From positions 30,812 through 94,811 of the forward strand of contig CAVOKP010000006.1 in assembly GCA_963696535.1 (NCBI GenBank): a stretch of 64,000 nucleotides of DNA, in the 5' to 3' direction. Made by a program: the position numbers and the translations under genes. Under the pieces are notes generated by a model, which saw only the letters and a list, made by a program, of their open reading frames with translations, searched no databases and was not told where the DNA came from. Of this stretch, positions 1 through 64,000 are shown piece after piece; position 1 is the stretch's first letter; each line of letters opens with the position of its first letter. The DNA comes from an uncultured Bacteroidales bacterium (GTDB lineage: Bacteria; Bacteroidota; Bacteroidia; Bacteroidales; VadinHA17).

Positions 1-1556
1 AATTCATTCCTATCGCTGAAATCATGTGTTATATCATCCTCTACAACTTTGGAAGGTGACAGGCCATCATAATAACCACCTGCGTTTTGTGAGTTGAGTG
101 TTTCAAATACAACAGGCAGGAAAGTATAACTGGTGCCAATATTCCAGGTTTCCATTCCAACTGGCTTTCCATATGTTGTATCTCCAATTGTCACAAGATC
201 CATGTAGGGCTTCAGACAGTTGATCAGAAGTTCAGAAGCAGAGGCAGTCTCATGTGATGTTATCACTACCAGCTTTTGAAGAACAGGTGCATTGCTGAGA
301 GTAATAAAATTTAAGAAATAATTTTTTACCTGGTGCCTGTCATTAAACTGAAGTTTAGTAAACAAGTTTCCTGTTTGAATATTACCTGCAATGTAGCTTG
401 CCAGTGTCTGGGCAATGGAAATGTCTCCGCCTGGATTATACCTCAGATCAAGTATCAGGTTTTTAATCATGCAGGAATTGAAATATTCAAATACTATCCG
501 GAGCTCATCAGTTGCCGGGTTAAAGAATGAGTCAAATACAAGATGCCCTGTTATTCCGCCTGAAAGATGAAGTGTATCATATTTCAAAACCGTATTAATT
601 GTGAATGGGGCTTTAGTGGACCTTATTTCTTCCAACTCTCCCGAAGGTTTCTGAAACAGGAAGGCATTTGTGACCCCTGCTTCACGAGGACCAAGAAGAT
701 CAGATATTGCTTTGTTATCGCCCAAACTGAAAATTGGATTAACATCCGCATTGTTTATCTTCTTTACAATCCACCCTCTCCTTACACCACAGGCAAAGAG
801 AGGAGAATTCTTATATATCTTTACAATCCGGACATTTCCTCCCTGGTCCATTCTGAGATCGATTCCATGACCAACGAACTCACCATATAAAATTGCATGC
901 CATTCATTAAATGTGGTGATAAAGCTAAACCTGTCTAGATGTTTATATCTCATTGCCTCAAGTAATGAATTTGGATCCTTGTAATTAGCTTTTTCAGAAG
1001 AAGTAATACCGGCAGCTTCGGGCATATTATACCAATAGTAGTAATCCTTCATGATATTGAAAACGCTGTCTCTTGCCATCAAAGGCGTAACAATAGCTCC
1101 AGAGCAATCTGTACTTACAGGTTCAATATTAAATGTCCTTATTTCGGACCATCCGCCCCATTCTCCATTAAGGAATCCACATACTTTCCATGTCCAGCCG
1201 GAAAGGTTCTTCTTAATAAATGTATTAGTGACAAACTGATATATTGTACTACTGACCTCAACATCGATTAGTGGAGTAATTTCAGCTGGACCAGTTACAA
1301 ATAGCCGGTATTTGGTTGAGCTGCCACATCCTAGCCATTTAAAGGTCCAGAGCATTAAATCTTTATTGTAACTGAAGCAGCCATTATCCAGAATATCATT
1401 ATTATTAGGTGAGATAAGTCCTGGAATGCAAGACGTATCCGTAGTATCTCCAGGATCATTCCCTTCTTCTTCTTCCTTACAACTTTTGCTTGTAAATAAT
1501 ATCAATCCGGTCAATAAAATCAAAAGAACAGCCGATCTTTTGTTTCCCGTTTTCAT
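1..1556 (-). CDS. S41 family peptidase (C-terminal processing / tail-specific protease-like) lipoprotein; 3' end cut by window edge
   Basis: Absent from the ORF track because it runs off the window. My reverse-strand translation from the ATG at 1556-1554 stays open to base 1. It gives MKTGNKRSAVLLILLTGLILFTSKSC (signal peptide plus lipobox Cys), a PDZ-like segment GHGIDLRMDQGGNVRIVKIYKNSPLFACGVRRGWIVKKINN, and S41 motifs LILDLRYNPGGD and TSHETASASELLINCLK..GDTTYGKP. Confidence 0.8.
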   Translation of the reverse strand, partial: MKTGNKRSAVLLILLTGLILFTSKSCKEEEEGNDPGDTTDTSCIPGLISPNNNDILDNGCFSYNKDLMLWTFKWLGCGSSTKYRLFVTGPAEITPLIDVEVSSTIYQFVTNTFIKKNLSGWTWKVCGFLNGEWGGWSEIRTFNIEPVSTDCSGAIVTPLMARDSVFNIMKDYYYWYNMPEAAGITSSEKANYKDPNSLLEAMRYKHLDRFSFITTFNEWHAILYGEFVGHGIDLRMDQGGNVRIVKIYKNSPLFACGVRRGWIVKKINNADVNPIFSLGDNKAISDLLGPREAGVTNAFLFQKPSGELEEIRSTKAPFTINTVLKYDTLHLSGGITGHLVFDSFFNPATDELRIVFEYFNSCMIKNLILDLRYNPGGDISIAQTLASYIAGNIQTGNLFTKLQFNDRHQVKNYFLNFITLSNAPVLQKLVVITSHETASASELLINCLKPYMDLVTIGDTTYGKPVGMETWNIGTSYTFLPVVFETLNSQNAGGYYDGLSPSKVVEDDITHDFSDRNE

Positions 1557-1973
1557 ACTGATTGATTACAACTCAACAAAATTACTTCACCAAGATGTCA
1601 AAGTCAAGTTTATTTTGAAATCATCCCATGTGTCCTGTTTAAAGGGCGTATTTTAGGGCATATATTAAAAGTGATACTTTGCTATCACTTTGACCTCTTA
1701 TTTGGAGCGGGGGAAGACACAATATGACATGTCAGGTAAGAAATGGCATACGAATCCCTTGAATACTAGGAATGGTACACATATCAGTTACATGTAGGTG
1801 CCTGCAAGGGAATTTGTTTTGGCTAGTATTTACCGTTACTCAAAAGAGTTTCCTTAACGCAAATAGACCTTGGACATAACGCAGAGGCTAGCTTATCACA
1901 CGCAAGGGAAATGAACAGTTATACATGTTTGTTCTTTATTTATTGGTTACTTACTTCGCAAAAGTTATATTTT

Positions 1974-4443
1974 TCATTCAAACGAAATATTTTTTGGATT
2001 CTTTACCTTTTGCTTAAGAAGAGAAAGCTCAAGTACCTCCATAATTGTATCAACATAGTGAAATTTGAGTCCTTCAATATATATTTCCTTGATTTCTCCC
2101 ACATCCTTCCTGTTCTCTTCCGAGACAATTATATCCTTTATCTTTGAGCGCTTTGCGGCAAGGATCTTTTCCTTGATTCCTCCCACCGGGAGCACTTTTC
2201 CCCTCAAGTGTTATCTCTCCGGTCATCGCAAGGTATTTTTTTACCTTTCTCTGTGTAAAAGCCGAAGCAATCGATGCAGCCATGGTTATCCCGGCCGAGG
2301 GTCCGTCCTTTGGTATTGCTCCCTCGGGGACATGGATATGAATGTTCCACTTTTCCGCAAAATTATCCGGAAGATCAAGGAGCTCGGCGTTTGATTTGAG
2401 GTATTCGAGAGCGATCACTGCCGATTCCTTCATTACCTCCCCAAGGTTACCTGTGAGGGTTAGCTTGCCTGTTCCCCTGCTGAGGCTTGTTTCGACAAAT
2501 AATATTTCTCCGCCTGCTGCGGTCCAGGCAAGCCCGGTAACCACCCCGGCCTGGTCATTTCCTGCATAGAGGTCGCGGATGAATTTCGGAGGTCCGAGAA
2601 TCGATGTCAGAACATCCTCTGAAAGCTCGGTTTCATATACTGTTTCCGATGCGATATTTTTGGCTGTCACCCTTACTATCTTTGCCAGCTTCTTATCCAG
2701 CTCCCTTACCCCCGACTCTCTTGTGTATTTATCGATTATAATTTCCATGACTCTTTTCCCGATATTGAGCTGGTCGGGTTTAACGCCATGGTTTTCAAGT
2801 TGTTTTGGCAGAAGGTGCTGACGGGCAATCTCAAGCTTCTCCTCTACCAGGTAGCCGGTTATTTCAATAAGCTCCATCCTGTCCCTCAAGGCAGGGCTGA
2901 CAGTTGAAAGAGTGTTCGCGGTGGCAATGAACAGGACCTTTGATAGGTCGTACTCCATTTCAAGGAAGTTATCGAAGAAGGTACTGTTCTGTTCAGGGTC
3001 GAGTACTTCAAGAAGCGCTGATGACGGATCACCCCTGAAATCCTGTCCTACTTTGTCTATTTCGTCAAGTATGAATACCGGGTTCGATGATCCTGCTCTC
3101 TTGAGGTTCTGTATTATTCGTCCCGGCATTGCCCCGATATATGTCTTTCTGTGTCCCCTGATCTCTGCCTCATCATGCAACCCCCCGAGTGACATTCTGA
3201 CATACTTTCTGCTTAAAGCCTTTGCAACGGATTTTCCAAGCGATGTTTTGCCAACCCCGGGAGGCCCGTAAAGACAGAGTATCGGAGATTTCAGGTCGCC
3301 CTTAAGCTTGAGGACAGCCAGATGCTCAAGAATTCTTTCCTTTACCTCGTCAAGGCCGAAATGATCTTCGTCAAGCACCCTTCTTGCATTGTTCAGGTCA
3401 AGATTGTCCTCGGTGCAGAAACCCCACGGAAGATCCAGAAGTGTCTGAACATAGTTGACCTGAACCGAATATTCCGCAGCTGCAGGATTCAGACGGCTTA
3501 GTTTGCCGAGCTCCCTGTCAAAGGTACTCCTTACTTCAGCTGTCCATTTTTTGGTCTCTGCCTTTTTCCTGTACTCTTCAATCTCCTTTTCGACCGGATT
3601 GCCTCCAAGTTCATTCTGTATAGTCTTCATCTGCTGGTGAAGCAGGAACTCCCTCTGCTGCTGGTCAAGGTCGCTCTTTACCTTTGACTGTAATTCGTTC
3701 TTAAGCTCGAGGACCTGTATCTCCTGCACAAGAAACTCAAGGAGCATAAAACCCCTGTCGCGCAGACTGTTAACCTCCAGAAGTTTCTGCTTGTCCTGCA
3801 CCTTGATATCGGTATTGGAGCAGATGAAATTAATAAGATATGTGTTGTTCTCAATATTCTTTATCGCAAATGAAGCTTCGGGACTTATATTGGGATTGAT
3901 CTTTATTATCTTGAGTGACAGGTCTTTCAGGGATCCGACGATTGCATCAAAATCCTTGTTCGGGATTTCGGGCCTGATCTCGGGAATTGTTCTGACCCTT
4001 GCGATAAAATAGGGTGTGTCGGAAATCAGTTCATTCAGGACCATCCGTTTACGTCCCTGTATAATAGCAGTGGTCGATCCGTCGGGCATTTCGAGCAGTT
4101 TTACAATCTGCCCGATTGTGCCGATATTATGAAGCTCATCAAAAGTAGGGTTTTCGATATCAGGATCCTTCTGTGCAACAGTGCCGACAATTTTATCGGT
4201 CCGGTATGCTTCCTTTATGAGCTGTACCGACCTCGGGCGCCCGATTGAGATCGGGAGAACCACTCCCGGGAAAAGAACAGTGTTCCTCAGCGAAAGGATT
4301 GGGATAGAATCGGGAACATCGATATCCTCAAGATCGCCATCCTCACCGTCAGCAATAATGGGAACAATATCGCCGTCGCCGTCGAGCATATCGGGTATCA
4401 ATAGTTCACCGGCAGGCTTCCTTACTTTCTTTTCCATAGTCAA
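1974..4443 (-). pseudogene. lon: ATP-dependent Lon protease, interrupted by one frameshift (possibly an assembly indel)
   Basis: ORF 2074..4443 carries the Lon N-domain, Walker A GPPGVGKTS and the Ser site [11 protein letters not shown], then ends in a nonsense tail. ORF 1974..2207 ([19 protein letters not shown]...) is the normal Lon C-terminus in another frame. The junction is the GGGGAAAAG run at about 2196-2205. Removing one base gives about 823 aa. Confidence 0.9.
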
Positions 4444-4453
4444 CAGATGCTGT

Positions 4454-4461
4454 CAAATTTA
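4454..4461 (-). promoter_or_regulatory. Bacteroidota-type -7 promoter box (TAnnTTTG) upstream of lon
   Basis: The reverse strand reads TAAATTTG about 11 nt upstream of the lon ATG (4443). It matches the TAnnTTTG consensus described for Bacteroidetes sigma-A promoters. Confidence 0.35.
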
Positions 4462-4503
4462 CATAATATTTTTCATTGTGGGCAGGACAAGGATTTATGG
4501 AGA

Positions 4504-4530
4504 CAAAAAAAGGGGCTTCACATCAGCCCC
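4504..4530 (-). terminator. Rho-independent terminator after rpmE2
   Basis: The reverse strand reads GGGGCT-GATGTGA-AGCCCC followed by TTTTTTT, starting about 25 nt after the rpmE2 stop codon. Confidence 0.7.
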
Positions 4531-4554
4531 AGTCAATATACCTTTACATGCTTA

Positions 4555-4818
4555 CTATTTCTTCTTGCCCACATGATCCTTGTACCGGTTCATGAATTTG
4601 TCAACCCTTCCGGCTGTATCTACAAGCTTCATCTTTCCGGTGTAAAAAGGATGGGATGTATTGGAGATCTCAAGCTTGATCAGCGGATATTCATTACCAT
4701 CTTCCCACTTTATGTTCTCTCTTGAAGGGGCAGTTGATTTTGTCAGGAATGAATAACCGTTTGACATGTCCTGAAAGACTACCAGCCTGTAATTAGTCGG
4801 ATGTATACCCTGTTTCAT
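4555..4818 (-). CDS. rpmE2: 50S ribosomal protein L31, type B (no Zn-ribbon cysteines)
   Basis: 87-aa [20 protein letters not shown]...HPFYTGK. This is the typical L31 signature, and it lacks the CxxC pair of type A. Confidence 0.9.
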
Positions 4819-4888
4819 TGCTCTTGAATTTTATTCTTTTATTCTTTAATTTATAACCCGTAATTAGGGTTTGCAAAATTAATGAACA

Positions 4889-6166
4889 TTATTGGAAAAA
4901 CAAAACAGAATCAGAAATTATTGTCTGACGTTTTGAGATCACTGGTTCCTTATTACCATTCGATGCCATTTCGTCCTTGTACCTGACAAACTCAAGATTC
5001 TCATTTATCATATACCTGAATGTGATATGCGTTTTTGCCCTTGCAGCCCCCAGGGCTTCATATATTGCCGTCATTTTGGGATTAAAGTCGCCGACCCACG
5101 ACAGTTCAAGTTCCCTGTACCAGGGTTTGAGCTTAAACACCTGGTAAAGTTTGTAAAATATTGCTGATTCAACTCCGGCGTTCTGATGTGCAGGATGTAC
5201 TCCCCCGACAACCGCTCTCATCCTTGTCATTTTATGAGTGGATTTTGCCCATATGAACCTCAAAATGTTCCATGTATTAAGCCTGCCATTAAATGGTTTT
5301 ATTATCTGGTTCACATCGGGTAAGAGTATAAAGAAGGCTATCGGTTTTTCATTGAAATAGGCAAACCATATGATATCCTCATCGATTACAGCTTTCGCTT
5401 TCCGGAATACTTCATCGATAACTTCCGGAGCCAGCGAAATGAAATCCTCCTTGAAAACAGCCCAGGCTGAATTATAGATCTCGACAAAATCGCTGATGAA
5501 TTTGTCCTTCTTCCGGGACTCAAAATGGCTGAAAGAGTATCCGGGTCTTTTTGACAGCCAATCCGCAATTTTCATTATTCTGGGAGGGAATTCATTTATT
5601 TTCCCGTTACTGTCGCGGACCTCCCTGTGGTATGAATACTGTTCATAATAGTTCCTGAATCCATAGGCTTCATAGAATTCCCTGTAGTACTTTTTATTAT
5701 AGGGCATTCCATAGCCCTGCTGCATAAAACCGTCGACAAGAAGTCCCCAGTTGCTATCATTCTCCCCGAAGTTCACCGGTCCATCCATTGCCTCCATGCC
5801 ATGCGATGCGAGCCATTTTTTACCGGCATCAAAAAGAGCAAAAGCGGCTTCCCTGCTCTCGATGACCTCAAAAAACCCGATACCGCCTGTCTTCTGCCTG
5901 TAAACCGATGATCTCACCTTGTCGAAGAAGGCTGCCATCCTGCCTATTGTCGTTCCATTCTCATCCTTCAGAATACACCGGATCGCCTCCCCCTGCCTGA
6001 ACATTCTGTTCCTGTCAGGATCGAATATTGCCTCAAGCTCGGTATCAAGCATGCAAACCCAGTATGGATCATCCCTGTAAAGCCTCCGTGGGAAGTCAAG
6101 GAATTCCTTTCTGTCCGATGAAGTTTTAACTTCCGTTATATGCATCATAAAAAAGTTGACAGACAA
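4889..6166 (-). CDS. Conserved hypothetical protein, GNAT-like N-acetyltransferase fold suspected
   Basis: Uninterrupted 425-aa ORF. The real start is probably the internal MHITEVKT at 6145. The family assignment comes only from remembered resemblance to Bacteroidota proteins annotated as GNAT family. Confidence 0.55.
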   Translation of the reverse strand: MSVNFFMMHITEVKTSSDRKEFLDFPRRLYRDDPYWVCMLDTELEAIFDPDRNRMFRQGEAIRCILKDENGTTIGRMAAFFDKVRSSVYRQKTGGIGFFEVIESREAAFALFDAGKKWLASHGMEAMDGPVNFGENDSNWGLLVDGFMQQGYGMPYNKKYYREFYEAYGFRNYYEQYSYHREVRDSNGKINEFPPRIMKIADWLSKRPGYSFSHFESRKKDKFISDFVEIYNSAWAVFKEDFISLAPEVIDEVFRKAKAVIDEDIIWFAYFNEKPIAFFILLPDVNQIIKPFNGRLNTWNILRFIWAKSTHKMTRMRAVVGGVHPAHQNAGVESAIFYKLYQVFKLKPWYRELELSWVGDFNPKMTAIYEALGAARAKTHITFRYMINENLEFVRYKDEMASNGNKEPVISKRQTIISDSVLFFQ

Positions 6167-6194
6167 ATATAAACAAGAATAATTATAAAGGTAT

Positions 6195-6272
6195 CGGGCG
6201 TCAGGCGTCAGGCGTCGGGTGTCAGCGGGCAGGCCTTTGTTTTCCTGATGCCTGAGCCTGTCGCCCGTCGCC
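6195..6272. repeat. Periodic-arm hairpin: (GGCGTCA)n arm, loop, imperfect complementary arm
   Basis: The left arm is cgggcgtcaggcgtcaggcgtcgggtgtcagcgggcagg. The right arm is ctgatgcctgagcctgtcgcccgtcgcc. The 20-mer ggcgtcaggcgtcaggcgtc recurs at 44178-44197. Confidence 0.8.
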
Positions 6273-7626
6273 TATTTTATATCGATTATCCTGTGGTCGA
6301 TAAGTACAAAAAGCAGTCCGAGAAGGAATGAGTAGATAAGGTGGACCTTAACCGGGATATATTCGGTGGGCTTGATTTTCATTTTTACCCACAGATAGCC
6401 TACCAGATAAATTTTACTAATAAGGTAGACAATGAATGTGGCAAAGGCTACTCCGACGATATTGTAGCCCCATTTTATCATAAGCAGGCTGAGCGGGATA
6501 TTGAGCGCGATTTCCAGAACTGCAGCTATCAGAGTTATATGGGTCTTTTTCCGGCCCACAATTACTGTCTGCGGGAAAACAAGCCTGGGAATGACAAGCA
6601 GGGAATAAATAAGGAAGATGTCAGCGCTTTTCTGGAATTCGGGAGTGAACATCCTGGGGTACAACCATCTGGCAAAAAGCATTATAAGCATTGTGGCCGG
6701 AAAGCATATATGCATAAGGTTTTTCGATTTCGCCCTGATTTTTGCGAGCGATTCCTTCATCTGTGTCCTTGTGGAGAACTCGGGCAGCATTGCATTGCTC
6801 AGCCCGTTCGCAAGCATCAGGACAAGCGGGAACTCCTTAGCTCCATACCTGAACCATGCGAACCATCCCGGATCGCGGTAGACTGCCGATACAATAATGC
6901 CGTCGGTGTACTGTGCCGATCCGCTTATAAGAGTTGTCAATATCAGGGGAAGGCCGAGGTAGAGATGCTCTTTCATGAATTTTGCCGAGATCTTCATCTC
7001 GGTGTATCTCCTTAGCAAAATTATAAGCCAGATCCACCTTACTGCGGTTATTGCAAGCAAGTCCGTAAACCGACCAGATAAGCTCCTTCCCGAGAACAGC
7101 GGGAGCCAGGACGAGAATCAGCTGAAGCAGAGAATGTATAGATCCCGTACTGGAATATCCTGTGAGCCCGGTTATTAAGCAGATAGATGTATTCGATAAG
7201 GCAAACCGGACTGCTTAACAGCAGATAAAGAAGCAGAAGGTTAAGATATGGCACATTGCCGGAGAAATTGAAGACTGAAAAGCTGTGCTTCAATGCATGG
7301 CCGGCCACAAATATCAGAAGGCTGAAGAAGCACAGCAGCAGAAAAGCGTTGAAGATCTCCGGTGACTTTCCGGTGCCATTATCGCCCATCTTGCGGTATG
7401 TCCGGTTCCGGTGGTAGAGCGGAAGAAGTGACTGGATGATGCCGGTAACCCAGAAGAAGCTGATCAGTCCGGAAATAAACAGGAACATTTCCCACGTCCC
7501 GATATCGGCACGGGTGAGATGGATTTTTGTAAATACTATGCTGATTATCAAAAAGACAGTGAACTTCATCAGCTGAAAAAGCTGGAGCCCCGAAATATTA
7601 TCTATCAGTTTTATCTTTCTCAACAA
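6272..7626 (-). pseudogene. Wzx/MOP-superfamily polysaccharide flippase-like membrane protein, at least two frameshifts
   Basis: ORF 7048..7626 holds the N-terminal TM helices and ORF 6272..7060 the C-terminal TM helices. A third frame between about 7135 and 7060 reads a sensible TM segment, SLLQLILVLAPAVLGKELIWSVYGL, linking the two. Confidence 0.65.
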
Positions 7627-7794
7627 TGAAGGAAGTATTCAAAATCCACCTGATAACAACAAACAGCGATGTTAAATTGCGACGGAGGATTATTTTTTAC
7701 GAACACCAAAGTTAACAATTGAAACATCCCCGCAGAAAATAAAACCAAAATTTTGAGAATAGGAAATTTTGGGCTTATTTTGCACCCCTGATAC

Positions 7795-7869
7795 GGTGGA
7801 TGTAGTTCAGTTGGTTAGAACGTCGGATTGTGGTTCCGAAGGTCGTGGGTTCGAATCCCATCTTCCACC
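7795..7869 (+). tRNA. tRNA-His (anticodon GTG) with encoded G-1
   Basis: Hand-folded cloverleaf. G-1 at 7795. Acceptor GTGGATG/CTTCCAC with one mismatch. D stem GTTC/GAAC. Anticodon arm TCGGA-TTGTGGT-TCCGA. T arm GTGGG-TTCGAAT-CCCAT. Discriminator C at 7869. Confidence 0.93.
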
Positions 7870-7876
7870 CAGACAG

Positions 7877-7920
7877 AAAAGGCTGACCCCGCCAACGGGC
7901 GGGGGCCAGCCTTATTTTTT
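7877..7920 (+). terminator. Rho-independent terminator after tRNA-His
   Basis: GGCTGACCCCGCC-AACG-GGCGGGGGCCAGCC followed by TTATTTTTT. Confidence 0.75.
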
Positions 7921-7954
7921 AAGTGCGACGAAAACTCGTTTTCAGAAGCGAACT

Positions 7955-8004
7955 TAAAAAATAAGGCTGGAAATCACGACATGTCGTGATTCAGCCTTTT
8001 CTGT
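7955..8004. terminator. Second, bidirectional-looking hairpin (A-run, stem, T-run)
   Basis: AAAAAATAAGGCTGGAAATCACGAC-ATG-TCGTGATT-CAGCCTTTT. It shares the AAGGCTG/CAGCCTT stem base with the first hairpin. Confidence 0.5.
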
Positions 8005-8062
8005 CTGAAGTACCCCCCCGGGGATCGCCATCGGAGCGAAGCGAAGATGGCAATCCATTTCA

Positions 8063-8353
8063 GGCACGGATTGCAAATCCGCGCCAGCGTAAGGGGTGGA
8101 GGCACGGATTGCAAATCCGCGCCAGCGTAAGGGGTGGAGGCACGGATTGCAAATCCGCGCCAGCGTAAGTGATGGAGGCACGGATCACAAATCCGCACCA
8201 GCTTAAGGGATGGAGGCACGGATTGCAAATCCGCGCCAGCGAGGGGGTGGAGGCACGGATTACAAATCCGCGCCAGCATATGTGATGGAGGCACGGATCC
8301 AAATCCGCACCAGCTTAAGGGATGGAGGCACGGATTGCAAATCCGCGCCAGCT
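8063..8353. repeat. Tandem array of 8 copies of a 37-38 nt unit containing a hairpin
   Basis: Units start at 8063, 8101, 8139, 8177, 8215, 8252, 8290 and 8327. The core is GGCACGGATTGCAAATCCGCGCCAGCG (stem CGGATT/AATCCG). Linkers are 10-12 nt and similar to each other (TAAGGGGTGGA-like). Confidence 0.9.
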
Positions 8354-8354
8354 A

Positions 8355-11300
8355 TCAGGCAGATTTCTCCAATCTCCTGTATTTCATATAAGCAAATACC
8401 GCCAGCGAAACGAGCACTGCAACAGCCACATATACAAATACAGGCACCGGTATGGGATCACCCCCTGCATAGGAGTGCAGTCCGGTCAGATAATAGTTGA
8501 CCCCGAAATATGTCATCAGAACCGACGATATTGCAAACATCGACAACAGGTTGAAGGTGTAAATATCCTTCAGTCCCGGGATAAGCCTCGAGTGAATGAC
8601 AAAGCTGTAGACAACTATGGTTATCAGCGACCACGTTTCCTTCGGATCCCATCCCCAGTACCTTCCCCACGATTCATTTGCCCATACAGCCCCCAGGAAT
8701 GTACCTATAGTAAGCAAGTAGAGGCCCAGGGTAAGAGATTTATAGTTGATCACAACAAGCTCATCGATTGTCGCAGAAATCCTTTCAATATTCTTTTTAT
8801 CAGAAAGCAAAAGCAAAACCATCGAGATTATCGCAAGTATGGCGCCAAGGCCAAGAAATCCGTAACTGCCAGTTATTACCGAGACATGAAGCGTTAGCCA
8901 GTATGACTTCAGCACAGGCACAAGGTTGGTTATCTCAGGATCCATAAAACTCAGGTGAGCTACCATGAGCGTAAGTCCTGCAAGCACCGCTGTGGCCGAA
9001 AGGGCAAATGCCGACTTCCGGCTGAAAATGAATCCGGCCAGGAGCGTAACCCACGAAATGAATATCATCGATTCGTATCCGTTGCTCATAGGCGAATGTC
9101 CTGAAATGTACCATCTTAAACCAAGCCCGAACGTGTGGAAAACAAATCCCGCAAAAAGGATCCAGCTCAGGATTTTTACAAACAGCGGAACACTCTTCCT
9201 CCCTTTTAAAACCATGATGATAAGGCCGATGAGCATCAGAAGCCCCGTTGTTGCATAAAACGGAAAGAGGCGTTCAAAGATAATCATCCTGTAATAGAGC
9301 GATTCCGCCTTTGTTTTTGCCTCGGGAGGAAGATCGTAGCCTGAGAATCTCTTCTGGTAGTCACTGATTGAAGCTGAAATCTGATTGGCAGACCATTGTT
9401 TTTTTCCCGGAGGGCATCAGCCATTGAGTGAATTACATTGGCAAGGTAAACCGAATCCTCCCTGTTCATGGCAGTCTTCAGGGCCTCCTGCGGCGAACTC
9501 CAGTTATGAGGGTCCTTGTGGTTCGGAAAGATCTTCAGGAATGCTTCAGTATAGATCATATAGATGATATTGACCCTTTCATCAATCTTCATTATCTCCT
9601 TGTCGGCTTTTGATCTTGCCCCGGGTGATTTGGAGTATGCTTTACCCACTTCTTCCGAAAGCTTGTAAGCTCCTCCGTCAAGATCGACGAAGTCGGTGAA
9701 TGCACCATAATTGCCGTTAATCCCGAATGTTTTCTGGAGTTCACTGCTCGAAACCCTGATCAAGGGTACATCCTTCCAGTTTTCGAAATCAAGGTAAACT
9801 CCCAGAAAAACCTGCATGGAGGTCAGCCCTTCAAATTTATTTTCCCTTGTAACCTTTCTAAGGATATCATTGCTGAGGGTGAACAAAGGCTTTGTGCGCC
9901 CCTTCTGATCCTGCACCAGGATATTGCCAAATGATTCTGCAGCATCCTTCGAAGGGATAAGCCTCTGGGCATCTGCACCAATAAGTCCGGACAATAAAAA
10001 CAGGATCAGCAACACCGGTGCCTTTTTCCTCAGCGCTGAGCTCCAGAAGCCTGCATTTACAGAGTAAAAAACTGATTTCCTGTTAAGCAGTGAAAGGATA
10101 ATAAAAAGGAAAAGAAGAGCATAACCGCTATATGTGACAAGCATCCCTGCACGATCGTGATTAACTGAAAGTATCGTGCCCATCTCATCCTGATCATATG
10201 AGGACTGGTAAAAGCGGTATCCCTTGTGCTTGAGAATATTGTTCATGAATATCGTAAAAGGCTCTTCAAGGCTTTCAGCCCTGTCGATCAGGACAATATT
10301 GCTTTTATAACCCGAAGGGCTGTTTGAACCCGGGTATCTTTCAAGAACAAAGTCATTGAGCCGGAGGGAAAAGGGAAGGGATATCTCTTCGGAACCATAA
10401 CTTATTTCAAGGATTTTGCCGTCAAACCGTGCTGATGCTGATGAGTGGTACTCTGAGGCATTATCCAGTATATTGATTGTCGAAGTCTGCTCATCCCCCG
10501 AAAATACATGGAAAATGAATGAGTTAATGCCGGTGTTCTGACTGTTAGGGTCGACTGATACGGTCTTAAGCGTACCTTCCGCCTCAAGTTCCTGGGGAAC
10601 AATCATTATACCCTTCACCCTGTAGATCTGCATCGGGCTGAACTTGACGGTTTCACCCAGCCCGAACTCAAGCTTATCCCTTGTCATCATTCCTTCCTGA
10701 ACGACAGGGGATCCTGATGTCAATAAAGAAGTGAAGAGGAGTCTGTAATAATTGAAACATCATTGTTAGCCTGACTATTGAGTCCGATTGTAACACCATT
10801 GAATTCAGACGATTCGCCGCTCTTAAGCTTTATATTTTCCCTTTTAAGACTGTCGGTGGCCACAAATGAAATAACTGGCTCCCGCCAGGCGATTTGGAAA
10901 TTACCTCCGCGGCATTCGGAATAATTCTCGCAAGAACAAGCTCATATTCCTTATCTCCGGAACTGATCTTTTTTCTGTAGTTATCGGCCGAACGGGAACT
11001 CATGTAGTATTTTTGAATGTCCTTTTCAATGATGTTTCCCGATTCATCCTTCAGGGTGTAGCCCAGGTATTTGTCGCCCGAAAAGCATTTGTCCTGCTCC
11101 TCTCCCTCCCGGATATGTATCGAACCTTCCCATCCCGAATATCTTGTGATTGCCGCACCTAAGATCATTATCACGAATGAAAGATGGAAAATGAAACCTG
11201 TAAGCCTGGATTTCCTGTACAGCCTGAAGATTATAATCTGCCCTATCAGATTCACTGACAGAAGAAATAATATAAGCTCAAACCACCATGTGTCGTAAAC

Positions 11301-11426
11301 ATAATTGTAAGCTGCCGAAGATCCGTAATCGTTTTCAATGAATGTTGCAGCAGCCATTGAGGCCGCGAATATTACAAAAAGAATCCCCATAAAAACCGGG
11401 GAGAAGAGGAATTTGAAATATTTCAT
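8355..11426 (-). pseudogene. ccsBA: Fused system II cytochrome c synthase CcsBA (ResB-like plus CcsA/ResC-like), split by at least three frameshifts
   Basis: Three track ORFs make up the gene. 10830..11426 is the ResB N-terminus. 9284..10723 is the ResB body (LPFSLRLNDFVLERYPGSNSPSGYKSNIVL, KGYRFYQSSYD). 8355..9287 is CcsA with the W-rich motif WGRYWGWDPKETW. Alternate frames bridge the gaps: ...EPVISFVATDSLKRENIKLKSGESSEFNGVTIGL..., and ...QWSANQISASISDYQKRFSGYDLPPEAKTKAESLYYRMIIFERLF, which runs in frame into CcsA. Breaks are near 10880-10892, 10722-10735 and the T7 run at 9399-9405. Confidence 0.85.
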
Positions 11427-11472
11427 ATTTTTTTAATTCTGGTTGCTGGTTCTGATATCTTCGGTTTTGAAG

Positions 11473-11513
11473 AAACCCACCCCCAGCCCCTCCCGAGAGG
11501 GGAGTTTGTGGGA
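11473..11513. repeat. G/C-rich hairpin module, second copy at 27583-27613
   Basis: aaacccacccccagcccctcccgagaggggagtttgtggg. Its first 32 nt match the reverse complement of 27583-27613 at all but one position. Confidence 0.8.
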
Positions 11514-11526
11514 TTGTCTTCGGTCT

Positions 11527-12222
11527 TCATCCTTTTTCGGAGATCTGACTGAGTTTCTCCCTGTCGATGATTTTAATATACGATGACTTTGCATTGATTA
11601 TTCCCGATTCTTCCATATCACTGAGGATCCTTACAACGCTTTCCTTAACCATATTGGTCATTTCCCCCAGTTCCTGCCGTGAAAGGATCATCTCATACTC
11701 GTCGGCCTTGAAAATCTCATCTGAAAAATACAAAAGTGCTTCTGCCAGCCTGCCCGGCATCTTTTTCTGTGCAAGATTGACCATCCGGATATGCGAGCGA
11801 AGAGCTTTTGCACTTATATCTTCCACCAGGCTTTCTGCAAAATCTCCATTTATTCTGACAAGGCTCCTGAAGATGTCAAAGCTGATAAAACAAGCCTGTA
11901 GCGGGGTCAAAGCCGATACCGAGTATGCATATCTGGCATTGACATATGCACCCGGACCCATAATAAGCCGGCCGGGCAGCAATATACCCATTATGAAATT
12001 CTTTCCGTTAATTCCTTCATAATAGTTTTTTGCCATTCCGGTTGCAAGGAACAAGGCGTTGGAGGCAGGGGATCCCTGTTTTATCATAACCTCTCCCTGC
12101 CTGAATGTTGCCTCGTACCTGTTTTCGTTTACAAGATGCATCTCCTCACGAGTAAGATGCTGAAAACCTTTCCATTGCACAGGGCAGTTTTCACAATTGT
12201 CGATGGTGTTTACTTCTGACAT
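11527..12222 (-). CDS. Crp/Fnr family transcriptional regulator
   Basis: 231 aa with a cNMP-binding-type beta-roll region and a C-terminal HTH (RQELGEMTNMVKESVVRILSDMEESGII). The N-terminus has two cysteines (CENC). Confidence 0.8.
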   Translation of the reverse strand: MSEVNTIDNCENCPVQWKGFQHLTREEMHLVNENRYEATFRQGEVMIKQGSPASNALFLATGMAKNYYEGINGKNFIMGILLPGRLIMGPGAYVNARYAYSVSALTPLQACFISFDIFRSLVRINGDFAESLVEDISAKALRSHIRMVNLAQKKMPGRLAEALLYFSDEIFKADEYEMILSRQELGEMTNMVKESVVRILSDMEESGIINAKSSYIKIIDREKLSQISEKG

Positions 12223-12301
12223 ATCCCTTGAATAAAAGGAGGTTAAAAATAGAGATTCAAAGTGATAATAATAATAATGATTACAAATATCACTAATTTA
12301 A

Positions 12302-12315
12302 TTGATATATATCAC
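12302..12315. promoter_or_regulatory. FNR/CRP-type box TTGATATATATCAC (TTGAT-N4-ATCAC)
   Basis: Lies in the divergent region between the Crp/Fnr gene (start 12222) and the multiheme operon (start 12430). It matches the box at 18774-18787 at 13 of 14 positions, and the 3-nt TAA 5' flank is also shared. Confidence 0.55.
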
Positions 12316-12429
12316 TTACTTACTGTATATCTGTCAACTTTAAATGTTGCATATAGCATCCTTGCTGTTAAGAAATTAACAACTGCTTATTAGTAAATTG
12401 CATCTGAAAAAAAAATTAAAACCGATAAT

Positions 12430-13633
12430 ATGAAGAACCTGTTAAAACTATTTGCCATTTTATTCTCAGCTGCCTTTTTGTTTTCTGCATGCGAAGGTCC
12501 GATGGGCCCTGCAGGAGCTGACGGGTCTGACGGAGCAGACGGGAAGGACGGAAAAGATGCAAATGAAAACTGCAAGCTTTGTCATAACAGCACTGTTGTA
12601 CAGGCTAAAGCAATTGAGTATGAGCATTCCTTGCATTTTACAGGTGAAGCATTTGAGGAGGGGACACGAAACAACTGTGCTCCCTGCCATTCTCACCAGG
12701 GTTTCCTCGATGTGGTCACAAAAAGTACTGCGGCTACAATCGTTGTTGATCCGGCCAATGCCTCAAGATACATAAACAACTACGTTGCAAGTGCTTCAGC
12801 CCTGGCTCTGCCGGGTGCAATAAGCTGCTTCACTTGTCACAGCTCCTTACATAAGAACTATGCGTCAACTGAATTCATGCCGCTTGCAACCACTGCTGCA
12901 GTCTCAATGACGATGTGGGGCGGTGCAAAGACCATTAATTTCTCCAATAATACATCAAATCTTTGTGCCAAATGCCACCAGCCAAGGCCTGATAACGGCA
13001 TCATCAGGTGCACTGATCGACTATTCAAAACTGGTCACTGAACCTACGGTATCGTATACTCTATCATCTGTTTCATACAGGACAGGCATTCATTACGGTG
13101 CACACGGGGCAATGGCTGCCGGAGTCGGTGGAATTGAGTTCGGCTCAGGTTATACCAACTCTGCCCATACTGCAAATGCTTCGTGCACCGATTGCCATAT
13201 GGCTACACCATCGGGTCTGGCGGGAGGACATTCATTCAATGCAACCGGGAACTATGCCGGCTGCAACACCACTGGATGCCATACAACAATGAGCGCAACG
13301 AATGCAACTCTTACTGCCGCAAAGGCTGATATCACAGCCAAGATTGCCGAACTTGCCGACAAAATCAATGCCATCGGGGCAGGTCATGATATTCTTCAGA
13401 AAGATCCTTTGGACGGACAATATCATGGTAATTTTGATATATTTGATGCAGGCTCCAATCCAACAGGATATTGGAGAACAGGTGCAGGAGCTTCACCGGC
13501 TTTCCCTGCACTTACAAATGCTCAGTTCGGTGCAATCCTTAATTTCCAGCTTGTTGTTCGGGATGCGAGCACCGGTGTGCATAATTACCCTTACATCAAA
13601 AAGCTTCTTGAAAATACCATAGCAGCCATTTAA
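12430..13633 (+). pseudogene. Multiheme c-type cytochrome lipoprotein with N-terminal collagen-like G-X-Y repeat; one frameshift
   Basis: Lipobox LFSAC followed by GPM GPA GAD GSD GAD GKD GKD. Heme motifs are CKLCH, CAPCH, CFTCH, CAKCH and CTDCH, plus CNTTGCH. ORFs 12430..13041 and 12923..13633 are one gene with the frame switching near 12985-12992, just after CAKCHQPRP. Confidence 0.8.
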
Positions 13634-13653
13634 ATAATTGGTTGCGAAGAATA

Positions 13654-13684
13654 GAATGGGCGTTGCATGCAATGCCCATTTTTG
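13654..13684 (+). terminator. Hairpin plus T-run between the two + strand cytochrome genes (terminator or attenuator)
   Basis: AATGGGCGTTGCA-TGCAATGCCCATT (near-perfect palindrome) followed by TTTTG. Confidence 0.55.
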
Positions 13685-13717
13685 TTAAATTTGACTTTAC
13701 ACTATTATCCCTCTAAT

Positions 13718-15217
13718 ATGAAACTTTTTTCGTCAGGTAGAAACTGGATCTCGATAATTGGAATACTGATTGCCTCAGTCAATCTTCTAATGATCATCGT
13801 GCTTTTTGCTATTTCATCCATTTTCGATTAGAATGATACAAACCTGGGATTGTTCATTTATATCATCCTGCCTGGTTTCCTGCTGCTTGGACTTATTATG
13901 ATCCCGGCAGGAATTATAATTTCCAGGAAAAAAAGAATCGCTGAATCACAGGGTGAAAAGAGGCTTTTCCCTGCCATTGACCTTAATAATCCGAAGCATA
14001 GAAAAACATTTATTGGTTTCACAATTGCAACAGTAGTTATTCTATTTCTGTCCACCTATGGCAGCATCGAGGCATTTCATCTGACAGAATCCGTGGAGTT
14101 CTGCGGCACCCTCTGTCACAAGGTAATGGAACCCGAATACACGGCTTACCAGAATTCTCCCCATGCAAACGTTTCCTGTGTGGAGTGCCATGTGGGTAGC
14201 GGTGCATCATGGTATGTCAAATCAAAGCTCTCCGGGTTGCACCAGGTATATGCGGTTGCCACAAAAACTTATCCCTCCCCCATTGAAACTCCCCTCCATG
14301 ACCTTCGTCCGGCAAGCGAAACCTGCCAGAGATGCCACTGGCCCCAGAAATTTTATGCAAGGTCCCTTCAGACCAACAAGTATTACCTGGCAGATTCCCT
14401 TAATTCCGAATGGGATATCGTGCTTCAGATGAAGGTCGGTCCTGAATTCAGTGATCTTGGCACTACGGAAGGAATACACTGGCACATTAATCCGGATGTA
14501 AATATTGAATACATATCAGAAAACGATAAGCGTGAGTTAATAACTTACGTGAAATATACAAATAAGGCGACCGGGGAGGTTACCGTGTACCGGAATCCCG
14601 AGATTGAAATTTCTGACAGTATAATTTCTGTATCAACACCCAGGACCATGGATTGTATCGACTGTCATAACAGGCCCTCGCATAAATACAGTTCTCCACC
14701 CTCTTATTTTGATAAGGCCATGCTTACAAATGAAGTTTCCCGCGATATCCCGTTTATTAAGAGAACTGCAATGGAGATCCTCAGAAATACATTCTCCGAC
14801 AGGGACACGGCATTGATGCAGATAAAAGAGGGTATTTCAAATTACTATAAGACGGATTTCAGCGATTTCTACGAAAATAATCAGCCAAAGATTGACCAGT
14901 CAATTGCCAGTCTGCAGAATGCTTTCAGCCGTAATACTTTTCCCGGGATGAAAGTTACATATGATGTTTATCCCGATCATATCGGTCACCTGGAAGTTGA
15001 AGGCTGTTTCAGGTGTCATAATGACAATTTCACATCGGAAAACGGCAGGAGAATCACAAGGGACTGTAACCTTTGCCATACGATTATCGGCCAGGGCAGC
15101 GGAAAGCTGATGACGTATACCAACATAAAGGACACTCTTGAGTTTCAGCATCCTGTGGATATCGGAACAGTCTGGAAGGAAGCCAATTGTTCGGAGTGCC
15201 ACAGATATCTGTATTAA
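13718..15217 (+). pseudogene. NapC/NirT-type membrane-anchored multiheme cytochrome c (6 CXXCH plus CGTLCH), with an in-frame TAG at 13829-13831
   Basis: The track ORF starts at TTG 13850. The same frame upstream reads MKLFSSGRNWISIIGILIASVNLLMIIVLFAISSIFD-TAG-NDTNLGLFIYIILPGF, which gives a first TM helix before the stop and a second after it. The NapC/NirT-like signature is FCGTLCHKVMEPEYTAYQNSPHANVSCVECH. Further motifs are CQRCH, CIDCH, CFRCH, CNLCH and CSECH. Confidence 0.75.
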
Positions 15218-15220
15218 TAA

Positions 15221-15247
15221 GAAACCCGGTCGACTAAACCGGGTTTC
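15221..15247. terminator. Bidirectional terminator hairpin between convergent cytochrome operons
   Basis: GAAACCCGG-TCGACTAAA-CCGGGTTTC, an 8-bp perfect stem flanked by A and T residues. It lies between the stops at 15217 (+) and 15273 (-). Confidence 0.6.
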
Positions 15248-15272
15248 CCTTGCTCAGGTCAGCCAGAAATTT

Positions 15273-15689
15273 CTATTTCTTGAATGTGCGCATGTAGTTT
15301 ACCATGTTCCAGATATCATCGTCGGATAGTTTACCTTCGTACTTTGGCATTTCATCCCTTCCGACTTTGGTTTTGTAGAAGTGCTCCCCATCGGTCTGTT
15401 TCTGATATGCTTCTTTGGAAAAATCACCCGGGAAGGTCTTCAGGGCTCTTGCCTTTACACCATCGCCAAGGCCAGTTTTCCCATGGCACGAGGCACAGTT
15501 TTTGGTGTAGAGAGCCAATCCTGCCTTATTGCTTGCTTCTCCTGCAGCAACAGGATTCTTCATTGTTTTATAATTTTCAGGTGCATCCCATGGTTTTGGT
15601 TGTGCCTGGGCTGAAACATTCATATTCAGCACAGCAATACCTATTAGGGCAACCAATGAACTGAGAATTACTTTCTTAACATTCTTCAT
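15273..15689 (-). CDS. Class I monoheme cytochrome c, periplasmic
   Basis: 138 aa with a signal peptide, a single CASCHG motif and a distal Met region (GRDEMPKY). Confidence 0.8.
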   Translation of the reverse strand: MKNVKKVILSSLVALIGIAVLNMNVSAQAQPKPWDAPENYKTMKNPVAAGEASNKAGLALYTKNCASCHGKTGLGDGVKARALKTFPGDFSKEAYQKQTDGEHFYKTKVGRDEMPKYEGKLSDDDIWNMVNYMRTFKK

Positions 15690-15752
15690 AATCGATCTTT
15701 TTTAGTTATTACTTATGTTATGCAATTATCGTGCAATTTTTTATGACCCGCA

Positions 15753-16367
15753 TTAATGTTCTTCCGACTCATGATATCCCGTGATCATCCCGCGGAACAG
15801 CGATGTGGGCTTTGATCCGAGGGTGCATGTATAAATATGAATGACAAGGAACACCGAAACGAAGAATCCCATAGTAATATGCAGCAGGTCAGTCAGGATG
15901 AGACCGCTGACCCCGAAGACCCTGTTTATCGTTACTTCAGGGAACATAAGGCCAATGCCTGAAATAATAACAAGCGGCATGGCTACATACATTGCCAATA
16001 CGTACGAGAACTTCTGAAGGGGATTGAATTTCCGTTCCAGGGTCACCGGAAAGGGATGCTTTTCGCCCCTGAACATTCCCCATGCATAATACCTCATCTG
16101 CTTTAAAAGATCCGGCCAGAAATTTTGTTTTTCAATCTTATAGTATTTTCCGTTCCCGGTGAAGAGGTTCCCTGTTACAAAGAAAATAAAGCTGAGAGTC
16201 AGGAATGTGGCGGATAAATTATGCCATTTCACGGCTTTTTCGAAGCCGACAAGGAATTTCAAATCCTCTCCCGTGTACTGCATGCTTATGCCGGTAAGGA
16301 TAAGAATCAATACCAGGACGGCATTCAGCATATGCCAGAATCTGACCCATTTGGGATATAAATACAT
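15753..16367 (-). CDS. Membrane cytochrome b (Ni/Fe-hydrogenase / FdnI / PhsC-type, four helices)
   Basis: 204 aa with four hydrophobic helices carrying conserved-looking His residues (WVRFWHMLNAV, KWHNLSA, LLHITMGFFVSVFLVIHIY). Confidence 0.7.
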   Translation of the reverse strand: MYLYPKWVRFWHMLNAVLVLILILTGISMQYTGEDLKFLVGFEKAVKWHNLSATFLTLSFIFFVTGNLFTGNGKYYKIEKQNFWPDLLKQMRYYAWGMFRGEKHPFPVTLERKFNPLQKFSYVLAMYVAMPLVIISGIGLMFPEVTINRVFGVSGLILTDLLHITMGFFVSVFLVIHIYTCTLGSKPTSLFRGMITGYHESEEH

Positions 16368-16382
16368 GTTATCTCTATATGG

Positions 16383-17375
16383 TTAATTTTTTTTACTGAT
16401 CCTGAAAAGCAAGTGAACGGCTATACCGCACGACAGCATAATAAAAATTATGATACTCAGGTTATTAAGATATTGATTCCGGTTAGCGCCAATTACATAT
16501 GATTCATTCATTATGATCCCGTTAAAGAATCCATCTTTTCTCTGCTCCTTCGACTGAAATTTATAAAGTGAGGACATGAGCAATGAGTTCTGGGTGTGAC
16601 ACTCATTGCATGCTTTTACGGCATCCGCTTTCGGCTTGATAAGATGAGCAACAAGAATGGTATCATTCACCTTGGTATGGCATTCTATGCATCTTACACT
16701 CTTAAAATGAGCCTCCTGGTTCGGCAGCCAGTCATGAGTTGAAAGAATGCTGATTTCTTCCCTGTCGGAAAGCAAATGAAACCTGTCAAAGTCAGAGTGG
16801 CAGTTCAGACAGATATTGTTATCGTAAAGGATTGTTTCCTTAAGGTTCTCGCTGTTCCTGATACTTATCCTGTACTCATGCGGGTCATGGCATTTCCAGC
16901 ATGAGAAACCCTCCTCTTCAAGGGTAAAATGGACACTCTTCTGATATTCGGATTCTATAGTTTCAAAATTGAACCGGGCAAACATTTCATCACCCCCATG
17001 GCAGTCGATGCAGTTATAACCCTGTTCCATCCTTAGCTCCCCGGAATGCGGGAATTGAACATAATCACCTGAATGACAGTCAGTACAACTGAAGCTCTTA
17101 TGATTTGACTGATAAAAATCTTCCCGTGTTACGACTCTTTCTGAAAACATCATTGCCCTGACCTGCCGTCCGAGGTTTTCATTCGTGTATTCGTACCTGT
17201 TCTGGCCGTGACATACGAAACAGCGCTCGTTGTCCTCAAAAAATGGAGATTTAAAGAGAGTTGTGTCTATGGTACCGGATTTCAAATCCTTAAGGTCCAG
17301 TCCGGATACAAAATCAGGTCTGCCCGAAAAAACAAACAGAAAGACGATCAGATATTTCACAGAAGATGATGTCAT
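16383..17375 (-). CDS. Heptaheme c-type cytochrome with C-terminal membrane anchor
   Basis: 330 aa with a signal peptide. Heme motifs are CFVCH, CTDCH, CIDCH, CWKCH, CLNCH, CIECH and CNECH. The C-terminal TM helix is LSIIIFIMLSCGIAVHLLF. Confidence 0.85.
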   Translation of the reverse strand: MTSSSVKYLIVFLFVFSGRPDFVSGLDLKDLKSGTIDTTLFKSPFFEDNERCFVCHGQNRYEYTNENLGRQVRAMMFSERVVTREDFYQSNHKSFSCTDCHSGDYVQFPHSGELRMEQGYNCIDCHGGDEMFARFNFETIESEYQKSVHFTLEEEGFSCWKCHDPHEYRISIRNSENLKETILYDNNICLNCHSDFDRFHLLSDREEISILSTHDWLPNQEAHFKSVRCIECHTKVNDTILVAHLIKPKADAVKACNECHTQNSLLMSSLYKFQSKEQRKDGFFNGIIMNESYVIGANRNQYLNNLSIIIFIMLSCGIAVHLLFRISKKN

Positions 17376-17394
17376 CCCTTAATTAAATAAGAAA

Positions 17395-18258
17395 TCAGAA
17401 TCTCACGGTTATATTGAATCCTATTAGAAATTCACCATCGGCAAAATTATTTGTATTGAAAACAAGGTTCCGCTGGTTGATTATATCCGAATAATTGGCT
17501 GCAAATACCTGGAATGTATGGGTTGCTGTCCCTATTTCCCAACCCAGTGACAGATTGGGCTTTGGTTGTTCTTCAAGATCCTGTTTCGTCAGAAGCTGGT
17601 CATACTCAAAGATTATCGAATGCGAATCAGTTACGGACAGCCTTCCTCCTGCCGATAATCCGAAGTTCAGGTTGCTGTATTTCAGTTCGTTTGTAAATTG
17701 AGGAACTGCATTGAAATAGATCACTGAAGGTGCAACCTGGAATGAAAACTTCTCAGAGAACTTCCTGGCAAGAATAAGTTGTGTGAAATATGACAGCCTG
17801 TGGATATCCCTGTAACGTTCAACAGGTCCGAAGGCCTCCTCCTTGCGAAGGTCAATAACCAGGTTGCCATAGTATGACAGGGATACAGGCATGCTGTTAT
17901 CTTCTGTCTGCTGAAGTATCAGGTATTTCCATTGAATATCCTGAAGTTTATAATCTTTGGTGGTCCCGGCTCCAAGCATCAGCCTGTCGGTTATTCCGAA
18001 ATTGAGGCCAAGCCTTGTATTTGCTGCGCCATAGATCCCGAACAGATTATGATAGTTTTCGATCAGGCTGAAGCGGTGGTGGATCTGAAGTTCTACTCCG
18101 CCCTTCCAGGGAGTGGCAACGGTCTGGTTGTCAATAAGCGTGCCTGTTCCGAAAGTAAACCTTACCGGTTTTGATTTCTCAACAGGTTGTGCTTCCTCCT
18201 GAGCTTGTAATGAAAGCATGAAGGCTGAAAAAAGCATTAGAAAAAAAGTCTTTTTCAT
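17395..18258 (-). CDS. Outer-membrane beta-barrel protein (DUF5777-like suspected)
   Basis: 287 aa. Signal peptide ends ...SLQAQ. Amphipathic strands alternate throughout. C-terminal ...FNITVRF has the aromatic last residue typical of OMPs. Confidence 0.65.
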   Translation of the reverse strand: MKKTFFLMLFSAFMLSLQAQEEAQPVEKSKPVRFTFGTGTLIDNQTVATPWKGGVELQIHHRFSLIENYHNLFGIYGAANTRLGLNFGITDRLMLGAGTTKDYKLQDIQWKYLILQQTEDNSMPVSLSYYGNLVIDLRKEEAFGPVERYRDIHRLSYFTQLILARKFSEKFSFQVAPSVIYFNAVPQFTNELKYSNLNFGLSAGGRLSVTDSHSIIFEYDQLLTKQDLEEQPKPNLSLGWEIGTATHTFQVFAANYSDIINQRNLVFNTNNFADGEFLIGFNITVRF

Positions 18259-18286
18259 TTTATCTGGTTTAATAGGTTAATTAAGG

Positions 18287-18664
18287 TTAGTTGTTCAGGG
18301 CTCCCTGTCCGATCCACAAAAGGACAAGCTGTTTTTCCGAATCAAGCGTGAACGCAGCATGGCTTGATGAAACCATCTTTTTATAAAGCTTGCTGTCATC
18401 GGCAGGAGTTGTTACATAACCGCCTCCTGTAAGTGATGCATAGGAAAAGCCATTCCTGAGGTCCGGATTGCGTGATCCCTTATGACATGCAATGCAGTTG
18501 GTTGTGAAAATCGGCTGGATCTGGGTCTGAAACAGAACCGGCTCATCAGGATCTACCGTTTCCAGTTGGTATGCATATTTCTCACATGATGAAAACAGCA
18601 GCATACCTGCAGGAATTATCAAAGCCGCCACAATACTCCATGAAAATCTGAATATCCTTTTCAT
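18287..18664 (-). CDS. Small monoheme cytochrome c lipoprotein (PSCyt-like)
   Basis: 125 aa with lipobox LFSSC and a single heme motif in IQPIFTTNCIACHKG. Confidence 0.7.
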   Translation of the reverse strand: MKRIFRFSWSIVAALIIPAGMLLFSSCEKYAYQLETVDPDEPVLFQTQIQPIFTTNCIACHKGSRNPDLRNGFSYASLTGGGYVTTPADDSKLYKKMVSSSHAAFTLDSEKQLVLLWIGQGALNN

Positions 18665-18689
18665 TTTTCAGTTACTGTTAATAATTTCA

Positions 18690-18697
18690 CAAAGATA
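18690..18697 (-). promoter_or_regulatory. Candidate -7 box TATCTTTG for the minus-strand cytochrome operon
   Basis: The reverse strand reads TATCTTTG (TAnnTTTG) about 26 nt upstream of the ATG at 18664. Confidence 0.35.
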
Positions 18698-18773
18698 TCT
18701 GACATTACTGATTAATAACATTTTACACCCTCCAATTTTGCCTTGTGAAATATGCTGTTTATCATACAGATAA

Positions 18774-18787
18774 TTGATCTATATCAC
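18774..18787. promoter_or_regulatory. FNR/CRP-type box TTGATCTATATCAC
   Basis: Centred about 116 nt upstream of the operon start at 18664. It matches 12302-12315 at 13 of 14 positions and shares the TAA flank. Confidence 0.55.
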
Positions 18788-18877
18788 CCGTGATGGTGAT
18801 AAATACTTATTGCCATCAAAAGTAAAAAATCAAACCTATAATGTTAATCGAGTCAATCCAAATTTTGCATCAGAAGA

Positions 18878-18942
18878 GGCACGGATTGCAACCGAGTCTC
18901 GCTTTAGCGGGACGAGCTCGGCGAAGCCAAATCCGCGCCAGC
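18878..18942. repeat. Singleton of the GGCACGGATTGCAA...AAATCCGCGCCAGC hairpin with a 37-nt insertion in its loop
   Basis: ggcacggattgcaa + ccgagtctcgctttagcgggacgagctcggcgaagcc + aaatccgcgccagc. The insert can itself fold (CCGAG..CTCGG). Confidence 0.75.
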
Positions 18943-18946
18943 AAAG

Positions 18947-19014
18947 CAACTCCGTGCAAACTCCATGTACCTCCGTGTAATACCGTGGTTAAAATGATTT
19001 TAAATCCCACGGTA
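18947..19014. repeat. CCGTG-periodic hairpin module, related to 41464-41547
   Basis: caactccgtgcaaactccatgtacctccgtgtaataccgtgg ... cccacggta. Confidence 0.6.
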
Positions 19015-19025
19015 ACCTAACAGGA

Positions 19026-20804
19026 TTAAAATTTGTAAGAGTTGTCTTCTATCAGCTTGTCCGCAATTCTTCTTCTTGCATCCTTTATGTTGATGCAGCT
19101 GACTTTCGAGAGGATCTCAATCGCATTTTCGAGCACCGGCAATGATTCGGGGGATGCGAATGAGCAGACTGCATCGGTTGCCGACTTCCTCACTTTATCA
19201 GCTGTATCATAGACATTTACATCAAGGATATCCTTATAAACCGATACTGTCCCTTTTATTCCTTCCAGCTTTTCAACCCTGAGGGCAAGCGATTCTGAGA
19301 GATACGTTTCCATCATCATTTCGGTGATATTGTTCATCACCTCCTGCTCATTCAGAATTGTTTTCCCAAACTGCTTCATCGCACCATGCATGCAAATAAG
19401 GATTACTTTCTTGAAGTTCCTTATGTATCTCCTTTTTTGCTCAAAGTAAGTCTCGTCACTGGTTTTCCCGCCGGTAATCCCTTCCAGATCGCTATAAAGC
19501 TTTTCTGCTTCGCCGAAGAGGTCGAAATCTCCCTTCATTGCCCTCTTCATTGCGGTATCGGATACAAGGAGCCTGTTAATCTCGTTCGTTCCTTCGAATA
19601 TCCGGTTTATTCTGGAATCGCGGTATCCCCTTTCAACGTCCATTTCAGCCGAGTATCCCATTCCTCCGTATATCTGAACAGCCTCATCAGAAACGAAATC
19701 GAGCATTTCCGAACCAACGACCTTCAGTATAGCTGCCTCAACGGCATAATGGCTGATTGCATCGATCGCAGCCCTTTCCTTGTCGCCGCATTCAGATCTA
19801 TACTTCTCCATGAGTTCATCAATATCCCTGCTTACCCTGTAAACAGCTGATTCTGATGCAAAAAGCCGGATTATCTGTTCTGCAAGCTTGTGTTTTATTG
19901 CCCCGAATGTCGAGATGAACACCCCAAACTGTTTCCGTTCATTTGCATATTTCACCGAATCATTTATAGCCTTTTTTGCTGCCCCTATTACATTGGCGCC
20001 AAGCTTGATCCTTCCCATGTGAAGGATGCTCAGGGCTATCCTGAAACCTTCGCCTCTCTTGCCAAGAAGGTTCTCAACCGGGACTTTCACATCATTGAAA
20101 TAGATCTGGGCTGTTGAAGATCCCTTAATACCCATCTTATGTTCATCGGGTCCGATTACCACCCCGGGTGTAGTGCTTTCAATGATGAATGCGCTCAGAA
20201 CCCTGTCAGTGTCTATCTTGGCAAACACTACCAATGTGTCTGCAAATCCGGCATTTGTGATCCACATCTTCTGACCGTTGATTATGTAGTGCCTGCCATC
20301 TTCGGAAAGGGTGGCATTTGTTTTTCCCGAATTTGCATCACTGCCTGCACCTGGTTCGGTGAGGCAGTATGCCCCGATCATCTCACCCGTAGCAAGTTTT
20401 GTGACATACCGCTGCCTCTGATCCACGGTTCCATAATACATTATCGGCAGGGTGCCTATTCCGCAGTGTGCCATATATGCAACCGAAAACGAATAGCCTG
20501 CCCCGGTGGTCTCGGCAACAAGCATCTGGGTCACAAAATTCTGACCGAAACCACCGTACTCCTCAGGGATCGAAATACCCAGCATTCCAAGCTCTCCTGA
20601 TTTCTTCAGGATTGTTCTCATCAGTTCCCGGTCGCCTTTTTCGAGGGCTGCAATATTCGGATAAACCTCAGCATCCAGAAAATCCTTGCAGGTCCGGGCG
20701 ATCATTCGCTGTTCCTCATCGAATTCTTCAGGAATAAAAACATCTTTTGGTTCAATCTCACTTACAAGGAATTCTCCGCTTTTCAAGGTTTTTCTGCTTT
20801 CCAT
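19026..20804 (-). CDS. Long-form acyl-CoA dehydrogenase
   Basis: 592 aa with ACAD signatures (GAYCLTEPGAGSD, QIYGGMGY) and a C-terminal extension domain. Confidence 0.85.
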   Translation of the reverse strand: MESRKTLKSGEFLVSEIEPKDVFIPEEFDEEQRMIARTCKDFLDAEVYPNIAALEKGDRELMRTILKKSGELGMLGISIPEEYGGFGQNFVTQMLVAETTGAGYSFSVAYMAHCGIGTLPIMYYGTVDQRQRYVTKLATGEMIGAYCLTEPGAGSDANSGKTNATLSEDGRHYIINGQKMWITNAGFADTLVVFAKIDTDRVLSAFIIESTTPGVVIGPDEHKMGIKGSSTAQIYFNDVKVPVENLLGKRGEGFRIALSILHMGRIKLGANVIGAAKKAINDSVKYANERKQFGVFISTFGAIKHKLAEQIIRLFASESAVYRVSRDIDELMEKYRSECGDKERAAIDAISHYAVEAAILKVVGSEMLDFVSDEAVQIYGGMGYSAEMDVERGYRDSRINRIFEGTNEINRLLVSDTAMKRAMKGDFDLFGEAEKLYSDLEGITGGKTSDETYFEQKRRYIRNFKKVILICMHGAMKQFGKTILNEQEVMNNITEMMMETYLSESLALRVEKLEGIKGTVSVYKDILDVNVYDTADKVRKSATDAVCSFASPESLPVLENAIEILSKVSCINIKDARRRIADKLIEDNSYKF

Positions 20805-20889
20805 ATTGAGTAGTTAAAGTATTATTAATTTCTTTACCATAATTTGCCCCCAACCCCTAAAGGGGGCTTAAAAAGCATCAGCATTTGAA

Positions 20890-20915
20890 GTCCCCCTTCA
20901 GGGGGATTTAGGGGG
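20890..20915. repeat. Hairpin module GTCCCCCTTCAGGGGGATTTAGGGGG
   Basis: An inverted copy lies at 23061-23083. A related copy lies at about 27741-27766. Confidence 0.75.
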
Positions 20916-20916
20916 T

Positions 20917-22998
20917 TTAATCCATCGCCTTCACCACGAGTTCCGCAATATCCAAATTCTTAATCTCCTCTTCCCTGTTCTTGTATTTAAGTCCGTCTGT
21001 AATCATCGTCATGCAGAAGGGACATGCAGTTGCAATAACACCCGCATTTGTGGCAAGAGCCTCTTCCGTTCTTTCGATAAAGACCTCCTTGCTCCCCTTC
21101 TCAGCCTCCTTGAACATTTGTCCACCGCCTGCGCCGCAGCATAAAGCGAAGCTCCTGTTCCTGCTCATCTCAACAAAGCTGCCGGAAAGAGACCTTGCTA
21201 TTGAGCGAGGCTCGGAATAGATGCCGTTTGCCCTTCCGAGATAACAGGGATCATGGAATGTAATGCTCATTTTTTCCAGGGAATTCTTTTTAAGCTTCAG
21301 GTTTCCCTCTTCGATATTTTTATTTATAAACTGCAAATAATTAATCACTTCATAATTGCCTCCGAGATCAGGATATTCGTTCTTAAAGATATTGAAGCAG
21401 TGTGGGCATGTGGTTATTATCTTTCTTATACCGTATCCCCTGAGAATTTCGATCACCTGCATTGCCTGCATCTGGTAGAGCATTTCGTTGCCGGCTCTGC
21501 GTGCCGGATCGCCCGTGCAGGTCTCTTCACTCCCGAGTACGGCATAGCTTATTTTCAGTCTGTCGAGAATTGTGGCAAAAGCCCTTACAACCTTTTTATA
21601 TCTGTCGTCAAAGGCCCCTGCGCAACCCACCCAGAACAGGTATTCGGGCATTTCTCCACTGGCAGGCAATGATGAAAAAACCGGTATTTCAAAATCCAGG
21701 TCACGGGTCCAGTTCAATCTTTCCTCAGCCGAATACTGCCATGGAGCTCCGTTATTTTCGATATTGCTGAATACACTTTTCAGTTCACCCGGAGCTGATG
21801 CCTCTTCAAGCACAAGATAGCGCCTCATGTCGACTATAAGCGAGGGCTGATTAATGTTTACAGGACACTCCTGCGCGCAGGCGTTGCAGGTTGTGCATGC
21901 CCAGAGTTCTTCATCAGAAATGAAATCCCTTAACAATGACCGGTTGTCATTGAAATCCCTTCCGTTTTTGATCATCAGGGGGCCCTTTTCTTTCATCCTT
22001 GCCCTGAGGTCCATCATGATTTTGCGGGGAGAAAGCTTCTTTCCCGTAATATTTGCCGGACAGACCGAGGTGCATCTACCGCATTCGGTACAGGAGAGGG
22101 AGTCGAAATAGTTCTTCCATGAGGCATCCTCCGCATCCCTTATACCAAACCTTCCGGGGGGAGTCTCGGCAGGCGCAGCATTAAAAGCAGTTTCGGGATT
22201 GAGCATCATCCTCACCTCACTGGTAATGTTATCCATATTTGCAAGCTTGCCAAGAGGTTCAAGCCGTGAAAGAAAGACGTTGGGGACCGACATGAAAACA
22301 TGGAAATGCTTGGAATACGGAAGATAGTTGGCGAAAACAAATATTGTAAGAATATGGGTCCACCATGAAATATCGAACATCAGCCTGAACCCTTCAGGAG
22401 ACATCCCTTTGAAAAACCCGGCCAGAATCGTGCTTACGGGATAAGCGCCTGCCATATCTCCTCCGGAATGCACCATATTTCCGGCATAACCTGTGTTCAT
22501 TGCAAGAAGGGAAATCATCAAAAGCAGAATCAGTGAAAGGGAGATGTTGGCATCAATATGGGATTTCTTCTTCATCTCGATTCCTTCAAACCGCCTGATA
22601 TGTCCGAAGATCCTTCTTACAAGAAAAATTACAATTGAAATCGCGACAAGCATTGCAAATATGTCGCCGGAAGCGATTATGAAATTGTAAACCGGTCCGA
22701 GGAATCGGAGCGACCTTTCTGTTCCTGTCAGGCCATCAATTACCATTTCGATGCTTCCGATCAGAATAACGCAAAAGCCCCAGAAGACTAATGCATGAAA
22801 GAAACCTATCACCGGCCTCCGGAATATCTTTGTCTGTCCGAATGCAACCTGCATCATCAGGTTAAACCGTTTTCCGAAATCCCTAACTGGAAATGCAGGC
22901 CTTGTAAATCTGAAGAATTTAATGAGCCGGTTAACTGTATAACCGAAAACGGCAATCGTTATAAGAAGTGTAACCGTGAATATCAGATGTTTTAGCAT
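20917..22998 (-). CDS. Membrane-bound Fe-S oxidoreductase (b-type TM domain, 2x[4Fe-4S], CCG domains); candidate ETF:menaquinone oxidoreductase
   Basis: 693 aa. The N-terminus has multiple TM helices. Ferredoxin motifs are CTECGRCTSVCP and CTTCNACAQECP. The C-terminus has HdrD/GlpC-like Cys-rich CCG regions. It sits directly beside etfAB and an ACAD. Confidence 0.75.
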   Translation of the reverse strand: MLKHLIFTVTLLITIAVFGYTVNRLIKFFRFTRPAFPVRDFGKRFNLMMQVAFGQTKIFRRPVIGFFHALVFWGFCVILIGSIEMVIDGLTGTERSLRFLGPVYNFIIASGDIFAMLVAISIVIFLVRRIFGHIRRFEGIEMKKKSHIDANISLSLILLLMISLLAMNTGYAGNMVHSGGDMAGAYPVSTILAGFFKGMSPEGFRLMFDISWWTHILTIFVFANYLPYSKHFHVFMSVPNVFLSRLEPLGKLANMDNITSEVRMMLNPETAFNAAPAETPPGRFGIRDAEDASWKNYFDSLSCTECGRCTSVCPANITGKKLSPRKIMMDLRARMKEKGPLMIKNGRDFNDNRSLLRDFISDEELWACTTCNACAQECPVNINQPSLIVDMRRYLVLEEASAPGELKSVFSNIENNGAPWQYSAEERLNWTRDLDFEIPVFSSLPASGEMPEYLFWVGCAGAFDDRYKKVVRAFATILDRLKISYAVLGSEETCTGDPARRAGNEMLYQMQAMQVIEILRGYGIRKIITTCPHCFNIFKNEYPDLGGNYEVINYLQFINKNIEEGNLKLKKNSLEKMSITFHDPCYLGRANGIYSEPRSIARSLSGSFVEMSRNRSFALCCGAGGGQMFKEAEKGSKEVFIERTEEALATNAGVIATACPFCMTMITDGLKYKNREEEIKNLDIAELVVKAMD

Positions 22999-23060
22999 AG
23001 TCGGTTATTCAGCTAATTTTGAAACCTCTAAGTTCAAATTTCATTCCTTTGTAAAATCCA

Positions 23061-23083
23061 CCCCTAAATCCCCTGAAGGGGAC
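23061..23083. repeat. Hairpin module CCCCTAAATCCCCTGAAGGGGAC (inverted copy of 20890-20915)
   Basis: The sequence is the same as the other copy except for homopolymer run lengths. A second hairpin, CCTGCCCTGAC..GTCAGGGGGGCAGG, follows at about 23117-23147. Confidence 0.75.
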
Positions 23084-23162
23084 TTTTATTTCAGGAATTT
23101 TTGAACCCCCTTTAGGCCTGCCCTGACCGAAGTGTCAGGGGGGCAGGGGGCAAAACCTGCAA

Positions 23163-24131
23163 CTATTTCTTCAAATTCTTAACAGCATCGACCAGTTTCG
23201 GCAGGACCTTCATTGCATCACCAACGATTCCGTATTGTGCTGCCTCGAAGATCGGAGCGTCCTTATCGGTGTTGATCGCCACTATGTATTTTGAGGAGCT
23301 TATTCCTGCAAGATGCTGGGTGGCTCCTGAAATGCCAACTGCAATATATAGGTTTGGCGCAATTATCTTTCCGGTTTGTCCGGTATGCTCTTCATGGGGC
23401 CTCCAACCTTCGTCGGAGACCGGTCTTGAACACGCTGTGGCACCATTAAGGAGTGATGCCAGCTCGACAAGGGGGGCCCAGTTGTCGGGGGATTTCATTC
23501 CCCTTCCACCGGAGACAACGATATCTGCATCAGTAAGAAGTATTTTCCCTCCCTGTTTCTGTGTTTCGGTCACAGTTGTTTTAACCATGGATCCATCAAC
23601 CTCGGCGGTGACTGTCTCTGGAATTGCGCCTGTCGGCTTTTCAACTGCATCAAAAGAGTTCTGTGCCAGTGTAAGTATCTTGATTTCAGATTTTATTACT
23701 ACATGTGCAAATGCATTTCCCGAATATGCCCTTTTATAAACAGTGAACGGATCAAGGCTAAGCGGGAGCCGGCTGACACCCGATCCGATCCCTGCTTTCA
23801 GCCTTACTGAAACCCTTGGAGCCAGGGCTTTTCCGGCAATGTTGTTTGAAAATATTATGACCTTGCACCCTTCCTTTAAGGCGAGATCCGCAATCACTTT
23901 TGCATGTACCCGGCTGTCAGGCACCGAAAGCTGGTCGCCGGCAAGGCTTATGATCCTGCCGGCGCCGTAATTACCAAGTCTTGCAAGCTCATCATTGTCT
24001 GCCTTACCGATCGTCAGGGCAATCACTTCCGTGCCGAGCATCGCGGCAACTGACGAACCGTAAGAGACCAATTCACAGGAGAGCTTCTTGAATTTTCCGT
24101 CCCAGTTTTCGGTATAAACCAATACTGCCAT
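23163..24131 (-). CDS. etfA: Electron transfer flavoprotein alpha subunit
   Basis: 322 aa with a typical EtfA C-terminal FAD-binding region (LYIAVGISGATQHLAG). Confidence 0.9.
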   Translation of the reverse strand: MAVLVYTENWDGKFKKLSCELVSYGSSVAAMLGTEVIALTIGKADNDELARLGNYGAGRIISLAGDQLSVPDSRVHAKVIADLALKEGCKVIIFSNNIAGKALAPRVSVRLKAGIGSGVSRLPLSLDPFTVYKRAYSGNAFAHVVIKSEIKILTLAQNSFDAVEKPTGAIPETVTAEVDGSMVKTTVTETQKQGGKILLTDADIVVSGGRGMKSPDNWAPLVELASLLNGATACSRPVSDEGWRPHEEHTGQTGKIIAPNLYIAVGISGATQHLAGISSSKYIVAINTDKDAPIFEAAQYGIVGDAMKVLPKLVDAVKNLKK

Positions 24132-24187
24132 ATTTTATTCTTTTAAAGAAGTTAAAAGTTAAATCTGTTATCTTGCGATTACAATCA

Positions 24188-24251
24188 TTTCGGATTTCGG
24201 AATTCGGATTTCGGATTTCAAATCCGCAATCCACAATCCGCAATCCGCAAT
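24188..24251. repeat. Periodic-arm hairpin (TTTCGGA)n / (AATCCGC)n
   Basis: tttcggatttcggaattcggatttcggattt-c-aaatccgcaatccacaatccgcaatccgcaat. It belongs to the same family as 30756-30820, in the opposite orientation. Confidence 0.85.
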
Positions 24252-24254
24252 ACT

Positions 24255-25004
24255 TTAAATGACTTTTGCCTCATTCTGGAGAAGTTCGATCAGCCTGGCC
24301 GGATCTTCTGCATCAACATACTTGCAGGCTGCCCTCGGCACTGGTTTTTCAAATCCTGATATTTCGGTCAGGGAGTCCGAAGCAACCGGTTCATATACCC
24401 TGACAGGTTTGGTCCTTGCAGTCATGATCCCCCTCATTGAAGCAATTCTTGGTTCCTTTGCAATACCTTTCTGGACAATGGCAACAAATGGAACGGGAAC
24501 ACTTACGCTTTCTCTTCCTCCGTCAACTTCCCTTGTAAGGACCGGTGAGCCGTTTTCGAACTTCAGTCCTGAAACCGATGAGACGGATGGAATGTCGAGG
24601 AATTCCGCCAGCATTCCTCCCACTGCCGATCCGTTGAAGTCGCTCGATTCAATACCGCAAAGGATTATATCAAATCCCTCCTTCCTTACGACTTCTGCAA
24701 GCTGGGCTGCGACGGAATATGCATCCTGGGCGATGAGATTGACCCTGACTCCATCATCAGCGCCTATTGCCAGGGCTTTCCGGATCACCGGCTCCGATGA
24801 GGCAGGTCCGACATGAGCCACTGTTACAGATTTTACTCCCGAAGAAGCATCATCCTTCAGTTCAAGGGCTCTTGTAAGTGATAATTCATCCCATGGATTT
24901 ATCACCCATTGAATCCCGGTGGTATCGATTGAAGTGCTCCCTTCCTGGAATTTTATTTTTGTTGTTGTGTCAGGAACGTTGCTGATGCAAACCAGTATTT
25001 TCAT
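24255..25004 (-). CDS. etfB: Electron transfer flavoprotein beta subunit
   Basis: 249 aa, starting MKILVCISNVPDTTTKIKF, a typical EtfB N-terminus. It lies adjacent to etfA. Confidence 0.9.
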   Translation of the reverse strand: MKILVCISNVPDTTTKIKFQEGSTSIDTTGIQWVINPWDELSLTRALELKDDASSGVKSVTVAHVGPASSEPVIRKALAIGADDGVRVNLIAQDAYSVAAQLAEVVRKEGFDIILCGIESSDFNGSAVGGMLAEFLDIPSVSSVSGLKFENGSPVLTREVDGGRESVSVPVPFVAIVQKGIAKEPRIASMRGIMTARTKPVRVYEPVASDSLTEISGFEKPVPRAACKYVDAEDPARLIELLQNEAKVI

Positions 25005-25274
25005 CTGCTGCGTTTTATTGATTAATTGGTCTTTTCCGCATTCAAGGCGGCAAATATAATAATTATAGCTTCATTTTCAAATCCGCAAACATTCATTTAT
25101 AAGTATGTTCGAAAGCCTGCAGAGCAATAATCATTTGTAATTCTGTATGTTATAATAGATTAAGATCGTCATTCCACATATCAGTCGAAAGATCTTACTG
25201 AAATAAGTTATCTTAAAATCCGGTCCAAAGCATAAAATAAGATTTTTAAGATTAAATTCGCACGCCAAAATAAG

Positions 25275-26213
25275 TTGATTCAACGGACGGTGAAAAACAA
25301 GTTCAGGATATATGGGGGAATTTTTCTGGCAATGATATTCTGGGCATTTTCATTTATCTGGTTCAAAATCGCAAACAAGACTTTCGAGCCCATAACAATT
25401 GTCTTTTTGCGTCTTATAATTGCAATTATAATACTGACTTCATACCTGCTCATAAAAAAGAAGTTTGTAAAGATCAGGAAGGAGGATCGCAGGATGTTCC
25501 TGATGCTTGCAACCTTTGAACCATTTCTTTACTTTCTGGGTGAAAGTTTCGGGCTTACATATGTTTCGGCAACTGTCGGTTCTGTTCTGATTTCGACAAT
25601 TCCTGTGGTTGCCACCATTGGCGCCTGGCTGATATTCAGGGAAAGGCTGAAAATCATTAACTATATCGGTATTATTGTATCATTTGCAGGTGTTGTAATA
25701 TTTGTAATGAACAAGGACGGTGCACTGGTATTCAACATGAAAGGGTTGGCACTGCTGATGCTTGCAGTTTTTTCGGCCACGGGATATAACCTTACCCTGA
25801 GCAGGCTGGTGGGCCGGTATGAGCCGGTTTTTATCGTGAATGTCCAGAACATAATGGGTGCGATACTTTTCCTGCCGGTTTTCATTATTTTCAATCTAAA
25901 GACTTTTCTGAATACTCCATTCACACCAGGTTCCCTGACTCCGGTGATCGAACTGGCGGTTTTTGCGTCATGCGGAGCATTTATCCTGTTCGCCTATTCG
26001 GTAAGGAACCTGGGAATTACAAGGGCAAATGTCTTCACAAATTTCATTCCGATTTTCACTGCTTTCTTTTCGTTCCTTATCCTCGGGGATAAACTTAGCA
26101 TTCAGAATATTGCGGGTATGATGATTGTAATAGCAGGGCTTATAATGTCGCAGATGAACGGCCGTCCCAGAAAGAGCGATGATGCATTGATCCTGACGGG
26201 AAAAACAGCCTAG
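25275..26213 (+). CDS. DMT superfamily (EamA-like) transporter
   Basis: 312 aa with about 10 TM helices arranged as two EamA-like halves. Starts with TTG in the track. Confidence 0.75.
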   Translation: MIQRTVKNKFRIYGGIFLAMIFWAFSFIWFKIANKTFEPITIVFLRLIIAIIILTSYLLIKKKFVKIRKEDRRMFLMLATFEPFLYFLGESFGLTYVSATVGSVLISTIPVVATIGAWLIFRERLKIINYIGIIVSFAGVVIFVMNKDGALVFNMKGLALLMLAVFSATGYNLTLSRLVGRYEPVFIVNVQNIMGAILFLPVFIIFNLKTFLNTPFTPGSLTPVIELAVFASCGAFILFAYSVRNLGITRANVFTNFIPIFTAFFSFLILGDKLSIQNIAGMMIVIAGLIMSQMNGRPRKSDDALILTGKTA

Positions 26214-26278
26214 ACTTCCGGGCGAAAATCCATATATTTACTTCAATTATTAATGACTAATTTTGTAGCTAGGGATAA

Positions 26279-26425
26279 AGATTCTTCGCTTCACTTCGTT
26301 ACGCTCAGAATGACAGCAACATAAGTATTTTAGGGGAGAGGTAGGTTGGAGGCCCTGCCTCCAACCTACCTCTCCCCCATCATTACACACTAAATCATTG
26401 TCATTCTGAGCGAAGCGAAGAATCT
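26279..26425. repeat. Nested-palindrome element (outer inverted repeat plus perfect 21-bp inner hairpin), copy A
   Basis: Outer arms are agattcttcgcttcacttcgttacgctcagaatgaca and tgtcattctgagcgaagcgaagaatct. The inner hairpin at 26333-26377 is ggggagaggtaggttggaggc-cct-gcctccaacctacctctcccc. Confidence 0.9.
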
Positions 26426-26459
26426 CATTAAATTCAGAAGATACAACAATAATAGAACA

Positions 26460-27488
26460 ATGGTGCAGCGTGTTGCAGTCATATCACTGATGGTCCTTCT
26501 CTCCTCAGCAGGCAATTCCCAGACCGGAGGGGATAATGTTTACGAGTTTCTGAACCTTACCCATTCAGGGCTGATATCTTCCCTGGGGGGTTCAAATGTG
26601 TCGCTTACCGGAAGGAACCTGAATATGGCCTGGAACAATCCCGCCCTTCTGGACTCAGATATGGACGGAAGCCTGGCATTAAACTTTACTAATTACTTTG
26701 CAGGAATCAACTACGGCCTTGCAATGTATTCAAGGTCGCTGAAGGGATCAGGAAATATTGCCGGGGGTATAGCCTATCTTAATTACGGATCCTTTACGGA
26801 AGCAGATGAGTCGGGAAATATTACGGGCTCGTTCAGCGCCTCGGAGGCGGCTCTTTCAGTGATCTGGTCGCAGGAGCTTGATTCAATGTTCACGGCCGGA
26901 ATCAATTTCAAGCCTGTTGTTTCGCATCTTGACAAATATACCTCCCTGGGATTTGCCTTTGATCTGGGAGCCTCATGGCATGACCGGAAGAACCTTCTCT
27001 CTGCAGGCCTTACCATCAGGAACATTGGTTATCAGGTCACAAGGTATGCCGGTGAAGAGAGAGGAAATCTGCCCCTTGAAGTGATTGCAGGTTTCTCCGC
27101 CAGGCTCAGTCATGCGCCATTAAGATTCTCGGTTACACTAAGGCACCTTGAAAAATTTGACCTTACACACGAATATTCAGAATCAGGGGAAAATCAAATC
27201 CGGCCGGCATCGGAATTGTTTGAGAATATATTACGGCATGCTATTGCCGGAATCGAACTGGTACCGCACAACAACTTCTATTTGAGCATGGGATACAACC
27301 ATCAGAGAAGAAGCGAACTACAGACTGATTCAAGAGTTGACGGAACAGGATTCTCCTGGGGTTTCGGCATCAATGCCTCCCTGATAAGCATTGAATTCGG
27401 CAGGGCGTCCTATCATCTGGCAGGTTCATCAAATCATGTTTCAGTGATAATGAAGCCCGGTCTTTTGTATAAAAGGTTCCATAACTGA
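26460..27488 (+). CDS. porQ: Type IX secretion system outer-membrane protein PorQ
   Basis: 342 aa with a signal peptide and an N-terminal GGDNVYEFLNL..SGLISSLGG pattern typical of the PorQ family. It shows the conserved neighbourhood with cmk. Confidence 0.6.
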   Translation: MVQRVAVISLMVLLSSAGNSQTGGDNVYEFLNLTHSGLISSLGGSNVSLTGRNLNMAWNNPALLDSDMDGSLALNFTNYFAGINYGLAMYSRSLKGSGNIAGGIAYLNYGSFTEADESGNITGSFSASEAALSVIWSQELDSMFTAGINFKPVVSHLDKYTSLGFAFDLGASWHDRKNLLSAGLTIRNIGYQVTRYAGEERGNLPLEVIAGFSARLSHAPLRFSVTLRHLEKFDLTHEYSESGENQIRPASELFENILRHAIAGIELVPHNNFYLSMGYNHQRRSELQTDSRVDGTGFSWGFGINASLISIEFGRASYHLAGSSNHVSVIMKPGLLYKRFHN

Positions 27489-27545
27489 AAATACCTTGCA
27501 TTTAAATTCATAATTTTTAACCTTTGTGAAGTACTTAATATAATC

Positions 27546-27770
27546 AAAAGAATCCACCCCCTAGAAGGGGCATTCCCATGGCTCCCCTCCTGGGAGGGGC
27601 TGGGGGTGGGTTTCTTCAAGGCTCACCTCCCGGGCTGGTGGTGGGTTAAAACGGGCACGGATTACAAATCCGCGCCAGCGTGAAATCAACCCCCCAACCC
27701 CCCAATTGGGGGGCTTTGAAGGGGAGAAAGTTCTCAAAGTTCCCCAAATGGGGGATTTAGGGGGTTGAAA
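27546..27770. repeat. Mosaic of at least five short G/C-rich hairpin modules
   Basis: The modules are CCCCTAGAAGGGG, CTCCCCTCCTGGGAGGGGCTGGGGGTGGGTTT (copy of 11473-), GGCACGGATTACAAATCCGCGCCAGCG at 27654-27680 (copy of the 8063- unit), CCCCCCAATTGGGGGG, and CCCCAAATGGGGGATTTAGGGGG (related to 20890-). Confidence 0.8.
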
Positions 27771-27799
27771 AGTGGAAAGGGGATTTAAAGGCAAAAATT

Positions 27800-28495
27800 A
27801 TGGCCAAAAAACTAATAATAGCAATCGACGGTTATTCCTCATGCGGAAAGAGCACTTTTGCCAGGGCAATAGCTTCGGAGCTCAACTATATTTATATCGA
27901 CAGCGGAGCAATGTACCGTGCAGTAACCCTCTACTGTCAGAGGAAAGGATATATCAGCAAAGAAGGCCTTAAAATCAATGGAATCCTTGCCGACATCAAG
28001 GATATTCATATTTGTTTTGTATATAATTCCGATATCGGCGAATATGAAACATTCCTGAATTCGGAGAATGTTGAGAGGGAAATAAGAGGCTTTGAAGTGT
28101 CCTCCCATGTAAGCCGGATCAGCCAGATACCGGAGGTGCGTTCACGGATGGTCGAGCTTCAGAGGCAGATAGGTGTTTTCAAGGGTATAGTAATGGATGG
28201 CAGGGATATCGGTACCGTAGTCTTTCCGGATGCCGACCTCAAGATCTTCATGACCGCAGCAGTTGACATAAGGGCAAAGAGGAGGTTTGATGAGCTTATC
28301 CACAAAAACATTGAGGTTGACTTTGAAGAAATCAGAAGGAATATTATTGCCAGGGATATAGCTGATGAGAACAGGGATATCAGTCCGCTGAGAAGAGCGG
28401 ATGATTCCATAGTGCTGGACAACAGCAGGATGACTGTTGCAAGTCAGATGGAATGGGTGATGGAGATAATCAGGAAAAAGCTAAATGAAGGTTGA
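27800..28495 (+). CDS. cmk: Cytidylate kinase
   Basis: 231 aa with P-loop IAIDGYSSCGKST and the IDSGAMYRAVT motif. Confidence 0.9.
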   Translation: MAKKLIIAIDGYSSCGKSTFARAIASELNYIYIDSGAMYRAVTLYCQRKGYISKEGLKINGILADIKDIHICFVYNSDIGEYETFLNSENVEREIRGFEVSSHVSRISQIPEVRSRMVELQRQIGVFKGIVMDGRDIGTVVFPDADLKIFMTAAVDIRAKRRFDELIHKNIEVDFEEIRRNIIARDIADENRDISPLRRADDSIVLDNSRMTVASQMEWVMEIIRKKLNEG

Positions 28496-29360
28496 AATTG
28501 ACAGGAAATCGGGATTCTGTTTTGGTGTAAGAAATGCCGTTGAGATAGCTGAAGAAGCCCTCCTGCGGGGAGAAAAGGTATTCTCCCTTGGCCCTATTGT
28601 CCATAACGACAAGGAGGTTGAACGGCTTGAATCACTTGGGCTTGTATCTATTAACCAGCAACAGTTCAGTGATCTGAAAAATTCCAAAGTGCTTATCCGT
28701 GCCCATGGGGAACCTCCGGAAACGTACAGAATAGCGAATGAAAACAATATCACTATCATTGAAGCTACATGCCCCATTGTAAAAAAACTCCAGCTAAAGA
28801 TGAGCGGGACCTGGAAAAGGATCGGTAAGGATAACGGTCAGATAGTGCTCTTCGGCAAACCAGGCCATGCAGAGGTTGTCGGCCTGCTTGGGCAGACTGG
28901 CAACGAGGGTATCCTGATATCTGGGCCAGCCGACATTGATAAAATTGATTTTGCACGTCCGGTAGCCCTGTTTTCGCAGACAACAATGGAGATCAACGAA
29001 TTCAATCATGTCAAAGAGTTGATATATAATAAGATGAAAGATCATGGGATTCTTGATCCTGATCATTATCTGGAGGTAAACAATACGGTTTGCGGGCAGG
29101 TCTCAAACAGGGAACCAAATCTCAGGTCATTTGCCCGTGAGCATGATACAATTATTTTTGTAAGCGGCAAGGAGAGTTCGAACGGAAAGATGCTCTTCTC
29201 GGTATGCAAAAGCGAAAATCCCGACACCCATTTTGTCTCATCACTCGAGGAGATAGATAAATCGTGGTTTGAAGGGAAGAGATCGGCAGGGATCTGCGGA
29301 GCTACATCCACCCCCAAATGGCTTATCGAGGAGATCAGGGATTTTGTTTCAACCATCTGA
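28485..29360 (+). CDS. ispH: 4-hydroxy-3-methylbut-2-enyl diphosphate reductase
   Basis: 291 aa. Contains GFCFGVRNAV, IVHN and ATCP, consistent with the three cluster-binding Cys contexts of IspH/LytB. Confidence 0.9.
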   Translation: MKVEIDRKSGFCFGVRNAVEIAEEALLRGEKVFSLGPIVHNDKEVERLESLGLVSINQQQFSDLKNSKVLIRAHGEPPETYRIANENNITIIEATCPIVKKLQLKMSGTWKRIGKDNGQIVLFGKPGHAEVVGLLGQTGNEGILISGPADIDKIDFARPVALFSQTTMEINEFNHVKELIYNKMKDHGILDPDHYLEVNNTVCGQVSNREPNLRSFAREHDTIIFVSGKESSNGKMLFSVCKSENPDTHFVSSLEEIDKSWFEGKRSAGICGATSTPKWLIEEIRDFVSTI

Positions 29361-29412
29361 TTAAATATATAATAAGTACTTTATCTTGTGGTACAGTCCG
29401 ATTAAAGGTAGA

Positions 29413-29560
29413 AGATTCTTCGCTTCGCTCAGAATGACAAATGTTAATTGAGTTAGAGGGCTGAGGGGGTGAGGTTGGAGGCTGCGCCTCCAACCTCACC
29501 CCCTTTAATAAAACACAAGTATCTGTCATTCTGAGCAAAACGAAGTAAAGCGAAGAATCT
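29413..29560. repeat. Nested-palindrome element, copy B (inverted relative to copy A)
   Basis: Outer arms are agattcttcgcttcgctcagaatgaca and tgtcattctgagcaaaacgaagtaaagcgaagaatct. The inner hairpin at 29465-29503 is gggggtgaggttggaggc-tgc-gcctccaacctcaccccc. Confidence 0.9.
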
Positions 29561-29633
29561 CATGATAATTATAAATATTATCCGTTTAGGAGTGCTTACT
29601 TTATGTGTTTTTTAACTATTTTGTGAATACGTA

Positions 29634-30752
29634 ATGTCAAAATCAAAAGTATTTTTTACGAACCTCCGGACCAGGCCGTCGGTAAATCTTCTGAAAAAGC
29701 TTGAAAACCTCATCATTAAAGCCGGGATTGAAAGCATAGATTTCAGGAAGAAGCTGGTTGCCGTAAAGGTCCATTTCGGAGAGCCCGGGAATCTTGCATA
29801 CATAAGGCCAAATTACGCCGCCCGGGTAATAACATTTCTGAAATCAAAAGAGGCCGTGCCATTTCTTACCGACTGCAACACACTTTACTGGGGAAGGCGG
29901 GCAAATGCGCCTTCACATATCGATGCCGCCTTTGAAAACGGATTCAATCCTCTTGTCACCGGTTGTCCTGTAATTATTGCCGATGGAATAAGGGGGACCG
30001 AATTCAGGGAGGTCGAGGTTGATCTTGAACTATGCAAATCAGCAAAAATCGGTTCGGCAATTGCTGATGCCGACGTACTGATAACACTGAATCATTTTAA
30101 GGGACATGAGCTTACAGGTTTCGGGGGAGTACTGAAAAATCTCGGTATGGGTTGTGCCTCGGTAGGAGGAAAATTGTTCCTGCACTCGGGCTCTTCGCCC
30201 CAGATCCATGAGAAAAACTGCACAGGGTGCCGGGTATGTGAAAAGTACTGTTCCCACGATGCAATAAAGGTTGGAAAAGACAAAATTGCCCATATAAATT
30301 ACGAAAAATGCGTAGGCTGCGGGCAATGTGTAGCTGTATGCCAGTATGATGCCGCAAGGGTCGTATGGAAGAGTTCATCTGAAGATGCATGCAAAAGAAT
30401 AACGGAATATGCTTTCGCGGCAGTAACGGGTAAACCCTCCTTTCACATCAGCTTTATAATGGATGTGTCGCCTGATTGCGACTGCTGGGATTCAAATGAT
30501 TATCCGATGGTTCCCGATATTGGAATCGCTGCCTCTTTTGATCCGGTAGCTCTCGATCAGGCATGTGCAGATTTGGTAAAAGAAGCCCCTGCTCTTCCCG
30601 GAAGCAAGATACTGAAACCCGGAAGCGAAACTGATTTGCAGGGAGAAGACAAATTCAACCGCGCACACCCCGATACATACTGGCAGGCAGGTGTTGAACA
30701 CGGTGTTAGAATTGGTCTTGGAAACAGTGAATATGAACTTATTACTATCTAG
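29634..30752 (+). CDS. DUF362 domain protein with 2x[4Fe-4S] ferredoxin insert
   Basis: 372 aa with CTGCRVCEKYC and CVGCGQCVAVC motifs. The N-terminus (KVFFTNLR...AVKVHFGE) is typical of DUF362. Confidence 0.7.
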   Translation: MSKSKVFFTNLRTRPSVNLLKKLENLIIKAGIESIDFRKKLVAVKVHFGEPGNLAYIRPNYAARVITFLKSKEAVPFLTDCNTLYWGRRANAPSHIDAAFENGFNPLVTGCPVIIADGIRGTEFREVEVDLELCKSAKIGSAIADADVLITLNHFKGHELTGFGGVLKNLGMGCASVGGKLFLHSGSSPQIHEKNCTGCRVCEKYCSHDAIKVGKDKIAHINYEKCVGCGQCVAVCQYDAARVVWKSSSEDACKRITEYAFAAVTGKPSFHISFIMDVSPDCDCWDSNDYPMVPDIGIAASFDPVALDQACADLVKEAPALPGSKILKPGSETDLQGEDKFNRAHPDTYWQAGVEHGVRIGLGNSEYELITI

Positions 30753-30755
30753 ATT

Positions 30756-30820
30756 ATTGCGGATTGCGGATTGCGGATTGCGGATTAAAAATCCGAAATC
30801 CCAAATCCGAAATTCGAAAT
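30756..30820. repeat. Periodic-arm hairpin (ATTGCGG)n / (AATCCGA)n
   Basis: attgcggattgcggattgcggattgcggatt-aaaa-atccgaaatcccaaatccgaaattcgaaat. Confidence 0.85.
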
Positions 30821-30834
30821 TTTCATACTATAAA

Positions 30835-31683
30835 ATGAATGCAAAAACAAGTATAGCACGACTTTCAGTTGCTTCCAACTCCCTGCTGATTGTGATGAAA
30901 GTTGTTGTCGGCGTAATGAGCGGCTCAGTTAGCATAATTTCAGAGGCCATACACTCCTCCATGGATCTTGTGGCTGCTCTCATTGCTTTCTTTGCAGTCA
31001 GGGTTTCGGATACTCCCCCCGACCTGAAACATCCTTACGGGCACGGGAAAGTAGAGAATATCTCGGGTGTTATTGAGGGGGTGCTGATACTGGCTGCAGC
31101 TGCAATGATAATTGTTGAAGCGGTTAAAAAGCTTATCGGTGAACCTTACGAGCTTGAATCAATCTGGATTGGTTCGCTGGTAATGCTGGTTTCTGCAATT
31201 ATAAATATTATTGTTTCAAGGAAACTTTATAAAGTGGCCCGTGAAACTAACTCAGTGGCCCTGGAAGCAGATGCACTGCATCTAAAGACTGATGTTTATA
31301 CATCGCTGGGTGTGGCAATCGGACTTGGACTTATAATGCTTACGGGTATTAAATGGCTGGATCCGGCGGTAGCTATTCTGGTAGCTCTGTTTATAATAAA
31401 AGAATCCTATAATCTTATCAGCAGGGCATTTTCGCCTTTGCTTGATACGGCCTGGGGCGATGCGGATATAAAGGACCTTGAGAGAAGGCTTAACAATATG
31501 GAAGTGAGCTATCATGACCTCAGAACACGAATTGCAGGCAATTACAGGTTTGTTGATATCCATGTCGAGATCCCTGAAAATGAATCTGTCGGGGATGCAC
31601 ACAATTATTGTGACAAGATTGAAGATGCGCTTAAGGATGCATACAGCAATCTTACAGTAACAATACATGTTGAGCCCCGCTGA
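30835..31683 (+). CDS. Cation diffusion facilitator (CDF) family metal efflux transporter
   Basis: The track ORF starts at 30691 but its first 48 codons translate the heptamer repeat. The realistic start is MNAKTSIARLSVASN at 30835. Contains EAIHSSMDL and HLKTDV TM motifs and a C-terminal cytoplasmic domain. Confidence 0.8.
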   Translation: MNAKTSIARLSVASNSLLIVMKVVVGVMSGSVSIISEAIHSSMDLVAALIAFFAVRVSDTPPDLKHPYGHGKVENISGVIEGVLILAAAAMIIVEAVKKLIGEPYELESIWIGSLVMLVSAIINIIVSRKLYKVARETNSVALEADALHLKTDVYTSLGVAIGLGLIMLTGIKWLDPAVAILVALFIIKESYNLISRAFSPLLDTAWGDADIKDLERRLNNMEVSYHDLRTRIAGNYRFVDIHVEIPENESVGDAHNYCDKIEDALKDAYSNLTVTIHVEPR

Positions 31684-31715
31684 TAAAATTTCTGATCCGG
31701 AAAGTTTTAATCAAA

Positions 31716-33971
31716 CTATTCTTTCGAGTATTTCAATCTCAGGCTGTTGCTTACAACGCTGATACTGCTCATAGCCATTGCTGCTCCGGCGATCATGGGA
31801 TTAAGGAGAAATCCGTTGATAGGATAAAGGATCCCTGCCGCAAGCGGGATGCCGATAATATTATAGATAAAGGCCCAGAAAAGATTCTGCCTGATTGTCC
31901 TTACCGTATTCCGGCTCAATCGTATGGCAGAAGGGATTACAGAAAGGTCGTTGCCGATGATTGTCATCTTTGCGGCATCAATTGCAATATCCGAACCTTT
32001 ACCCATCGCGATGCTTATATCCGCTGTGGCAAGCGCCTGGCTGTCGTTGATTCCGTCGCCGGCCATACCCACGGTCTTCCCCTGGCCCTGAAGCTGTTTC
32101 ACAAAGTCCGCCTTTTCTGCCGGCATCATTCCTGCCCTGAAAGAGGCAATGCCGCATTTACGGGCCACCGCTTCTGCCGTTTTCTGGTTGTCTCCCGTAA
32201 CCAGGTGAACGTCAATTCCCATTTTGCCAAATTGACGTACCGCTTCTGAGGAACTTTCCCTTATTTTGTCCGAGACAGACATTACCGCAAGGGCATTTTC
32301 ACTGTCAGAAAACCAGATCACAGTCCCTGCATTTTCTTCCTCCCTTTCACCAAACTCCTTAAGCCGCGATTCTAAGGCAATTCCCTTTTCATTCATTAGC
32401 CTGAGACCCCCTGCATAATACTGCGTTCCATCATGCATCCCCGCAATTCCTCTTCCTGTCAGACTTTCCACACCTGTAACAGGAACAGCAGAAGCTTTTT
32501 CACTCAGATTCCTTACAACAGCTTCAGCCAAAGGATGTTCAGATATTTTTTCAAGGCTGAAAAGAATGTCAGTACCCCTCTTTTTATCATCTTCGGATCT
32601 CCATTCGATCCTTTCGAGCGATGGTTTTCCTTCGGTAATTGTACCGGTTTTATCAAGGACAATAGCATTCATTTTATGTGCAATCTCCAGCGCCTCGGCA
32701 TCCCTTATCAGAATATTGTTTTCTGCTCCCTTTCCGATCCCCACCATTATGGCAGTCGGTGTCGCAAGTCCCAGTGCACAGGGACATGCTATCACCAGGA
32801 CAGTGATCATTGAAAGAAGTCCCCTGACAAATCCGTTTTCGCCACCGGCAAGCCACCATATTACCAATGTTATTAATGAAATGCCCACAACTACAGGAAC
32901 GAATATTCCTGCAACCTTATCGACAAGCTTCTGGACCGGAGCCTTGCTTCCCTGGGCCTCCTGAACCATACTGATAATACTGCTTAGCAAGGTTTCGGTT
33001 CCAACCTTTTCCGTGGCAAACTGAAAGCTACCCTTCTGATTTACCGTACCAGCAAAGACTTCAGAACCATTCTCCTTAAGAACCGGCACCGGCTCTCCGG
33101 TGATCATGCTCTCGTCGACATAGCTGCTTCCCGAGGTGACTTTACCGTCAACAGGTATCTGTTCACCCGGTCTAACAAGAATTATGTCGCCCCGGTTCAC
33201 TTTTGAGATAAGGAATTCCCTTGTCTCCCCGCTTGCAAGGACTTTAAAGACGGTTTTCGGCTGAAGGCCGATGAGTTTCTTTATAGCTGATGATGTGTTT
33301 GACTTGGCTCCCTCCTCGAGAAACCTTCCAAGAAGCACCAGTGCTATTACAACACCCGATGCCTCGAACCAGACATGGGCATGAAGCCCCCTGGTGTGCC
33401 AGAACGCCGGAAAAAGAGTATTGAAAACGCTGAAGATATATGCAATTCCCGTGCTGAGCGATACGAGCGTGTCCATGGTGGTGCTGCCATGCCTGATCTG
33501 TTTCCAGGCATTGATAAAAAATGATCGTCCTGACCAGAAGAGAATCGGTGTTGCAAGGAACCACATTATATAATTCGCATACGGGATATTCATGAATACC
33601 ATGCTTACAAGCAGAAGCGGGATTGCAAGGGTAATTGCCAGGATTGTACGGTTCTTCAGGGACCTGTGCCTTTCCTGTTTCAGGTTTTCAAGTTCTTCGC
33701 GGGAATTCTCCGATTCATCAATAATCAGGTCATATCCGGAAGATGTTACAGCTTCTTTCAGATCCTGAGGTTTAACAATCGAAGGATCGAATTCCAGCGT
33801 TGCTATTTGTGATGCCAGGTTGACTGAGGCTTTCAGAACCCCCGGCTGCCTGCTTAGAGTGGATTCAATATTGGCTGCACACGAGGCACATGACATTCCC
33901 GTGACAGGAAATTGCTTAATGGCTATTTTACTTTCAGAATCCTGGTTCTTCCGTTTCAAATCTGGTTCCAT
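31716..33971 (-). CDS. copA: Copper-translocating P1B-type ATPase
   Basis: 751 aa with an HMA domain ([12 protein letters not shown]), TM CPC motif ([11 protein letters not shown]), DKTGTIT, SEHPL and GDGINDS. Confidence 0.9.
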
Positions 33972-34069
33972 CGCTCAAGTTAAATTCGGTATTAATAATC
34001 CATTGTACATTGGAACAATGACGGGATGATAAAGTTTAACCGCGGATATATTATTTCTTTGTTTTACCT

Positions 34070-34135
34070 GGTGCCTTTGCGTCTTAGTGGCAAAAAAAAT
34101 GCCGCAAAGGCGCAAAGACACAAAGATTCACTAAG
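34070..34135. repeat. Hairpin module GGTGCCTTTGCG...CGCAAAGGCGC family, copy 1
   Basis: ggtgcctttgcgtcttagtggcaaaaaaaatgccgcaaaggcgcaaagacacaaagattcactaag. It is the inverted relative of 39644-39702. Similar ~26-nt direct repeats flank it at about 34031-34056 and 34147-34172. Confidence 0.8.
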
Positions 34136-34166
34136 TCAATACATTAAAACTTCAACCGCGCATATA

Positions 34167-37142
34167 TTATTTTAATTTCAGCGGATTCAGCATGTCAAGC
34201 TTGAATACAAACCGGATCCTCTCCCTGAACGATCCGGTTATTGATTCGATATTATGTGAAACAATCAGGGGGATAAAGATTTCAAAGAAGTTCCATATCC
34301 CGGCCTTTACTCCGGCCTCATAAAAAAGCGGCGACTTATAGGCTGTTTCAGTGCCATGATCGTTAAGCAGAATGTTAACAAAAGGCTTTAAAGGGATCAG
34401 TGAGGATTTCCCGGGTAAGCTGCTTGTAATGGAGAGTGAAACAAGCCAGCGGCTGTACCCAAGTGCATCGTTTACCGGAGATACCAATCCGCCTTCAGAC
34501 AGGTCCATCTGCCTCGACCAGAAGCTTTTTGCAGATTCACCAAAGCGGTCGGGATATAATCCCTGAAACAGGTATTGTTCACTGCCCTTCCTCCCACTTG
34601 CAGAAAATGAATAAAAGGGATATTCAGAGTCATTCTTCAGCATTGCACCGGTAAAGAATCTGATACCGAAGCCCCTGTTTTTGCCATAGTAACTTAACGT
34701 ATAATTAAAATCCAGGGATGTCTTGTGATATGATTTTCCTGATTCCGATGAAACGACCAGATTGAATGGATTGATAATGCCTGGTCTCTCCAGATTATAG
34801 CCTAACTGAATGAATGAATTCATTTTTGCCGGAACCAGAAGTTCGATCTGCCTGAGGTCCGACGCAGTCAGCCAGTATCCGAAAATCTTGTGGTACAATG
34901 GATTAACATAATCATGCGGCCTGAATCCAATGTCCACTCCTATTCTTGCTTTCCTGTAATTCTGATTGCCGGGAGCTCCGAATTGTTCTCCCTCTGCCGT
35001 AAAAGTTGCAATCCTTATCAGGTTGTCAAAGGGTGTTATATTAAATGATATTTTTCCAAAACCGGTAAGTCCCTGATTACGAAATGTGTAGAATGGAATA
35101 AATAAATATTCCACTGGTTTGGGAATTAATGTGCCGTTATTCAGTATCAAACCTGCCATAAATCCGTCGGAGCTGTTCCAGTCAAATGCAGGGATATAAA
35201 CCAGGGATCTTGTGTCGGGCTCCTCAATTGTGTAAAGGAAACGCAACCGGAGAGGATCGGCTTTCCGGCAAACTCCTGATGAACGGAAGTTGTTGTTAAG
35301 CCTGTACAATTCGGTCATAGTGTGTTCCGGATCGATTTTTATTTCTGAGTTTTTACTCAATGGGATATTTATCCATTTCTTTCCTTCGAATCCATCTTCC
35401 CAGTATTCTGAGGAGGTCGAATACCCGGTTTTTACATTTATAACCAGGGGAGCATTCAGCTCACCCTTATTCCTGATAAGCAATTTCTGGTCATCGGAAC
35501 GGACGATTTTATAATCGAGGCGTTTGGTTGTTCCGAGGAAATCGTCAAAGAACCAATCGAGATTTTCAGGGGTATTTTCTTCAAAGAGACTCCTCAGATC
35601 TTCAGGCCCCGGATGCTTGTTTTGCCATTTGCTGAAGTAGTCGTGCATTATTGAGTCAAAAAGGGGATCACCCAGCCAGGCTCGCAGGTAATTGAATCCC
35701 TGTGAGGCTTTATTGTAGATTATACTACCGTAATTATCGAAGCTGTAATCAGTGGCTGCAAGGTTTGCGGGCTGTTCAAGGTTTCTGCGGGCGGGGACAA
35801 GCCATTCTAGCTCCTGAATCCGTTGAACCGGAATATCATCGATGCCAAAAAATCTGGCCAGTTTACTGTTTCTGAATCCAATCTCCCATAGTTTTTTATC
35901 CGGATATTTTTCATTAAGATATCTTGACTCATAGGCACTGGCGAGGCTTTCATCCATAAAGGGGAACCGCCGTTCGTCAGAACCAAGTGCGCTGTAAAAC
36001 CAGCTGTGGCAGATTTCATGGGCTATCACCTGATCGAGCAGGTATGGATCTCCGGCCATGCCGATGACTGTCAGACCCGGATATTCCATACCTGCCCCGG
36101 AATTCAGAGGACTCTGAATTGCGGTGAATGTGTTATAGGGATACTCCCCTATCCATTTTGAGAAATACCCGATAGCGCTGTTTACGTATGAGACGGCATT
36201 CTTCCAGAGATATGCTTCCTGATCAGTGAACATCACCCAGGTTGTCACCTCCCTGTCAGATTGGGGAAGGACCACTTTTCCCTTTCTGACATTGAATCTC
36301 TTGTCTGCAAACCAGGCGAAATCATGGACATTATTCTCTGTATATCGCAGTGTTTTCATATTCTCAGAAGATGGAGGGAACTCAGATAGTCCGTAGTATC
36401 TTGTTCTTTTCCATAAGGTATCAGTCGAATACAGATCAAGAATTACCTTCTCCTCTTCATTCAGCAGGTTGCCTGTTGCTCCAACGACATAATTGGCCGG
36501 CAAAGTAATGCTTACGTCAAAACTGCCGAATTCCGAATAAAACTCCGCCTGATCGAGATATGGCATCTGGTGCCAGCCTGATCTGTCATAAACTGCGGGT
36601 TTGGGATACCACTGGGAGATCTGGTATGATTCTCCAATATGGCCTAACCGTGAAGTAACTCCCTTTGGGATTTTTACATGAAACGGAGTTGTTACGCATA
36701 CCGTATCGCCAGGCAGAAGTGGCCTGGCAAGAATGATCCTGCAAATATCAATGGATTCCGGCAACAAGTTCCACTTAACCTGAACAGTCTCAATCTTAAA
36801 ATCCAATGAATCAATGTATCCCATTAATTCAGGATCATCAAACAATTTCTCCTTCCCCTTCATGCTGAATACTTGTCGGGCCAATGCAGTTTTATTGTTT
36901 GAATATGCATTCGGCCAGAGATGAAAATACAGGAACCCCAGAGTATCGGGAGAATTATTAATGTACTCAACCTCTTCGAATCCGTTCAGTCGATGGTTCT
37001 TATCATCGAGAGTTACCTGAATATTATAATTAACCTCCTGCTGGAAATAATCCTGGGGCAGCACATTCATAAACGGCCATAGAAAGATCAGACTACCATA
37101 CAGGCATTTTAAGAAAATACTCCTTAAAAAGAATTTTGGCAT
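34167..37142 (-). CDS. M1 family metallopeptidase with a long C-terminal beta-rich (barrel-like) extension
   Basis: 991 aa with a signal peptide, a GAMEN-like GAGMEYPG and HEXXH (VIAHEICHSWFY). The last ~390 aa have alternating hydrophobic beta-strand character. Confidence 0.75.
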   Translation of the reverse strand: MPKFFLRSIFLKCLYGSLIFLWPFMNVLPQDYFQQEVNYNIQVTLDDKNHRLNGFEEVEYINNSPDTLGFLYFHLWPNAYSNNKTALARQVFSMKGKEKLFDDPELMGYIDSLDFKIETVQVKWNLLPESIDICRIILARPLLPGDTVCVTTPFHVKIPKGVTSRLGHIGESYQISQWYPKPAVYDRSGWHQMPYLDQAEFYSEFGSFDVSITLPANYVVGATGNLLNEEEKVILDLYSTDTLWKRTRYYGLSEFPPSSENMKTLRYTENNVHDFAWFADKRFNVRKGKVVLPQSDREVTTWVMFTDQEAYLWKNAVSYVNSAIGYFSKWIGEYPYNTFTAIQSPLNSGAGMEYPGLTVIGMAGDPYLLDQVIAHEICHSWFYSALGSDERRFPFMDESLASAYESRYLNEKYPDKKLWEIGFRNSKLARFFGIDDIPVQRIQELEWLVPARRNLEQPANLAATDYSFDNYGSIIYNKASQGFNYLRAWLGDPLFDSIMHDYFSKWQNKHPGPEDLRSLFEENTPENLDWFFDDFLGTTKRLDYKIVRSDDQKLLIRNKGELNAPLVINVKTGYSTSSEYWEDGFEGKKWINIPLSKNSEIKIDPEHTMTELYRLNNNFRSSGVCRKADPLRLRFLYTIEEPDTRSLVYIPAFDWNSSDGFMAGLILNNGTLIPKPVEYLFIPFYTFRNQGLTGFGKISFNITPFDNLIRIATFTAEGEQFGAPGNQNYRKARIGVDIGFRPHDYVNPLYHKIFGYWLTASDLRQIELLVPAKMNSFIQLGYNLERPGIINPFNLVVSSESGKSYHKTSLDFNYTLSYYGKNRGFGIRFFTGAMLKNDSEYPFYSFSASGRKGSEQYLFQGLYPDRFGESAKSFWSRQMDLSEGGLVSPVNDALGYSRWLVSLSITSSLPGKSSLIPLKPFVNILLNDHGTETAYKSPLFYEAGVKAGIWNFFEIFIPLIVSHNIESITGSFRERIRFVFKLDMLNPLKLK

Positions 37143-37337
37143 AACAGCACAGCTTTTTGTTTTGGCCGCGTATTCGAAGATGATGCGAAGATACTGGAAA
37201 TGAATGTATGGTACGCGTCGGTCAAATCAAATCTCTTAAAACTACCATAAGTCAATTCTTAAAAGTCATTATGAAGCAAAGAAGCGAACAAAGCATTGAC
37301 TTTATTGTTTAGAATTATATAACTTAAAACCATAAAT

Positions 37338-37589
37338 ATGAGCTCAGGAAAAGTATTGCTAGGATTGCTTGCCGGGGTTGCTACCGGTGCATTGCTGGGG
37401 ATTCTGTTTGCCCCGGACAAGGGTTCCGTTACCCGCGATAAGATGTCTAAAAAGGCAAAGGATTATGGAGATGGATTGAAAGAAAAATTCAATGAATTTG
37501 TTGACGACATCTCCGAAAAATTTGAAGAGATAAAGGAAGATGTTTCTGAATTCAAGGAGCCGAAGAAGTCGAAAACAGAATCGACTTAG
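37338..37589 (+). CDS. YtxH domain protein
   Basis: 83 aa, with N-terminus GKVLLGLLAGVATGALLGILFAPDKG followed by a charged helix. Confidence 0.75.
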   Translation: MSSGKVLLGLLAGVATGALLGILFAPDKGSVTRDKMSKKAKDYGDGLKEKFNEFVDDISEKFEEIKEDVSEFKEPKKSKTEST

Positions 37590-37619
37590 AAGTTTAAGAA
37601 ACTGCCACAGGATTAACAA

Positions 37620-37961
37620 ATGGAAGAAAACTCAAGGCTATTCGAATCGATTCTGGACAGAACTACCGAATACGGAAAGACCACTTTCGAGCTTGTAAAG
37701 CTCAAGACCATCGATAAAGCAACAGAGGTTGTTTCGTCGCTCTTTCCAAATTCCGTTGTATTTATCATGGTTGTAGTATTCATGTTCTTTTTGAATTTTG
37801 GACTGGCTTTATGGCTCGGGGAGATCCTGGGTAAAGTTTTTTTCGGATTCTTTGTTGTAGCTGGTTTTTATGGATTTCTCGGAATTGTTCTGCATTTGTT
37901 TATGCATAAATGGCTAAAGAAGGTTGCCGGTAATTTTTTCATCAAACAGATGCTAAAGTAG
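37620..37961 (+). CDS. Small two-TM membrane protein (holin-X / DUF1469-like suspected)
   Basis: 113 aa with two hydrophobic helices after an amphipathic N-terminus. It is tightly spaced after the YtxH gene. Confidence 0.5.
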   Translation: MEENSRLFESILDRTTEYGKTTFELVKLKTIDKATEVVSSLFPNSVVFIMVVVFMFFLNFGLALWLGEILGKVFFGFFVVAGFYGFLGIVLHLFMHKWLKKVAGNFFIKQMLK

Positions 37962-37967
37962 AATCCC

Positions 37968-38348
37968 ATGCAGAATATAACATCCATTGAAGAGCTTAAA
38001 AATGCAATTCAATCGTTGGAAGCTGAGCAGGCTGCCAGAATAAACCTTCTTAAAGAACAGTTCTATGCAACTGCCAAAAGTTTCAAACCTGCTAACATTA
38101 TCGCGAGCACTTTGAAAGGGATTGAGAAGTCACCATATCTTATTGAAAATATTCTGGGAGCTGCCGTGGGTCTCGTAACAGGATTCTATTCGAACAAATT
38201 AATCTTTAATCCGCGGGGCAATAAAATAAAAAAGCTTCTTGGTGTTATCCTGCAGATTGGAGTTTCAAACCTGGTAGCCAGAAATCAGGCCACCCTCAGA
38301 ACTATTGGTCAGGTTATTTTTAAACATCTTACGCGTAAAAAAGAATGA
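37968..38348 (+). CDS. Hypothetical protein of the YtxH cluster
   Basis: 126-aa ORF starting 7 nt after the previous stop. I recognise no motif. Confidence 0.5.
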   Translation: MQNITSIEELKNAIQSLEAEQAARINLLKEQFYATAKSFKPANIIASTLKGIEKSPYLIENILGAAVGLVTGFYSNKLIFNPRGNKIKKLLGVILQIGVSNLVARNQATLRTIGQVIFKHLTRKKE

Positions 38349-38393
38349 TGAATTCAATAAATTAGTAAATTCGAAGAAATATCAATAGATGCC

Positions 38394-38513
38394 ATGAATA
38401 ACCTGTTAAGAGGCCTGATTTCAGGAATAGGAGCCTGGAAATTAGGCGGAGGCTGTTTAGGAACATTAGTAGTTTTCATAATTATATGGCTTATACTGGG
38501 GACCTGCAGCTAA
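38394..38513 (+). CDS. Candidate 39-aa membrane micro-protein
   Basis: Below the track cutoff. ATG at 38394 gives MNNLLRGLISGIGAWKLGGGCLGTLVVFIIIWLILGTCS followed by TAA. It has one clear TM helix and lies on the same strand as the cluster. Confidence 0.35.
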   Translation: MNNLLRGLISGIGAWKLGGGCLGTLVVFIIIWLILGTCS

Positions 38514-38638
38514 CTACCTGATTTCGGAATACCTTACAATTCGAATTGAAATCCAGTCATTCCTGACCGCAGAATCTTTGAACTGAGAATGGAAATTGAC
38601 CTTACCTATTTTCACCGCACAGACTTATTCTTAACCAG

Positions 38639-39601
38639 ATGCTCACGCGTTTGTATAATCCCGAAATTTTCCAGGGCAACCTGAAAAAGAAACACTATTT
38701 TGAGGGCTGGTATTTTAAACATGTCACACGTGATCAGTCCTGTACTTTTTCATTTATACCGGGAGTCTCCCTGGTTGAAAACGACCCCCATGCATTCATT
38801 CAGATCATGAATGGATTCACCCGCAGCACGGATTATATAAAATATCCGATTGAAGAGTTCACCTGGGATAAAAGGAAGCTCTTTCTAAAGGTTGGTTCCT
38901 CAACATTTACTGATAGAGGTATTATCCTTGACATTGAGAATGATAGCATAAAACTTGCCGGACAAATTGATTTCAGCAATGTGATCAGGTATCCAAAAAG
39001 CATTCTCGCTCCCGGAATTATGGGCTGGTATTCATTTATCCCCTTCATGGAATGCAATCATGGAATTGTCTCTGTAAATCACGATCTTAAGGGAGGGATT
39101 TCAGTTAACGGGAATAAAATCGATTTCACCGGGGGGAAAGGATATATAGAAAAGGACTGGGGAACCTCATTTCCCGAGGCATGGATATGGATACAGAGCA
39201 ATAATTTCAGGGAGCATGATACCTCCTTTTCATTTTCGATAGCAAAAATCCCCTGGATGGGAAAATTCTTTATCGGATTTATTGCTTTTTTGTATTTCGA
39301 TGGTAAGTTTTACCTGTTCAGTACTTATAATAAATCAGTTGTTTCAGAAATAAAGCATGATAAGGAAGCTGTTGAGATTACCGTCGGTAACAGGATGAAC
39401 ATTCTGAATATCAAGGTTATTAAAAATTCATTCGAAGAGCTTATTGCACCCGTTTCAGGCGAAATGTCGAGAACTATCAAAGAAAGCGTCGATTCGGAAG
39501 TTCATCTGAAATTACTTGATAAATCTGATAAACTTAAGTATGAAGGATCAGGGAAAAGCGTTGGTCTGGAAATTATCGAAAAGATTTTCGATTATGTTTG
39601 A
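38639..39601 (+). CDS. Tocopherol cyclase-like family protein (tentative)
   Basis: 320 aa. The N-terminal HYFEGWYFKH motif and overall size recall bacterial tocopherol-cyclase-family proteins. The assignment is from memory only. Confidence 0.45.
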   Translation: MLTRLYNPEIFQGNLKKKHYFEGWYFKHVTRDQSCTFSFIPGVSLVENDPHAFIQIMNGFTRSTDYIKYPIEEFTWDKRKLFLKVGSSTFTDRGIILDIENDSIKLAGQIDFSNVIRYPKSILAPGIMGWYSFIPFMECNHGIVSVNHDLKGGISVNGNKIDFTGGKGYIEKDWGTSFPEAWIWIQSNNFREHDTSFSFSIAKIPWMGKFFIGFIAFLYFDGKFYLFSTYNKSVVSEIKHDKEAVEITVGNRMNILNIKVIKNSFEELIAPVSGEMSRTIKESVDSEVHLKLLDKSDKLKYEGSGKSVGLEIIEKIFDYV

Positions 39602-39643
39602 TGTCTTATGCGGTTAAAAGCTTAATGTATTGAATTAGTGAAT

Positions 39644-39702
39644 CTTGGTGCCTTAGTGGTATTTTTTTGCCGCCAAGACGCAAAGGCACCAAGTTAAATC
39701 CC
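39644..39702. repeat. Hairpin module, copy 2 of the 34070 family (inverted)
   Basis: ttagtgaatcttggtgccttagtggtatttttttgccgccaagacgcaaaggcaccaag, with outer stem CTTGGTGCCTT/AAGGCACCAAG. Confidence 0.8.
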
Positions 39703-39764
39703 TCCGATTTGTAAAACCATCTAAAATTATTTACCTTTACTCTTAAATGAAATAAGATAAAATC

Positions 39765-40160
39765 ATGAAAAGTATTTTTCGTTTCAAGAACCTTTTCTGG
39801 CAAATGACCATGGTATTTATATTGGCTTCCATACAGATAACTTCATGTCAGACACCCAAAGACCAAGCATCGGCGATACCTGAGAATATTAACAAGATAT
39901 TGAAGGCTTCGTGCCTGGGTTGTCATGGGAGCGATGGCAGGTTATTAGCCCTGGCCAAGCTGAATTTATCAAAATGGGCTGAATTTACGGCTGCCGAAAA
40001 AGCAAATAAGGCCGCAGGCATCTGTTATGAGATGACCGAAGGGAAAATGCCGCCAAAATCAACAAGGAAATCAAATCCTGAAATGATTCCATCAGCAGAA
40101 CAAATCAAATTAGTATGTAACTGGGCTGAATCGCTGAAGCCGAAAGCTGAAGGAAAGTAG
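39765..40160 (+). CDS. Small secreted heme-binding (Haem_bd-like, CXXCH) protein
   Basis: 131 aa with a signal peptide, ILKASCLGCHG, and a distal Met in EGKMPP. Confidence 0.6.
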   Translation: MKSIFRFKNLFWQMTMVFILASIQITSCQTPKDQASAIPENINKILKASCLGCHGSDGRLLALAKLNLSKWAEFTAAEKANKAAGICYEMTEGKMPPKSTRKSNPEMIPSAEQIKLVCNWAESLKPKAEGK

Positions 40161-40170
40161 CAGCCGGATT

Positions 40171-40600
40171 TTATTTGTTAATCAGAAAATCATAAACCAT
40201 TTTACCTCCCACGAATCCTGTCAGCGACACAGAAATAAAACCCAGAGCGTAAAATCCGAAGGCTATCCATTTAAGCATGGTAGCCTCTTTCTTTCTGGCA
40301 ACCAGCCAGATCCGGAAGATTAAACCAATAACCATCACAATCATGGTTATCAATGCTCCCTTTTCGTGTTTTTCAAATAATCTCATAAAACCGCTGTCAA
40401 AAGGGTGGCTGGTAAAAAGCTGACCGCTGACCCATGCTGCTATTGCAGCCACTGTACCAAGTATCATAAGCCAAAATCCGGTCTTTGACAGACATTTCTC
40501 ACTTTTGAAGAAAAAGAGAGAGAATCTCGGCGATAAAACCTATAATAATCAGTGCAACCGGAAAGTGCACTATCATGGGGTGTATGTGTTCGGTATTCAT
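40171..40600 (-). pseudogene. DUF2231-like membrane protein, one frameshift at a homopolymer
   Basis: ORF 40171..40467 continues upstream in another frame. The ATG at 40600 gives MNTEHIHPMIVHFPVALIIIGFIAEILSLF, then a frame change at the A5/T5 run 40511-40515, then FFKSEKCLSKTGFWLMILGT... Confidence 0.65.
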
Positions 40601-40881
40601 AACGGTTAATTAAATATTATGTTATTAATCAGTACTTAAAGTGAACTAAAGTTTGGAGTGACTAAAGTTACAAAATCAAACGTTATTATCAGTTTTATAT
40701 CGAAATTGATATTGAAACTAATTTTCTGTAAATCTTGTAACATTTTGCCAAAATTCTGTAACAGTCAGTCGTGCGGTATTATTTAATTTTATTCCTGAAA
40801 TTGCAATGACAACAAATTCAAATTTCAGGTGAAAAAGATAATTCTTTTAGCAAGAATATTTACTCAAGGGGGCAAGATAAC

Positions 40882-41268
40882 ATGACTAATAAAATGGCTG
40901 TAGAGGCAGCACTTAACCGTGCCTGGAGATTCGAAAAGAGTCCGGAACTGACTCCTGATAAAACTGCAATAAATAAGAGCAGTGTGATCTCGCAGCTGAT
41001 ATTTGACATTTTTGGCGGTGAAATACTTAAAACACATAAGAGAAGAGGCTGGCATTTTTATAACCGTATCAATGGCGAACGTATCGATTTTACAAAACCT
41101 GAGGTAAAAGTATTTTCTCCTGATGAGCTCTTTGAAGACATTCCGGCAAGCATGAACGAGATTCATAATTTTTTTGAACAGGAGCAGTATCTGCCATTTT
41201 ATATGAGGTTTATAAGGGAATTCGAAGAAACCGTAGGTCTTGGGGACCGAAGGCTTCTTTCAACATGA
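40882..41268 (+). CDS. Hypothetical cytoplasmic protein (YunG-like suspected)
   Basis: 128-aa ORF with no signal peptide. It weakly recalls the YunG family (SQLIFDIFGGEI...HFYNRINGERIDFT). Confidence 0.45.
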   Translation: MTNKMAVEAALNRAWRFEKSPELTPDKTAINKSSVISQLIFDIFGGEILKTHKRRGWHFYNRINGERIDFTKPEVKVFSPDELFEDIPASMNEIHNFFEQEQYLPFYMRFIREFEETVGLGDRRLLST

Positions 41269-41463
41269 AGGGTTTTAGTTAATATATCCGACGGGATCTG
41301 GTTTTATGGTTTGGGTTAGAGGTAGATTCAATTAGGGGGAAAAGTCTTTCCAATATTCCGGAAAGACTTTTTTTATTTCATAGTAACTCACCCATTTAGG
41401 AAATATGGTAACATCTATAAAAGAACTTTTGGGTAACCCTTGAACAAGACTAAATAAAGAGTT

Positions 41464-41547
41464 AAAATCCGTGAGAATATCCGTGATATCTGTGTAATCC
41501 GTGGTAAAATCATTTAAAAAGGAATTCACCACGGAAATACACGGAAT
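41464..41547. repeat. CCGTG-periodic arm hairpin
   Basis: aaaatccgtgagaatatccgtgatatctgtgtaatccgtgg ... ccacggaaatacacggaat. Track ORF 41332..41532 is a translation of this element. Confidence 0.7.
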
Positions 41548-41622
41548 GAAAAAGGAAACTTAGAATCTGGTATTTAAAAAATAGCCTTAAATCAGAACAA
41601 CTGATCATCAATATCAGGATAT

Positions 41623-43419
41623 TTGCATGTTCCGAATAAAAATGGCAACAGTATGCAGGATGAGGAAAAGAAAGCAACGGGAAACGGTTTAAAAGAGCTG
41701 TTGAAACTATACCGGTTTCTTAAGCCCTATCGCTGGATTTTTTCGCTTGGGATGGTTTTCCTGCTGATATCCAGCGGGGCAAGCCTTTTATTCCCGAAAT
41801 ATCTCGGGAATATGGTGGATATCGCAAACAGCGAGGGGATCATAAGTGAGATAAGTCGGACGGGGCTCATTTTGCTTGCCATTGTGGTTGTTCAGGCTGT
41901 GTTTTCCTACTTCCGTACAAGGATCTTTGTGACCGTGACCGAGAAGACACTTGCATCGATCAGGCAGCATATTTACAATCATCTTATCAGGCTGCCCATG
42001 TCGTTTTTTTCCGAAAGAAGGGTGGGTGAGCTTAACAGCCGCATTTCGGCAGATATCTCCATACTTCAGCACTCACTTACTGAAACCCTTGCGGATCTCC
42101 TCTCCCAGATACTTGTCATCGCAGGTGCAATGACATTCATGATGATAAGCTCCTTTAAGCTTACCCTTTTCATGCTGGCTGTCGTACCTCCAATGGCGCT
42201 TCTGGCATTTTTTGCAGGAAGGGCCGTACGGCGGTATTCGAAAAAAGCCCAGTCCTATGTTGCTGAATCAAATACAATTGTGGAAGAGACGCTCCAGGGG
42301 ATACAGAATGTAAAAGCCTTTACAAATGAGTTATTTGAAATGAATCGTTACCGCGGCAAGACCAATGAAGTGGCCGATGCAGGCATTAAAGGCGGAAAAT
42401 ACCAGGCAGCCCTTTCTTTTATCGTCCTCGCATTCTTCATTGCAATGGGGCTCGTTATCTGGCGGGGAGCAATACTTATTGCGAAAGGGGAAATGGAGGC
42501 CGGCCAGCTCTTTTCATTTGTAATTTACTCGGGATTCATTGCAGGCAACATAGCCGGCATGGCAAGTGTTTATACAAGGCTCCAGAGGACAATCGGAGCA
42601 GCCGAAAAACTTTTGCTCATCCTTGATGAACCAACGGAAAAGCTTGACGACACATATGAACCTGACCCGTCAAACCTGCTTCACGGCAGGATAACTTTCA
42701 ACAATGTCGATTTCAGGTATCCATCGCGCGATGAAGTTACGGTATTGAAAAATGTTGCTTTCAGCATCGAACCCGGACAAGAGGTTGCTTTTGTGGGGCC
42801 GAGCGGAGCCGGAAAATCGACACTTGTGTCGCTTTTGCTAAAATTCTATGAACCCACAAGCGGAACGATACTGTTTGACGGCCGCGACAGCAGGAGTTTT
42901 CCCATAACCTCGGTCAGGAGTCAGATGGCGATTGTGATGCAGGATGTCTTCCTGTTTGGAGGAACAATAAGGGAAAACATTTCATATGGAAAGCCGGGTG
43001 CAGCCGAACAGGAGATAATCGATGCAGCCATCCGGGCAAATGCGTGGGATTTCATTCAATCGTTTCCCGACAGGCTCAATACGGTTGTCGGTGAGCGCGG
43101 AGTGCAGCTCTCGGGAGGCCAGCGCCAGCGTATTGCCATTGCCCGTGCAGTACTTAAAAATCCGGCAATACTGATTCTCGATGAAGCCACCTCCTCGCTC
43201 GATTCTGAATCGGAACGTCTTGTTCAGGAAGCTCTTGAAAAGCTGATGAAGGGAAGGACATCCGTTGTGATCGCCCACCGGCTGGCAACTGTCCGAAAAG
43301 CTGACAAGATCTTTGTCCTTGAAAGCGGCAGGATCGTCGAACAGGGAACACATGCGGAACTGCTTTCAAATGAGAATGGCCTTTACAAATCTCTTACCGA
43401 ACTCCAGTTTTCAAAATAA
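41623..43419 (+). CDS. ABC exporter, fused permease/ATPase (MsbA-like)
   Basis: 598 aa with a six-TM domain, Walker A GPSGAGKST, signature LSGGQRQRIAIARA and Walker B ILILDEATS. The start is possibly the internal MQDEEKK. Confidence 0.85.
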   Translation: MHVPNKNGNSMQDEEKKATGNGLKELLKLYRFLKPYRWIFSLGMVFLLISSGASLLFPKYLGNMVDIANSEGIISEISRTGLILLAIVVVQAVFSYFRTRIFVTVTEKTLASIRQHIYNHLIRLPMSFFSERRVGELNSRISADISILQHSLTETLADLLSQILVIAGAMTFMMISSFKLTLFMLAVVPPMALLAFFAGRAVRRYSKKAQSYVAESNTIVEETLQGIQNVKAFTNELFEMNRYRGKTNEVADAGIKGGKYQAALSFIVLAFFIAMGLVIWRGAILIAKGEMEAGQLFSFVIYSGFIAGNIAGMASVYTRLQRTIGAAEKLLLILDEPTEKLDDTYEPDPSNLLHGRITFNNVDFRYPSRDEVTVLKNVAFSIEPGQEVAFVGPSGAGKSTLVSLLLKFYEPTSGTILFDGRDSRSFPITSVRSQMAIVMQDVFLFGGTIRENISYGKPGAAEQEIIDAAIRANAWDFIQSFPDRLNTVVGERGVQLSGGQRQRIAIARAVLKNPAILILDEATSSLDSESERLVQEALEKLMKGRTSVVIAHRLATVRKADKIFVLESGRIVEQGTHAELLSNENGLYKSLTELQFSK

Positions 43420-43508
43420 AAACGACACACGACGCACGACAAGCGACTCATGGTGCTACATAAAACTTGATAATTGTTTTTCTTCCTGCACCGTTTCCCG
43501 GGCTTCGT

Positions 43509-43653
43509 GTGTCGTGTGCCTTGTGTCGTGTGCCTTGTGTCGTGTGCCTTGTGTCGTGTGCCTTGTGTCGTGTGCCTTGTGTCGTGTGCCTTGTGTCGTG
43601 TGCCTTGTGTCGTGTGCCTTGTGTCGTGTGCCTTGTGTCGTGTGCCTTGTGTC
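43509..43653. repeat. Perfect tandem repeat, 14-nt unit GTGTCGTGTGCCTT x10.4
   Basis: Units start at 43509 and then every 14 nt with no substitution. A partly complementary stretch, cgacacacgacgcacgacaagcgac, lies at about 43423-43447. Confidence 0.95.
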
Positions 43654-43716
43654 TATTACCTTTTTTATATCTTTATGAAAATTTCAATCCTGTCAAAATA
43701 AGAAAATCAAAAGGAC

Positions 43717-44166
43717 ATGTCACTTACCGAAAAAATTGCAGCTGATCTTATCACGGCAATGAAAGCAAAGGATAAAGTAAGCCTCGAGGCAATCAGGGCC
43801 GCAAAAACCGCCTTTCTCCTTGCTCATTCCGAAAAGGGCTCAGGCAGCGTACTTACCCCGGAAGAAGAAATTAAGATCATTCAAAAGCTTGTAAAACAAC
43901 GGAGGGAATCAGCCCAGATTTACAAGGATAACAACAGGCCCGATCTTTTTGAAAAAGAGACCACGGAAGCCGATGTTCTTGAGAAATATCTTCCTGCAAA
44001 AATGAGCGACGAGGAGCTTACGGAAAAAGTAAGGTCGATAATTGAACACGTCGGAGCAAAATCACCATCTGATCTGGGAAAGGTTATGGGGCAGGCAATG
44101 AAACAGCTTGCCGGTAAAGCCGACGGGAAAGAGATCTCCGCCAAAGTAAAACAATTGCTGGGATAA
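43717..44166 (+). CDS. GatB/YqeY domain protein
   Basis: 149 aa, with LTEKIAADLITAMKAKDK...LSEAIRAAKTA-type YqeY N-terminus and a C-terminal GKADGKEISAKVKQLL. Confidence 0.85.
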   Translation: MSLTEKIAADLITAMKAKDKVSLEAIRAAKTAFLLAHSEKGSGSVLTPEEEIKIIQKLVKQRRESAQIYKDNNRPDLFEKETTEADVLEKYLPAKMSDEELTEKVRSIIEHVGAKSPSDLGKVMGQAMKQLAGKADGKEISAKVKQLLG

Positions 44167-44169
44167 TGA

Positions 44170-44222
44170 GGGCACTGGGCGTCAGGCGTCAGGCGTCAGG
44201 CGCCGGGCACCAGGCACCGGGT
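44170..44222. repeat. Heptamer tandem repeat (AGGCGTC/AGGCACC)
   Basis: gggcactgggcgtcaggcgtcaggcgtcaggcgccgggcaccaggcaccgggtag. It shares a 20-mer with 6197-6216. Confidence 0.85.
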
Positions 44223-44227
44223 AGTGG

Positions 44228-44692
44228 TTACTTCTTCTCGTAGACCATCGTCTCATTCATGTCGCCATACGACGAAGAGGCCATGGATTCAATGATCATG
44301 CTGCCTGCATCCATTTTATACACCTCCGTGATCGTCATGTCTCCGTCGCCTATCGCTATTTTCGAGATGATTTTCAGGGATGCCTTGTCGTCAGACCAGT
44401 TGCAGGTTGACTTTTTCTGCGTATCCTGAAATCCCGGATTTGTACATTCCTTTCCGTCGAGAGTCAGCTTATCGTTAGTTACGAACTCCTGATCCTGGAA
44501 GCTGGAGTGTTTTTCAACCGTTATATCATTTCCGGCCTGAGTGATGATAATTTCTTTGGGGGCAAAGGAGAATTCAGCATTCAGCTTGCTCTTTTCGCCG
44601 TTAAGCTTCCACGATCCGTTAAAATCGGGTCCCTGTGCCATAATTGAAGTAGAAAAGATCAATGCAGCAAATAAGAATAGGCTTTTTTTCAT
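44228..44692 (-). CDS. Secreted hypothetical protein (lipocalin-like beta protein suspected)
   Basis: 154 aa with a signal peptide ending IMAQ and a GSWKLN motif common in small beta-barrel proteins. Confidence 0.55.
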   Translation of the reverse strand: MKKSLFLFAALIFSTSIMAQGPDFNGSWKLNGEKSKLNAEFSFAPKEIIITQAGNDITVEKHSSFQDQEFVTNDKLTLDGKECTNPGFQDTQKKSTCNWSDDKASLKIISKIAIGDGDMTITEVYKMDAGSMIIESMASSSYGDMNETMVYEKK

Positions 44693-44849
44693 CTTATAAG
44701 TATTAAGGTTTGTAAAAGAATTAGATGCCGGATTTTAAATCATGTATCAAAAATATTATTTAAAAAGCATAATAAAAATCTTTGTGGTGGAATAAATGGG
44801 AAACCTGAAATTACTGCATGCAGATGATTATCCTTTTCCTGCATGCATC

Positions 44850-45548
44850 TCAGATATGGAAAAAGCTGTCAAGCCGGTTTCCCTTCTTTAACCGGTAATG
44901 AAAGAAGTAAAATAACAGCGCAACCGGAAGAATAGAGACCGCAACAATAAGGGACCACTGCAAATCGGTCAGTCCGTTCCGGTATTTATCAAATACTATT
45001 TCTGTTACAATGCAAAATACTGATAATGCAATAATTGCTGATGCGATAATATTCAGCCCCTTTAACCGGACAGCCCTGTAGAGAATAATTAATGTTCCAG
45101 AAATGATAAATGCAGAAACCGTTACAGGAAGACCGACCGGAAAGAACCAGTCCCTTCCGGTGGCTATCAGATCAATAAGAAAAAGAGCCGCCAGGACTGC
45201 AAGTAACTGGAGAATACCCAGGATCAAAGGATTTTTGAAAGCAAAAAGGTAAAGAGTCAGGATCACCCATACCACTGATATTGAAATGTCAGAAAAGAGT
45301 GACCAGTTGAGTCCTTTACCAGTCAGCAGATCCAGGAGGGTACAGACAATGATTCCTGAAAAAGCTATAATCCCGCTGAGTTCCCAGAGATATCGCCTGT
45401 TTTCCTTTTTCCGGAGCTGAATAATATCTGAAGGATAATTACCTGAAATTTGCTCCTGTCCCATTTTATTTTCAGGATCCCTGCCGCACAGAGGACATAT
45501 TTTAAGTCCCTCATCCAGTTCGACTCCGCAATTGTGACATAAAATCAT
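44850..45548 (-). CDS. Zinc-ribbon membrane protein (DUF6320-like suspected)
   Basis: 232 aa with N-terminal CHNCG...CPLCG followed by about 5 TM helices. It overlaps the upstream gene by 4 nt. Confidence 0.6.
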   Translation of the reverse strand: MILCHNCGVELDEGLKICPLCGRDPENKMGQEQISGNYPSDIIQLRKKENRRYLWELSGIIAFSGIIVCTLLDLLTGKGLNWSLFSDISISVVWVILTLYLFAFKNPLILGILQLLAVLAALFLIDLIATGRDWFFPVGLPVTVSAFIISGTLIILYRAVRLKGLNIIASAIIALSVFCIVTEIVFDKYRNGLTDLQWSLIVAVSILPVALLFYFFHYRLKKGNRLDSFFHI

Positions 45549-46738
45549 ATACCGGGCTTTAAATTATTATTCAAAATCCTGACATGAATACCGGCATCAG
45601 AGAGATGCCTGAAAATATACTGCTCAACCTCATGTGATTTTGTGATATTACAAAAAGTAATCCTAAGCCTGCCCTTATATGAAACCAGGGCACAGCCTGA
45701 TTTCACTTTATTATTGGGAGGAGTCGGAATAAGATCGATATAGTCAACCATTTTCTCCATCTCACCTGGAAGAGTCACCTGGCCCAGATTGGTAACCATG
45801 CCTGTCCAGCGCTTTGAAGCAAGCTTTCTGTAAATTGCGGCTGTAACCATTTTTTTAATGAACAGGGGCATTACCCTTATGATCAACTTCTTCTCATAAC
45901 TGACGTTCGATGAAAGAAATCTTGAAATCTGCTTTATATCGGTGATAATCTGAAGCTGGTGATGAACTGATCTGAGTATTTCTTCAAAAGTGTATGCTCC
46001 CAGTCTTACGTCAATTTCAGGCAGTACAAAAAGGGAAAAATTACGCATTGTCCTGCTGGGAAATTTTTTCCTCATATTGACCGGGATTTCAATTCTCAGC
46101 ACTTTTCGCTTATCTTTTTTGCCTTTAGTTTTTCCGGTCATAAAGATCTTCTGGAGCGCCAGGAAGTAGACTGACACAAAATACTCTGTAACAGACACAT
46201 TATGCTTACGGGAAATTTCAAGTATCTCGTCAACCCCAACCTCGGCAGTCAGTACTCTCAATCGCGGCCTTTCGTTAAGCATGAAAGGAAGGTGCCAGGC
46301 TTTTATAAGCTTTGGTGGAGGAGGCAGTTTCTGAAAGAACTTTATGTACCCGTCCTCGTATTCCTCTTCGGATACAGGTGTACCAGGCAGGATTATATCC
46401 CCGGGGGAAGTGATATGTATACCGGTAAGAGTCAGGTAAGTGAAAAGGAGGGATTTCAGGTATTCAATTGCACCACCGCCATCGGTCAGTATATGGGTGA
46501 ACTCAACAGAAATCCTTTTTCCACTGATTATCACCCGGTAGAGGGGTTCATTTTTTCTGTTGACAGCAAAAGCCGTACATGGTATCTCTTCTTCTGCCTG
46601 AATCCGTGGAGGCTTATCGTTGAATTCAAGAAAATGCCAGAATATTCCGCTTCCCAGGGAAACGCTGAAATAGGGAAACCTCTGTGAGGTGATTTCCACA
46701 GCTTCCCTGATTGTCGAATATCTTACCGGTTCCCTCAA
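45545..46738 (-). CDS. Condensation-domain / alcohol-acetyltransferase-like acyltransferase (HxxxDG); conserved N-terminus extends to about 46852 without a canonical start
   Basis: Has the HILTDGGG motif. The frame stays open upstream of the TTG at 46738 and reads AIIKKSFQERGWLKLDNAAKLFPAIISEDLTSVFRVSATL. The only possible starts there are ATC or ATT at 46852-46847. Confidence 0.65.
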   Translation of the reverse strand: MREPVRYSTIREAVEITSQRFPYFSVSLGSGIFWHFLEFNDKPPRIQAEEEIPCTAFAVNRKNEPLYRVIISGKRISVEFTHILTDGGGAIEYLKSLLFTYLTLTGIHITSPGDIILPGTPVSEEEYEDGYIKFFQKLPPPPKLIKAWHLPFMLNERPRLRVLTAEVGVDEILEISRKHNVSVTEYFVSVYFLALQKIFMTGKTKGKKDKRKVLRIEIPVNMRKKFPSRTMRNFSLFVLPEIDVRLGAYTFEEILRSVHHQLQIITDIKQISRFLSSNVSYEKKLIIRVMPLFIKKMVTAAIYRKLASKRWTGMVTNLGQVTLPGEMEKMVDYIDLIPTPPNNKVKSGCALVSYKGRLRITFCNITKSHEVEQYIFRHLSDAGIHVRILNNNLKPGI

Positions 46739-46886
46739 TGTAGCACTTACTCTGAATACTGAGGTGAGATCTTCTGAGATAATCGCCGGAAAGAGTTTTG
46801 CAGCATTATCAAGTTTCAGCCAGCCCCGTTCCTGAAAAGATTTCTTAATGATAGCTACCCTCCCTGTTTATTTTATATACAAACAA

Positions 46887-48017
46887 CTATCTGGAATGTT
46901 TCTTGAAAAACGTCCATATAACTTCATTAGCATCGAAATCCCTGCAGGTTTTTCCAATTATCCGTGCAGGTAAATATTGAATACCGCCAGGCCAGGTATG
47001 GCCCCCTCCCTCAATAGCATAGAGAATGACTTCCGTTCCGTCAAAACTGTTAATATACTCCTTCTTTGTCACCCTGGTCCCATCCTTTGGATCCCTGTCA
47101 GGTTCTTCAGTCACAACCGGTATGGACGAACACCTGTTCCGGTTAACCCAGAACCGGATCGACTCATCGGTTGATAAGACTTTCCCAAGCTTTACCCTGC
47201 GGAATTTCCCGACAATCTCACCTCCTTCAAATGGTACAAGCGGATCTTCGGTATTATTTATAGCCAGAACTGAAACGAATTGGGATGGAGAGCATTGAGG
47301 ATAAAGCATCACGGGTATATTTCCGTCAACCGGGGCAATTGCGGTTATTTTATGGGATAATTCGCAGGCCAGGCGATATGACATTATAGCACCATTTGAA
47401 ATGCCTGTCACATAAACCTTTTTCGGATTGATGTTATAGTCCCTTATCATGGTATCGATCAATGCAGAAAGGAATCCCGTATCATCGATGTTCTCCCTGT
47501 GAGCACGGTCGTTTGCTTCTTCATCCATTCTTCCATCATTCCAGTTCAGCTCAATTCCATCGGGGTACACAATTATCGATCCGTCCTTATCGGCCAGTTT
47601 ATTAAATCCTCCATGAGTAAGAAGGATCATACTATATCCTGTCGTTCCCCGGCCATGCAATGCAATGACCAATGGAACCTTAACGGATTTGTCGTGGACC
47701 GACGGGATATAAATATTGAAAGTCCGCTTCAGGCTGTTATATATAAATGAAGATCTCAAATCCTTTCCTGGAAACGCCGGAAGGGATATCGGGCTGATAC
47801 CTGCCTGTACCGCAAAGCTGTCGTTTACTATCCCGAAACCGGTAATTACAAAGCGATTACCGGGATTATCAGGATTGATTATTGCTTTATCTGAAAACCG
47901 TTCCGGAATTATGGTGCAATCAGGTAAACGATCTTTTCGGATTTCCTTCAGGTGCCTGATCTGTGAAAGTCCTATAATGCAGATAACCAGCGCAATGATG
48001 CTTCTCATTTCAGCCAT
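46887..48017 (-). CDS. Secreted alpha/beta-hydrolase esterase (PHB depolymerase / LpqC-like)
   Basis: 376 aa with a signal peptide, VIALHGRGTTG, and nucleophile elbow GISNGA. Confidence 0.65.
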   Translation of the reverse strand: MAEMRSIIALVICIIGLSQIRHLKEIRKDRLPDCTIIPERFSDKAIINPDNPGNRFVITGFGIVNDSFAVQAGISPISLPAFPGKDLRSSFIYNSLKRTFNIYIPSVHDKSVKVPLVIALHGRGTTGYSMILLTHGGFNKLADKDGSIIVYPDGIELNWNDGRMDEEANDRAHRENIDDTGFLSALIDTMIRDYNINPKKVYVTGISNGAIMSYRLACELSHKITAIAPVDGNIPVMLYPQCSPSQFVSVLAINNTEDPLVPFEGGEIVGKFRRVKLGKVLSTDESIRFWVNRNRCSSIPVVTEEPDRDPKDGTRVTKKEYINSFDGTEVILYAIEGGGHTWPGGIQYLPARIIGKTCRDFDANEVIWTFFKKHSR

Positions 48018-48141
48018 TATGATTACCCGGATTTAACGGGGATTTCAAAGCCTCCCCGCAAATAAAAGTACTAATTATTCTTCAATGGTGTCAGGATAAG
48101 CTTACCCTTTTGAAGGAGGTGTATTTCCAGGGATTTTTTTG

Positions 48142-48149
48142 TACATTTG
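48142..48149 (+). promoter_or_regulatory. Candidate -7 box TACATTTG upstream of the cold-shock gene
   Basis: Matches TAnnTTTG and lies 20 nt upstream of the ATG at 48169. This implies that the first 10 codons of the track ORF are not translated. Confidence 0.4.
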
Positions 48150-48168
48150 CAGTCAGAAAAACAAATAT

Positions 48169-48624
48169 ATGGGAAGATCACAGGAAACATTCGGAAAAAA
48201 GGAAGTAAGAAGCAAGAACGAGAAAAAGAGGAAAGAAAAAGCACAAAAACGTGCCTTGAAAAAAACTGGAGGAAAAAGCAACTTTGATGATATGATTGCC
48301 TATGTTGATGAATTCGGAAAGATTTCTTCAACACCTCCCGATCCCGGCAAGAAAACAGTTGTCGTTGCAGAGAATATCGAGCTGAAGATAACAAGGAACA
48401 ATCCCGAGTCGGCTCCCGATTTCGTGCGCAAGGGAGTCGTTACCTTCTTTAATGATTCAAAAGGATTTGGCTTTATCCGCGACCTGTCGTCGAACCAGAG
48501 TGTTTTTGTCCATGCAAATAATCTTCTGGAACCCATAAAGGAAAACAATGTTGTCGTTTTCGAAATAGGCAAGGGACCAAAGGGACCCTCCGCATTGAAG
48601 GTCAAACTATTCAAGGAAGAATAA
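48169..48624 (+). CDS. Cold-shock domain protein with Lys-rich N-terminal extension
   Basis: CSD motifs KGVVTFFNDSKGFGFI and VFVHANNL. The N-terminal ~60 aa are K/E-rich. Confidence 0.8.
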   Translation: MGRSQETFGKKEVRSKNEKKRKEKAQKRALKKTGGKSNFDDMIAYVDEFGKISSTPPDPGKKTVVVAENIELKITRNNPESAPDFVRKGVVTFFNDSKGFGFIRDLSSNQSVFVHANNLLEPIKENNVVVFEIGKGPKGPSALKVKLFKEE

Positions 48625-48775
48625 TATAATCATAATAATTTGATTACCTTTGCCCCCCGATTAACAAAGTGACTTCCACAAGCGTTGTCAGACATTTTGC
48701 CCAGTCTGTATTTGAGTTCATTTCAGCCGGGATAACAAATTCATCGCTCCCGGAACCACACAATAAAACATTTTA

Positions 48776-50503
48776 ATGATAAATTTTGAAGAGATGGGAT
48801 TCACTCCCGGTATTCTGAAAGCAGTTCAGGAGCTTGGATTTGAAAATCCCCTGCCGGTACAGGCAAAAGTCATCCCGGTTATGCTCGGCGGTGAAGATGA
48901 TATTATTGCACTTGCACAAACAGGAACGGGAAAAACGGCAGCCTTCGGACTGCCCCTTGTCCAGGCAACCGACACTGATATAAACAGCACACAGGCCCTT
49001 ATTCTATGCCCGACACGCGAGCTTTGCATTCAGATCACAGGTGATCTTACAGATTACTCGAAGTACACGGGCGATCTGAAAATCCTTGCAGTTTACGGAG
49101 GGGCAAGCATTGATACACAGATAAGGGGATTAAAGAAAGGCGCACATATAATCGTTGCAACACCCGGAAGACTCATTGATCTTATCGGGCGGGGAGCAGC
49201 CCGGTTGAAAAATGTCAGCACCGTGATACTCGATGAAGCTGATGAAATGCTCAATATGGGATTCCTTGACAGCATAAATGAGATACTCGAGGAGGTTCCC
49301 AAAGGAAGAAGAACACTTCTCTTTTCAGCAACCATGTCGGGTGAGATTGCAACAATTGCGAAGAAATACATGAATAATCCGGTTGAGATCACGATCGGAA
49401 CAAAAAATTCCTCAGCCGAAAATGTGAGCCATGCTTACTATATAGTGCACGCCAGGGATAAATACAAGGTTCTGAAGCGCATTGCTGATTTTGAACCGGA
49501 TATTTATGCGATTGTTTTTTGCCGCACCCGCAAGGAGACCCAGGAAGTTGCTTCAAAACTGATAAATGACGGCTATAATGCTGATGCGCTCCATGGTGAC
49601 CTGTCGCAGGCACAGCGCGATGCGGTGATGCAGAAATTCAGGCTCAGGAACCTGCATATGCTTGTGGCAACCGATGTCGCTGCACGCGGACTTGATGTCG
49701 ACGATCTTACACATGTAATAAATTTCAGCCTGCCTGATGATGCCGAGATTTATACACACCGGTGCGGCCGTACAGGCAGAGCCGGAAAAACAGGAATTTC
49801 AATCTCACTTGTCCACCTCAGGGAGAAACAGAATCTCCAGAAGATAGAAAGACTTGTCAGAAAACCGTTCAAATCATTGCCCATACCTACCGGTACCGAG
49901 ATATGCGGAAAACAGCTTTTCAACTGGATCAGTAAGCTTGAAACTGTTGCAACCGATCACCAGGAAATTGAAAAATTCCTGCCCGATATAAAGCTTAAAC
50001 TTGCCGGAATGGACAGGGAAGAGCTACTTAAAAGGATAGTATCACTTGAATTTGACAGGTTTCTCGATGATTACCGGCATGGAGAGGATCTTATTGAACC
50101 TGTCGATGAAAAGGAGTATGGTTCCGACAGTTCGCGGAAAAAGGGATCGCGCGAACAATTTCCTGGAAATTACACCAGATTGTTCATCAATCTTGGAAAA
50201 TCCGACGGCTTCTACCCGGAACAGCTTATTGAACTTGTCAATTCAAACACCAGGGGTAAAAAGGTTCCAATCGGTAAAATCGATCTTTTAAAATCATTTT
50301 CATTCTTTGAAGTTGCCCCTGATTACGCCGATGATCTTATAAGCGTCCTGAACGACAAAAAATTTCTGAATAAAAGAGTGGCTGTGGAGAAAGCACAGGA
50401 GAGGAATGAAAAGCCCAATAATGGAGGCTATCATGGCAGAAAGACATCAAAATGGTCAGCACGGAAACGTGAAAAGAGAAGCCATCCTTCAACAGCCTGG
50501 TAA
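48776..50503 (+). CDS. DEAD-box RNA helicase with DbpA-type C-terminal RNA-binding domain
   Basis: 575 aa with the Q motif, AQTGTGKT, DEAD (VILDEADEML), SAT and HRCGRTGRAG. It is adjacent to the cold-shock gene. Confidence 0.9.
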   Translation: MINFEEMGFTPGILKAVQELGFENPLPVQAKVIPVMLGGEDDIIALAQTGTGKTAAFGLPLVQATDTDINSTQALILCPTRELCIQITGDLTDYSKYTGDLKILAVYGGASIDTQIRGLKKGAHIIVATPGRLIDLIGRGAARLKNVSTVILDEADEMLNMGFLDSINEILEEVPKGRRTLLFSATMSGEIATIAKKYMNNPVEITIGTKNSSAENVSHAYYIVHARDKYKVLKRIADFEPDIYAIVFCRTRKETQEVASKLINDGYNADALHGDLSQAQRDAVMQKFRLRNLHMLVATDVAARGLDVDDLTHVINFSLPDDAEIYTHRCGRTGRAGKTGISISLVHLREKQNLQKIERLVRKPFKSLPIPTGTEICGKQLFNWISKLETVATDHQEIEKFLPDIKLKLAGMDREELLKRIVSLEFDRFLDDYRHGEDLIEPVDEKEYGSDSSRKKGSREQFPGNYTRLFINLGKSDGFYPEQLIELVNSNTRGKKVPIGKIDLLKSFSFFEVAPDYADDLISVLNDKKFLNKRVAVEKAQERNEKPNNGGYHGRKTSKWSARKREKRSHPSTAW

Positions 50504-50612
50504 AATTCTGATTTAAAAACCGTAAACGTTCTGCTGCATAAATAAACTCCCCTCCCAACGATTTATGTGCCTTTAAAGCGGTACCTTTATTTGATGTCTT
50601 CAGTTCAATAAA

Positions 50613-51146
50613 ATGAGACTGAAAAAAGGAGATATTGTACAACTGATTGTGGCTGTTATTCTTGCAGCAGCAGCAGTTACTATTGCGTCACTCACCATCG
50701 GTCGTGATATTTATTACAATACTCCCAGCGAAGGATTATTTTCATTTGCCATCGTCAATTTTTCGGGATACCTGTTTTTCCTGTTTATGCCGGTTGAGAT
50801 CGCTTTTATATACTACCTCAAAGCAGACATTAATTTCTGGATACTTAATGCAGTGGCTCTTGGAACTGCAATTGCTTCACAAACAATTGATTATTTAATT
50901 GGTTACCTGTTCAGCACAAAAATCATCGATCGTCTTATCGGACGCCACCGTTATGAAAAAGCTGAAGAGAAAATTAGAAAGTATGGTAACATTGTTATTT
51001 TTCTTTTCAATGTAACGCCACTTTCATCCCCGGTGATTTCACTGGCTGCCGGAATGCTGAAGCATCGCAAAAGGGATGCATTGATCTTTTCGCTTTCCGG
51101 ACTCGTTATTAAATACCTTCTTCTCACACTGATTTTTGGCATGTGA
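50613..51146 (+). CDS. YqaA/VTT (DedA-related) family membrane protein
   Basis: 177 aa with about 4-5 TM helices and the pattern ...QTIDYLIGYLF... Confidence 0.5.
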   Translation: MRLKKGDIVQLIVAVILAAAAVTIASLTIGRDIYYNTPSEGLFSFAIVNFSGYLFFLFMPVEIAFIYYLKADINFWILNAVALGTAIASQTIDYLIGYLFSTKIIDRLIGRHRYEKAEEKIRKYGNIVIFLFNVTPLSSPVISLAAGMLKHRKRDALIFSLSGLVIKYLLLTLIFGM

Positions 51147-51202
51147 GATCGTGAGCATACGATTTTATTTTTATCTTTCACGGCCCTAATACCTTCGGTC
51201 GA

Positions 51203-51916
51203 ATGGTAAAGCCCGCTAAATATTGTCTGACTTTATTCTTGTTACTTGTTGTCTATGAAGGCATAAAACCTGAATCGGTCCTTGCCGGTGAAACTGTAAG
51301 TCAGCAAAATAATTCTGATAAAATGATCCTTCTTAACGGCAGGATCTGGCGAAACCAGTATTCACGGGTAACAGGCGACCAGTTTTTTCTTGGAAATATC
51401 TATTTTAAGGGTTCAGTGACTTTTAACGGCCGGAAATTCGATAATCTTGACCTGAAGTACGATATTCACAATGACGAGCTGATATTGAGCATTGAATCCT
51501 ACCCGGTCATAATGCTGAACAAGGAGATGGTTGACAGCTTCAGTCTTGTTCTGGGAAGCAGGATATTCCGTTTTATCAATGCCGGAAACGATACTCCGGA
51601 TGTTTTAAAAGGGTATGTTAATGTTCTTTATGACGGTCCTTCTGCTTTATATGTCAAATATTCAAAAATGATTCAACCGCTTGGCGATGACGGGATTAAT
51701 GACCAGTTCTATCAGAGGCACCAGGCATATTTAAGGAAGGGAGCTGAAATAGTTCCCGTGGAAGGGAAGAGAAATCTTTTGAATCTGCTGGAAGATAAAA
51801 AGAGCGAAATAAGGGATTATACGAAGAAGAACCGGATCAGGATCCTAAAACAGGATCCGTACACTTATATCCGGGTACTTGAATATTACGACAATCTGAT
51901 GAAACAGCAAGAATGA
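51203..51916 (+). CDS. Secreted hypothetical protein, first gene of a 4-gene operon
   Basis: 237 aa with a signal peptide. It ends 3 nt before the next start. Confidence 0.55.
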   Translation: MVKPAKYCLTLFLLLVVYEGIKPESVLAGETVSQQNNSDKMILLNGRIWRNQYSRVTGDQFFLGNIYFKGSVTFNGRKFDNLDLKYDIHNDELILSIESYPVIMLNKEMVDSFSLVLGSRIFRFINAGNDTPDVLKGYVNVLYDGPSALYVKYSKMIQPLGDDGINDQFYQRHQAYLRKGAEIVPVEGKRNLLNLLEDKKSEIRDYTKKNRIRILKQDPYTYIRVLEYYDNLMKQQE

Positions 51917-51919
51917 GGG

Positions 51920-54649
51920 ATGAGGATTAAAGCAATCTTTTCTTCTGTCTTTTTAATATTGTTCCCTGTTGCCATTTCGCAGGAGAAGCAAGTTATTGAC
52001 TGGAATTACCAGGGCCAGTCATTTGAGGCATTCGTCCTGCAGGCAGAGTCGGTTTACCCGGTCAGATTCTACTACAGCGGCGAGTGGATAAGGGACCTGT
52101 CATTAGGCAGCTACGGAAACAGAAAGACGCTGAACGAAATACTTGATACCCTGTTCAGCGGTAAATCAATTTATTGGTATCAGCGTGGTGAGGGGAAGAT
52201 TATACTGACAAAGGATTTCGCAATCAGGATACCGGAAGCTTTAACGGACAACCGGAATTTTATTCCCGGGATGGATTATTCAGGGAAAACGGGTGATAAA
52301 GCTCCGGAAGGGAACCTTGTGGCGGAAATCGGAACCCCTGCCAGCAGGAACAGATCTGGAAATGTTTCATTATCAGGCTACATAACCGATCGGGAAACGA
52401 AAGAGCCTGTCGCCGGAGTTACAGTCCATGTGCCAAAACTGTCTGCCGGAACCATCTCAAATGCACATGGTTTTTATTCGATCAGCCTGCCCAGGGGAAG
52501 TCATACAATGAGGTTTACATTCATCGGGATGAAGGAGAGGATAATTGACCTTAACCTGTATGACCCTGGCGAGATGAATCTGGAAATGGTGAGCGTCCTG
52601 ACGCCTTTGAAGGAAGCTGTAATAACGGCTGAAAAGGACATCGTCCTTCATCGTGCGGAAGTGGGGGTTGAGAAGGTCAATGTTACTTCGTTCCGTCTGA
52701 TGCCGACGTCAATGGGTGAAGCGGATATTACCAAAAGCCTTTTGCTGATGCCGGGAGTCCATTCGGTCGGTGAGGGATCGGCTGGCTATAATGTAAGGGG
52801 AGGATCTGCCGATCAGAACCTTATACTCCTTTATGGGGCGCCGCTTTATAATTCTTCCCACTTTTTTGGATTCTTTTCTGCCGTCAATCCCGACATCATA
52901 AAGGATGTCACTCTTTTCAAGGGCGGTATTCCGGGCAGATATGGGGGAAGGCTCGCATCTGTCCTAGATATTATCCCGCGCGAAGGCAACCGCTCCGGAT
53001 TTGAGGGCAATACCGGAATAAGTCCTGTTACCGCCCATTTCTCAGTCGAGGGACCCATATGGAAAGACACAATATTCTACCTTCTGACGGGAAGGAGAAC
53101 CTATTCAAACTGGCTCCTTGGTTTTTTTGAAAATCCTTCCCTGCGTAACAGCCGGATATCATTTTACGATCTCAATGCCAGGATAGCTTATGACATTAAC
53201 AGGAAAAATAAAGTCGATTTCTCGGCTTATTACAGCAACGACTCATTCAGGTTAAATTCCGACACAACTTATGAATACCGGAACAATATAACAGCACTAA
53301 GATGGCGCCATTTCTTCAGCAGTCGCTTTTTCTCCTCGCTCACCCTTAACAATAGTTACTACAGGTATGATATATCGAGTCTCAGGGTGCCGCAGGAAGC
53401 ATTTGTCCTGAATCACAGGATAAACAGCACCGGATTCAAGGCAGATTTCAACTGGTTCCGGGGAAGAAATGAATTCAATTTCGGTGCTGATGCAACCAGG
53501 TATGATGTCGTACCGGGCAGGTATTTGCCGGCGGACATATCATCGATTGTGGTGCCAAACTCGGTTGAAAAGCAGAGAGCAATCGAAACGGCACTCTATT
53601 TCGAGGATAAATATGTCGTTACAGATTACCTTTCGGTCAATGCCGGACTAAGATTTGCAACGTTCCATGCCATCGGACCCCAGACAGTAATTAAATATGA
53701 TCCCGGGTTCTCAAAAAGTATCTCATCCATAACCGACACAATCTATTTTGGCAGGCTGAAAAACTATAAAAGCTATGCGGGTCCCGAAATGCGCCTTTCG
53801 GTGAATTTCAGGCTTAGCGCCGGCAGTTCCCTAAAGCTGAACTATAATCATACGAGGCAATACCTGCATATGCTGTCGAACACCATCTCGATCTCCCCCA
53901 GCGATATATGGAAGCTAAGCGACTATCACCTGAAACCGCAGTCGTGCGACCAGTTTGCCGCCGGTTATTACAGGGTCCTTAACAGGAATAAAATTGAGGC
54001 ATCAGCCGAGATCTATTACAAGAAGATCGGTAACATGATTGATTTCAAGGGAGGAACCGATCTCATCATGAATGAACACATTGAAAGGGACCTTGTCAAT
54101 GTTCACGGGAAGGCATACGGATTTGAGCTACTTGTGAAGAAACCCGAGGGACGTACCCGCTGGAGCATTGGCTACACATTTTCCAGGGTGCTCATCAGGA
54201 ACAAGGAGTCGTTCAATGAGGAGCTGATAAATTCGGGCAGATGGTTCCCCGCCAGTTTTGACAGGCCTCACGATCTTATAATAACACTGAACCACCTCTA
54301 TTCACGACGGGTCAGTTTCTCAGCGAACTATACTTTCAGTTCCGGCCGGCCGGTTACATATCCTGTTTCATCATACAGAATCGGAGATATTGTGCTTACA
54401 CATTATTCGGAGAGGAATAAATACCGGCTGCCCGATTATTCAAGGCTTGATATTGCTGTTAGGGTCAGCGGGGAACTTAAGGTGAGAAAAATATTGCATC
54501 CCTACTGGATCTTCTCGGTTTACAACGTGACAGGAAGACAAAATGTTTATTCAGTTTTCTTTAAGAATGAAGGAAATATAGTACGGGGTTACTATCTGTC
54601 AGTTTTTGGACGTGCGATACCATCTCTTTCATTATACTTTGATTTTTAA
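51920..54649 (+). CDS. TonB-dependent receptor-like outer-membrane protein (STN-like N-terminus, carboxypeptidase-regulatory-like domain, plug, barrel)
   Basis: 909 aa. LSGYITDRETKEPVAGVTVHV is the CarboxypepD_reg signature. Also has a plug-like region and a C-terminal ...SLSLYFDF with terminal Phe. Confidence 0.8.
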   Translation: MRIKAIFSSVFLILFPVAISQEKQVIDWNYQGQSFEAFVLQAESVYPVRFYYSGEWIRDLSLGSYGNRKTLNEILDTLFSGKSIYWYQRGEGKIILTKDFAIRIPEALTDNRNFIPGMDYSGKTGDKAPEGNLVAEIGTPASRNRSGNVSLSGYITDRETKEPVAGVTVHVPKLSAGTISNAHGFYSISLPRGSHTMRFTFIGMKERIIDLNLYDPGEMNLEMVSVLTPLKEAVITAEKDIVLHRAEVGVEKVNVTSFRLMPTSMGEADITKSLLLMPGVHSVGEGSAGYNVRGGSADQNLILLYGAPLYNSSHFFGFFSAVNPDIIKDVTLFKGGIPGRYGGRLASVLDIIPREGNRSGFEGNTGISPVTAHFSVEGPIWKDTIFYLLTGRRTYSNWLLGFFENPSLRNSRISFYDLNARIAYDINRKNKVDFSAYYSNDSFRLNSDTTYEYRNNITALRWRHFFSSRFFSSLTLNNSYYRYDISSLRVPQEAFVLNHRINSTGFKADFNWFRGRNEFNFGADATRYDVVPGRYLPADISSIVVPNSVEKQRAIETALYFEDKYVVTDYLSVNAGLRFATFHAIGPQTVIKYDPGFSKSISSITDTIYFGRLKNYKSYAGPEMRLSVNFRLSAGSSLKLNYNHTRQYLHMLSNTISISPSDIWKLSDYHLKPQSCDQFAAGYYRVLNRNKIEASAEIYYKKIGNMIDFKGGTDLIMNEHIERDLVNVHGKAYGFELLVKKPEGRTRWSIGYTFSRVLIRNKESFNEELINSGRWFPASFDRPHDLIITLNHLYSRRVSFSANYTFSSGRPVTYPVSSYRIGDIVLTHYSERNKYRLPDYSRLDIAVRVSGELKVRKILHPYWIFSVYNVTGRQNVYSVFFKNEGNIVRGYYLSVFGRAIPSLSLYFDF

Positions 54650-55789
54650 TTGATTATGGGTTCATTAAGGATCACGGGATTATATTTTCTCATTGCAATA
54701 GCATCAGGGTGCACAATTGAATTCGAACCTGACCGCGATATTGTCAACGATCAGCTTGTTGTTGAAGGAATGATTACTGACCAGAACAGGGTAAACAGGA
54801 TCAGGCTTTCAAGATCCGCGGCTGTCGGAGATCCGCTTTTGATACCCAGGCCGGTAAGCGGCGCATTAGTGACAATCGCCGATGAGACAGGCACTTTTTC
54901 AACGCTTACCGAATCGCCGGCAGGAACATATTCCACTGATTCAACTCAATTCAGGGGACGTGCCGGCGGTAAATATTCGCTCAATATTATCATAAACGAT
55001 GCCTGTTATGAGACAGATTTCACGGAAATGAAACCCGTTCCCCCTGTCGGTTCACTTTATTATGAAAAGGTTACAATAACCGGATCCAAAGACACCACCG
55101 AAATTGAAGAAGGATGCAGGATTTACGTCGACAGTTATGATCCTGCGGGAGAGTGCCGGTTTTACAGGTGGGAATATGCTGAAACATGGGAATACAGGAT
55201 CCCTTATGCAGTCAGAAACAAGGTATGCTATGTCTCAGTGCGTTCAAAAGATATACTTATCAAGAATACAAGCAGTTACAGCCAGGCGAGGGTCTCTAAA
55301 TTCCCTGTTCTCTTTATCTCAAATAAATCCGACAGGCTTAAGGAGACATACAGTATACTGGTTAACCAGTATTCCCTCAATGAGACAGAGTTCACATTCT
55401 GGGAAAGAGTCAGGAACATTTCACAGAACGTTGGAAATCTCTATGATGTTACTCCTGTGGCTGTACCGGGCAACATAAGGAACTGCAATGATCCGGAGGA
55501 GGAAGTGCTGGGTTACTTCAGCGTTTCGGCAGTTGCTCAGAAACGGCTTTTTATAGAGGATCATTTCTACGGATTACCAATGTCGTTTCTTTTTTGCGCT
55601 ACCGATACACTAACCGGAATACTTCCTGAATCAGGCCTTGACAGCGAGTTCTGGGTGATAGAAGACTTTGGCGACGAACCCTTTCCATTCTGGGTAATTA
55701 CGACATTGAAGGAGTGTGCCGACTGCACCACCAGGGGCACAAAAGTAATGCCGCCATACTGGCGGGATTTCAGAAAGGGGAACAAATGA
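54650..55789 (+). CDS. DUF4249-like lipoprotein
   Basis: 379 aa with lipobox IASGC. It starts directly after the receptor stop, which is the usual TonB-receptor/DUF4249 pairing in Bacteroidota. Confidence 0.6.
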   Translation: MIMGSLRITGLYFLIAIASGCTIEFEPDRDIVNDQLVVEGMITDQNRVNRIRLSRSAAVGDPLLIPRPVSGALVTIADETGTFSTLTESPAGTYSTDSTQFRGRAGGKYSLNIIINDACYETDFTEMKPVPPVGSLYYEKVTITGSKDTTEIEEGCRIYVDSYDPAGECRFYRWEYAETWEYRIPYAVRNKVCYVSVRSKDILIKNTSSYSQARVSKFPVLFISNKSDRLKETYSILVNQYSLNETEFTFWERVRNISQNVGNLYDVTPVAVPGNIRNCNDPEEEVLGYFSVSAVAQKRLFIEDHFYGLPMSFLFCATDTLTGILPESGLDSEFWVIEDFGDEPFPFWVITTLKECADCTTRGTKVMPPYWRDFRKGNK

Positions 55790-57465
55790 AAAGGATACTG
55801 ATATCTTCCAATATTCTTTTGATACTGTTATCATTGATTCCCTCTTTCAGGTTGGATGCACAGGTATACCTGCATATTGACAGGGACAAGTATGTTGCCG
55901 GGGAAGATGTATGGTTCAGTATTTACTCAACCGAGGCGGAAACCGGAAAACTTTCCCCGGGAAGTGTTATTGCATACATAGAATTGCTCAATCCATGGGG
56001 TTCGCCTGTAATCCAGAAACGATTTCCGCTTCGGGGAGGAAGAGGAGATGGAGTTTTTCTCCTCCCCGACTCCCTGAGTTCAGGAAACTACACAATCAGG
56101 GCCTATACAAACTGGATGAAGGATTTTCTCCCCGCCAATTGCTTCATGCATAATATCGAAATCTTCAATCCTTTTAAAGGAACCGGTTTCCGAAGGAAAG
56201 AAGACTCTTCCGGATCAGCCTTGTCCGGTCTCCCATTTCTGTCGAATGAAGATGCTATCAGTCTCACGTCAGACACCATTTTCAGCAAAAGGGAAAAAAT
56301 CACACTTAAAGTGCAAATTGCCGGGAACGGAACCAGTCTTGCAGGAAACCCTGAATTGAGCATATCCGTAACTCCTTCCGAAGTTACTTCTGTCAGCAGG
56401 TGGATTGATTATCCGCCAGGTCCCGGAAAAGGGCAGTATGGATTGGAGAGTGAAGGGCATTTCTTGTCCGGATGGGTACGATACAGGGACGGAAATGTTA
56501 CTGATCCGGCTGATTTCCTTTATATGTCCATCCAGGGTAAAGTTGCTGATTTTAAATATGCACACATTGACACTTCAGGCCGTTTCAGTTTTGTCATCCC
56601 CATCGACTCAAGGCTCAGAAAACTGATCCTTCAGCCCGAAAATGCTGACAATAACATGACACTTGAAATTGAGCCCTCATTTTCATGGATAGTCCCGGAA
56701 TCATCCAGTTTCAGCGATACACTGACCGGAAATCAGCTTGCATTGTTTTCGGAACTGAGCTTTAATTACCAGGCCGGAAAGATCTACGGAACGACATTAA
56801 AAAAGGAGATTGTGCCAGCCGAAATCAGTAACTTCAGTAGAAGAAGGTTTTACGGCATTCCGGAAATGGAAATAATCCTTGATGATTACATAAGCCTTCC
56901 GGTGATGCAGGAGGTCTTCTTTGAGCTTGTCCCGGGAATCATTCTCAGGACAAGAAAGGGAGGGTACGAAATGAAGATCACAAATCCCCTTACCGGAAAC
57001 TTTTATGAGGAGCCGCCCCTAGTTTTGATAGACGGCGTGATTATCAATGATCTGAATGTTCTTGCCGGCCTGGATCCGGATAAAGTTGAGAAGATTGAAG
57101 TTGTGCAGACCCCCTACCTGATCGGCGACCTTGTGCTTCATGGCATAGTGAATGTCATAACCCGTGCAGGTGATTTCAGTGATATCATAATGCCCGAGTT
57201 TGCAGTTGTATTGCCCTACAGGGTTATTGATGACCCCTATGTATTTTCACCTCCCGATCATACTGACGAGTCAGCTGCCATGAGCAGGATCCCCGATCTC
57301 AGAAATACCCTTTACTGGAATCCGTCGGTTAAAACAGACATAAACGGAGAAGCTTCTATCGAATTCCGTGCATCTGATGCAGAAGGGATCTATACGATTA
57401 ATATCCGGGGGATATCGGCTGAAGGTGAAAAGATATCAGTTAACAAAAAATTCCGTATTAAGTAA
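55786..57465 (+). CDS. Secreted protein with MG2-like N-terminal domain and plug-like C-terminal region
   Basis: The realistic start is MKRILISSN at 55786, giving an ATGA overlap with the previous stop. VYLHIDRDKYVAGEDVWFSIY is MG2-like. PLVLIDGVIINDLNVLAGLDPDKVEKIEVV is plug-like. Confidence 0.6.
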   Translation: MKRILISSNILLILLSLIPSFRLDAQVYLHIDRDKYVAGEDVWFSIYSTEAETGKLSPGSVIAYIELLNPWGSPVIQKRFPLRGGRGDGVFLLPDSLSSGNYTIRAYTNWMKDFLPANCFMHNIEIFNPFKGTGFRRKEDSSGSALSGLPFLSNEDAISLTSDTIFSKREKITLKVQIAGNGTSLAGNPELSISVTPSEVTSVSRWIDYPPGPGKGQYGLESEGHFLSGWVRYRDGNVTDPADFLYMSIQGKVADFKYAHIDTSGRFSFVIPIDSRLRKLILQPENADNNMTLEIEPSFSWIVPESSSFSDTLTGNQLALFSELSFNYQAGKIYGTTLKKEIVPAEISNFSRRRFYGIPEMEIILDDYISLPVMQEVFFELVPGIILRTRKGGYEMKITNPLTGNFYEEPPLVLIDGVIINDLNVLAGLDPDKVEKIEVVQTPYLIGDLVLHGIVNVITRAGDFSDIIMPEFAVVLPYRVIDDPYVFSPPDHTDESAAMSRIPDLRNTLYWNPSVKTDINGEASIEFRASDAEGIYTINIRGISAEGEKISVNKKFRIK

Positions 57466-57641
57466 TTCTCTCAGGAATATTAGGTTATCTTTAAATATCC
57501 TTTACACGGGGTTTAAAAAGTCCTTTACGCAAAGTACGCTGCGAAGTGCAGAAACGCAGAGTTAACCTTTTATCTACTTTGCGTTAATAGGATTTCTCCT
57601 GCAATGCAGGATGAACAATAGAACGAACCAAGCTGAGGGAA

Positions 57642-58778
57642 ATGGAATTCTTACTCGCAGGTATTCTCCAGATCACATGGCAGCAGGTATTGATGTGGGT
57701 CATAGGCGGTGTTCTCATCTATCTGGCAATTGACAGGCAGCTGGAGCCCTCTCTGTTACTTCCAATGGGGTTTGGCGCTATCCTTGTAAATCTGCCGATG
57801 TCGGGCGCCCTTGACCAGACATTGCAGGGAATCGGTGAAGTAAGCGGCATTATTGACTGGCTGTTCAAAATAGGGATAGAAGCATCCGAAGCTATGCCGC
57901 TCCTGTTATTTATAGGGATAGGTGCCATGATAGATTTCGGTCCGCTCCTTTCGAATCCAAGGCTTTTGCTTTTCGGCGCTGCGGCCCAGTTTGGGATATT
58001 TGCAACGATAATTGTCGCCACACTGCTGGGTTTTGACCTGAAGGATGCAGCATCAATAGGCATTATAGGAGCAGCCGACGGACCGACATCAATTCTTGTT
58101 TCTCAGGTGCTGAAAAGCAGCTACATAGGGCCGATTGCCATAGCAGCATATTCATATATGGCCCTTGTGCCGATAATCCAGCCTTTTGCAATAAGGTTAT
58201 GCACAACGGAAAAGGAACGGAAAATCAGGATGAAGTATAATCCGAAGAGCGTATCAAAGCTTACAAGGATCCTGTTTCCGATAATCGTTACAATAATTGC
58301 AGGACTTGTTGCACCCGCGTCAATTGCACTCGTCGGATTTCTTATGTTCGGGAATCTGATAAGGGAATGCGGCGTTCTCAGATCACTTTCCGAAACTGCC
58401 CAGAAAGATCTTGTGAACCTCATCACTCTGCTTCTTGGAATAACAATTGCAGCCAGCATGAAGGCAGAATTATTTGTTACGATAAAAACGATGATAATCA
58501 TGGGGCTTGGATTGCTGGCATTCATATTCGATACAATGGCAGGAGCAGTATTTGCCAAATTCCTTAACCTGTTCCTGAAGGAAAAAATCAACCCGATGGT
58601 AGGTGCTGCAGGCATCTCAGCATTCCCAATGTCGTCGAGGGTAATACAGAAGATGGGGCTTGAGGCTGATCCGCAGAATTACCTGCTGATGCATGCAGCA
58701 GGCGCGAACGTATCAGGGCAGATCGCATCGGTGATAGCCGGCGGAGTAATAATAGGCCTGGTGCCGGGGTTTATGTAG
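57642..58778 (+). CDS. Sodium ion-translocating decarboxylase beta subunit (OadB/MmdB/GcdB family)
   Basis: 378 aa polytopic protein with IGAADGPT and MGFGAILVNLP-type motifs of the family. Confidence 0.85.
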   Translation: MEFLLAGILQITWQQVLMWVIGGVLIYLAIDRQLEPSLLLPMGFGAILVNLPMSGALDQTLQGIGEVSGIIDWLFKIGIEASEAMPLLLFIGIGAMIDFGPLLSNPRLLLFGAAAQFGIFATIIVATLLGFDLKDAASIGIIGAADGPTSILVSQVLKSSYIGPIAIAAYSYMALVPIIQPFAIRLCTTEKERKIRMKYNPKSVSKLTRILFPIIVTIIAGLVAPASIALVGFLMFGNLIRECGVLRSLSETAQKDLVNLITLLLGITIAASMKAELFVTIKTMIIMGLGLLAFIFDTMAGAVFAKFLNLFLKEKINPMVGAAGISAFPMSSRVIQKMGLEADPQNYLLMHAAGANVSGQIASVIAGGVIIGLVPGFM

Positions 58779-58787
58779 GAGGTAAAT

Positions 58788-58919
58788 ATGAATACTGACC
58801 TTTTAAACTCATTGAAACTGACGGGAATGGGGATGGCAGCCATCTTCATTGTAATCCTGGTAATATATTTTGCCGTTCACCTGATACTGAAGATTAGCAA
58901 CAGGAAGAAAACTGTGTAG
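58788..58919 (+). CDS. Candidate 43-aa OadG-like (gamma) single-TM subunit
   Basis: Below the track cutoff. Reads MNTDLLNSLKLTGMGMAAIFIVILVIYFAVHLILKISNRKKTV. It starts 10 nt after the beta subunit stop and is preceded by GGAGG. Confidence 0.45.
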   Translation: MNTDLLNSLKLTGMGMAAIFIVILVIYFAVHLILKISNRKKTV

Positions 58920-59035
58920 GGATGGATGACGGGGATGTGTTTTCCTTTGTGTCCATAGTGTTTAAAGGCTTTTTTTTAACCACAAAGGACAAGTAGGTAT
59001 TCACAAAGGTACACAAATGGCTTTTGAGGCAGTAT

Positions 59036-59147
59036 CTGAAGCCAACTGTAACAGATCGGCTGCACTAACCATATAATGACCTCAATTACCGTCAGCTTCA
59101 GCTGACGTGTACGGAACCCTCCTTTATATCGCGGGACTTTAGTCCCA
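59036..59147 (+). repeat. 112-nt composite hairpin repeat, copy 1
   Basis: ctgaagccaactgtaac...cagcttcagctgacg...gggactttagtccca. By my count 97 of 112 positions match 62036-62147, with no gaps. Confidence 0.85.
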
Positions 59148-59303
59148 TTAACCTCTTAAACCGTAGATTTTCCCGTTCCAGCGACACATTTTCCAGCAAC
59201 CTGACAGTTCTTGAAAAAAATGCCTGTCACGCGATAACACTTTCAGAACAGGATTGTTTATAAATCTGGAACTAAGAGGTGTTTTACATTAATTCTTACA
59301 GAA

Positions 59304-60362
59304 ATGGAACGTGAAACAGATCAATGGGATGTAGTAATCATTGGAGCCGGGCAGGCCGGCCTTGCAGCAGGTTACTGGTTAAAAAAGATGAATCAGCAAT
59401 TCATTATCCTTGATGAGAATTACGGAATTGGAGATTCTTGGAGAAAAAGATGGGACTCCCTAAAGTTGTTTACTCCTTCTCAGCATGACGGATTGCCCGG
59501 CATGCCATTCCCGGGTTTAAAAGGCAGTTTCCCGGGGAAGGATGAAATGGCAGATTACCTTGAGAGGTATGTTATGGAATATTCATTGCCCGTAAAAACA
59601 GATACGAAAGTGAACCGCCTCTTTGCAGAGAATAACCATTTTGAAATTAATACTTCCAGGGATAAACTTATTTCCCGGAAGGTTGTAATTGCTACAGGCA
59701 CCAATCCGTTTCCAAAAATACCCTCTTTATCGTCTGATATAAGAAGTGAGATTTTTCAGATCCACTCTTCAGGTTACATCAGTCCTGATTCACTCCCGCC
59801 GGGTGATGTACTGGTTGTAGGGGCTGCCACTTCCGGCATTGAAATTGCCCTGGAAATATCAAAAACACACAGAACTTATATTTCAGGTAATCCTCCATTT
59901 CACATTCCGGACAAAGCACTCAGGTACGCTGGGGATATTTACTGGTGGTTTATCAGCAATATTATCACAACCCGGACACCAATAGGCAGAAAAGTCAAAA
60001 AGAAAATTATCCGTGGCGGATCGCCGTTGATAAGGGTTTCATCGGAAGACCTTAAGTTTGCAGGGGTAAAAAATCTTCCCCGTGTTGCAGGGGTAAAGGA
60101 CGGATATCCTGAACTGGAGGATAGAACAATCATTAAAGTTGAATCAATCATTTGGGCAACAGGATACAGACCTGATTTTTCCTGGATTGATGCTGAAGTA
60201 ACGGATGAAACAGGCTGGCCTTTGTCTGAACGGGGAATATCTACTGTAATAAAAGGTTTGTACTTTATGGGTATGCCGTTCCAGTTCGGCTTAACCTCCG
60301 GACTGGTAGGCGGAGTCGGACGTGATGCAGCTTATATCGCTGACCATATCAGGCATAACTGA
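59304..60362 (+). CDS. NAD(P)/FAD-dependent oxidoreductase (flavin monooxygenase / CzcO-like)
   Basis: 352 aa with VVIIGAGQAGLAAG and a second dinucleotide motif VLVVGAATSGIE. Confidence 0.7.
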   Translation: MERETDQWDVVIIGAGQAGLAAGYWLKKMNQQFIILDENYGIGDSWRKRWDSLKLFTPSQHDGLPGMPFPGLKGSFPGKDEMADYLERYVMEYSLPVKTDTKVNRLFAENNHFEINTSRDKLISRKVVIATGTNPFPKIPSLSSDIRSEIFQIHSSGYISPDSLPPGDVLVVGAATSGIEIALEISKTHRTYISGNPPFHIPDKALRYAGDIYWWFISNIITTRTPIGRKVKKKIIRGGSPLIRVSSEDLKFAGVKNLPRVAGVKDGYPELEDRTIIKVESIIWATGYRPDFSWIDAEVTDETGWPLSERGISTVIKGLYFMGMPFQFGLTSGLVGGVGRDAAYIADHIRHN

Positions 60363-60427
60363 GAAATTTTAGAAACACCTAGGGCTGATCCCATCCGCCA
60401 TCCTGTTGCCGTATTCAGTAAGTGAAT

Positions 60428-61693
60428 TTAATTGCCGGAATGTTCAAGTATTTGTCTTGACAAGAACAATGCATCTTCTTCAATGCCCAGTATTATCCCC
60501 GATTTTCTTTTGCGAAGCCACGGCAATCCCAGGAAATACAATCCTTCCATATCCGGGATTCCATTGCTGTGAACGGGCATTCCATTGCCATTGAAAACAG
60601 GAAGTTTCAGGTATGAAAAACTACCGTTAAAGCCTGTTGCCCAGATAATGGAAGTTATATTGTTTTCTTTTAAATTCAGGGATGTACGATCAGATGCAAA
60701 TGAATCTCCTTCAACAGGATCATCATCGGGGTCCTCTTCAGGCTGGGGGACATTTAACTGAAACTTCCGGATATAATCGTCAATCATCAGCTTTATTCTT
60801 TTCGAGAATTCATCAGCAAATCTGATGTTTGCTGCGGCATTTGGTTGTACAAAAATGGCAGAATCATCAGTATTTTCTGCCTTCCCCATAATTACTGCTC
60901 CATTGCGTGCAAGTCCCTGCAGACTCAAAGTATGTCCGTGCAAGCCAACGGTCGAAACCTGAGGCTGTTTTATCTTTAATATCCCCGGATCAGTAACGCC
61001 ATTTGTCTGTAAATCGTAGAAACCCGAAAGAACAAGCCAATCCACAATGTCTTTACCGCGGTATCTTCTTGGAACCCTGGGAACCTGGCTGGTTGAAATA
61101 AATACTTTTCTCCCGGCAAGTATTAAATCTTCAGCTATCTGAACACCCGACTGTGCACTGCCTATAACCAGTACGGCTCCATCAGGCAATGCAGATACGT
61201 TCCTGTATTCACTTGCATGCAACTGGAGGATTTCGGGTGATATGAACCTGTAAATTGATGGAATGCTTTTAATGTTCTGAGCACCTGAAGCAATCACAAC
61301 CTGTCTGCAATGGTAATTTATGGCAGTATCATTTTGTGAAGCATAAACGGAAAATATTTTCAACCGGGGAACAAATTCAACCGATAATACTTCGCAGTCC
61401 TCAATTACCGGCAAATTGAACTTTGCTGAGTACCTTTCGAGAAAGGCGGCAAACCCCGACGCTGAACAAAATCCTTCTGAATCAGGAAATATATTCTCTT
61501 GTCCGGGTAACAGATTCCATTTGTTTGGAGTATTAAGCTTAAACGAATCCCATCGTTGATTAAGCCATGAATCCCCAATTTTACCTTTCTCGAGTACAAG
61601 ATGATCCAGGTGGAGATCCTTCAGGTGATAACTGATGCTTAAGCCTGCATGTCCTGCACCGACAACAATTGCATCAAGAATGGAAGCATACAT
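60428..61693 (-). CDS. NAD(P)/FAD-dependent oxidoreductase (flavin monooxygenase-like)
   Basis: 421 aa with AIVVGAGHAGLS and VLVIGSAQSGVQ. It is convergent with the previous gene. Confidence 0.7.
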   Translation of the reverse strand: MYASILDAIVVGAGHAGLSISYHLKDLHLDHLVLEKGKIGDSWLNQRWDSFKLNTPNKWNLLPGQENIFPDSEGFCSASGFAAFLERYSAKFNLPVIEDCEVLSVEFVPRLKIFSVYASQNDTAINYHCRQVVIASGAQNIKSIPSIYRFISPEILQLHASEYRNVSALPDGAVLVIGSAQSGVQIAEDLILAGRKVFISTSQVPRVPRRYRGKDIVDWLVLSGFYDLQTNGVTDPGILKIKQPQVSTVGLHGHTLSLQGLARNGAVIMGKAENTDDSAIFVQPNAAANIRFADEFSKRIKLMIDDYIRKFQLNVPQPEEDPDDDPVEGDSFASDRTSLNLKENNITSIIWATGFNGSFSYLKLPVFNGNGMPVHSNGIPDMEGLYFLGLPWLRKRKSGIILGIEEDALFLSRQILEHSGN

Positions 61694-62035
61694 TTCCAGG
61701 GTATTTAGGATCGTTTATAAAGAGATATAATTCTTACGCAACCGATGTGTATTGCTTCTTCCACCCTGACGGGTTGATTAAGGATACTTGAAAGAAATTC
61801 GCCGGGTTCATTCATGATCGCCTCCTTTCTTTTTATTTCTTCAAACCAATCTTCTAAACAACTTCAAAGCGTATTTTGTTCAGAATAATCCTGTTTAGTT
61901 TGTATTTAAAACTTGTCGCGTTGTCGTCCCGGTTAAGGGGAGCAGGGAAATGGGCTAAAGCCCTGACTGGGTGTTAACCTCTTAAACAGTTGGCTGAAGC
62001 CAACTGTAACTGATCATCCCCTCTTTAGCTGTTGG

Positions 62036-62147
62036 CTGAAGCCAACTGTAACTGATCAGTTGCACTTACCAGGAAATGACCTCAATTATCTTCAGCTTCA
62101 GCTGACGTGTTCGGAATCCTTTTTTATATCTGGGGACTTTAGTCCCA
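62036..62147 (+). repeat. 112-nt composite hairpin repeat, copy 2
   Basis: Same orientation as copy 1 and offset by exactly 3000 nt. It is preceded by an extra tandem copy of gttggctgaagccaactgtaactgatca at 61989-62016. Confidence 0.85.
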
Positions 62148-62574
62148 AGTGTAAACTGATATCGTTTCAGGTAAATTATTTGTCGTTCTGGGTATATTAT
62201 TTATTGTAATACAATATCTGTTATCACTAACGTCCGGTTTTTACTCCGAAGCCAACCGGAGCTAAGCGGTTATTGTACAAAACATAAATTCAGGAAGTCC
62301 ATTTGTAACCTGAATGCAGAATACCCTTGTTTTTCATTAATTAAACAAATTCTGTCCATAACCTGCTGTCTGCAATAAACAAATTGTACTTTCATTTGTT
62401 TAATTTAAAAGAGGTTCCATTGTTATTCGAATAACAATCCAAATAATTCTAAGTGTGATATTTACAACATATTGGGATTTTGAATGAATAATATATTTTC
62501 TTGTAGACTGATTTTTCATATTCGGGGAATATCCACTTCTTAAAGTTACAATTTTGTTTAATTCCGGTTGTAAA

Positions 62575-63924
62575 ATGAAGCACGATGTTATTATTATCGG
62601 AGGAGGAGTAAGCGGTACTGCATTACTGTACACTCTTTGCAAATACACAAACATAAGAAACATAGGTCTGATTGAGAAGTACTCTGATTTCGGGATGGTA
62701 AATTCATCTCCGACCATGAACAGTCAAACTCTTCATTTCGGTGATATTGAGACCAACTATACTCTTGAAAAAGCTAAAAAGGTAAAACGCGCCGCCGATA
62801 TGGTGATGAATTACCTTGAACACGAAAAGGCTGTCAGAGGTGATGAAGGTATTTTTATAAAAGTTCCAAAGATGGTTCTGGCTGTCGGCAGCGAGCAGGT
62901 AAAAACCCTGCGTGACCGATATCCTTCTTTTGGCCAGTTATTTCCAAAATTGAAAATGATTGGAAAAGGTGAGATAGGCAAAATCGAGCCAAGGATCCTG
63001 GAAGGACGTGACCCTGAACAGGAACTTCTTGCGCTGGTAACTGAAGACGGGTACACAGTCGATTTCAGAAAATTATCCCACTCATTCGCAGATAATGCAA
63101 AAACTCTTAATCCTGACATATCAATCTACATGACTACCAGGGTTAAGAAGATAATACGAGAAGACGGCAGTTTCATTATTAACACCGATAAGGGTGAATT
63201 TGAAGCCTCAGCTGTTGTTGTAGCCGCAGGCAGCCATAGCCTGATATTTGCCAAATCGCTTGGTTATGGTAAAAACTATTCTATTCTTTCTATGTCGGGA
63301 AGTTTCTATACAGGACCTAAAGTCCTGAACGGCAAGGTTTATACCATGCAGATACCTAAGCTTCCATTTGCTGCCGTACATGGCGATCCGGAAGTGCATA
63401 ATGAAAATATAACCCGGTTTGGCCCGACAGCAAAACCAATTTTCTTCCTTGAACGGTACAATTACTCAACATTCTGGGGATACTGGAAAACATTCGGAAT
63501 CGGCATAAAGCCTCTTTTAAGCATACTAAAGATATCTTCCGACAAGGCAATATTCAACTACCTTCTCAAAAATGTCGTTTATGATCTCCCGTGGATAGGA
63601 AAAAGATCATTTCTCAAAGAGATCAGGAAAATTGTTCCGAAAGTAAGCCTTAAGGAAATAAAATTTGCAAAAAAAGTTGGAGGAACAAGACCTCAGATCA
63701 TTAACAATGTCACAAAAAAGCTCGAACTTGGAGAGGCAAAGATAGTGGGTGAAAATATTATATTCAATATAACACCATCCCCGGGTGCATCGACATGCCT
63801 GGGAAATGCCTTTGAGGACGCTTCAAAACTGATGGAATTCCTTTCAAACAGATTTACTTTCGAAAAAGTTCAGTTTGAGAAGGATCTTGTCGAAAAGGAG
63901 ATTATTTTTACTGACCGCAAATGA
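62575..63924 (+). CDS. FAD-dependent oxidoreductase of the malate:quinone oxidoreductase family (tentative)
   Basis: The realistic start is MKHDVIIIGGGVSGTA at 62575. NSQTLHFGDIETNYT and SPGASTCLGNA resemble Mqo signatures. Confidence 0.6.
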   Translation: MKHDVIIIGGGVSGTALLYTLCKYTNIRNIGLIEKYSDFGMVNSSPTMNSQTLHFGDIETNYTLEKAKKVKRAADMVMNYLEHEKAVRGDEGIFIKVPKMVLAVGSEQVKTLRDRYPSFGQLFPKLKMIGKGEIGKIEPRILEGRDPEQELLALVTEDGYTVDFRKLSHSFADNAKTLNPDISIYMTTRVKKIIREDGSFIINTDKGEFEASAVVVAAGSHSLIFAKSLGYGKNYSILSMSGSFYTGPKVLNGKVYTMQIPKLPFAAVHGDPEVHNENITRFGPTAKPIFFLERYNYSTFWGYWKTFGIGIKPLLSILKISSDKAIFNYLLKNVVYDLPWIGKRSFLKEIRKIVPKVSLKEIKFAKKVGGTRPQIINNVTKKLELGEAKIVGENIIFNITPSPGASTCLGNAFEDASKLMEFLSNRFTFEKVQFEKDLVEKEIIFTDRK

Positions 63925-63936
63925 AAACTCTGTAAC

Positions 63937-64000
63937 ATGATTTTCAGTTTTGAACTTATAAAATCATACTATGAAAGGCTTCCTCACCTTATGGCTGAGA
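63937..64000 (+). CDS. 5' end of an unidentified ORF running off the window
   Basis: The ATG at 63937 gives MIFSFELIKSYYERLPHLMAE..., open to the window edge. Too short to name. Confidence 0.3.
   Translation, partial: MIFSFELIKSYYERLPHLMAE

Follow-up and report, generated by a model that had tools for sequence, protein, structure and literature searches.

Organization of the locus

The window, a 64,000-nucleotide stretch of contig CAVOKP010000006.1 (assembly GCA_963696535.1) from an uncultured Bacteroidales bacterium, carries an island of cytochrome genes with the following features.

8355–11426, minus strand: ccsBA, fused ResB/CcsA cytochrome c maturase (Pfam ResB and Cytochrom_C_asm; ORFs 10830–11426, 9284–10723 and 8355–9287)
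11527–12222, minus strand: Crp/Fnr-family regulator (PF00027 and PF13545; in 41/48 related loci)
12303–12314: FNR/CRP-type box TGATATATATCA, in the gap separating crp from the hexaheme lipoprotein gene
12430–13633, plus strand: hexaheme lipoprotein cytochrome, five CXXCH and one CX4CH (frameshifted; PF22113 and PF14522 in family)
13653–13682, plus strand: terminator-like hairpin 3' of the lipoprotein cytochrome gene
13718–15217, plus strand: ImcH-like NapC/NirT heptaheme cytochrome, three TM helices, CGTLCH and six CXXCH (PF03264; in-frame TAG at 13829–13831)
15273–15689, minus strand: periplasmic class I monoheme cytochrome c, CASCH, invariant Met114 (PF13442 and PF00034)
15753–16367, minus strand: CbcB-like four-helix cytochrome b (PF01292, E 1.7e-23)
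16383–17375, minus strand: CbcA-like heptaheme cytochrome c, C-terminal membrane helix (seven CXXCH)
17395–18258, minus strand: DUF5777 outer-membrane beta-barrel, signal peptide, C-terminal Phe (PF19089, E 1.9e-69)
18287–18664, minus strand: PSCyt1-like monoheme lipoprotein cytochrome, LFSSC, CIACH, C-terminal WIGQGALNN (motifs, conservation)
18775–18786: FNR/CRP-type box, reading TGATATAGATCA along the coding strand, ~120 nt ahead of the barrel operon

Counted in frame, the five c-type cytochrome genes hold 20 CXXCH motifs together with CNTTGCH and CGTLCH, reproducing the 22 heme motifs of an initial sequence-only reading; the 53.6 kb of the window outside the island hold only five CXXCH, all six reading frames counted. 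A Pfam search matched each family that this reading had guessed (PF01292, PF19089/DUF5777, NapC/NirT, Crp and ResB/CcsA), and its topology agrees with ours: lipoboxes LFSAC and LFSSC, a 499-aa protein with three helices at its N terminus, a heptaheme protein with one at its C terminus, and a 138-aa cytochrome that carries a signal peptide. In keeping with its remark that no catalytic reductase signature was visible, we found no catalytic reductase gene within the cluster, either here or in any relative. Its list of five cytochrome genes plus ccsBA was correct as to motifs but not as to intactness: ccsBA and the genes for the hexaheme lipoprotein and the ImcH-like protein are interrupted.

Lesions in this copy

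Alignment of ccsBA, present as three ORFs, with its orthologue in a related locus (L008) revealed four frame segments and three 1-nt deletions, near 10875, 10707 and 9393; the orthologue, one open frame of 1039 codons, aligns to window frames −3, −2, −1 and −3 in turn. The hexaheme lipoprotein gene consists of two ORFs (12430–13041 and 12923–13633) and, compared with four relatives, has a 1-nt insertion of T at 12990; with the extra T deleted it encodes 400 aa, 95% identical to a related protein (P0375). Relatives of the ImcH-like gene carry Lys at the position of its in-frame TAG, and its product is 96% identical to the intact 499-aa protein of another related locus (L086). Compared with L086, both broken cytochrome genes show a dN/dS of ~0.04; the lesions are therefore either recent or errors of assembly.

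That the island has been newly inactivated in this genome, the loss of ccsBA ending the maturation of c-type cytochromes and both the hexaheme gene and the ImcH-like one being pseudogenes, seems to us a little short of an even bet, and would concern the state of this copy only, not the function of the cluster. All six lesions (five single-base indels and one nonsense codon) are clustered at 7.1–13.9 kb, with three in ccsBA and one each in a flippase-like gene and in the genes for the lipoprotein cytochrome and the ImcH-like protein; the genes at 19–29 kb are intact, as are four suspect overlapping ORF pairs elsewhere, and the TAG arises by substitution rather than by a homopolymer indel. However, the low dN/dS means that any loss would be very recent, and the single-base deletions adjoin short runs of bases, one of them an A7 run, where long-read assembly errors look alike. 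Furthermore, a local patch of poor consensus beside a 38-nt repeat array could produce the same clustering, and the remaining five genes of the cluster are intact.

Conservation and regulation of the cluster

Related loci (the best 80 of 170 were kept) are all from MAGs, at species level, and nearly all are labelled Bacteroidales, Bacteroidota or Rikenellaceae; the carriers are all uncultured and known here from MAG sequences. Among these, the 125-aa monoheme lipoprotein adjoins the DUF5777 barrel, the most conserved protein of the cluster, in 79/79 loci, while the heptaheme cytochrome is present in 77/79, cytochrome b in 69/71, the class I cytochrome c in 56/58, the hexaheme lipoprotein in 44/49 and crp in 41/48. 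The imcH gene, found in 9/49, is optional in the clade, and relatives carry other quinol modules in its place, for instance an FeS–NrfD module in 27/59. The same set of core genes is also present in a clade whose barrel is 57–59% identical. In two loci (L084 and L085), HmuY-like and TonB-dependent receptor genes lie within the cluster.

FNR-type boxes lie upstream of both operons in the window, and 49/78 related loci have the same box near −122, where chance would give 0.024 per 260 nt. The island is best explained as one lesion-bearing copy of a Crp/Fnr-controlled cluster kept in uncultured Bacteroidales, constituting a respiratory branch without a catalytic reductase.

Quinol-oxidase modules

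Besides its heme motifs, the heptaheme protein has seven further invariant His and an invariant H321 within the C-terminal helix (74 sequences), and in cytochrome b H12, H49, H163 and H177 are invariant. The latter scores 170 bits against the NCBIfam thiosulfate-reductase cytochrome b model, below its cut-off of 204; the b subunit of published CbcBA and its Bacteroidetes homologues is likewise described as thiosulfate-reductase-like. The sequence-only reading had proposed a split CbcL-like module. A quinol-oxidase-type module it appears to be, but the seven hemes, the C-terminal helix with an invariant His and the ‘thiosulfate-reductase-like’ b subunit make it better described as CbcBA-like. 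The 499-aa protein, earlier called ImcH-like, shows every published feature of the ImcH family, namely three TM helices, CX3CH beside the third helix, six CXXCH and homology to NapC/NirT/NrfH (PMC6295460), and it matches the NrfH structure with E 4.6e-5. Published work had already recorded homologues of cbcBA and imcH from Bacteroidetes, which qualifies the suggestion that such a chain is uncharacterized in this phylum; the cluster pairs these Geobacter-type quinol oxidases with a previously undescribed small outer-membrane barrel and two small cytochromes.

The barrel and its small cytochromes

An AF2 model of the DUF5777 barrel (pLDDT 84.5) has 12 strands, compared with ~20–26 in MtrB-type barrels. 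The sequence-only reading had proposed an exit made of the barrel and lipoprotein cytochromes; the modelled barrel would be too narrow to enclose a cytochrome in the manner of an MtrB-type sheath, and its constant partners are two monoheme cytochromes rather than multihemes. It would more likely hold these in register, or itself bind a cofactor, in a split-Cyc2 manner. The barrel family, for which a mainly non-cytochrome neighbourhood had been considered, is tightly tied to c-type cytochromes: a PSCyt1-like cytochrome adjoins it or lies near it in four further, more distant contexts. In one of these (P0234), a DUF5777 barrel is fused to a cytochrome homologous to the class I protein (40% identity, E 1e-32) and a homologue of the small lipoprotein cytochrome adjoins; a T9SS-secreted CXXCH protein is encoded upstream. 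In the other three, the PSCyt1-like cytochrome is adjacent to the barrel or one gene away. Beside YceI and within molybdenum-cofactor genes, the pair is present where neither a quinol oxidase nor a multiheme cytochrome lies nearby; a further setting that lacks a quinol oxidase places it beside a DHOR di-heme protein and a phosphate-type porin. Its role may thus be more general and may exceed respiration.

The hexaheme lipoprotein

A collagen-like GXY linker follows the lipobox Cys of the hexaheme lipoprotein, whose family matches PF22113 (MtrC/MtrF domain II/IV) and PF14522. In 100 sequences, the six heme motifs are accompanied by six further invariant His; with a candidate distal His for every heme, no open coordination site is evident. 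The best fold match is OcwA, and it is weak (E 0.075, TM 0.26); its only other matches, to NrfA nitrite reductases and MccA, are non-significant. The protein contains no CXXCK motif and has no significant match to PF02335 in the Pfam search, although the C-terminal helical region, with its GVHNYPY motif, may resemble that of NrfA-type enzymes.

Discussion

We believe that the cluster probably takes respiratory electrons to the cell surface, and an outward electron route is its likeliest function, to which we assign a probability of about 0.45. This reading draws on observed gene content, conservation, heme-ligand patterns, the natural cytochrome–barrel fusion and the shared FNR-type boxes, with the size of the barrel taken from the AF2 model; from these we infer which way electrons move, where the lipoproteins sit and whether the outer membrane is crossed. 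Menaquinol would be oxidized at the inner membrane by the CbcBA-type pair, its heptaheme cytochrome anchored beside cytochrome b, with the ImcH-type heptaheme protein acting in parallel in this lineage. Electrons would pass to the periplasmic class I cytochrome, which may dock on an outer-membrane module composed of the 12-strand barrel and the PSCyt1-type lipoprotein; the all-bis-His hexaheme lipoprotein would also take electrons, and together these would pass electrons to an acceptor situated at the outer membrane or outside it. Several considerations weigh against this route. A 12-strand barrel, if the model is right, cannot house a heme protein, and no trans-membrane heme chain is evident. 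Furthermore, His/Met class I cytochromes are usually of high potential, and such a carrier fits poorly with a low-potential chain of the CbcBA type. The settings in which the barrel and small cytochrome lack quinol-oxidase and multiheme neighbours also count against it, as do the three interrupted genes in this copy.

That carrier would be at home in a periplasmic chain that respires or detoxifies a soluble oxidant, because His/Met class I cytochromes are the usual donors to periplasmic reductases. Here the hexaheme lipoprotein would be a terminal reductase of the OcwA/NrfA superfamily, fed by the quinol oxidases and the class I cytochrome, and DUF5777 a substrate-specific channel admitting the oxidant across the outer membrane. 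The nearest folds of the barrel are indeed small solute or polypeptide channels (NanC, KdgM, Tsx, OmpG and FapF), Crp/Fnr control is typical of anaerobic reductase operons, and the fold matches of the lipoprotein, together with its possibly NrfA-like C-terminal region, point the same way. Nevertheless, we regard such a chain as unlikely: those matches are weak, the invariant distal-His candidates at all six hemes leave no catalytic site evidently open, neither CXXCK nor a significant PF02335 match is present, and a substrate channel does not explain the cytochrome–barrel fusion or the small cytochrome beside or near the barrel in all contexts examined.

Electrons could instead flow inward, from Fe(II), a cathode or a partner cell through the lipoprotein cytochrome and barrel, acting like Cyc2, to the class I cytochrome and thence to the CbcBA-like complex reducing menaquinone, or to an oxidase encoded elsewhere. 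The monoheme cytochrome, modest barrel and natural fusion mirror the architecture of Cyc2, and chains of Fe(II) oxidizers typically use His/Met class I carriers. We consider this improbable given that reports of ImcH homologues so far come exclusively from Fe(III) reducers, that CbcBA is a quinol oxidase in Geobacter and that the cluster has no linked genes for an oxidase or for carbon fixation; the names of many metagenome sources (fens, sediments, reactors, digesters) also suggest, though weakly, anoxic settings. We regard as equally improbable a non-respiratory task for the barrel and its small cytochrome at the outer membrane, such as reductive iron or heme acquisition or redox sensing, with electrons supplied in Bacteroidales by the neighbouring quinol oxidases. 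The contexts of the pair that lack a quinol oxidase, and the HmuY-like and TonB-dependent receptor genes within two clusters, would suit such a task, but a module served by a hexaheme cytochrome and by quinol oxidases working two or three in parallel suggests a high-flux respiratory role in the clade, and control by an FNR-type box also argues against it.

The cluster shares features with several systems already described. The bc-type menaquinol oxidase CbcBA (GSU0593/0594) of the Geobacter sulfurreducens inner membrane likewise has a seven-heme cytochrome c anchored by a C-terminal helix in which a His is conserved, a four-helix diheme cytochrome b as a separate protein, annotated as thiosulfate-reductase-like, and the gene order c to b, the likeness being drawn from described features. 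It differs in being governed by the sigma-54 regulator BccR, whereas Crp/Fnr-type boxes mark the cluster, and in the co-transcription here with an outer-membrane barrel and two monoheme cytochromes. Geobacter ImcH (GSU3259), a NapC/NirT-family heptaheme quinol oxidase, is matched, again by described features, in length (499 aa), three N-terminal helices, CX3CH beside the third, six CXXCH and NrfH-like first hemes, but the gene in our cluster is optional in its clade and bears a TAG in the window. NrfCD-type modules (Hmc, Nhc, alternative complex III, Geobacter Cbc4) have counterparts in relatives whose genes for cytochrome b and the class I cytochrome are separated by those for an FeS protein (Fer4_11), NrfD and a membrane protein of 289 aa; in the window this junction is clean, as in the 32/59 related loci (best 80 of 170) that likewise lack the module. 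With OcwA, a Thermincola surface cytochrome, and the NrfA superfamily, its best if weak structural match, the hexaheme lipoprotein would share the position of a multiheme protein at the chain end, but all six of its hemes have a candidate distal His and CXXCK is missing.

Like porin-cytochrome conduits (MtrCAB, MtoAB/PioAB, Geobacter Pcc and Ext), the cluster groups a barrel gene with periplasmic and lipoprotein c-type cytochromes and quinol oxidases; unlike theirs, its barrel, of ~250 residues and 12 strands, has monoheme partners and no room for a multiheme cytochrome. The architecture also resembles that of Cyc2, the fused cytochrome-porin of Fe(II) oxidizers, in joining a monoheme cytochrome to a modest barrel, as the natural cytochrome–DUF5777 fusion also does. 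However, P0234 carries an entire class I cytochrome attached by a linker, whereas Cyc2 has an N-terminal heme motif inside the barrel, and the DUF5777 barrel is smaller than the ~16 strands proposed for Cyc2. Electrons are likely to flow in opposite directions in the two systems.

Gene content and heme motifs

The cytochrome island (8355-18790 of the window) holds the following genes.

8355-10723: ResB and CcsA domains of ccsBA
11527-12222: crp, regulator
12430-13633: hexaheme lipoprotein
13718-15217: ImcH-like cytochrome, 499 codons
15273-15689: class I cytochrome c, 138 aa
15753-16367, minus strand: cytochrome b, 204 aa
16383-17375, minus strand: heptaheme cytochrome, 330 aa
17395-18258: DUF5777 barrel
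18287-18664: 125-aa monoheme lipoprotein cytochrome

The count of 22 heme motifs in five c-type cytochrome genes made by the sequence-only reading was reproduced (20 in-frame CXXCH, one CNTTGCH and one CGTLCH), and only five CXXCH occur in all six frames of the remaining 53.6 kb of the window. Three genes of the island lack an intact reading frame. Pfam bore out the family assignments of that reading: PF01292 on 15753-16367, NapC/NirT on the 499-codon gene, class I cytochrome c on 15273-15689, Crp domains on 11527-12222, ResB and CcsA domains on 8355-10723, and DUF5777 (PF19089) on 17395-18258 from end to end. The topology that it predicted is consistent with a hydropathy scan.

Conservation of the cluster among Bacteroidales

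Homologues of the barrel at 76–97% identity were found in many metagenomes. An exact-sequence search with the barrel of the window gave no match, and the best match among the GTDB representatives was 95%. When species-representative genomes were scanned with a closer alignment (A3), 170 loci were obtained, and the best 80 of the 170 were kept; all 80 are MAGs, labelled nearly all as Bacteroidales, Bacteroidota or Rikenellaceae.

Table. Cluster components among the best 80 of 170 loci (loci with the component/loci long enough to judge)
125-aa lipoprotein cytochrome, immediately upstream of the barrel: 79/79
Heptaheme cytochrome: 77/79
Cytochrome b: 69/71
Class I cytochrome c: 56/58
Hexaheme lipoprotein: 44/49
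Crp regulator: 41/48
FeS protein and NrfD protein: 27/59
289-aa membrane protein accompanying the FeS-NrfD genes: 25/59
ImcH-like gene: 9/49

The same core is retained in a clade whose barrel is only 57–59% identical, and no related locus has a catalytic reductase gene inside the cluster. Where present, the FeS protein (Fer4_11, with a twin-arginine-like leader) and NrfD sit between cytochrome b and the class I cytochrome, accompanied by the 289-aa protein, a signal-peptide membrane protein (3112-6295 in the related locus L001 and 12563-15756 in L002). With this insert, such loci have a third kind of quinol module. The cluster type of the window has ImcH and lacks the FeS-NrfD genes; the junction where the insert would sit is clean, with all three genes absent. 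A 3.2-kb deletion peculiar to the window was considered and rejected: 32 of 59 related loci are likewise without these genes, and their absence is therefore a common natural variant.

In two loci of the clade with 57–59% identical barrels (L084, 13194-17702; L085, 13373-17903), the class I cytochrome and the multiheme lipoprotein are separated by HmuY-like genes, one of them with a T9SS tail, and a TonB-dependent receptor, which hints that heme uptake is linked to the cytochrome cluster.

A barrel modelled with 12 strands and its monoheme partners

The barrel matches PF19089 over profile positions 1-247 of 247 (E 1.9e-69, 234 bits) and has three invariant histidines, H61, H153 and H247. No other protein of the cluster is as conserved: identity to L001 is 97% for the barrel and 68–92% for the rest. 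A confident AF2 model (pLDDT 84.5, pTM 0.80) has 12 strands, and the closest solved folds are FapF, NanC, KdgM, Tsx and OmpG (TM ∼0.5), which are channels of 12–14 strands. As modelled, the barrel is unable to sheath a cytochrome in the MtrB manner. The 12-strand model is too small to enclose a multiheme protein, and the constant partners of the barrel are monohemes.

At a threshold of 50% identity DUF5777 falls into ∼1200 clusters, most of them stand-alone proteins of ∼290 aa; P0131 (615 aa) has the barrel duplicated in tandem. Of five more distant members that were inspected, one lies on a contig too short to reveal neighbours. In all four other loci, the small PSCyt1-like lipoprotein cytochrome has a homologue adjacent to the barrel or one gene away, so that the refuting condition set by the sequence-only reading, a barrel family that keeps mainly non-cytochrome company, does not hold. 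The barrel/small-cytochrome pair is not limited to respiratory clusters.

Table. Neighbours of distant DUF5777 barrels (identity to the barrel of the window)
L089 (36%): small-cytochrome homologue directly downstream; fusion of the barrel with a class I cytochrome c sharing 40% identity with that of the window (E 1e-32)
L091 (33%): small-cytochrome homologue directly upstream; near a DHOR di-heme protein and a phosphate-type porin
L092/L093 (33%): small-cytochrome homologue one gene upstream, with a YceI gene between
L094 (35%): small-cytochrome homologue directly upstream; molybdenum-cofactor genes around

Immediately upstream of the L089 fusion, 5457-6245 encodes a Reeler-domain protein that is secreted by the T9SS and contains CALCH. 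Outside the island of the window, another small lipoprotein with a heme motif (ITSC lipobox, CLGCH) is encoded convergently to a small membrane protein with several helices (39765-40160 and 40174-40542).

Quinol oxidase-type modules and the hexaheme lipoprotein

The heptaheme cytochrome has 7 CXXCH and seven additional invariant His, enough for seven bis-His hemes; its C-terminal helix (306–324) contains H321, invariant in 74 sequences. In cytochrome b (PF01292, E 1.7e-23) H12, H49, H163 and H177 are invariant, and the protein scores 170 bits with a thiosulfate-reductase (PhsC-type) model, under the 204-bit cut-off. The two genes follow one another on the minus strand, 16383-17375 then 15753-16367, with a 15-nt gap, and this c-then-b pair is kept in 69 of 71 loci. 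A PDB sequence search gave no match with cytochrome b and only marginal matches with the heptaheme and lipoprotein cytochromes. Geobacter CbcBA has been described as a seven-heme c with a His-bearing C-terminal helix plus a separate four-helix diheme b of the thiosulfate-reductase/HydC type with conserved His ligands, the two genes adjacent in one operon, c then b. Because the heptaheme and b features fit this published description, CbcBA is a nearer analogue than the split CbcL suggested earlier; the notion of a quinol oxidase-type pair stands.

The ImcH-like protein has helices at 13–31, 44–62 and 99–117, an atypical CX3CH (CGTLCH) at residue 129, twelve residues past helix 3, and six CXXCH. 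It scores 35.5 bits with PF03264, over the cut-off, and matches an NrfH model (E 3.6e-15) and the NrfH structure 2j7a (E 4.6e-5). Members of the ImcH family have ∼495–519 aa and three N-terminal transmembrane helices (PMC6295460); the 499-aa protein shows each feature listed for the family, in agreement with the ImcH-like module proposed before.

In Pfam the hexaheme lipoprotein family matches the MtrC/MtrF domain and cytochrome c7. Across 100 sequences, all six heme motifs and six additional His are invariant, a pattern that favours bis-His hemes for electron transfer over a catalytic site left open. The structure model is of moderate quality (pLDDT 76.7) and gives only weak fold matches, with Thermincola OcwA first (E 0.075) and NrfA enzymes next (E >1). 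Seven collagen-like G-X-Y triplets (GPMGPAGADGSDGADGKDGKD, 12496-12558) follow the lipobox cysteine and are retained in relatives; they could form a stalk or trimerisation segment.

Regulation, repeats and neighbouring genes

The regulator (11527-12222) belongs to the Crp/Fnr superfamily and scores far under the cut-offs of Crp/Fnr models. It has C10 and C13 near the N-terminus and one later Cys; FNR proper has an N-terminal four-Cys cluster for its oxygen-sensing [4Fe-4S] centre. Two boxes precede the operons.

12303-12314: FNR/CRP-type box TGAT-N4-ATCA, between crp and the lipoprotein gene
18775-18786: FNR/CRP-type box TGAT-N4-ATCA, upstream of the barrel operon

Of 78 loci, 49 retain the second box near position −122, as against 0.024 expected per 260 nt. 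L001 and L002 share the motif AAATTGCACGATAATTG (15721-15736), which immediately precedes the class I cytochrome gene; a separate promoter for this gene is therefore probable. Neither AAATTGCACGATAATTG nor the intergenic motif TTGCACGATAATTGCA, also upstream of this gene, showed significant repetition within the window.

The 38-nt unit AGGCACGGATTGCAAATCCGCGCCAGCGTAAGGGATGG, with a GGATT/AATCC hairpin core, is repeated 7.7 times in a tandem array (8062-8352) from just past the 3′ end of ccsA to tRNA-His; one partial copy (18922-18942) is found at the opposite side of the island, upstream of the barrel operon. An Rfam search returned tRNA-His only, with no match for the repeat. Elsewhere, 43508-43653 is an intergenic perfect tandem repeat of a 14-nt unit, TGTGTCGTGTGCCT (10.4 copies). 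Beside the island, 19026-25004 encodes a FadE-type acyl-CoA dehydrogenase, a 693-aa membrane FeS/CCG oxidoreductase, EtfA and EtfB, a neighbourhood common to relatives; these genes look like a fatty-acid electron input into the quinone pool.

Lesions in the copy of the window

The hexaheme lipoprotein gene is broken by an additional T at 12990, and the ImcH-like frame by a TAG at 13829-13831, a Lys codon in relatives. Three single-base deletions (near 10875, 10707 and 9393) divide ccsBA into four frame segments, with the ResB and CcsA domains both present; the orthologue in the related locus L008 is a single open frame of 1039 codons. The sixth lesion, a frameshift, lies in a flippase-like polysaccharide-synthesis gene (6275-7623), which has 458 aa in relatives as against 192 + 262 aa here; it is the sole lesion found outside the island, which it directly adjoins. 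All six are confined to 7.1–13.9 kb, and the genes at 19–29 kb are intact. Four overlapping ORF pairs elsewhere in the window, considered as frameshifts, proved each to be two complete genes.

Relative to the closest relative, L086 (89% DNA identity), dN/dS is 0.04 for the two broken cytochrome genes, and deletion of one T gives a 400-aa hexaheme lipoprotein 95% identical to P0375. It follows that the lesions either arose very recently or are errors of the consensus in a stretch of locally poor quality. That this copy of the island is newly dead is a serious possibility, somewhat short of even odds.

Discussion

The most likely reading of the island, with a probability of roughly 0.45, is a Crp/Fnr-controlled outlet for menaquinol electrons. 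Electrons would be taken from menaquinol by the CbcBA-type oxidase and, in the window, also by the ImcH-type; the periplasmic class I cytochrome would ferry them outward, and the barrel + lipoprotein-cytochrome module and the hexaheme lipoprotein would accept them at the outer membrane. The analysis establishes the gene content, its conservation, the heme-ligand patterns, the size of the barrel, the cytochrome–barrel fusion and the boxes; which way electrons flow, where the lipoproteins lie and whether the outer membrane is crossed are inferred.

Its weak points are the narrow barrel, the His/Met carrier and the occurrence of the barrel/small-cytochrome pair without a quinol oxidase in some contexts. 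His/Met cytochrome carriers are high-potential as a rule. A periplasmic reductase chain, with the barrel as substrate channel, would accord with the channel folds closest to the barrel and would have to accommodate a hexaheme protein of apparent bis-His ligation; we think it unlikely. Inward, Cyc2-like uptake of electrons could share the high-potential carrier and, set beside quinol oxidase-type modules, appears quite improbable. A non-respiratory role of the pair, in iron, heme or sensing, would suit its contexts apart from quinol oxidases and the HmuY-like genes of L084 and L085; it too receives little credence.

A wider proposal, put forward tentatively and with considerable doubt, is that DUF5777, a PSCyt1-type monoheme lipoprotein and a class I cytochrome c may form an unrecognised, widespread Bacteroidota outer-membrane electron port, built on a 12-strand barrel and not a large porin. 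In anaerobic Bacteroidales it might be connected with quinol oxidases of the CbcBA, ImcH or NrfCD type and with the hexaheme lipoprotein, which would provide these abundant polymer degraders with a form of extracellular respiration.

Homologues of cbcBA and imcH in Bacteroidota are already known: those of ImcH have been recorded, and the authors of the CbcBA work had noted ‘thiosulfate reductase-like’ homologues in Bacteroidetes, naming Prolixibacter, Labilibaculum and other Marinilabiliales among those that carry cbcBA. In the literature searched we found no description of the full conserved cluster, none of the invariant DUF5777/PSCyt1-like pairing or the cytochrome–barrel fusion (P0234 of L089), and no mention of DUF5777. 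Judged by their names, the metagenomes from which the MAGs come represent fens, lake and river sediments, reactors and digesters, habitats whose Bacteroidales are usually regarded as fermenters. If the outlet is real, their respiration would be able to discharge electrons to minerals, humics, electrodes or partner cells, models of carbon and electron flow in these habitats would change, and outer-membrane electron handling would be achieved by a module far smaller than known porin–cytochrome complexes. DUF5777 gains a testable role from the cluster analysis.

Compared by published description, the inner-membrane pair resembles CbcBA (GSU0593/GSU0594) in its heptaheme c with a C-terminal His helix, its four-helix b and its c-then-b order. 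The regulatory feature differs, since the regulator here is of the Crp/Fnr type, whereas that of CbcBA is a BccR-type sigma-54 regulator. The likeness to ImcH (GSU3259), drawn from family features, lies in length, three helices, a CX3CH by helix 3, six CXXCH and NapC/NirT/NrfH homology. In contrast, an MtrB-type conduit has a barrel large enough for a multiheme cytochrome, a feature that the 12-strand DUF5777 model does not share.

Follow-up and report, generated by a model that had tools for sequence, protein, structure and literature searches.

Two near-identical palindromes in a Bacteroidales cytochrome island are predicted to be operators of the neighbouring Crp/Fnr-family regulator

Are the two multihaem cytochrome operons of an uncultured Bacteroidales bacterium controlled by the Crp/Fnr-family protein encoded beside them, and are two nearly identical palindromes upstream of these operons its binding sites? 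The stretch of DNA that was analyzed (the window, 64,000 nucleotides, C6:30812–94811) belongs to an assembly of 2,650,336 bases in 23 contigs. The genes of the cytochrome island are as follows.

11527–12222, minus strand: REG, a 231-aa Crp/Fnr-family regulator with cNMP_binding and HTH_Crp_2 domains
8355–11426, minus strand: ccsBA-type genes for system II cytochrome c maturation (ResB-like parts and CcsA)
12430–15217, plus strand: cytA operon, encoding a multihaem lipoprotein cytochrome (12430–13633) and a NapC/NrfH-like multihaem cytochrome (13850–15217)
15273–18664, minus strand: lipoprotein operon, encoding a lipoprotein, a DUF5777 β-barrel, a multihaem c7/DmsE-like cytochrome, a cytochrome b (PhsC-like), and a monohaem cytochrome c

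The ccsBA region downstream of REG consists of three ORFs in this assembly. In other loci, the ccsBA genes follow REG after 30–50 nt, and these short gaps indicate that REG and ccsBA are probably one operon. cytA is split into two ORFs by a frameshift here, and its orthologue in locus L006 is one protein of 400 aa. The island looks like a route that passes respiratory electrons to the cell surface, and record titles suggest that the Bacteroidales carrying it occur commonly in metagenomes from peat, lakes, and soil. Knowing the switch would make it possible to test when these fermenters use this kind of respiration and would supply defined promoter and operator parts for Bacteroidota.

The two palindromes, hereafter boxes, are located at the following positions.

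12299–12315: box 1 (block F), TAATTGATATATATCAC, containing the strong palindromic site TTGATATATATCA(C); 29.0 bits
18771–18787: box 2 (block B), TAATTGATCTATATCAC, a strong site read as GTGATATAGATCAATTA on the minus strand; 27.4 bits

A single base distinguishes them. Box 1 is common to the divergent REG and cytA promoters, its centre lying 86 nt from the REG ATG (12222) and 121 nt from the cytA ATG (12430). Box 2 is upstream of the lipoprotein–DUF5777 operon, with its centre 116 nt from the lipoprotein ATG (18664, minus strand). These positions, sequences, and distances had been given by a sequence-only reading of the same DNA; the two boxes were verified as placed, and all three distances were reproduced.

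The extended motif is rare. The 17-mer pattern TAATTGATNTATATCAC has exactly two copies in the whole assembly, which are box 1 and box 2, against about 0.003 expected from our own estimate based on base composition. The bare pattern TTGAT-N4-ATCA matches three times in the window (1.7 expected) and 42 times genome-wide (about 34 expected), and 32 of these 42 matches are in coding DNA, including the third match in the window at 29053. The sequence-only reading had proposed to look across the genome for TTGATNNNNATCA enriched in front of respiratory genes; no such enrichment was found, the count of the short pattern being close to expectation. Specificity resides in the extended motif only, not in the short pattern. 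With a weight matrix derived from 48 sites (46 from other genomes), chance hits are expected at 0.005 per genome for scores of at least 27 bits and at 0.025 per genome for at least 25 bits. After the two boxes, the genome scan with this matrix gave one site at 25.4 bits, and the next best scored 18.6. The 25.4-bit site (C12:53645) lies across the start codon of an ABC-ATPase gene. Coding sequence accounts for its right half, ATG TCA ATT G (M-S-I-V), and only about 3 of 30 orthologous loci have its left half. It is not conserved and was rejected as a member of the regulon. Because the bare pattern is not enriched and this third high-scoring site is not conserved, the regulon appears to be local. 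The consensus palindrome of the central sites is aaTTGAyAwATrTCAATT. An RNA element was also considered and rejected: the palindrome would form an AT-only stem of 6 bp and lies upstream of the predicted promoters, and an Rfam search of 11000–19500 gave no match at E ≤ 1.

The conservation of the boxes was analyzed in a one-genome-per-species scan, which yielded 31 loci in MAGs of Bacteroidales and Rikenellaceae; the REG identities in this set are 43–91%. The gene order is conserved across the REG loci. The distance from the box centre to the REG ATG is 84–88 nt in about 28 loci and that to the divergent multihaem cytochrome gene (cytA) is 119–123 nt, and in 16 loci the second box is 113–119 nt from the lipoprotein ATG. 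When the two intergenic regions were aligned, the information content per column was 1.70 and 1.71 bits within the boxes, compared with 1.03 and 0.84 bits for the remaining intergenic columns, other conserved blocks included. The same boxes are found at fixed distances in about 30 Bacteroidales genomes, with REG identity ranging from 91% down to 33–40%. The REG-like proteins at 33–40% identity are in other families of the order (G040, G035, and G027) and have an adjacent TTGAy-N4-rTCAA; in G035, whose regulator is 39% identical, this is TTGATCTGTATCAA, preceded at exactly 22 nt by a further TGAT. The boxes are beyond chance because about 30 orthologous loci have kept them at a fixed position.

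In a set of 41 related genomes (40 searched and the present one), a REG orthologue occurs in 20, and 13 of these 20 have a strict 15-mer match 75–110 nt upstream of REG; the REG-less genomes have about one scattered 15-mer match each. The DUF5777 operon is present in 25 of the 41 genomes, and box 2 was found at ≥15 bits upstream of it in every same-genus copy for which the region was recovered. Two apparent exceptions with a box and no REG, G021 and G008, are explained by contig ends, the G021 contig ending about 100 nt beyond box 1. Matches outside the island in the 40 relatives, one of which was fetched per genome, are mostly coding or beside unrelated genes, and are single sites with neighbours that do not recur. 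These were treated as background, with the exception of the congener G023, which is discussed below.

The two boxes are not solitary. Each occupies the middle of an array of three sites phased at 22 nt and is the strong one among them, and the weaker flanking sites in the window are the following.

12327–12337, minus strand: auxiliary site E, TTGACAGATAT, on the cytA side, its TGAYA separated by 22 nt from the one in box 1; conserved block aaTTGATAGATAT
12281–12293, minus strand: auxiliary site G, AGTGATATTTGTA, on the regulator side, its TGATA being 22 nt from box 1
18752–18765, minus strand: auxiliary site C', ATGATAAACAGCAT, with TGATA 22 nt promoter-proximal to box 2
18796–18808, minus strand: auxiliary half-site A, AAGTATTTATCAC, whose TATCA points to a site with its centre 22 nt beyond box 2 on the distal side

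Across the loci, TGAYA in region 1 occurs at offsets −22, 0, and +22 in 27, 27, and 22 of 28 loci, respectively. In region 2, TGAYA is found at 0 and +22 (the latter in 16 of 17 loci), and the right half-site TRTCA is found at −15, equivalent to −22 + 7, in 14 of 17. A repeat search independently detected a 22-nt tandem unit (12287–12308 and 12309–12330), and loci L027 and L029 have additional 22-nt modules with further boxes. Since 22 bp corresponds to two helical turns, dimers on adjacent units would share one face of the DNA. Site G also resembles a −7 element (GATATTTG). The three-site 22-nt-phased arrays and the presence of the ccsBA genes within the operon of the regulator itself go beyond the sequence-only reading.

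Based on these comparisons, we propose that the boxes are operators of REG and form the high-affinity centres of the two arrays, with a probability of about 0.78. Our confidence in the sign of regulation and in the signal sensed is much lower than that in the assignment of the operators to REG. The proposal of the sequence-only reading, a single local regulon in which the encoded Crp/Fnr protein acts on both operons and on itself, has gained comparative-genomic support: the boxes, REG, and the operons co-occur with kept spacing in about 30 genomes and the strong boxes are confined to the island, from which we infer binding by REG and co-regulation. In the proposed mechanism, two or three REG dimers would bind side by side on one DNA face of each array. 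Array 1, between divergent promoters, would control the cytA operon in one direction and REG–ccsBA in the other, and array 2 would control the operon for the lipoprotein, DUF5777 barrel, multihaem cytochrome, cytochrome b, and cytochrome c. REG would thereby switch on two multihaem cytochrome operons and its own cytochrome maturation operon. Through REG, the genes for the cytochrome apoproteins appear to be coupled to those for haem attachment (ccsBA), a sensible regulatory logic. Functionally, the system looks like an FNR/FixK-type local regulon. It is a comparative-genomic prediction of the kind often made for Crp/Fnr regulators, well supported and fairly ordinary, with some unusual architecture.

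The predicted promoters bear on whether REG would act as an activator. The −7 element of Bacteroidota promoters is TAnnTTTG, accompanied in some cases by TTTG at −33, and the most frequent (modal) 5'UTR length in Bacteroides thetaiotaomicron is 23 nt (PMC7366714). The following −7 elements were assigned in the island.

18690–18697, minus strand: −7 element of the lipoprotein operon, TATCTTTG, an exact TAnnTTTG 25 nt before the ATG at 18664
12394–12401, plus strand: candidate −7 element of cytA, TAAATTGC, a TAnnTTGC variant
12244–12251, minus strand: candidate −7 element of the REG operon (block H), TATTTTTA, 20–21 nt from the ATG; an uncertain assignment

The lipoprotein −7 element is TATCTTTG in 14 of 16 loci and TATATTTG in the other two, and the distance from the centre of box 2 to its 3' end is 91 nt here and 90–91 nt in all 16 loci. 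The TAnnTTGC of cytA was present in 27 of the 27 loci measured, typically 28–31 nt before the ATG, with the centre of box 1 located 91–93 nt upstream of its 3' end. This near-equal spacing indicates that the two cytochrome promoters share one architecture within about 2 nt. Across the loci, block H reads TATTTTT(A/G), and the centre of box 1 is 65 nt upstream of its end. The exact TAnnTTTG (lipoprotein), TAnnTTGC (cytA), and TATTTTT(A/G) (REG) agree, by consensus match, with promoters of the sigma-ABfr type. If transcription is assumed to begin 4–7 nt downstream of the −7 element, this spacing would place the strong site of both cytochrome promoters around −95 to −100 and the proximal auxiliary site around −73 to −78. 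Such far-upstream and helically phased sites fit an activator rather than a repressor. No clear TTTG at −33 was seen by eye at either cytochrome promoter, which suggests an activator requirement. The predicted distances from the box to the −7 element (90–93 nt at the cytochrome promoters, or 65 nt at the REG promoter with block H) differ from the geometry of a class II FNR promoter, whose site has its centre about 41.5 bp upstream of the transcription start and overlaps the −35 region.

The REG promoter is ambiguous. With block H as its −7 element, the box would be near −70, and with block G (GATATTTG), it would be near −30 by our own arithmetic. The latter assignment leads to the alternative that the boxes are REG operators and that REG is mainly a repressor or autorepressor, block G being the real −7 element and box 1 lying over −33. 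Block G does resemble TAnnTTTG and is conserved more strongly than block H, and negative autoregulation is common among local regulators. However, the boxes of the cytochrome promoters are 90–93 nt upstream of the −7 elements, far from the usual positions of repressor sites, and the apparent lack of a −33 TTTG at both of them points to the need for an activator. Moreover, the equivalent +22 site in region 2, TGATAAAnAGCAT, is not promoter-like, so that block G is explicable as an auxiliary site. We therefore regard a predominantly repressing REG as unlikely, and activation by REG remains the preferred reading.

REG was assigned to the Crp/Fnr superfamily by its two domains, PF00027 (1.3e-11) and PF13545 (1.6e-13), both above the gathering scores, and its matches in the PDB include CRP, FNR, and NtcA. 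It scored far from either named family: 45.8 bits against a cut-off of 228 with the NCBIfam Fnr model and 50.4 bits against 266 with the CRP model. The recognition helix K-E-S-V-V-R of REG aligns with R180-E181-T-V-G-R185 of CRP (HMMER) and with V-E-T-I-S-R of FNR (BLASTP). This helix is invariant in REG orthologues, and K-E-S-x-x-R is kept in the REG-like proteins of 33–40% identity. Residues 180, 181, and 185 of CRP contact the DNA, changes at 180 and 181 track changes of the motif, and the FNR box is TTGAT-N4-ATCAA (Rodionov et al., PMC1274295). From the FNR helix signature E--SR (Glu209, Ser212, and Arg213), REG keeps the Glu and the Arg, and Ser212 is replaced by Val. Because a Lys stands in place of CRP Arg180 or FNR Val208 and a Val in place of FNR Ser212, the specificity of REG is not simply readable from its helix. 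The cAMP contacts of CRP are altered in REG, with Glu72 replaced by Gly, Arg82 by a gap, and Ser83 by Ala (HMMER). In CRP, TGTGA is read by an RE--R helix.

The genome encodes four Crp-type paralogues; one further weak match is a GntR-type protein. REG is the only paralogue here with Glu181/Arg reading residues that fit a box with a TGA core, the others having T-A (C23), T-S (C5), and R-P (C13) at positions 180 and 181. This distribution bears on the alternative that another protein binds the boxes and that the proximity of REG is incidental, the binder being the four-cysteine FNR-like paralogue of C23, another Crp member, or a Fur-like metalloregulator. TGATA-rich AT palindromes superficially recall Fur boxes. 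The C23 paralogue, with CxCxxC...C, is a better candidate than REG for a full cluster, and the occurrence of arrays at many unrelated promoters in G023 is as expected of a more global factor. Against this, the half-site spacing TGATA-N2-TATCA is the 5-4-5 geometry of Crp/Fnr proteins, not the 7-1-7 of Fur. A global factor should also have many sites, and the strong ones here are in the island only. Box and REG remain paired at a constant distance even where REG identity has fallen to 33–40%, and the C23 and C5 paralogues are without Glu181, the residue tied to the TGA core (PMC1274295). Binding by another protein is thus improbable, and REG is retained as the predicted binder.

The C13 paralogue has the helix ARPSIAR and lies beside GTAACATTTGTTAC, which corresponds to the published pairing of HcpR2. 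The HcpR2 proteins of Bacteroides and Clostridia recognize GTAAC-N4-GTTAC and have a helix with Glu181 changed to Pro (PMC1274295). REG resembles HcpR2 in being a local regulator of the Crp/Fnr family, found in Bacteroidota, with its own palindrome beside the gene, but helix, motif, and target are all different: REG has Glu181, there is no GTAAC/GTTAC palindrome nearby, and it is the C13 paralogue that fits HcpR2.

REG shares its fold and the Glu and Arg of the recognition helix with FNR of Escherichia coli and Aliivibrio fischeri. Its predicted sites are likewise 5-4-5 palindromes with a TTGA/TCAA core, and it is predicted to control respiratory genes and probably itself. TTGAT-N4-ATCAA is also the site of ANR, EtrA, FixK, and DNR. 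Unlike FNR, which is a global regulator, REG appears to be a local one with two regulatory regions, and Lys and Val replace Val208 and Ser212. Its predicted sites are three-unit 22-bp arrays about 91–93 bp from the predicted −7 element, whereas FNR uses a single site at −41.5, and its promoters are predicted to be of the sigma-ABfr type, unlike those of FNR. In class I CRP/FNR promoters, the activator is centred near −61.5, −71.5, −82.5, or −92.5. The predicted centres here, about −73 to −78 and −95 to −100, are similarly far upstream and helically phased, but the RNA polymerase and the sigma factor are different and there are three phased sites instead of one. We know of no alpha-CTD contact in Bacteroidota. 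In Shewanella, CRP and EtrA control the mtr multihaem cytochrome genes. The likeness is the control, predicted here, of a gene cluster for an outer-membrane electron conduit by the Crp/Fnr family, but the Shewanella proteins are global regulators in a different phylum, and the cytochrome system here consists of a DUF5777 barrel and lipoprotein cytochromes, not Mtr.

The signal that REG may sense was considered from its cysteines. Cys10, Cys13, and Cys111 align with Cys20, Cys23, and Cys122 of FNR, respectively (BLASTP), and FNR Cys29 aligns with Gly19 of REG, so that three of the four FNR cysteines have an equivalent; we take this alignment as a lead and not as a database match. Cys10 and Cys13 are conserved except in the clade of L026–L029, which is without N-terminal cysteines and yet has boxes; all orthologues but L027 keep Cys111, and position 8 varies. 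The cysteine loss in L026–L029 and the lack of a Cys29 equivalent weaken the idea of an iron–sulfur cluster that responds to oxygen. A precedent for a three-cysteine sensor of the FNR type is Bacillus subtilis Fnr, in which three Cys and one Asp ligate a [4Fe-4S] cluster; its cysteines are C-terminal, whereas the pair in REG is N-terminal. A conserved Asp, Glu, or His that might supply the fourth ligand was not established from the REG orthologues. A variant cluster on the three-cysteine core of REG is possible from the sequences, and REG would probably sense redox or oxygen through such a variant iron–sulfur site, which is the weakest step of the proposed mechanism. Knowing the switch would also offer FNR-like sensors with four, three, or one cluster cysteines as a natural series.

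The congener G023 has seven further intergenic arrays of 2–5 boxes each at multiples of 22 nt, and TRF reported an array with a period of 22 and 4.7 copies. Their neighbours are genes for a GFO/MocA oxidoreductase, an MFS transporter, UDP-glucose dehydrogenase with an epimerase, an M16 peptidase, RibD with LOG, OsmC with HycI, and a porin after ftsZ. Because these arrays are beside unrelated housekeeping genes, the element is not intrinsically respiratory; in G023, either the regulon has expanded or the array is able to spread. No shared flanks or termini were found among the G023 arrays, and a mobile element with shared ends was rejected accordingly. That the 22-nt arrays are merely a repeat element spreading in AT-rich intergenic DNA, with no dedicated regulatory role here, is very improbable: at least seven extra arrays beside unrelated genes in G023 speak for it, but they are without common ends, the checked matches outside the island in the other genomes (one per genome) are single sites without recurring neighbours, and the island arrays are fixed within 1–3 nt relative to the −7 elements and start codons in about 30 genomes, where a passive repeat would drift.

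Combining the operator, promoter, and cysteine observations, we tentatively suggest that REG may be a Bacteroidota FNR-derived three-cysteine (C-x2-C ... C) sensor that activates sigma-ABfr promoters via a modular and spreadable 22-bp-phased array, a proposal that we hold to be rather doubtful as a whole. The fourth ligand would have been lost or moved, and two or three dimers would act stereospecifically from a strong site fixed about 92 bp from the −7 element. To our knowledge, no such activation architecture with a 22-bp array has been described for Bacteroidota. We found no paper describing REG or its operator; the PgRsp paper gives no operator, and PMC3590769 gives no residue-level detail. 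If the array spreads, as in G023, a dedicated switch for electron-export cytochromes could become a broader regulator.

A second palindrome, TGTkAA-N4-TTAACA, is present near both cytochrome promoters.

12366–12381: TGTTAA-N4-TTAACA, at about −33 of the cytA promoter
18676–18691, minus strand: TGTGAA-N4-TTAACA, overlapping the −7 element, start region, and leader of the lipoprotein operon

Genome-wide, it gave 50 strand-hits against 2.6 expected, at about 38 loci in both coding and non-coding DNA. As a dispersed genome-wide element, it is not private to a local regulator and was rejected as the site of REG. The TGTTAA-N4-TTAACA copy at cytA is probably the site of a different factor.

In the genome of a congener (G023) of the Bacteroidales bacterium, seven intergenic arrays were found in addition to those at the cytochrome locus, each composed of two to five TTGAT-N4-ATCA boxes, the predicted operator of the Crp/Fnr-family regulator (REG), spaced by multiples of 22 nt. 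The extra arrays lie at the following positions (L-numbers denote individual loci).

L092, 3732-3837
L093, 3653-3737
L094, 3857-3920
L095, 988-1049
L096, 4138-4221
L097, 3907-3926
L098, 4128-4169

Their neighbors are unrelated housekeeping genes, and no flanks common to the seven arrays were found. These arrays reflect either expansion of the regulon or a repeat-like spread of the predicted operator array. In the genome under study, a high-scoring box (ATTGACATATATCAATTA) was located outside the window, on contig C12 (53643-53662), where it overlaps an ABC-transporter ATPase gene at its start codon. Coding sequence makes up half of this box, and it was not conserved in the orthologous loci.

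A second sequence element, the 16-bp palindrome TGT(T/G)A(A/T)-N4-TTAACA, gave 50 strand-hits in the 2.65-Mb assembly (2.6 expected), corresponding to ~38 loci, and its copies are present in coding and noncoding DNA alike. Each of the two regulatory regions contains one conserved copy.

12366-12381, at the approximately -33 position of the candidate promoter of cytA, the first gene of the multihaem cytochrome operon
18676-18691, overlapping the candidate -7 element and the leader of the lipoprotein operon

Two G+C-rich stretches were also observed in the intergenic DNA. The gap separating REG from the ResB-like gene holds a hairpin-like insert (CCCACCCCCAGCCCCTCCCGAGAGGGGAG...) at 11478-11515, which extends it to ~100 nt, compared with 30 to 50 nt in other genomes. 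The other stretch (18860-19025) lies in the DNA that separates box 2 from the acyl-CoA dehydrogenase gene, and contains short direct repeats (CTCCGTGCAA and CTCCGTGTAA) 21 nt apart; no such stretch was seen in the aligned orthologous regions.

The multihaem lipoprotein cytochrome (12430-13633) and the ccsBA genes (8355-11426) are each split into several ORFs in this assembly, whereas their orthologs are continuous (e.g., a cytochrome of 400 amino acids at 8594-9793 of L006). The apparent frameshifts in these genes may be an assembly or sequencing artifact.

Two of the Crp-family paralogs encoded outside the window were also noted. Upstream of position 28711 on contig C13, the palindrome GTAACATTTGTTAC adjoins a paralog with the helix ARPSIAR, and this combination matches the published regulator–motif pairing of HcpR2. 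The REG paralog on contig C23 (42934-43611; 231 amino acids) has an N-terminal CICQNC, a Cys near position 110, and the helix STANVIR, and its four-cysteine set resembles that of FNR more than the set of REG does.
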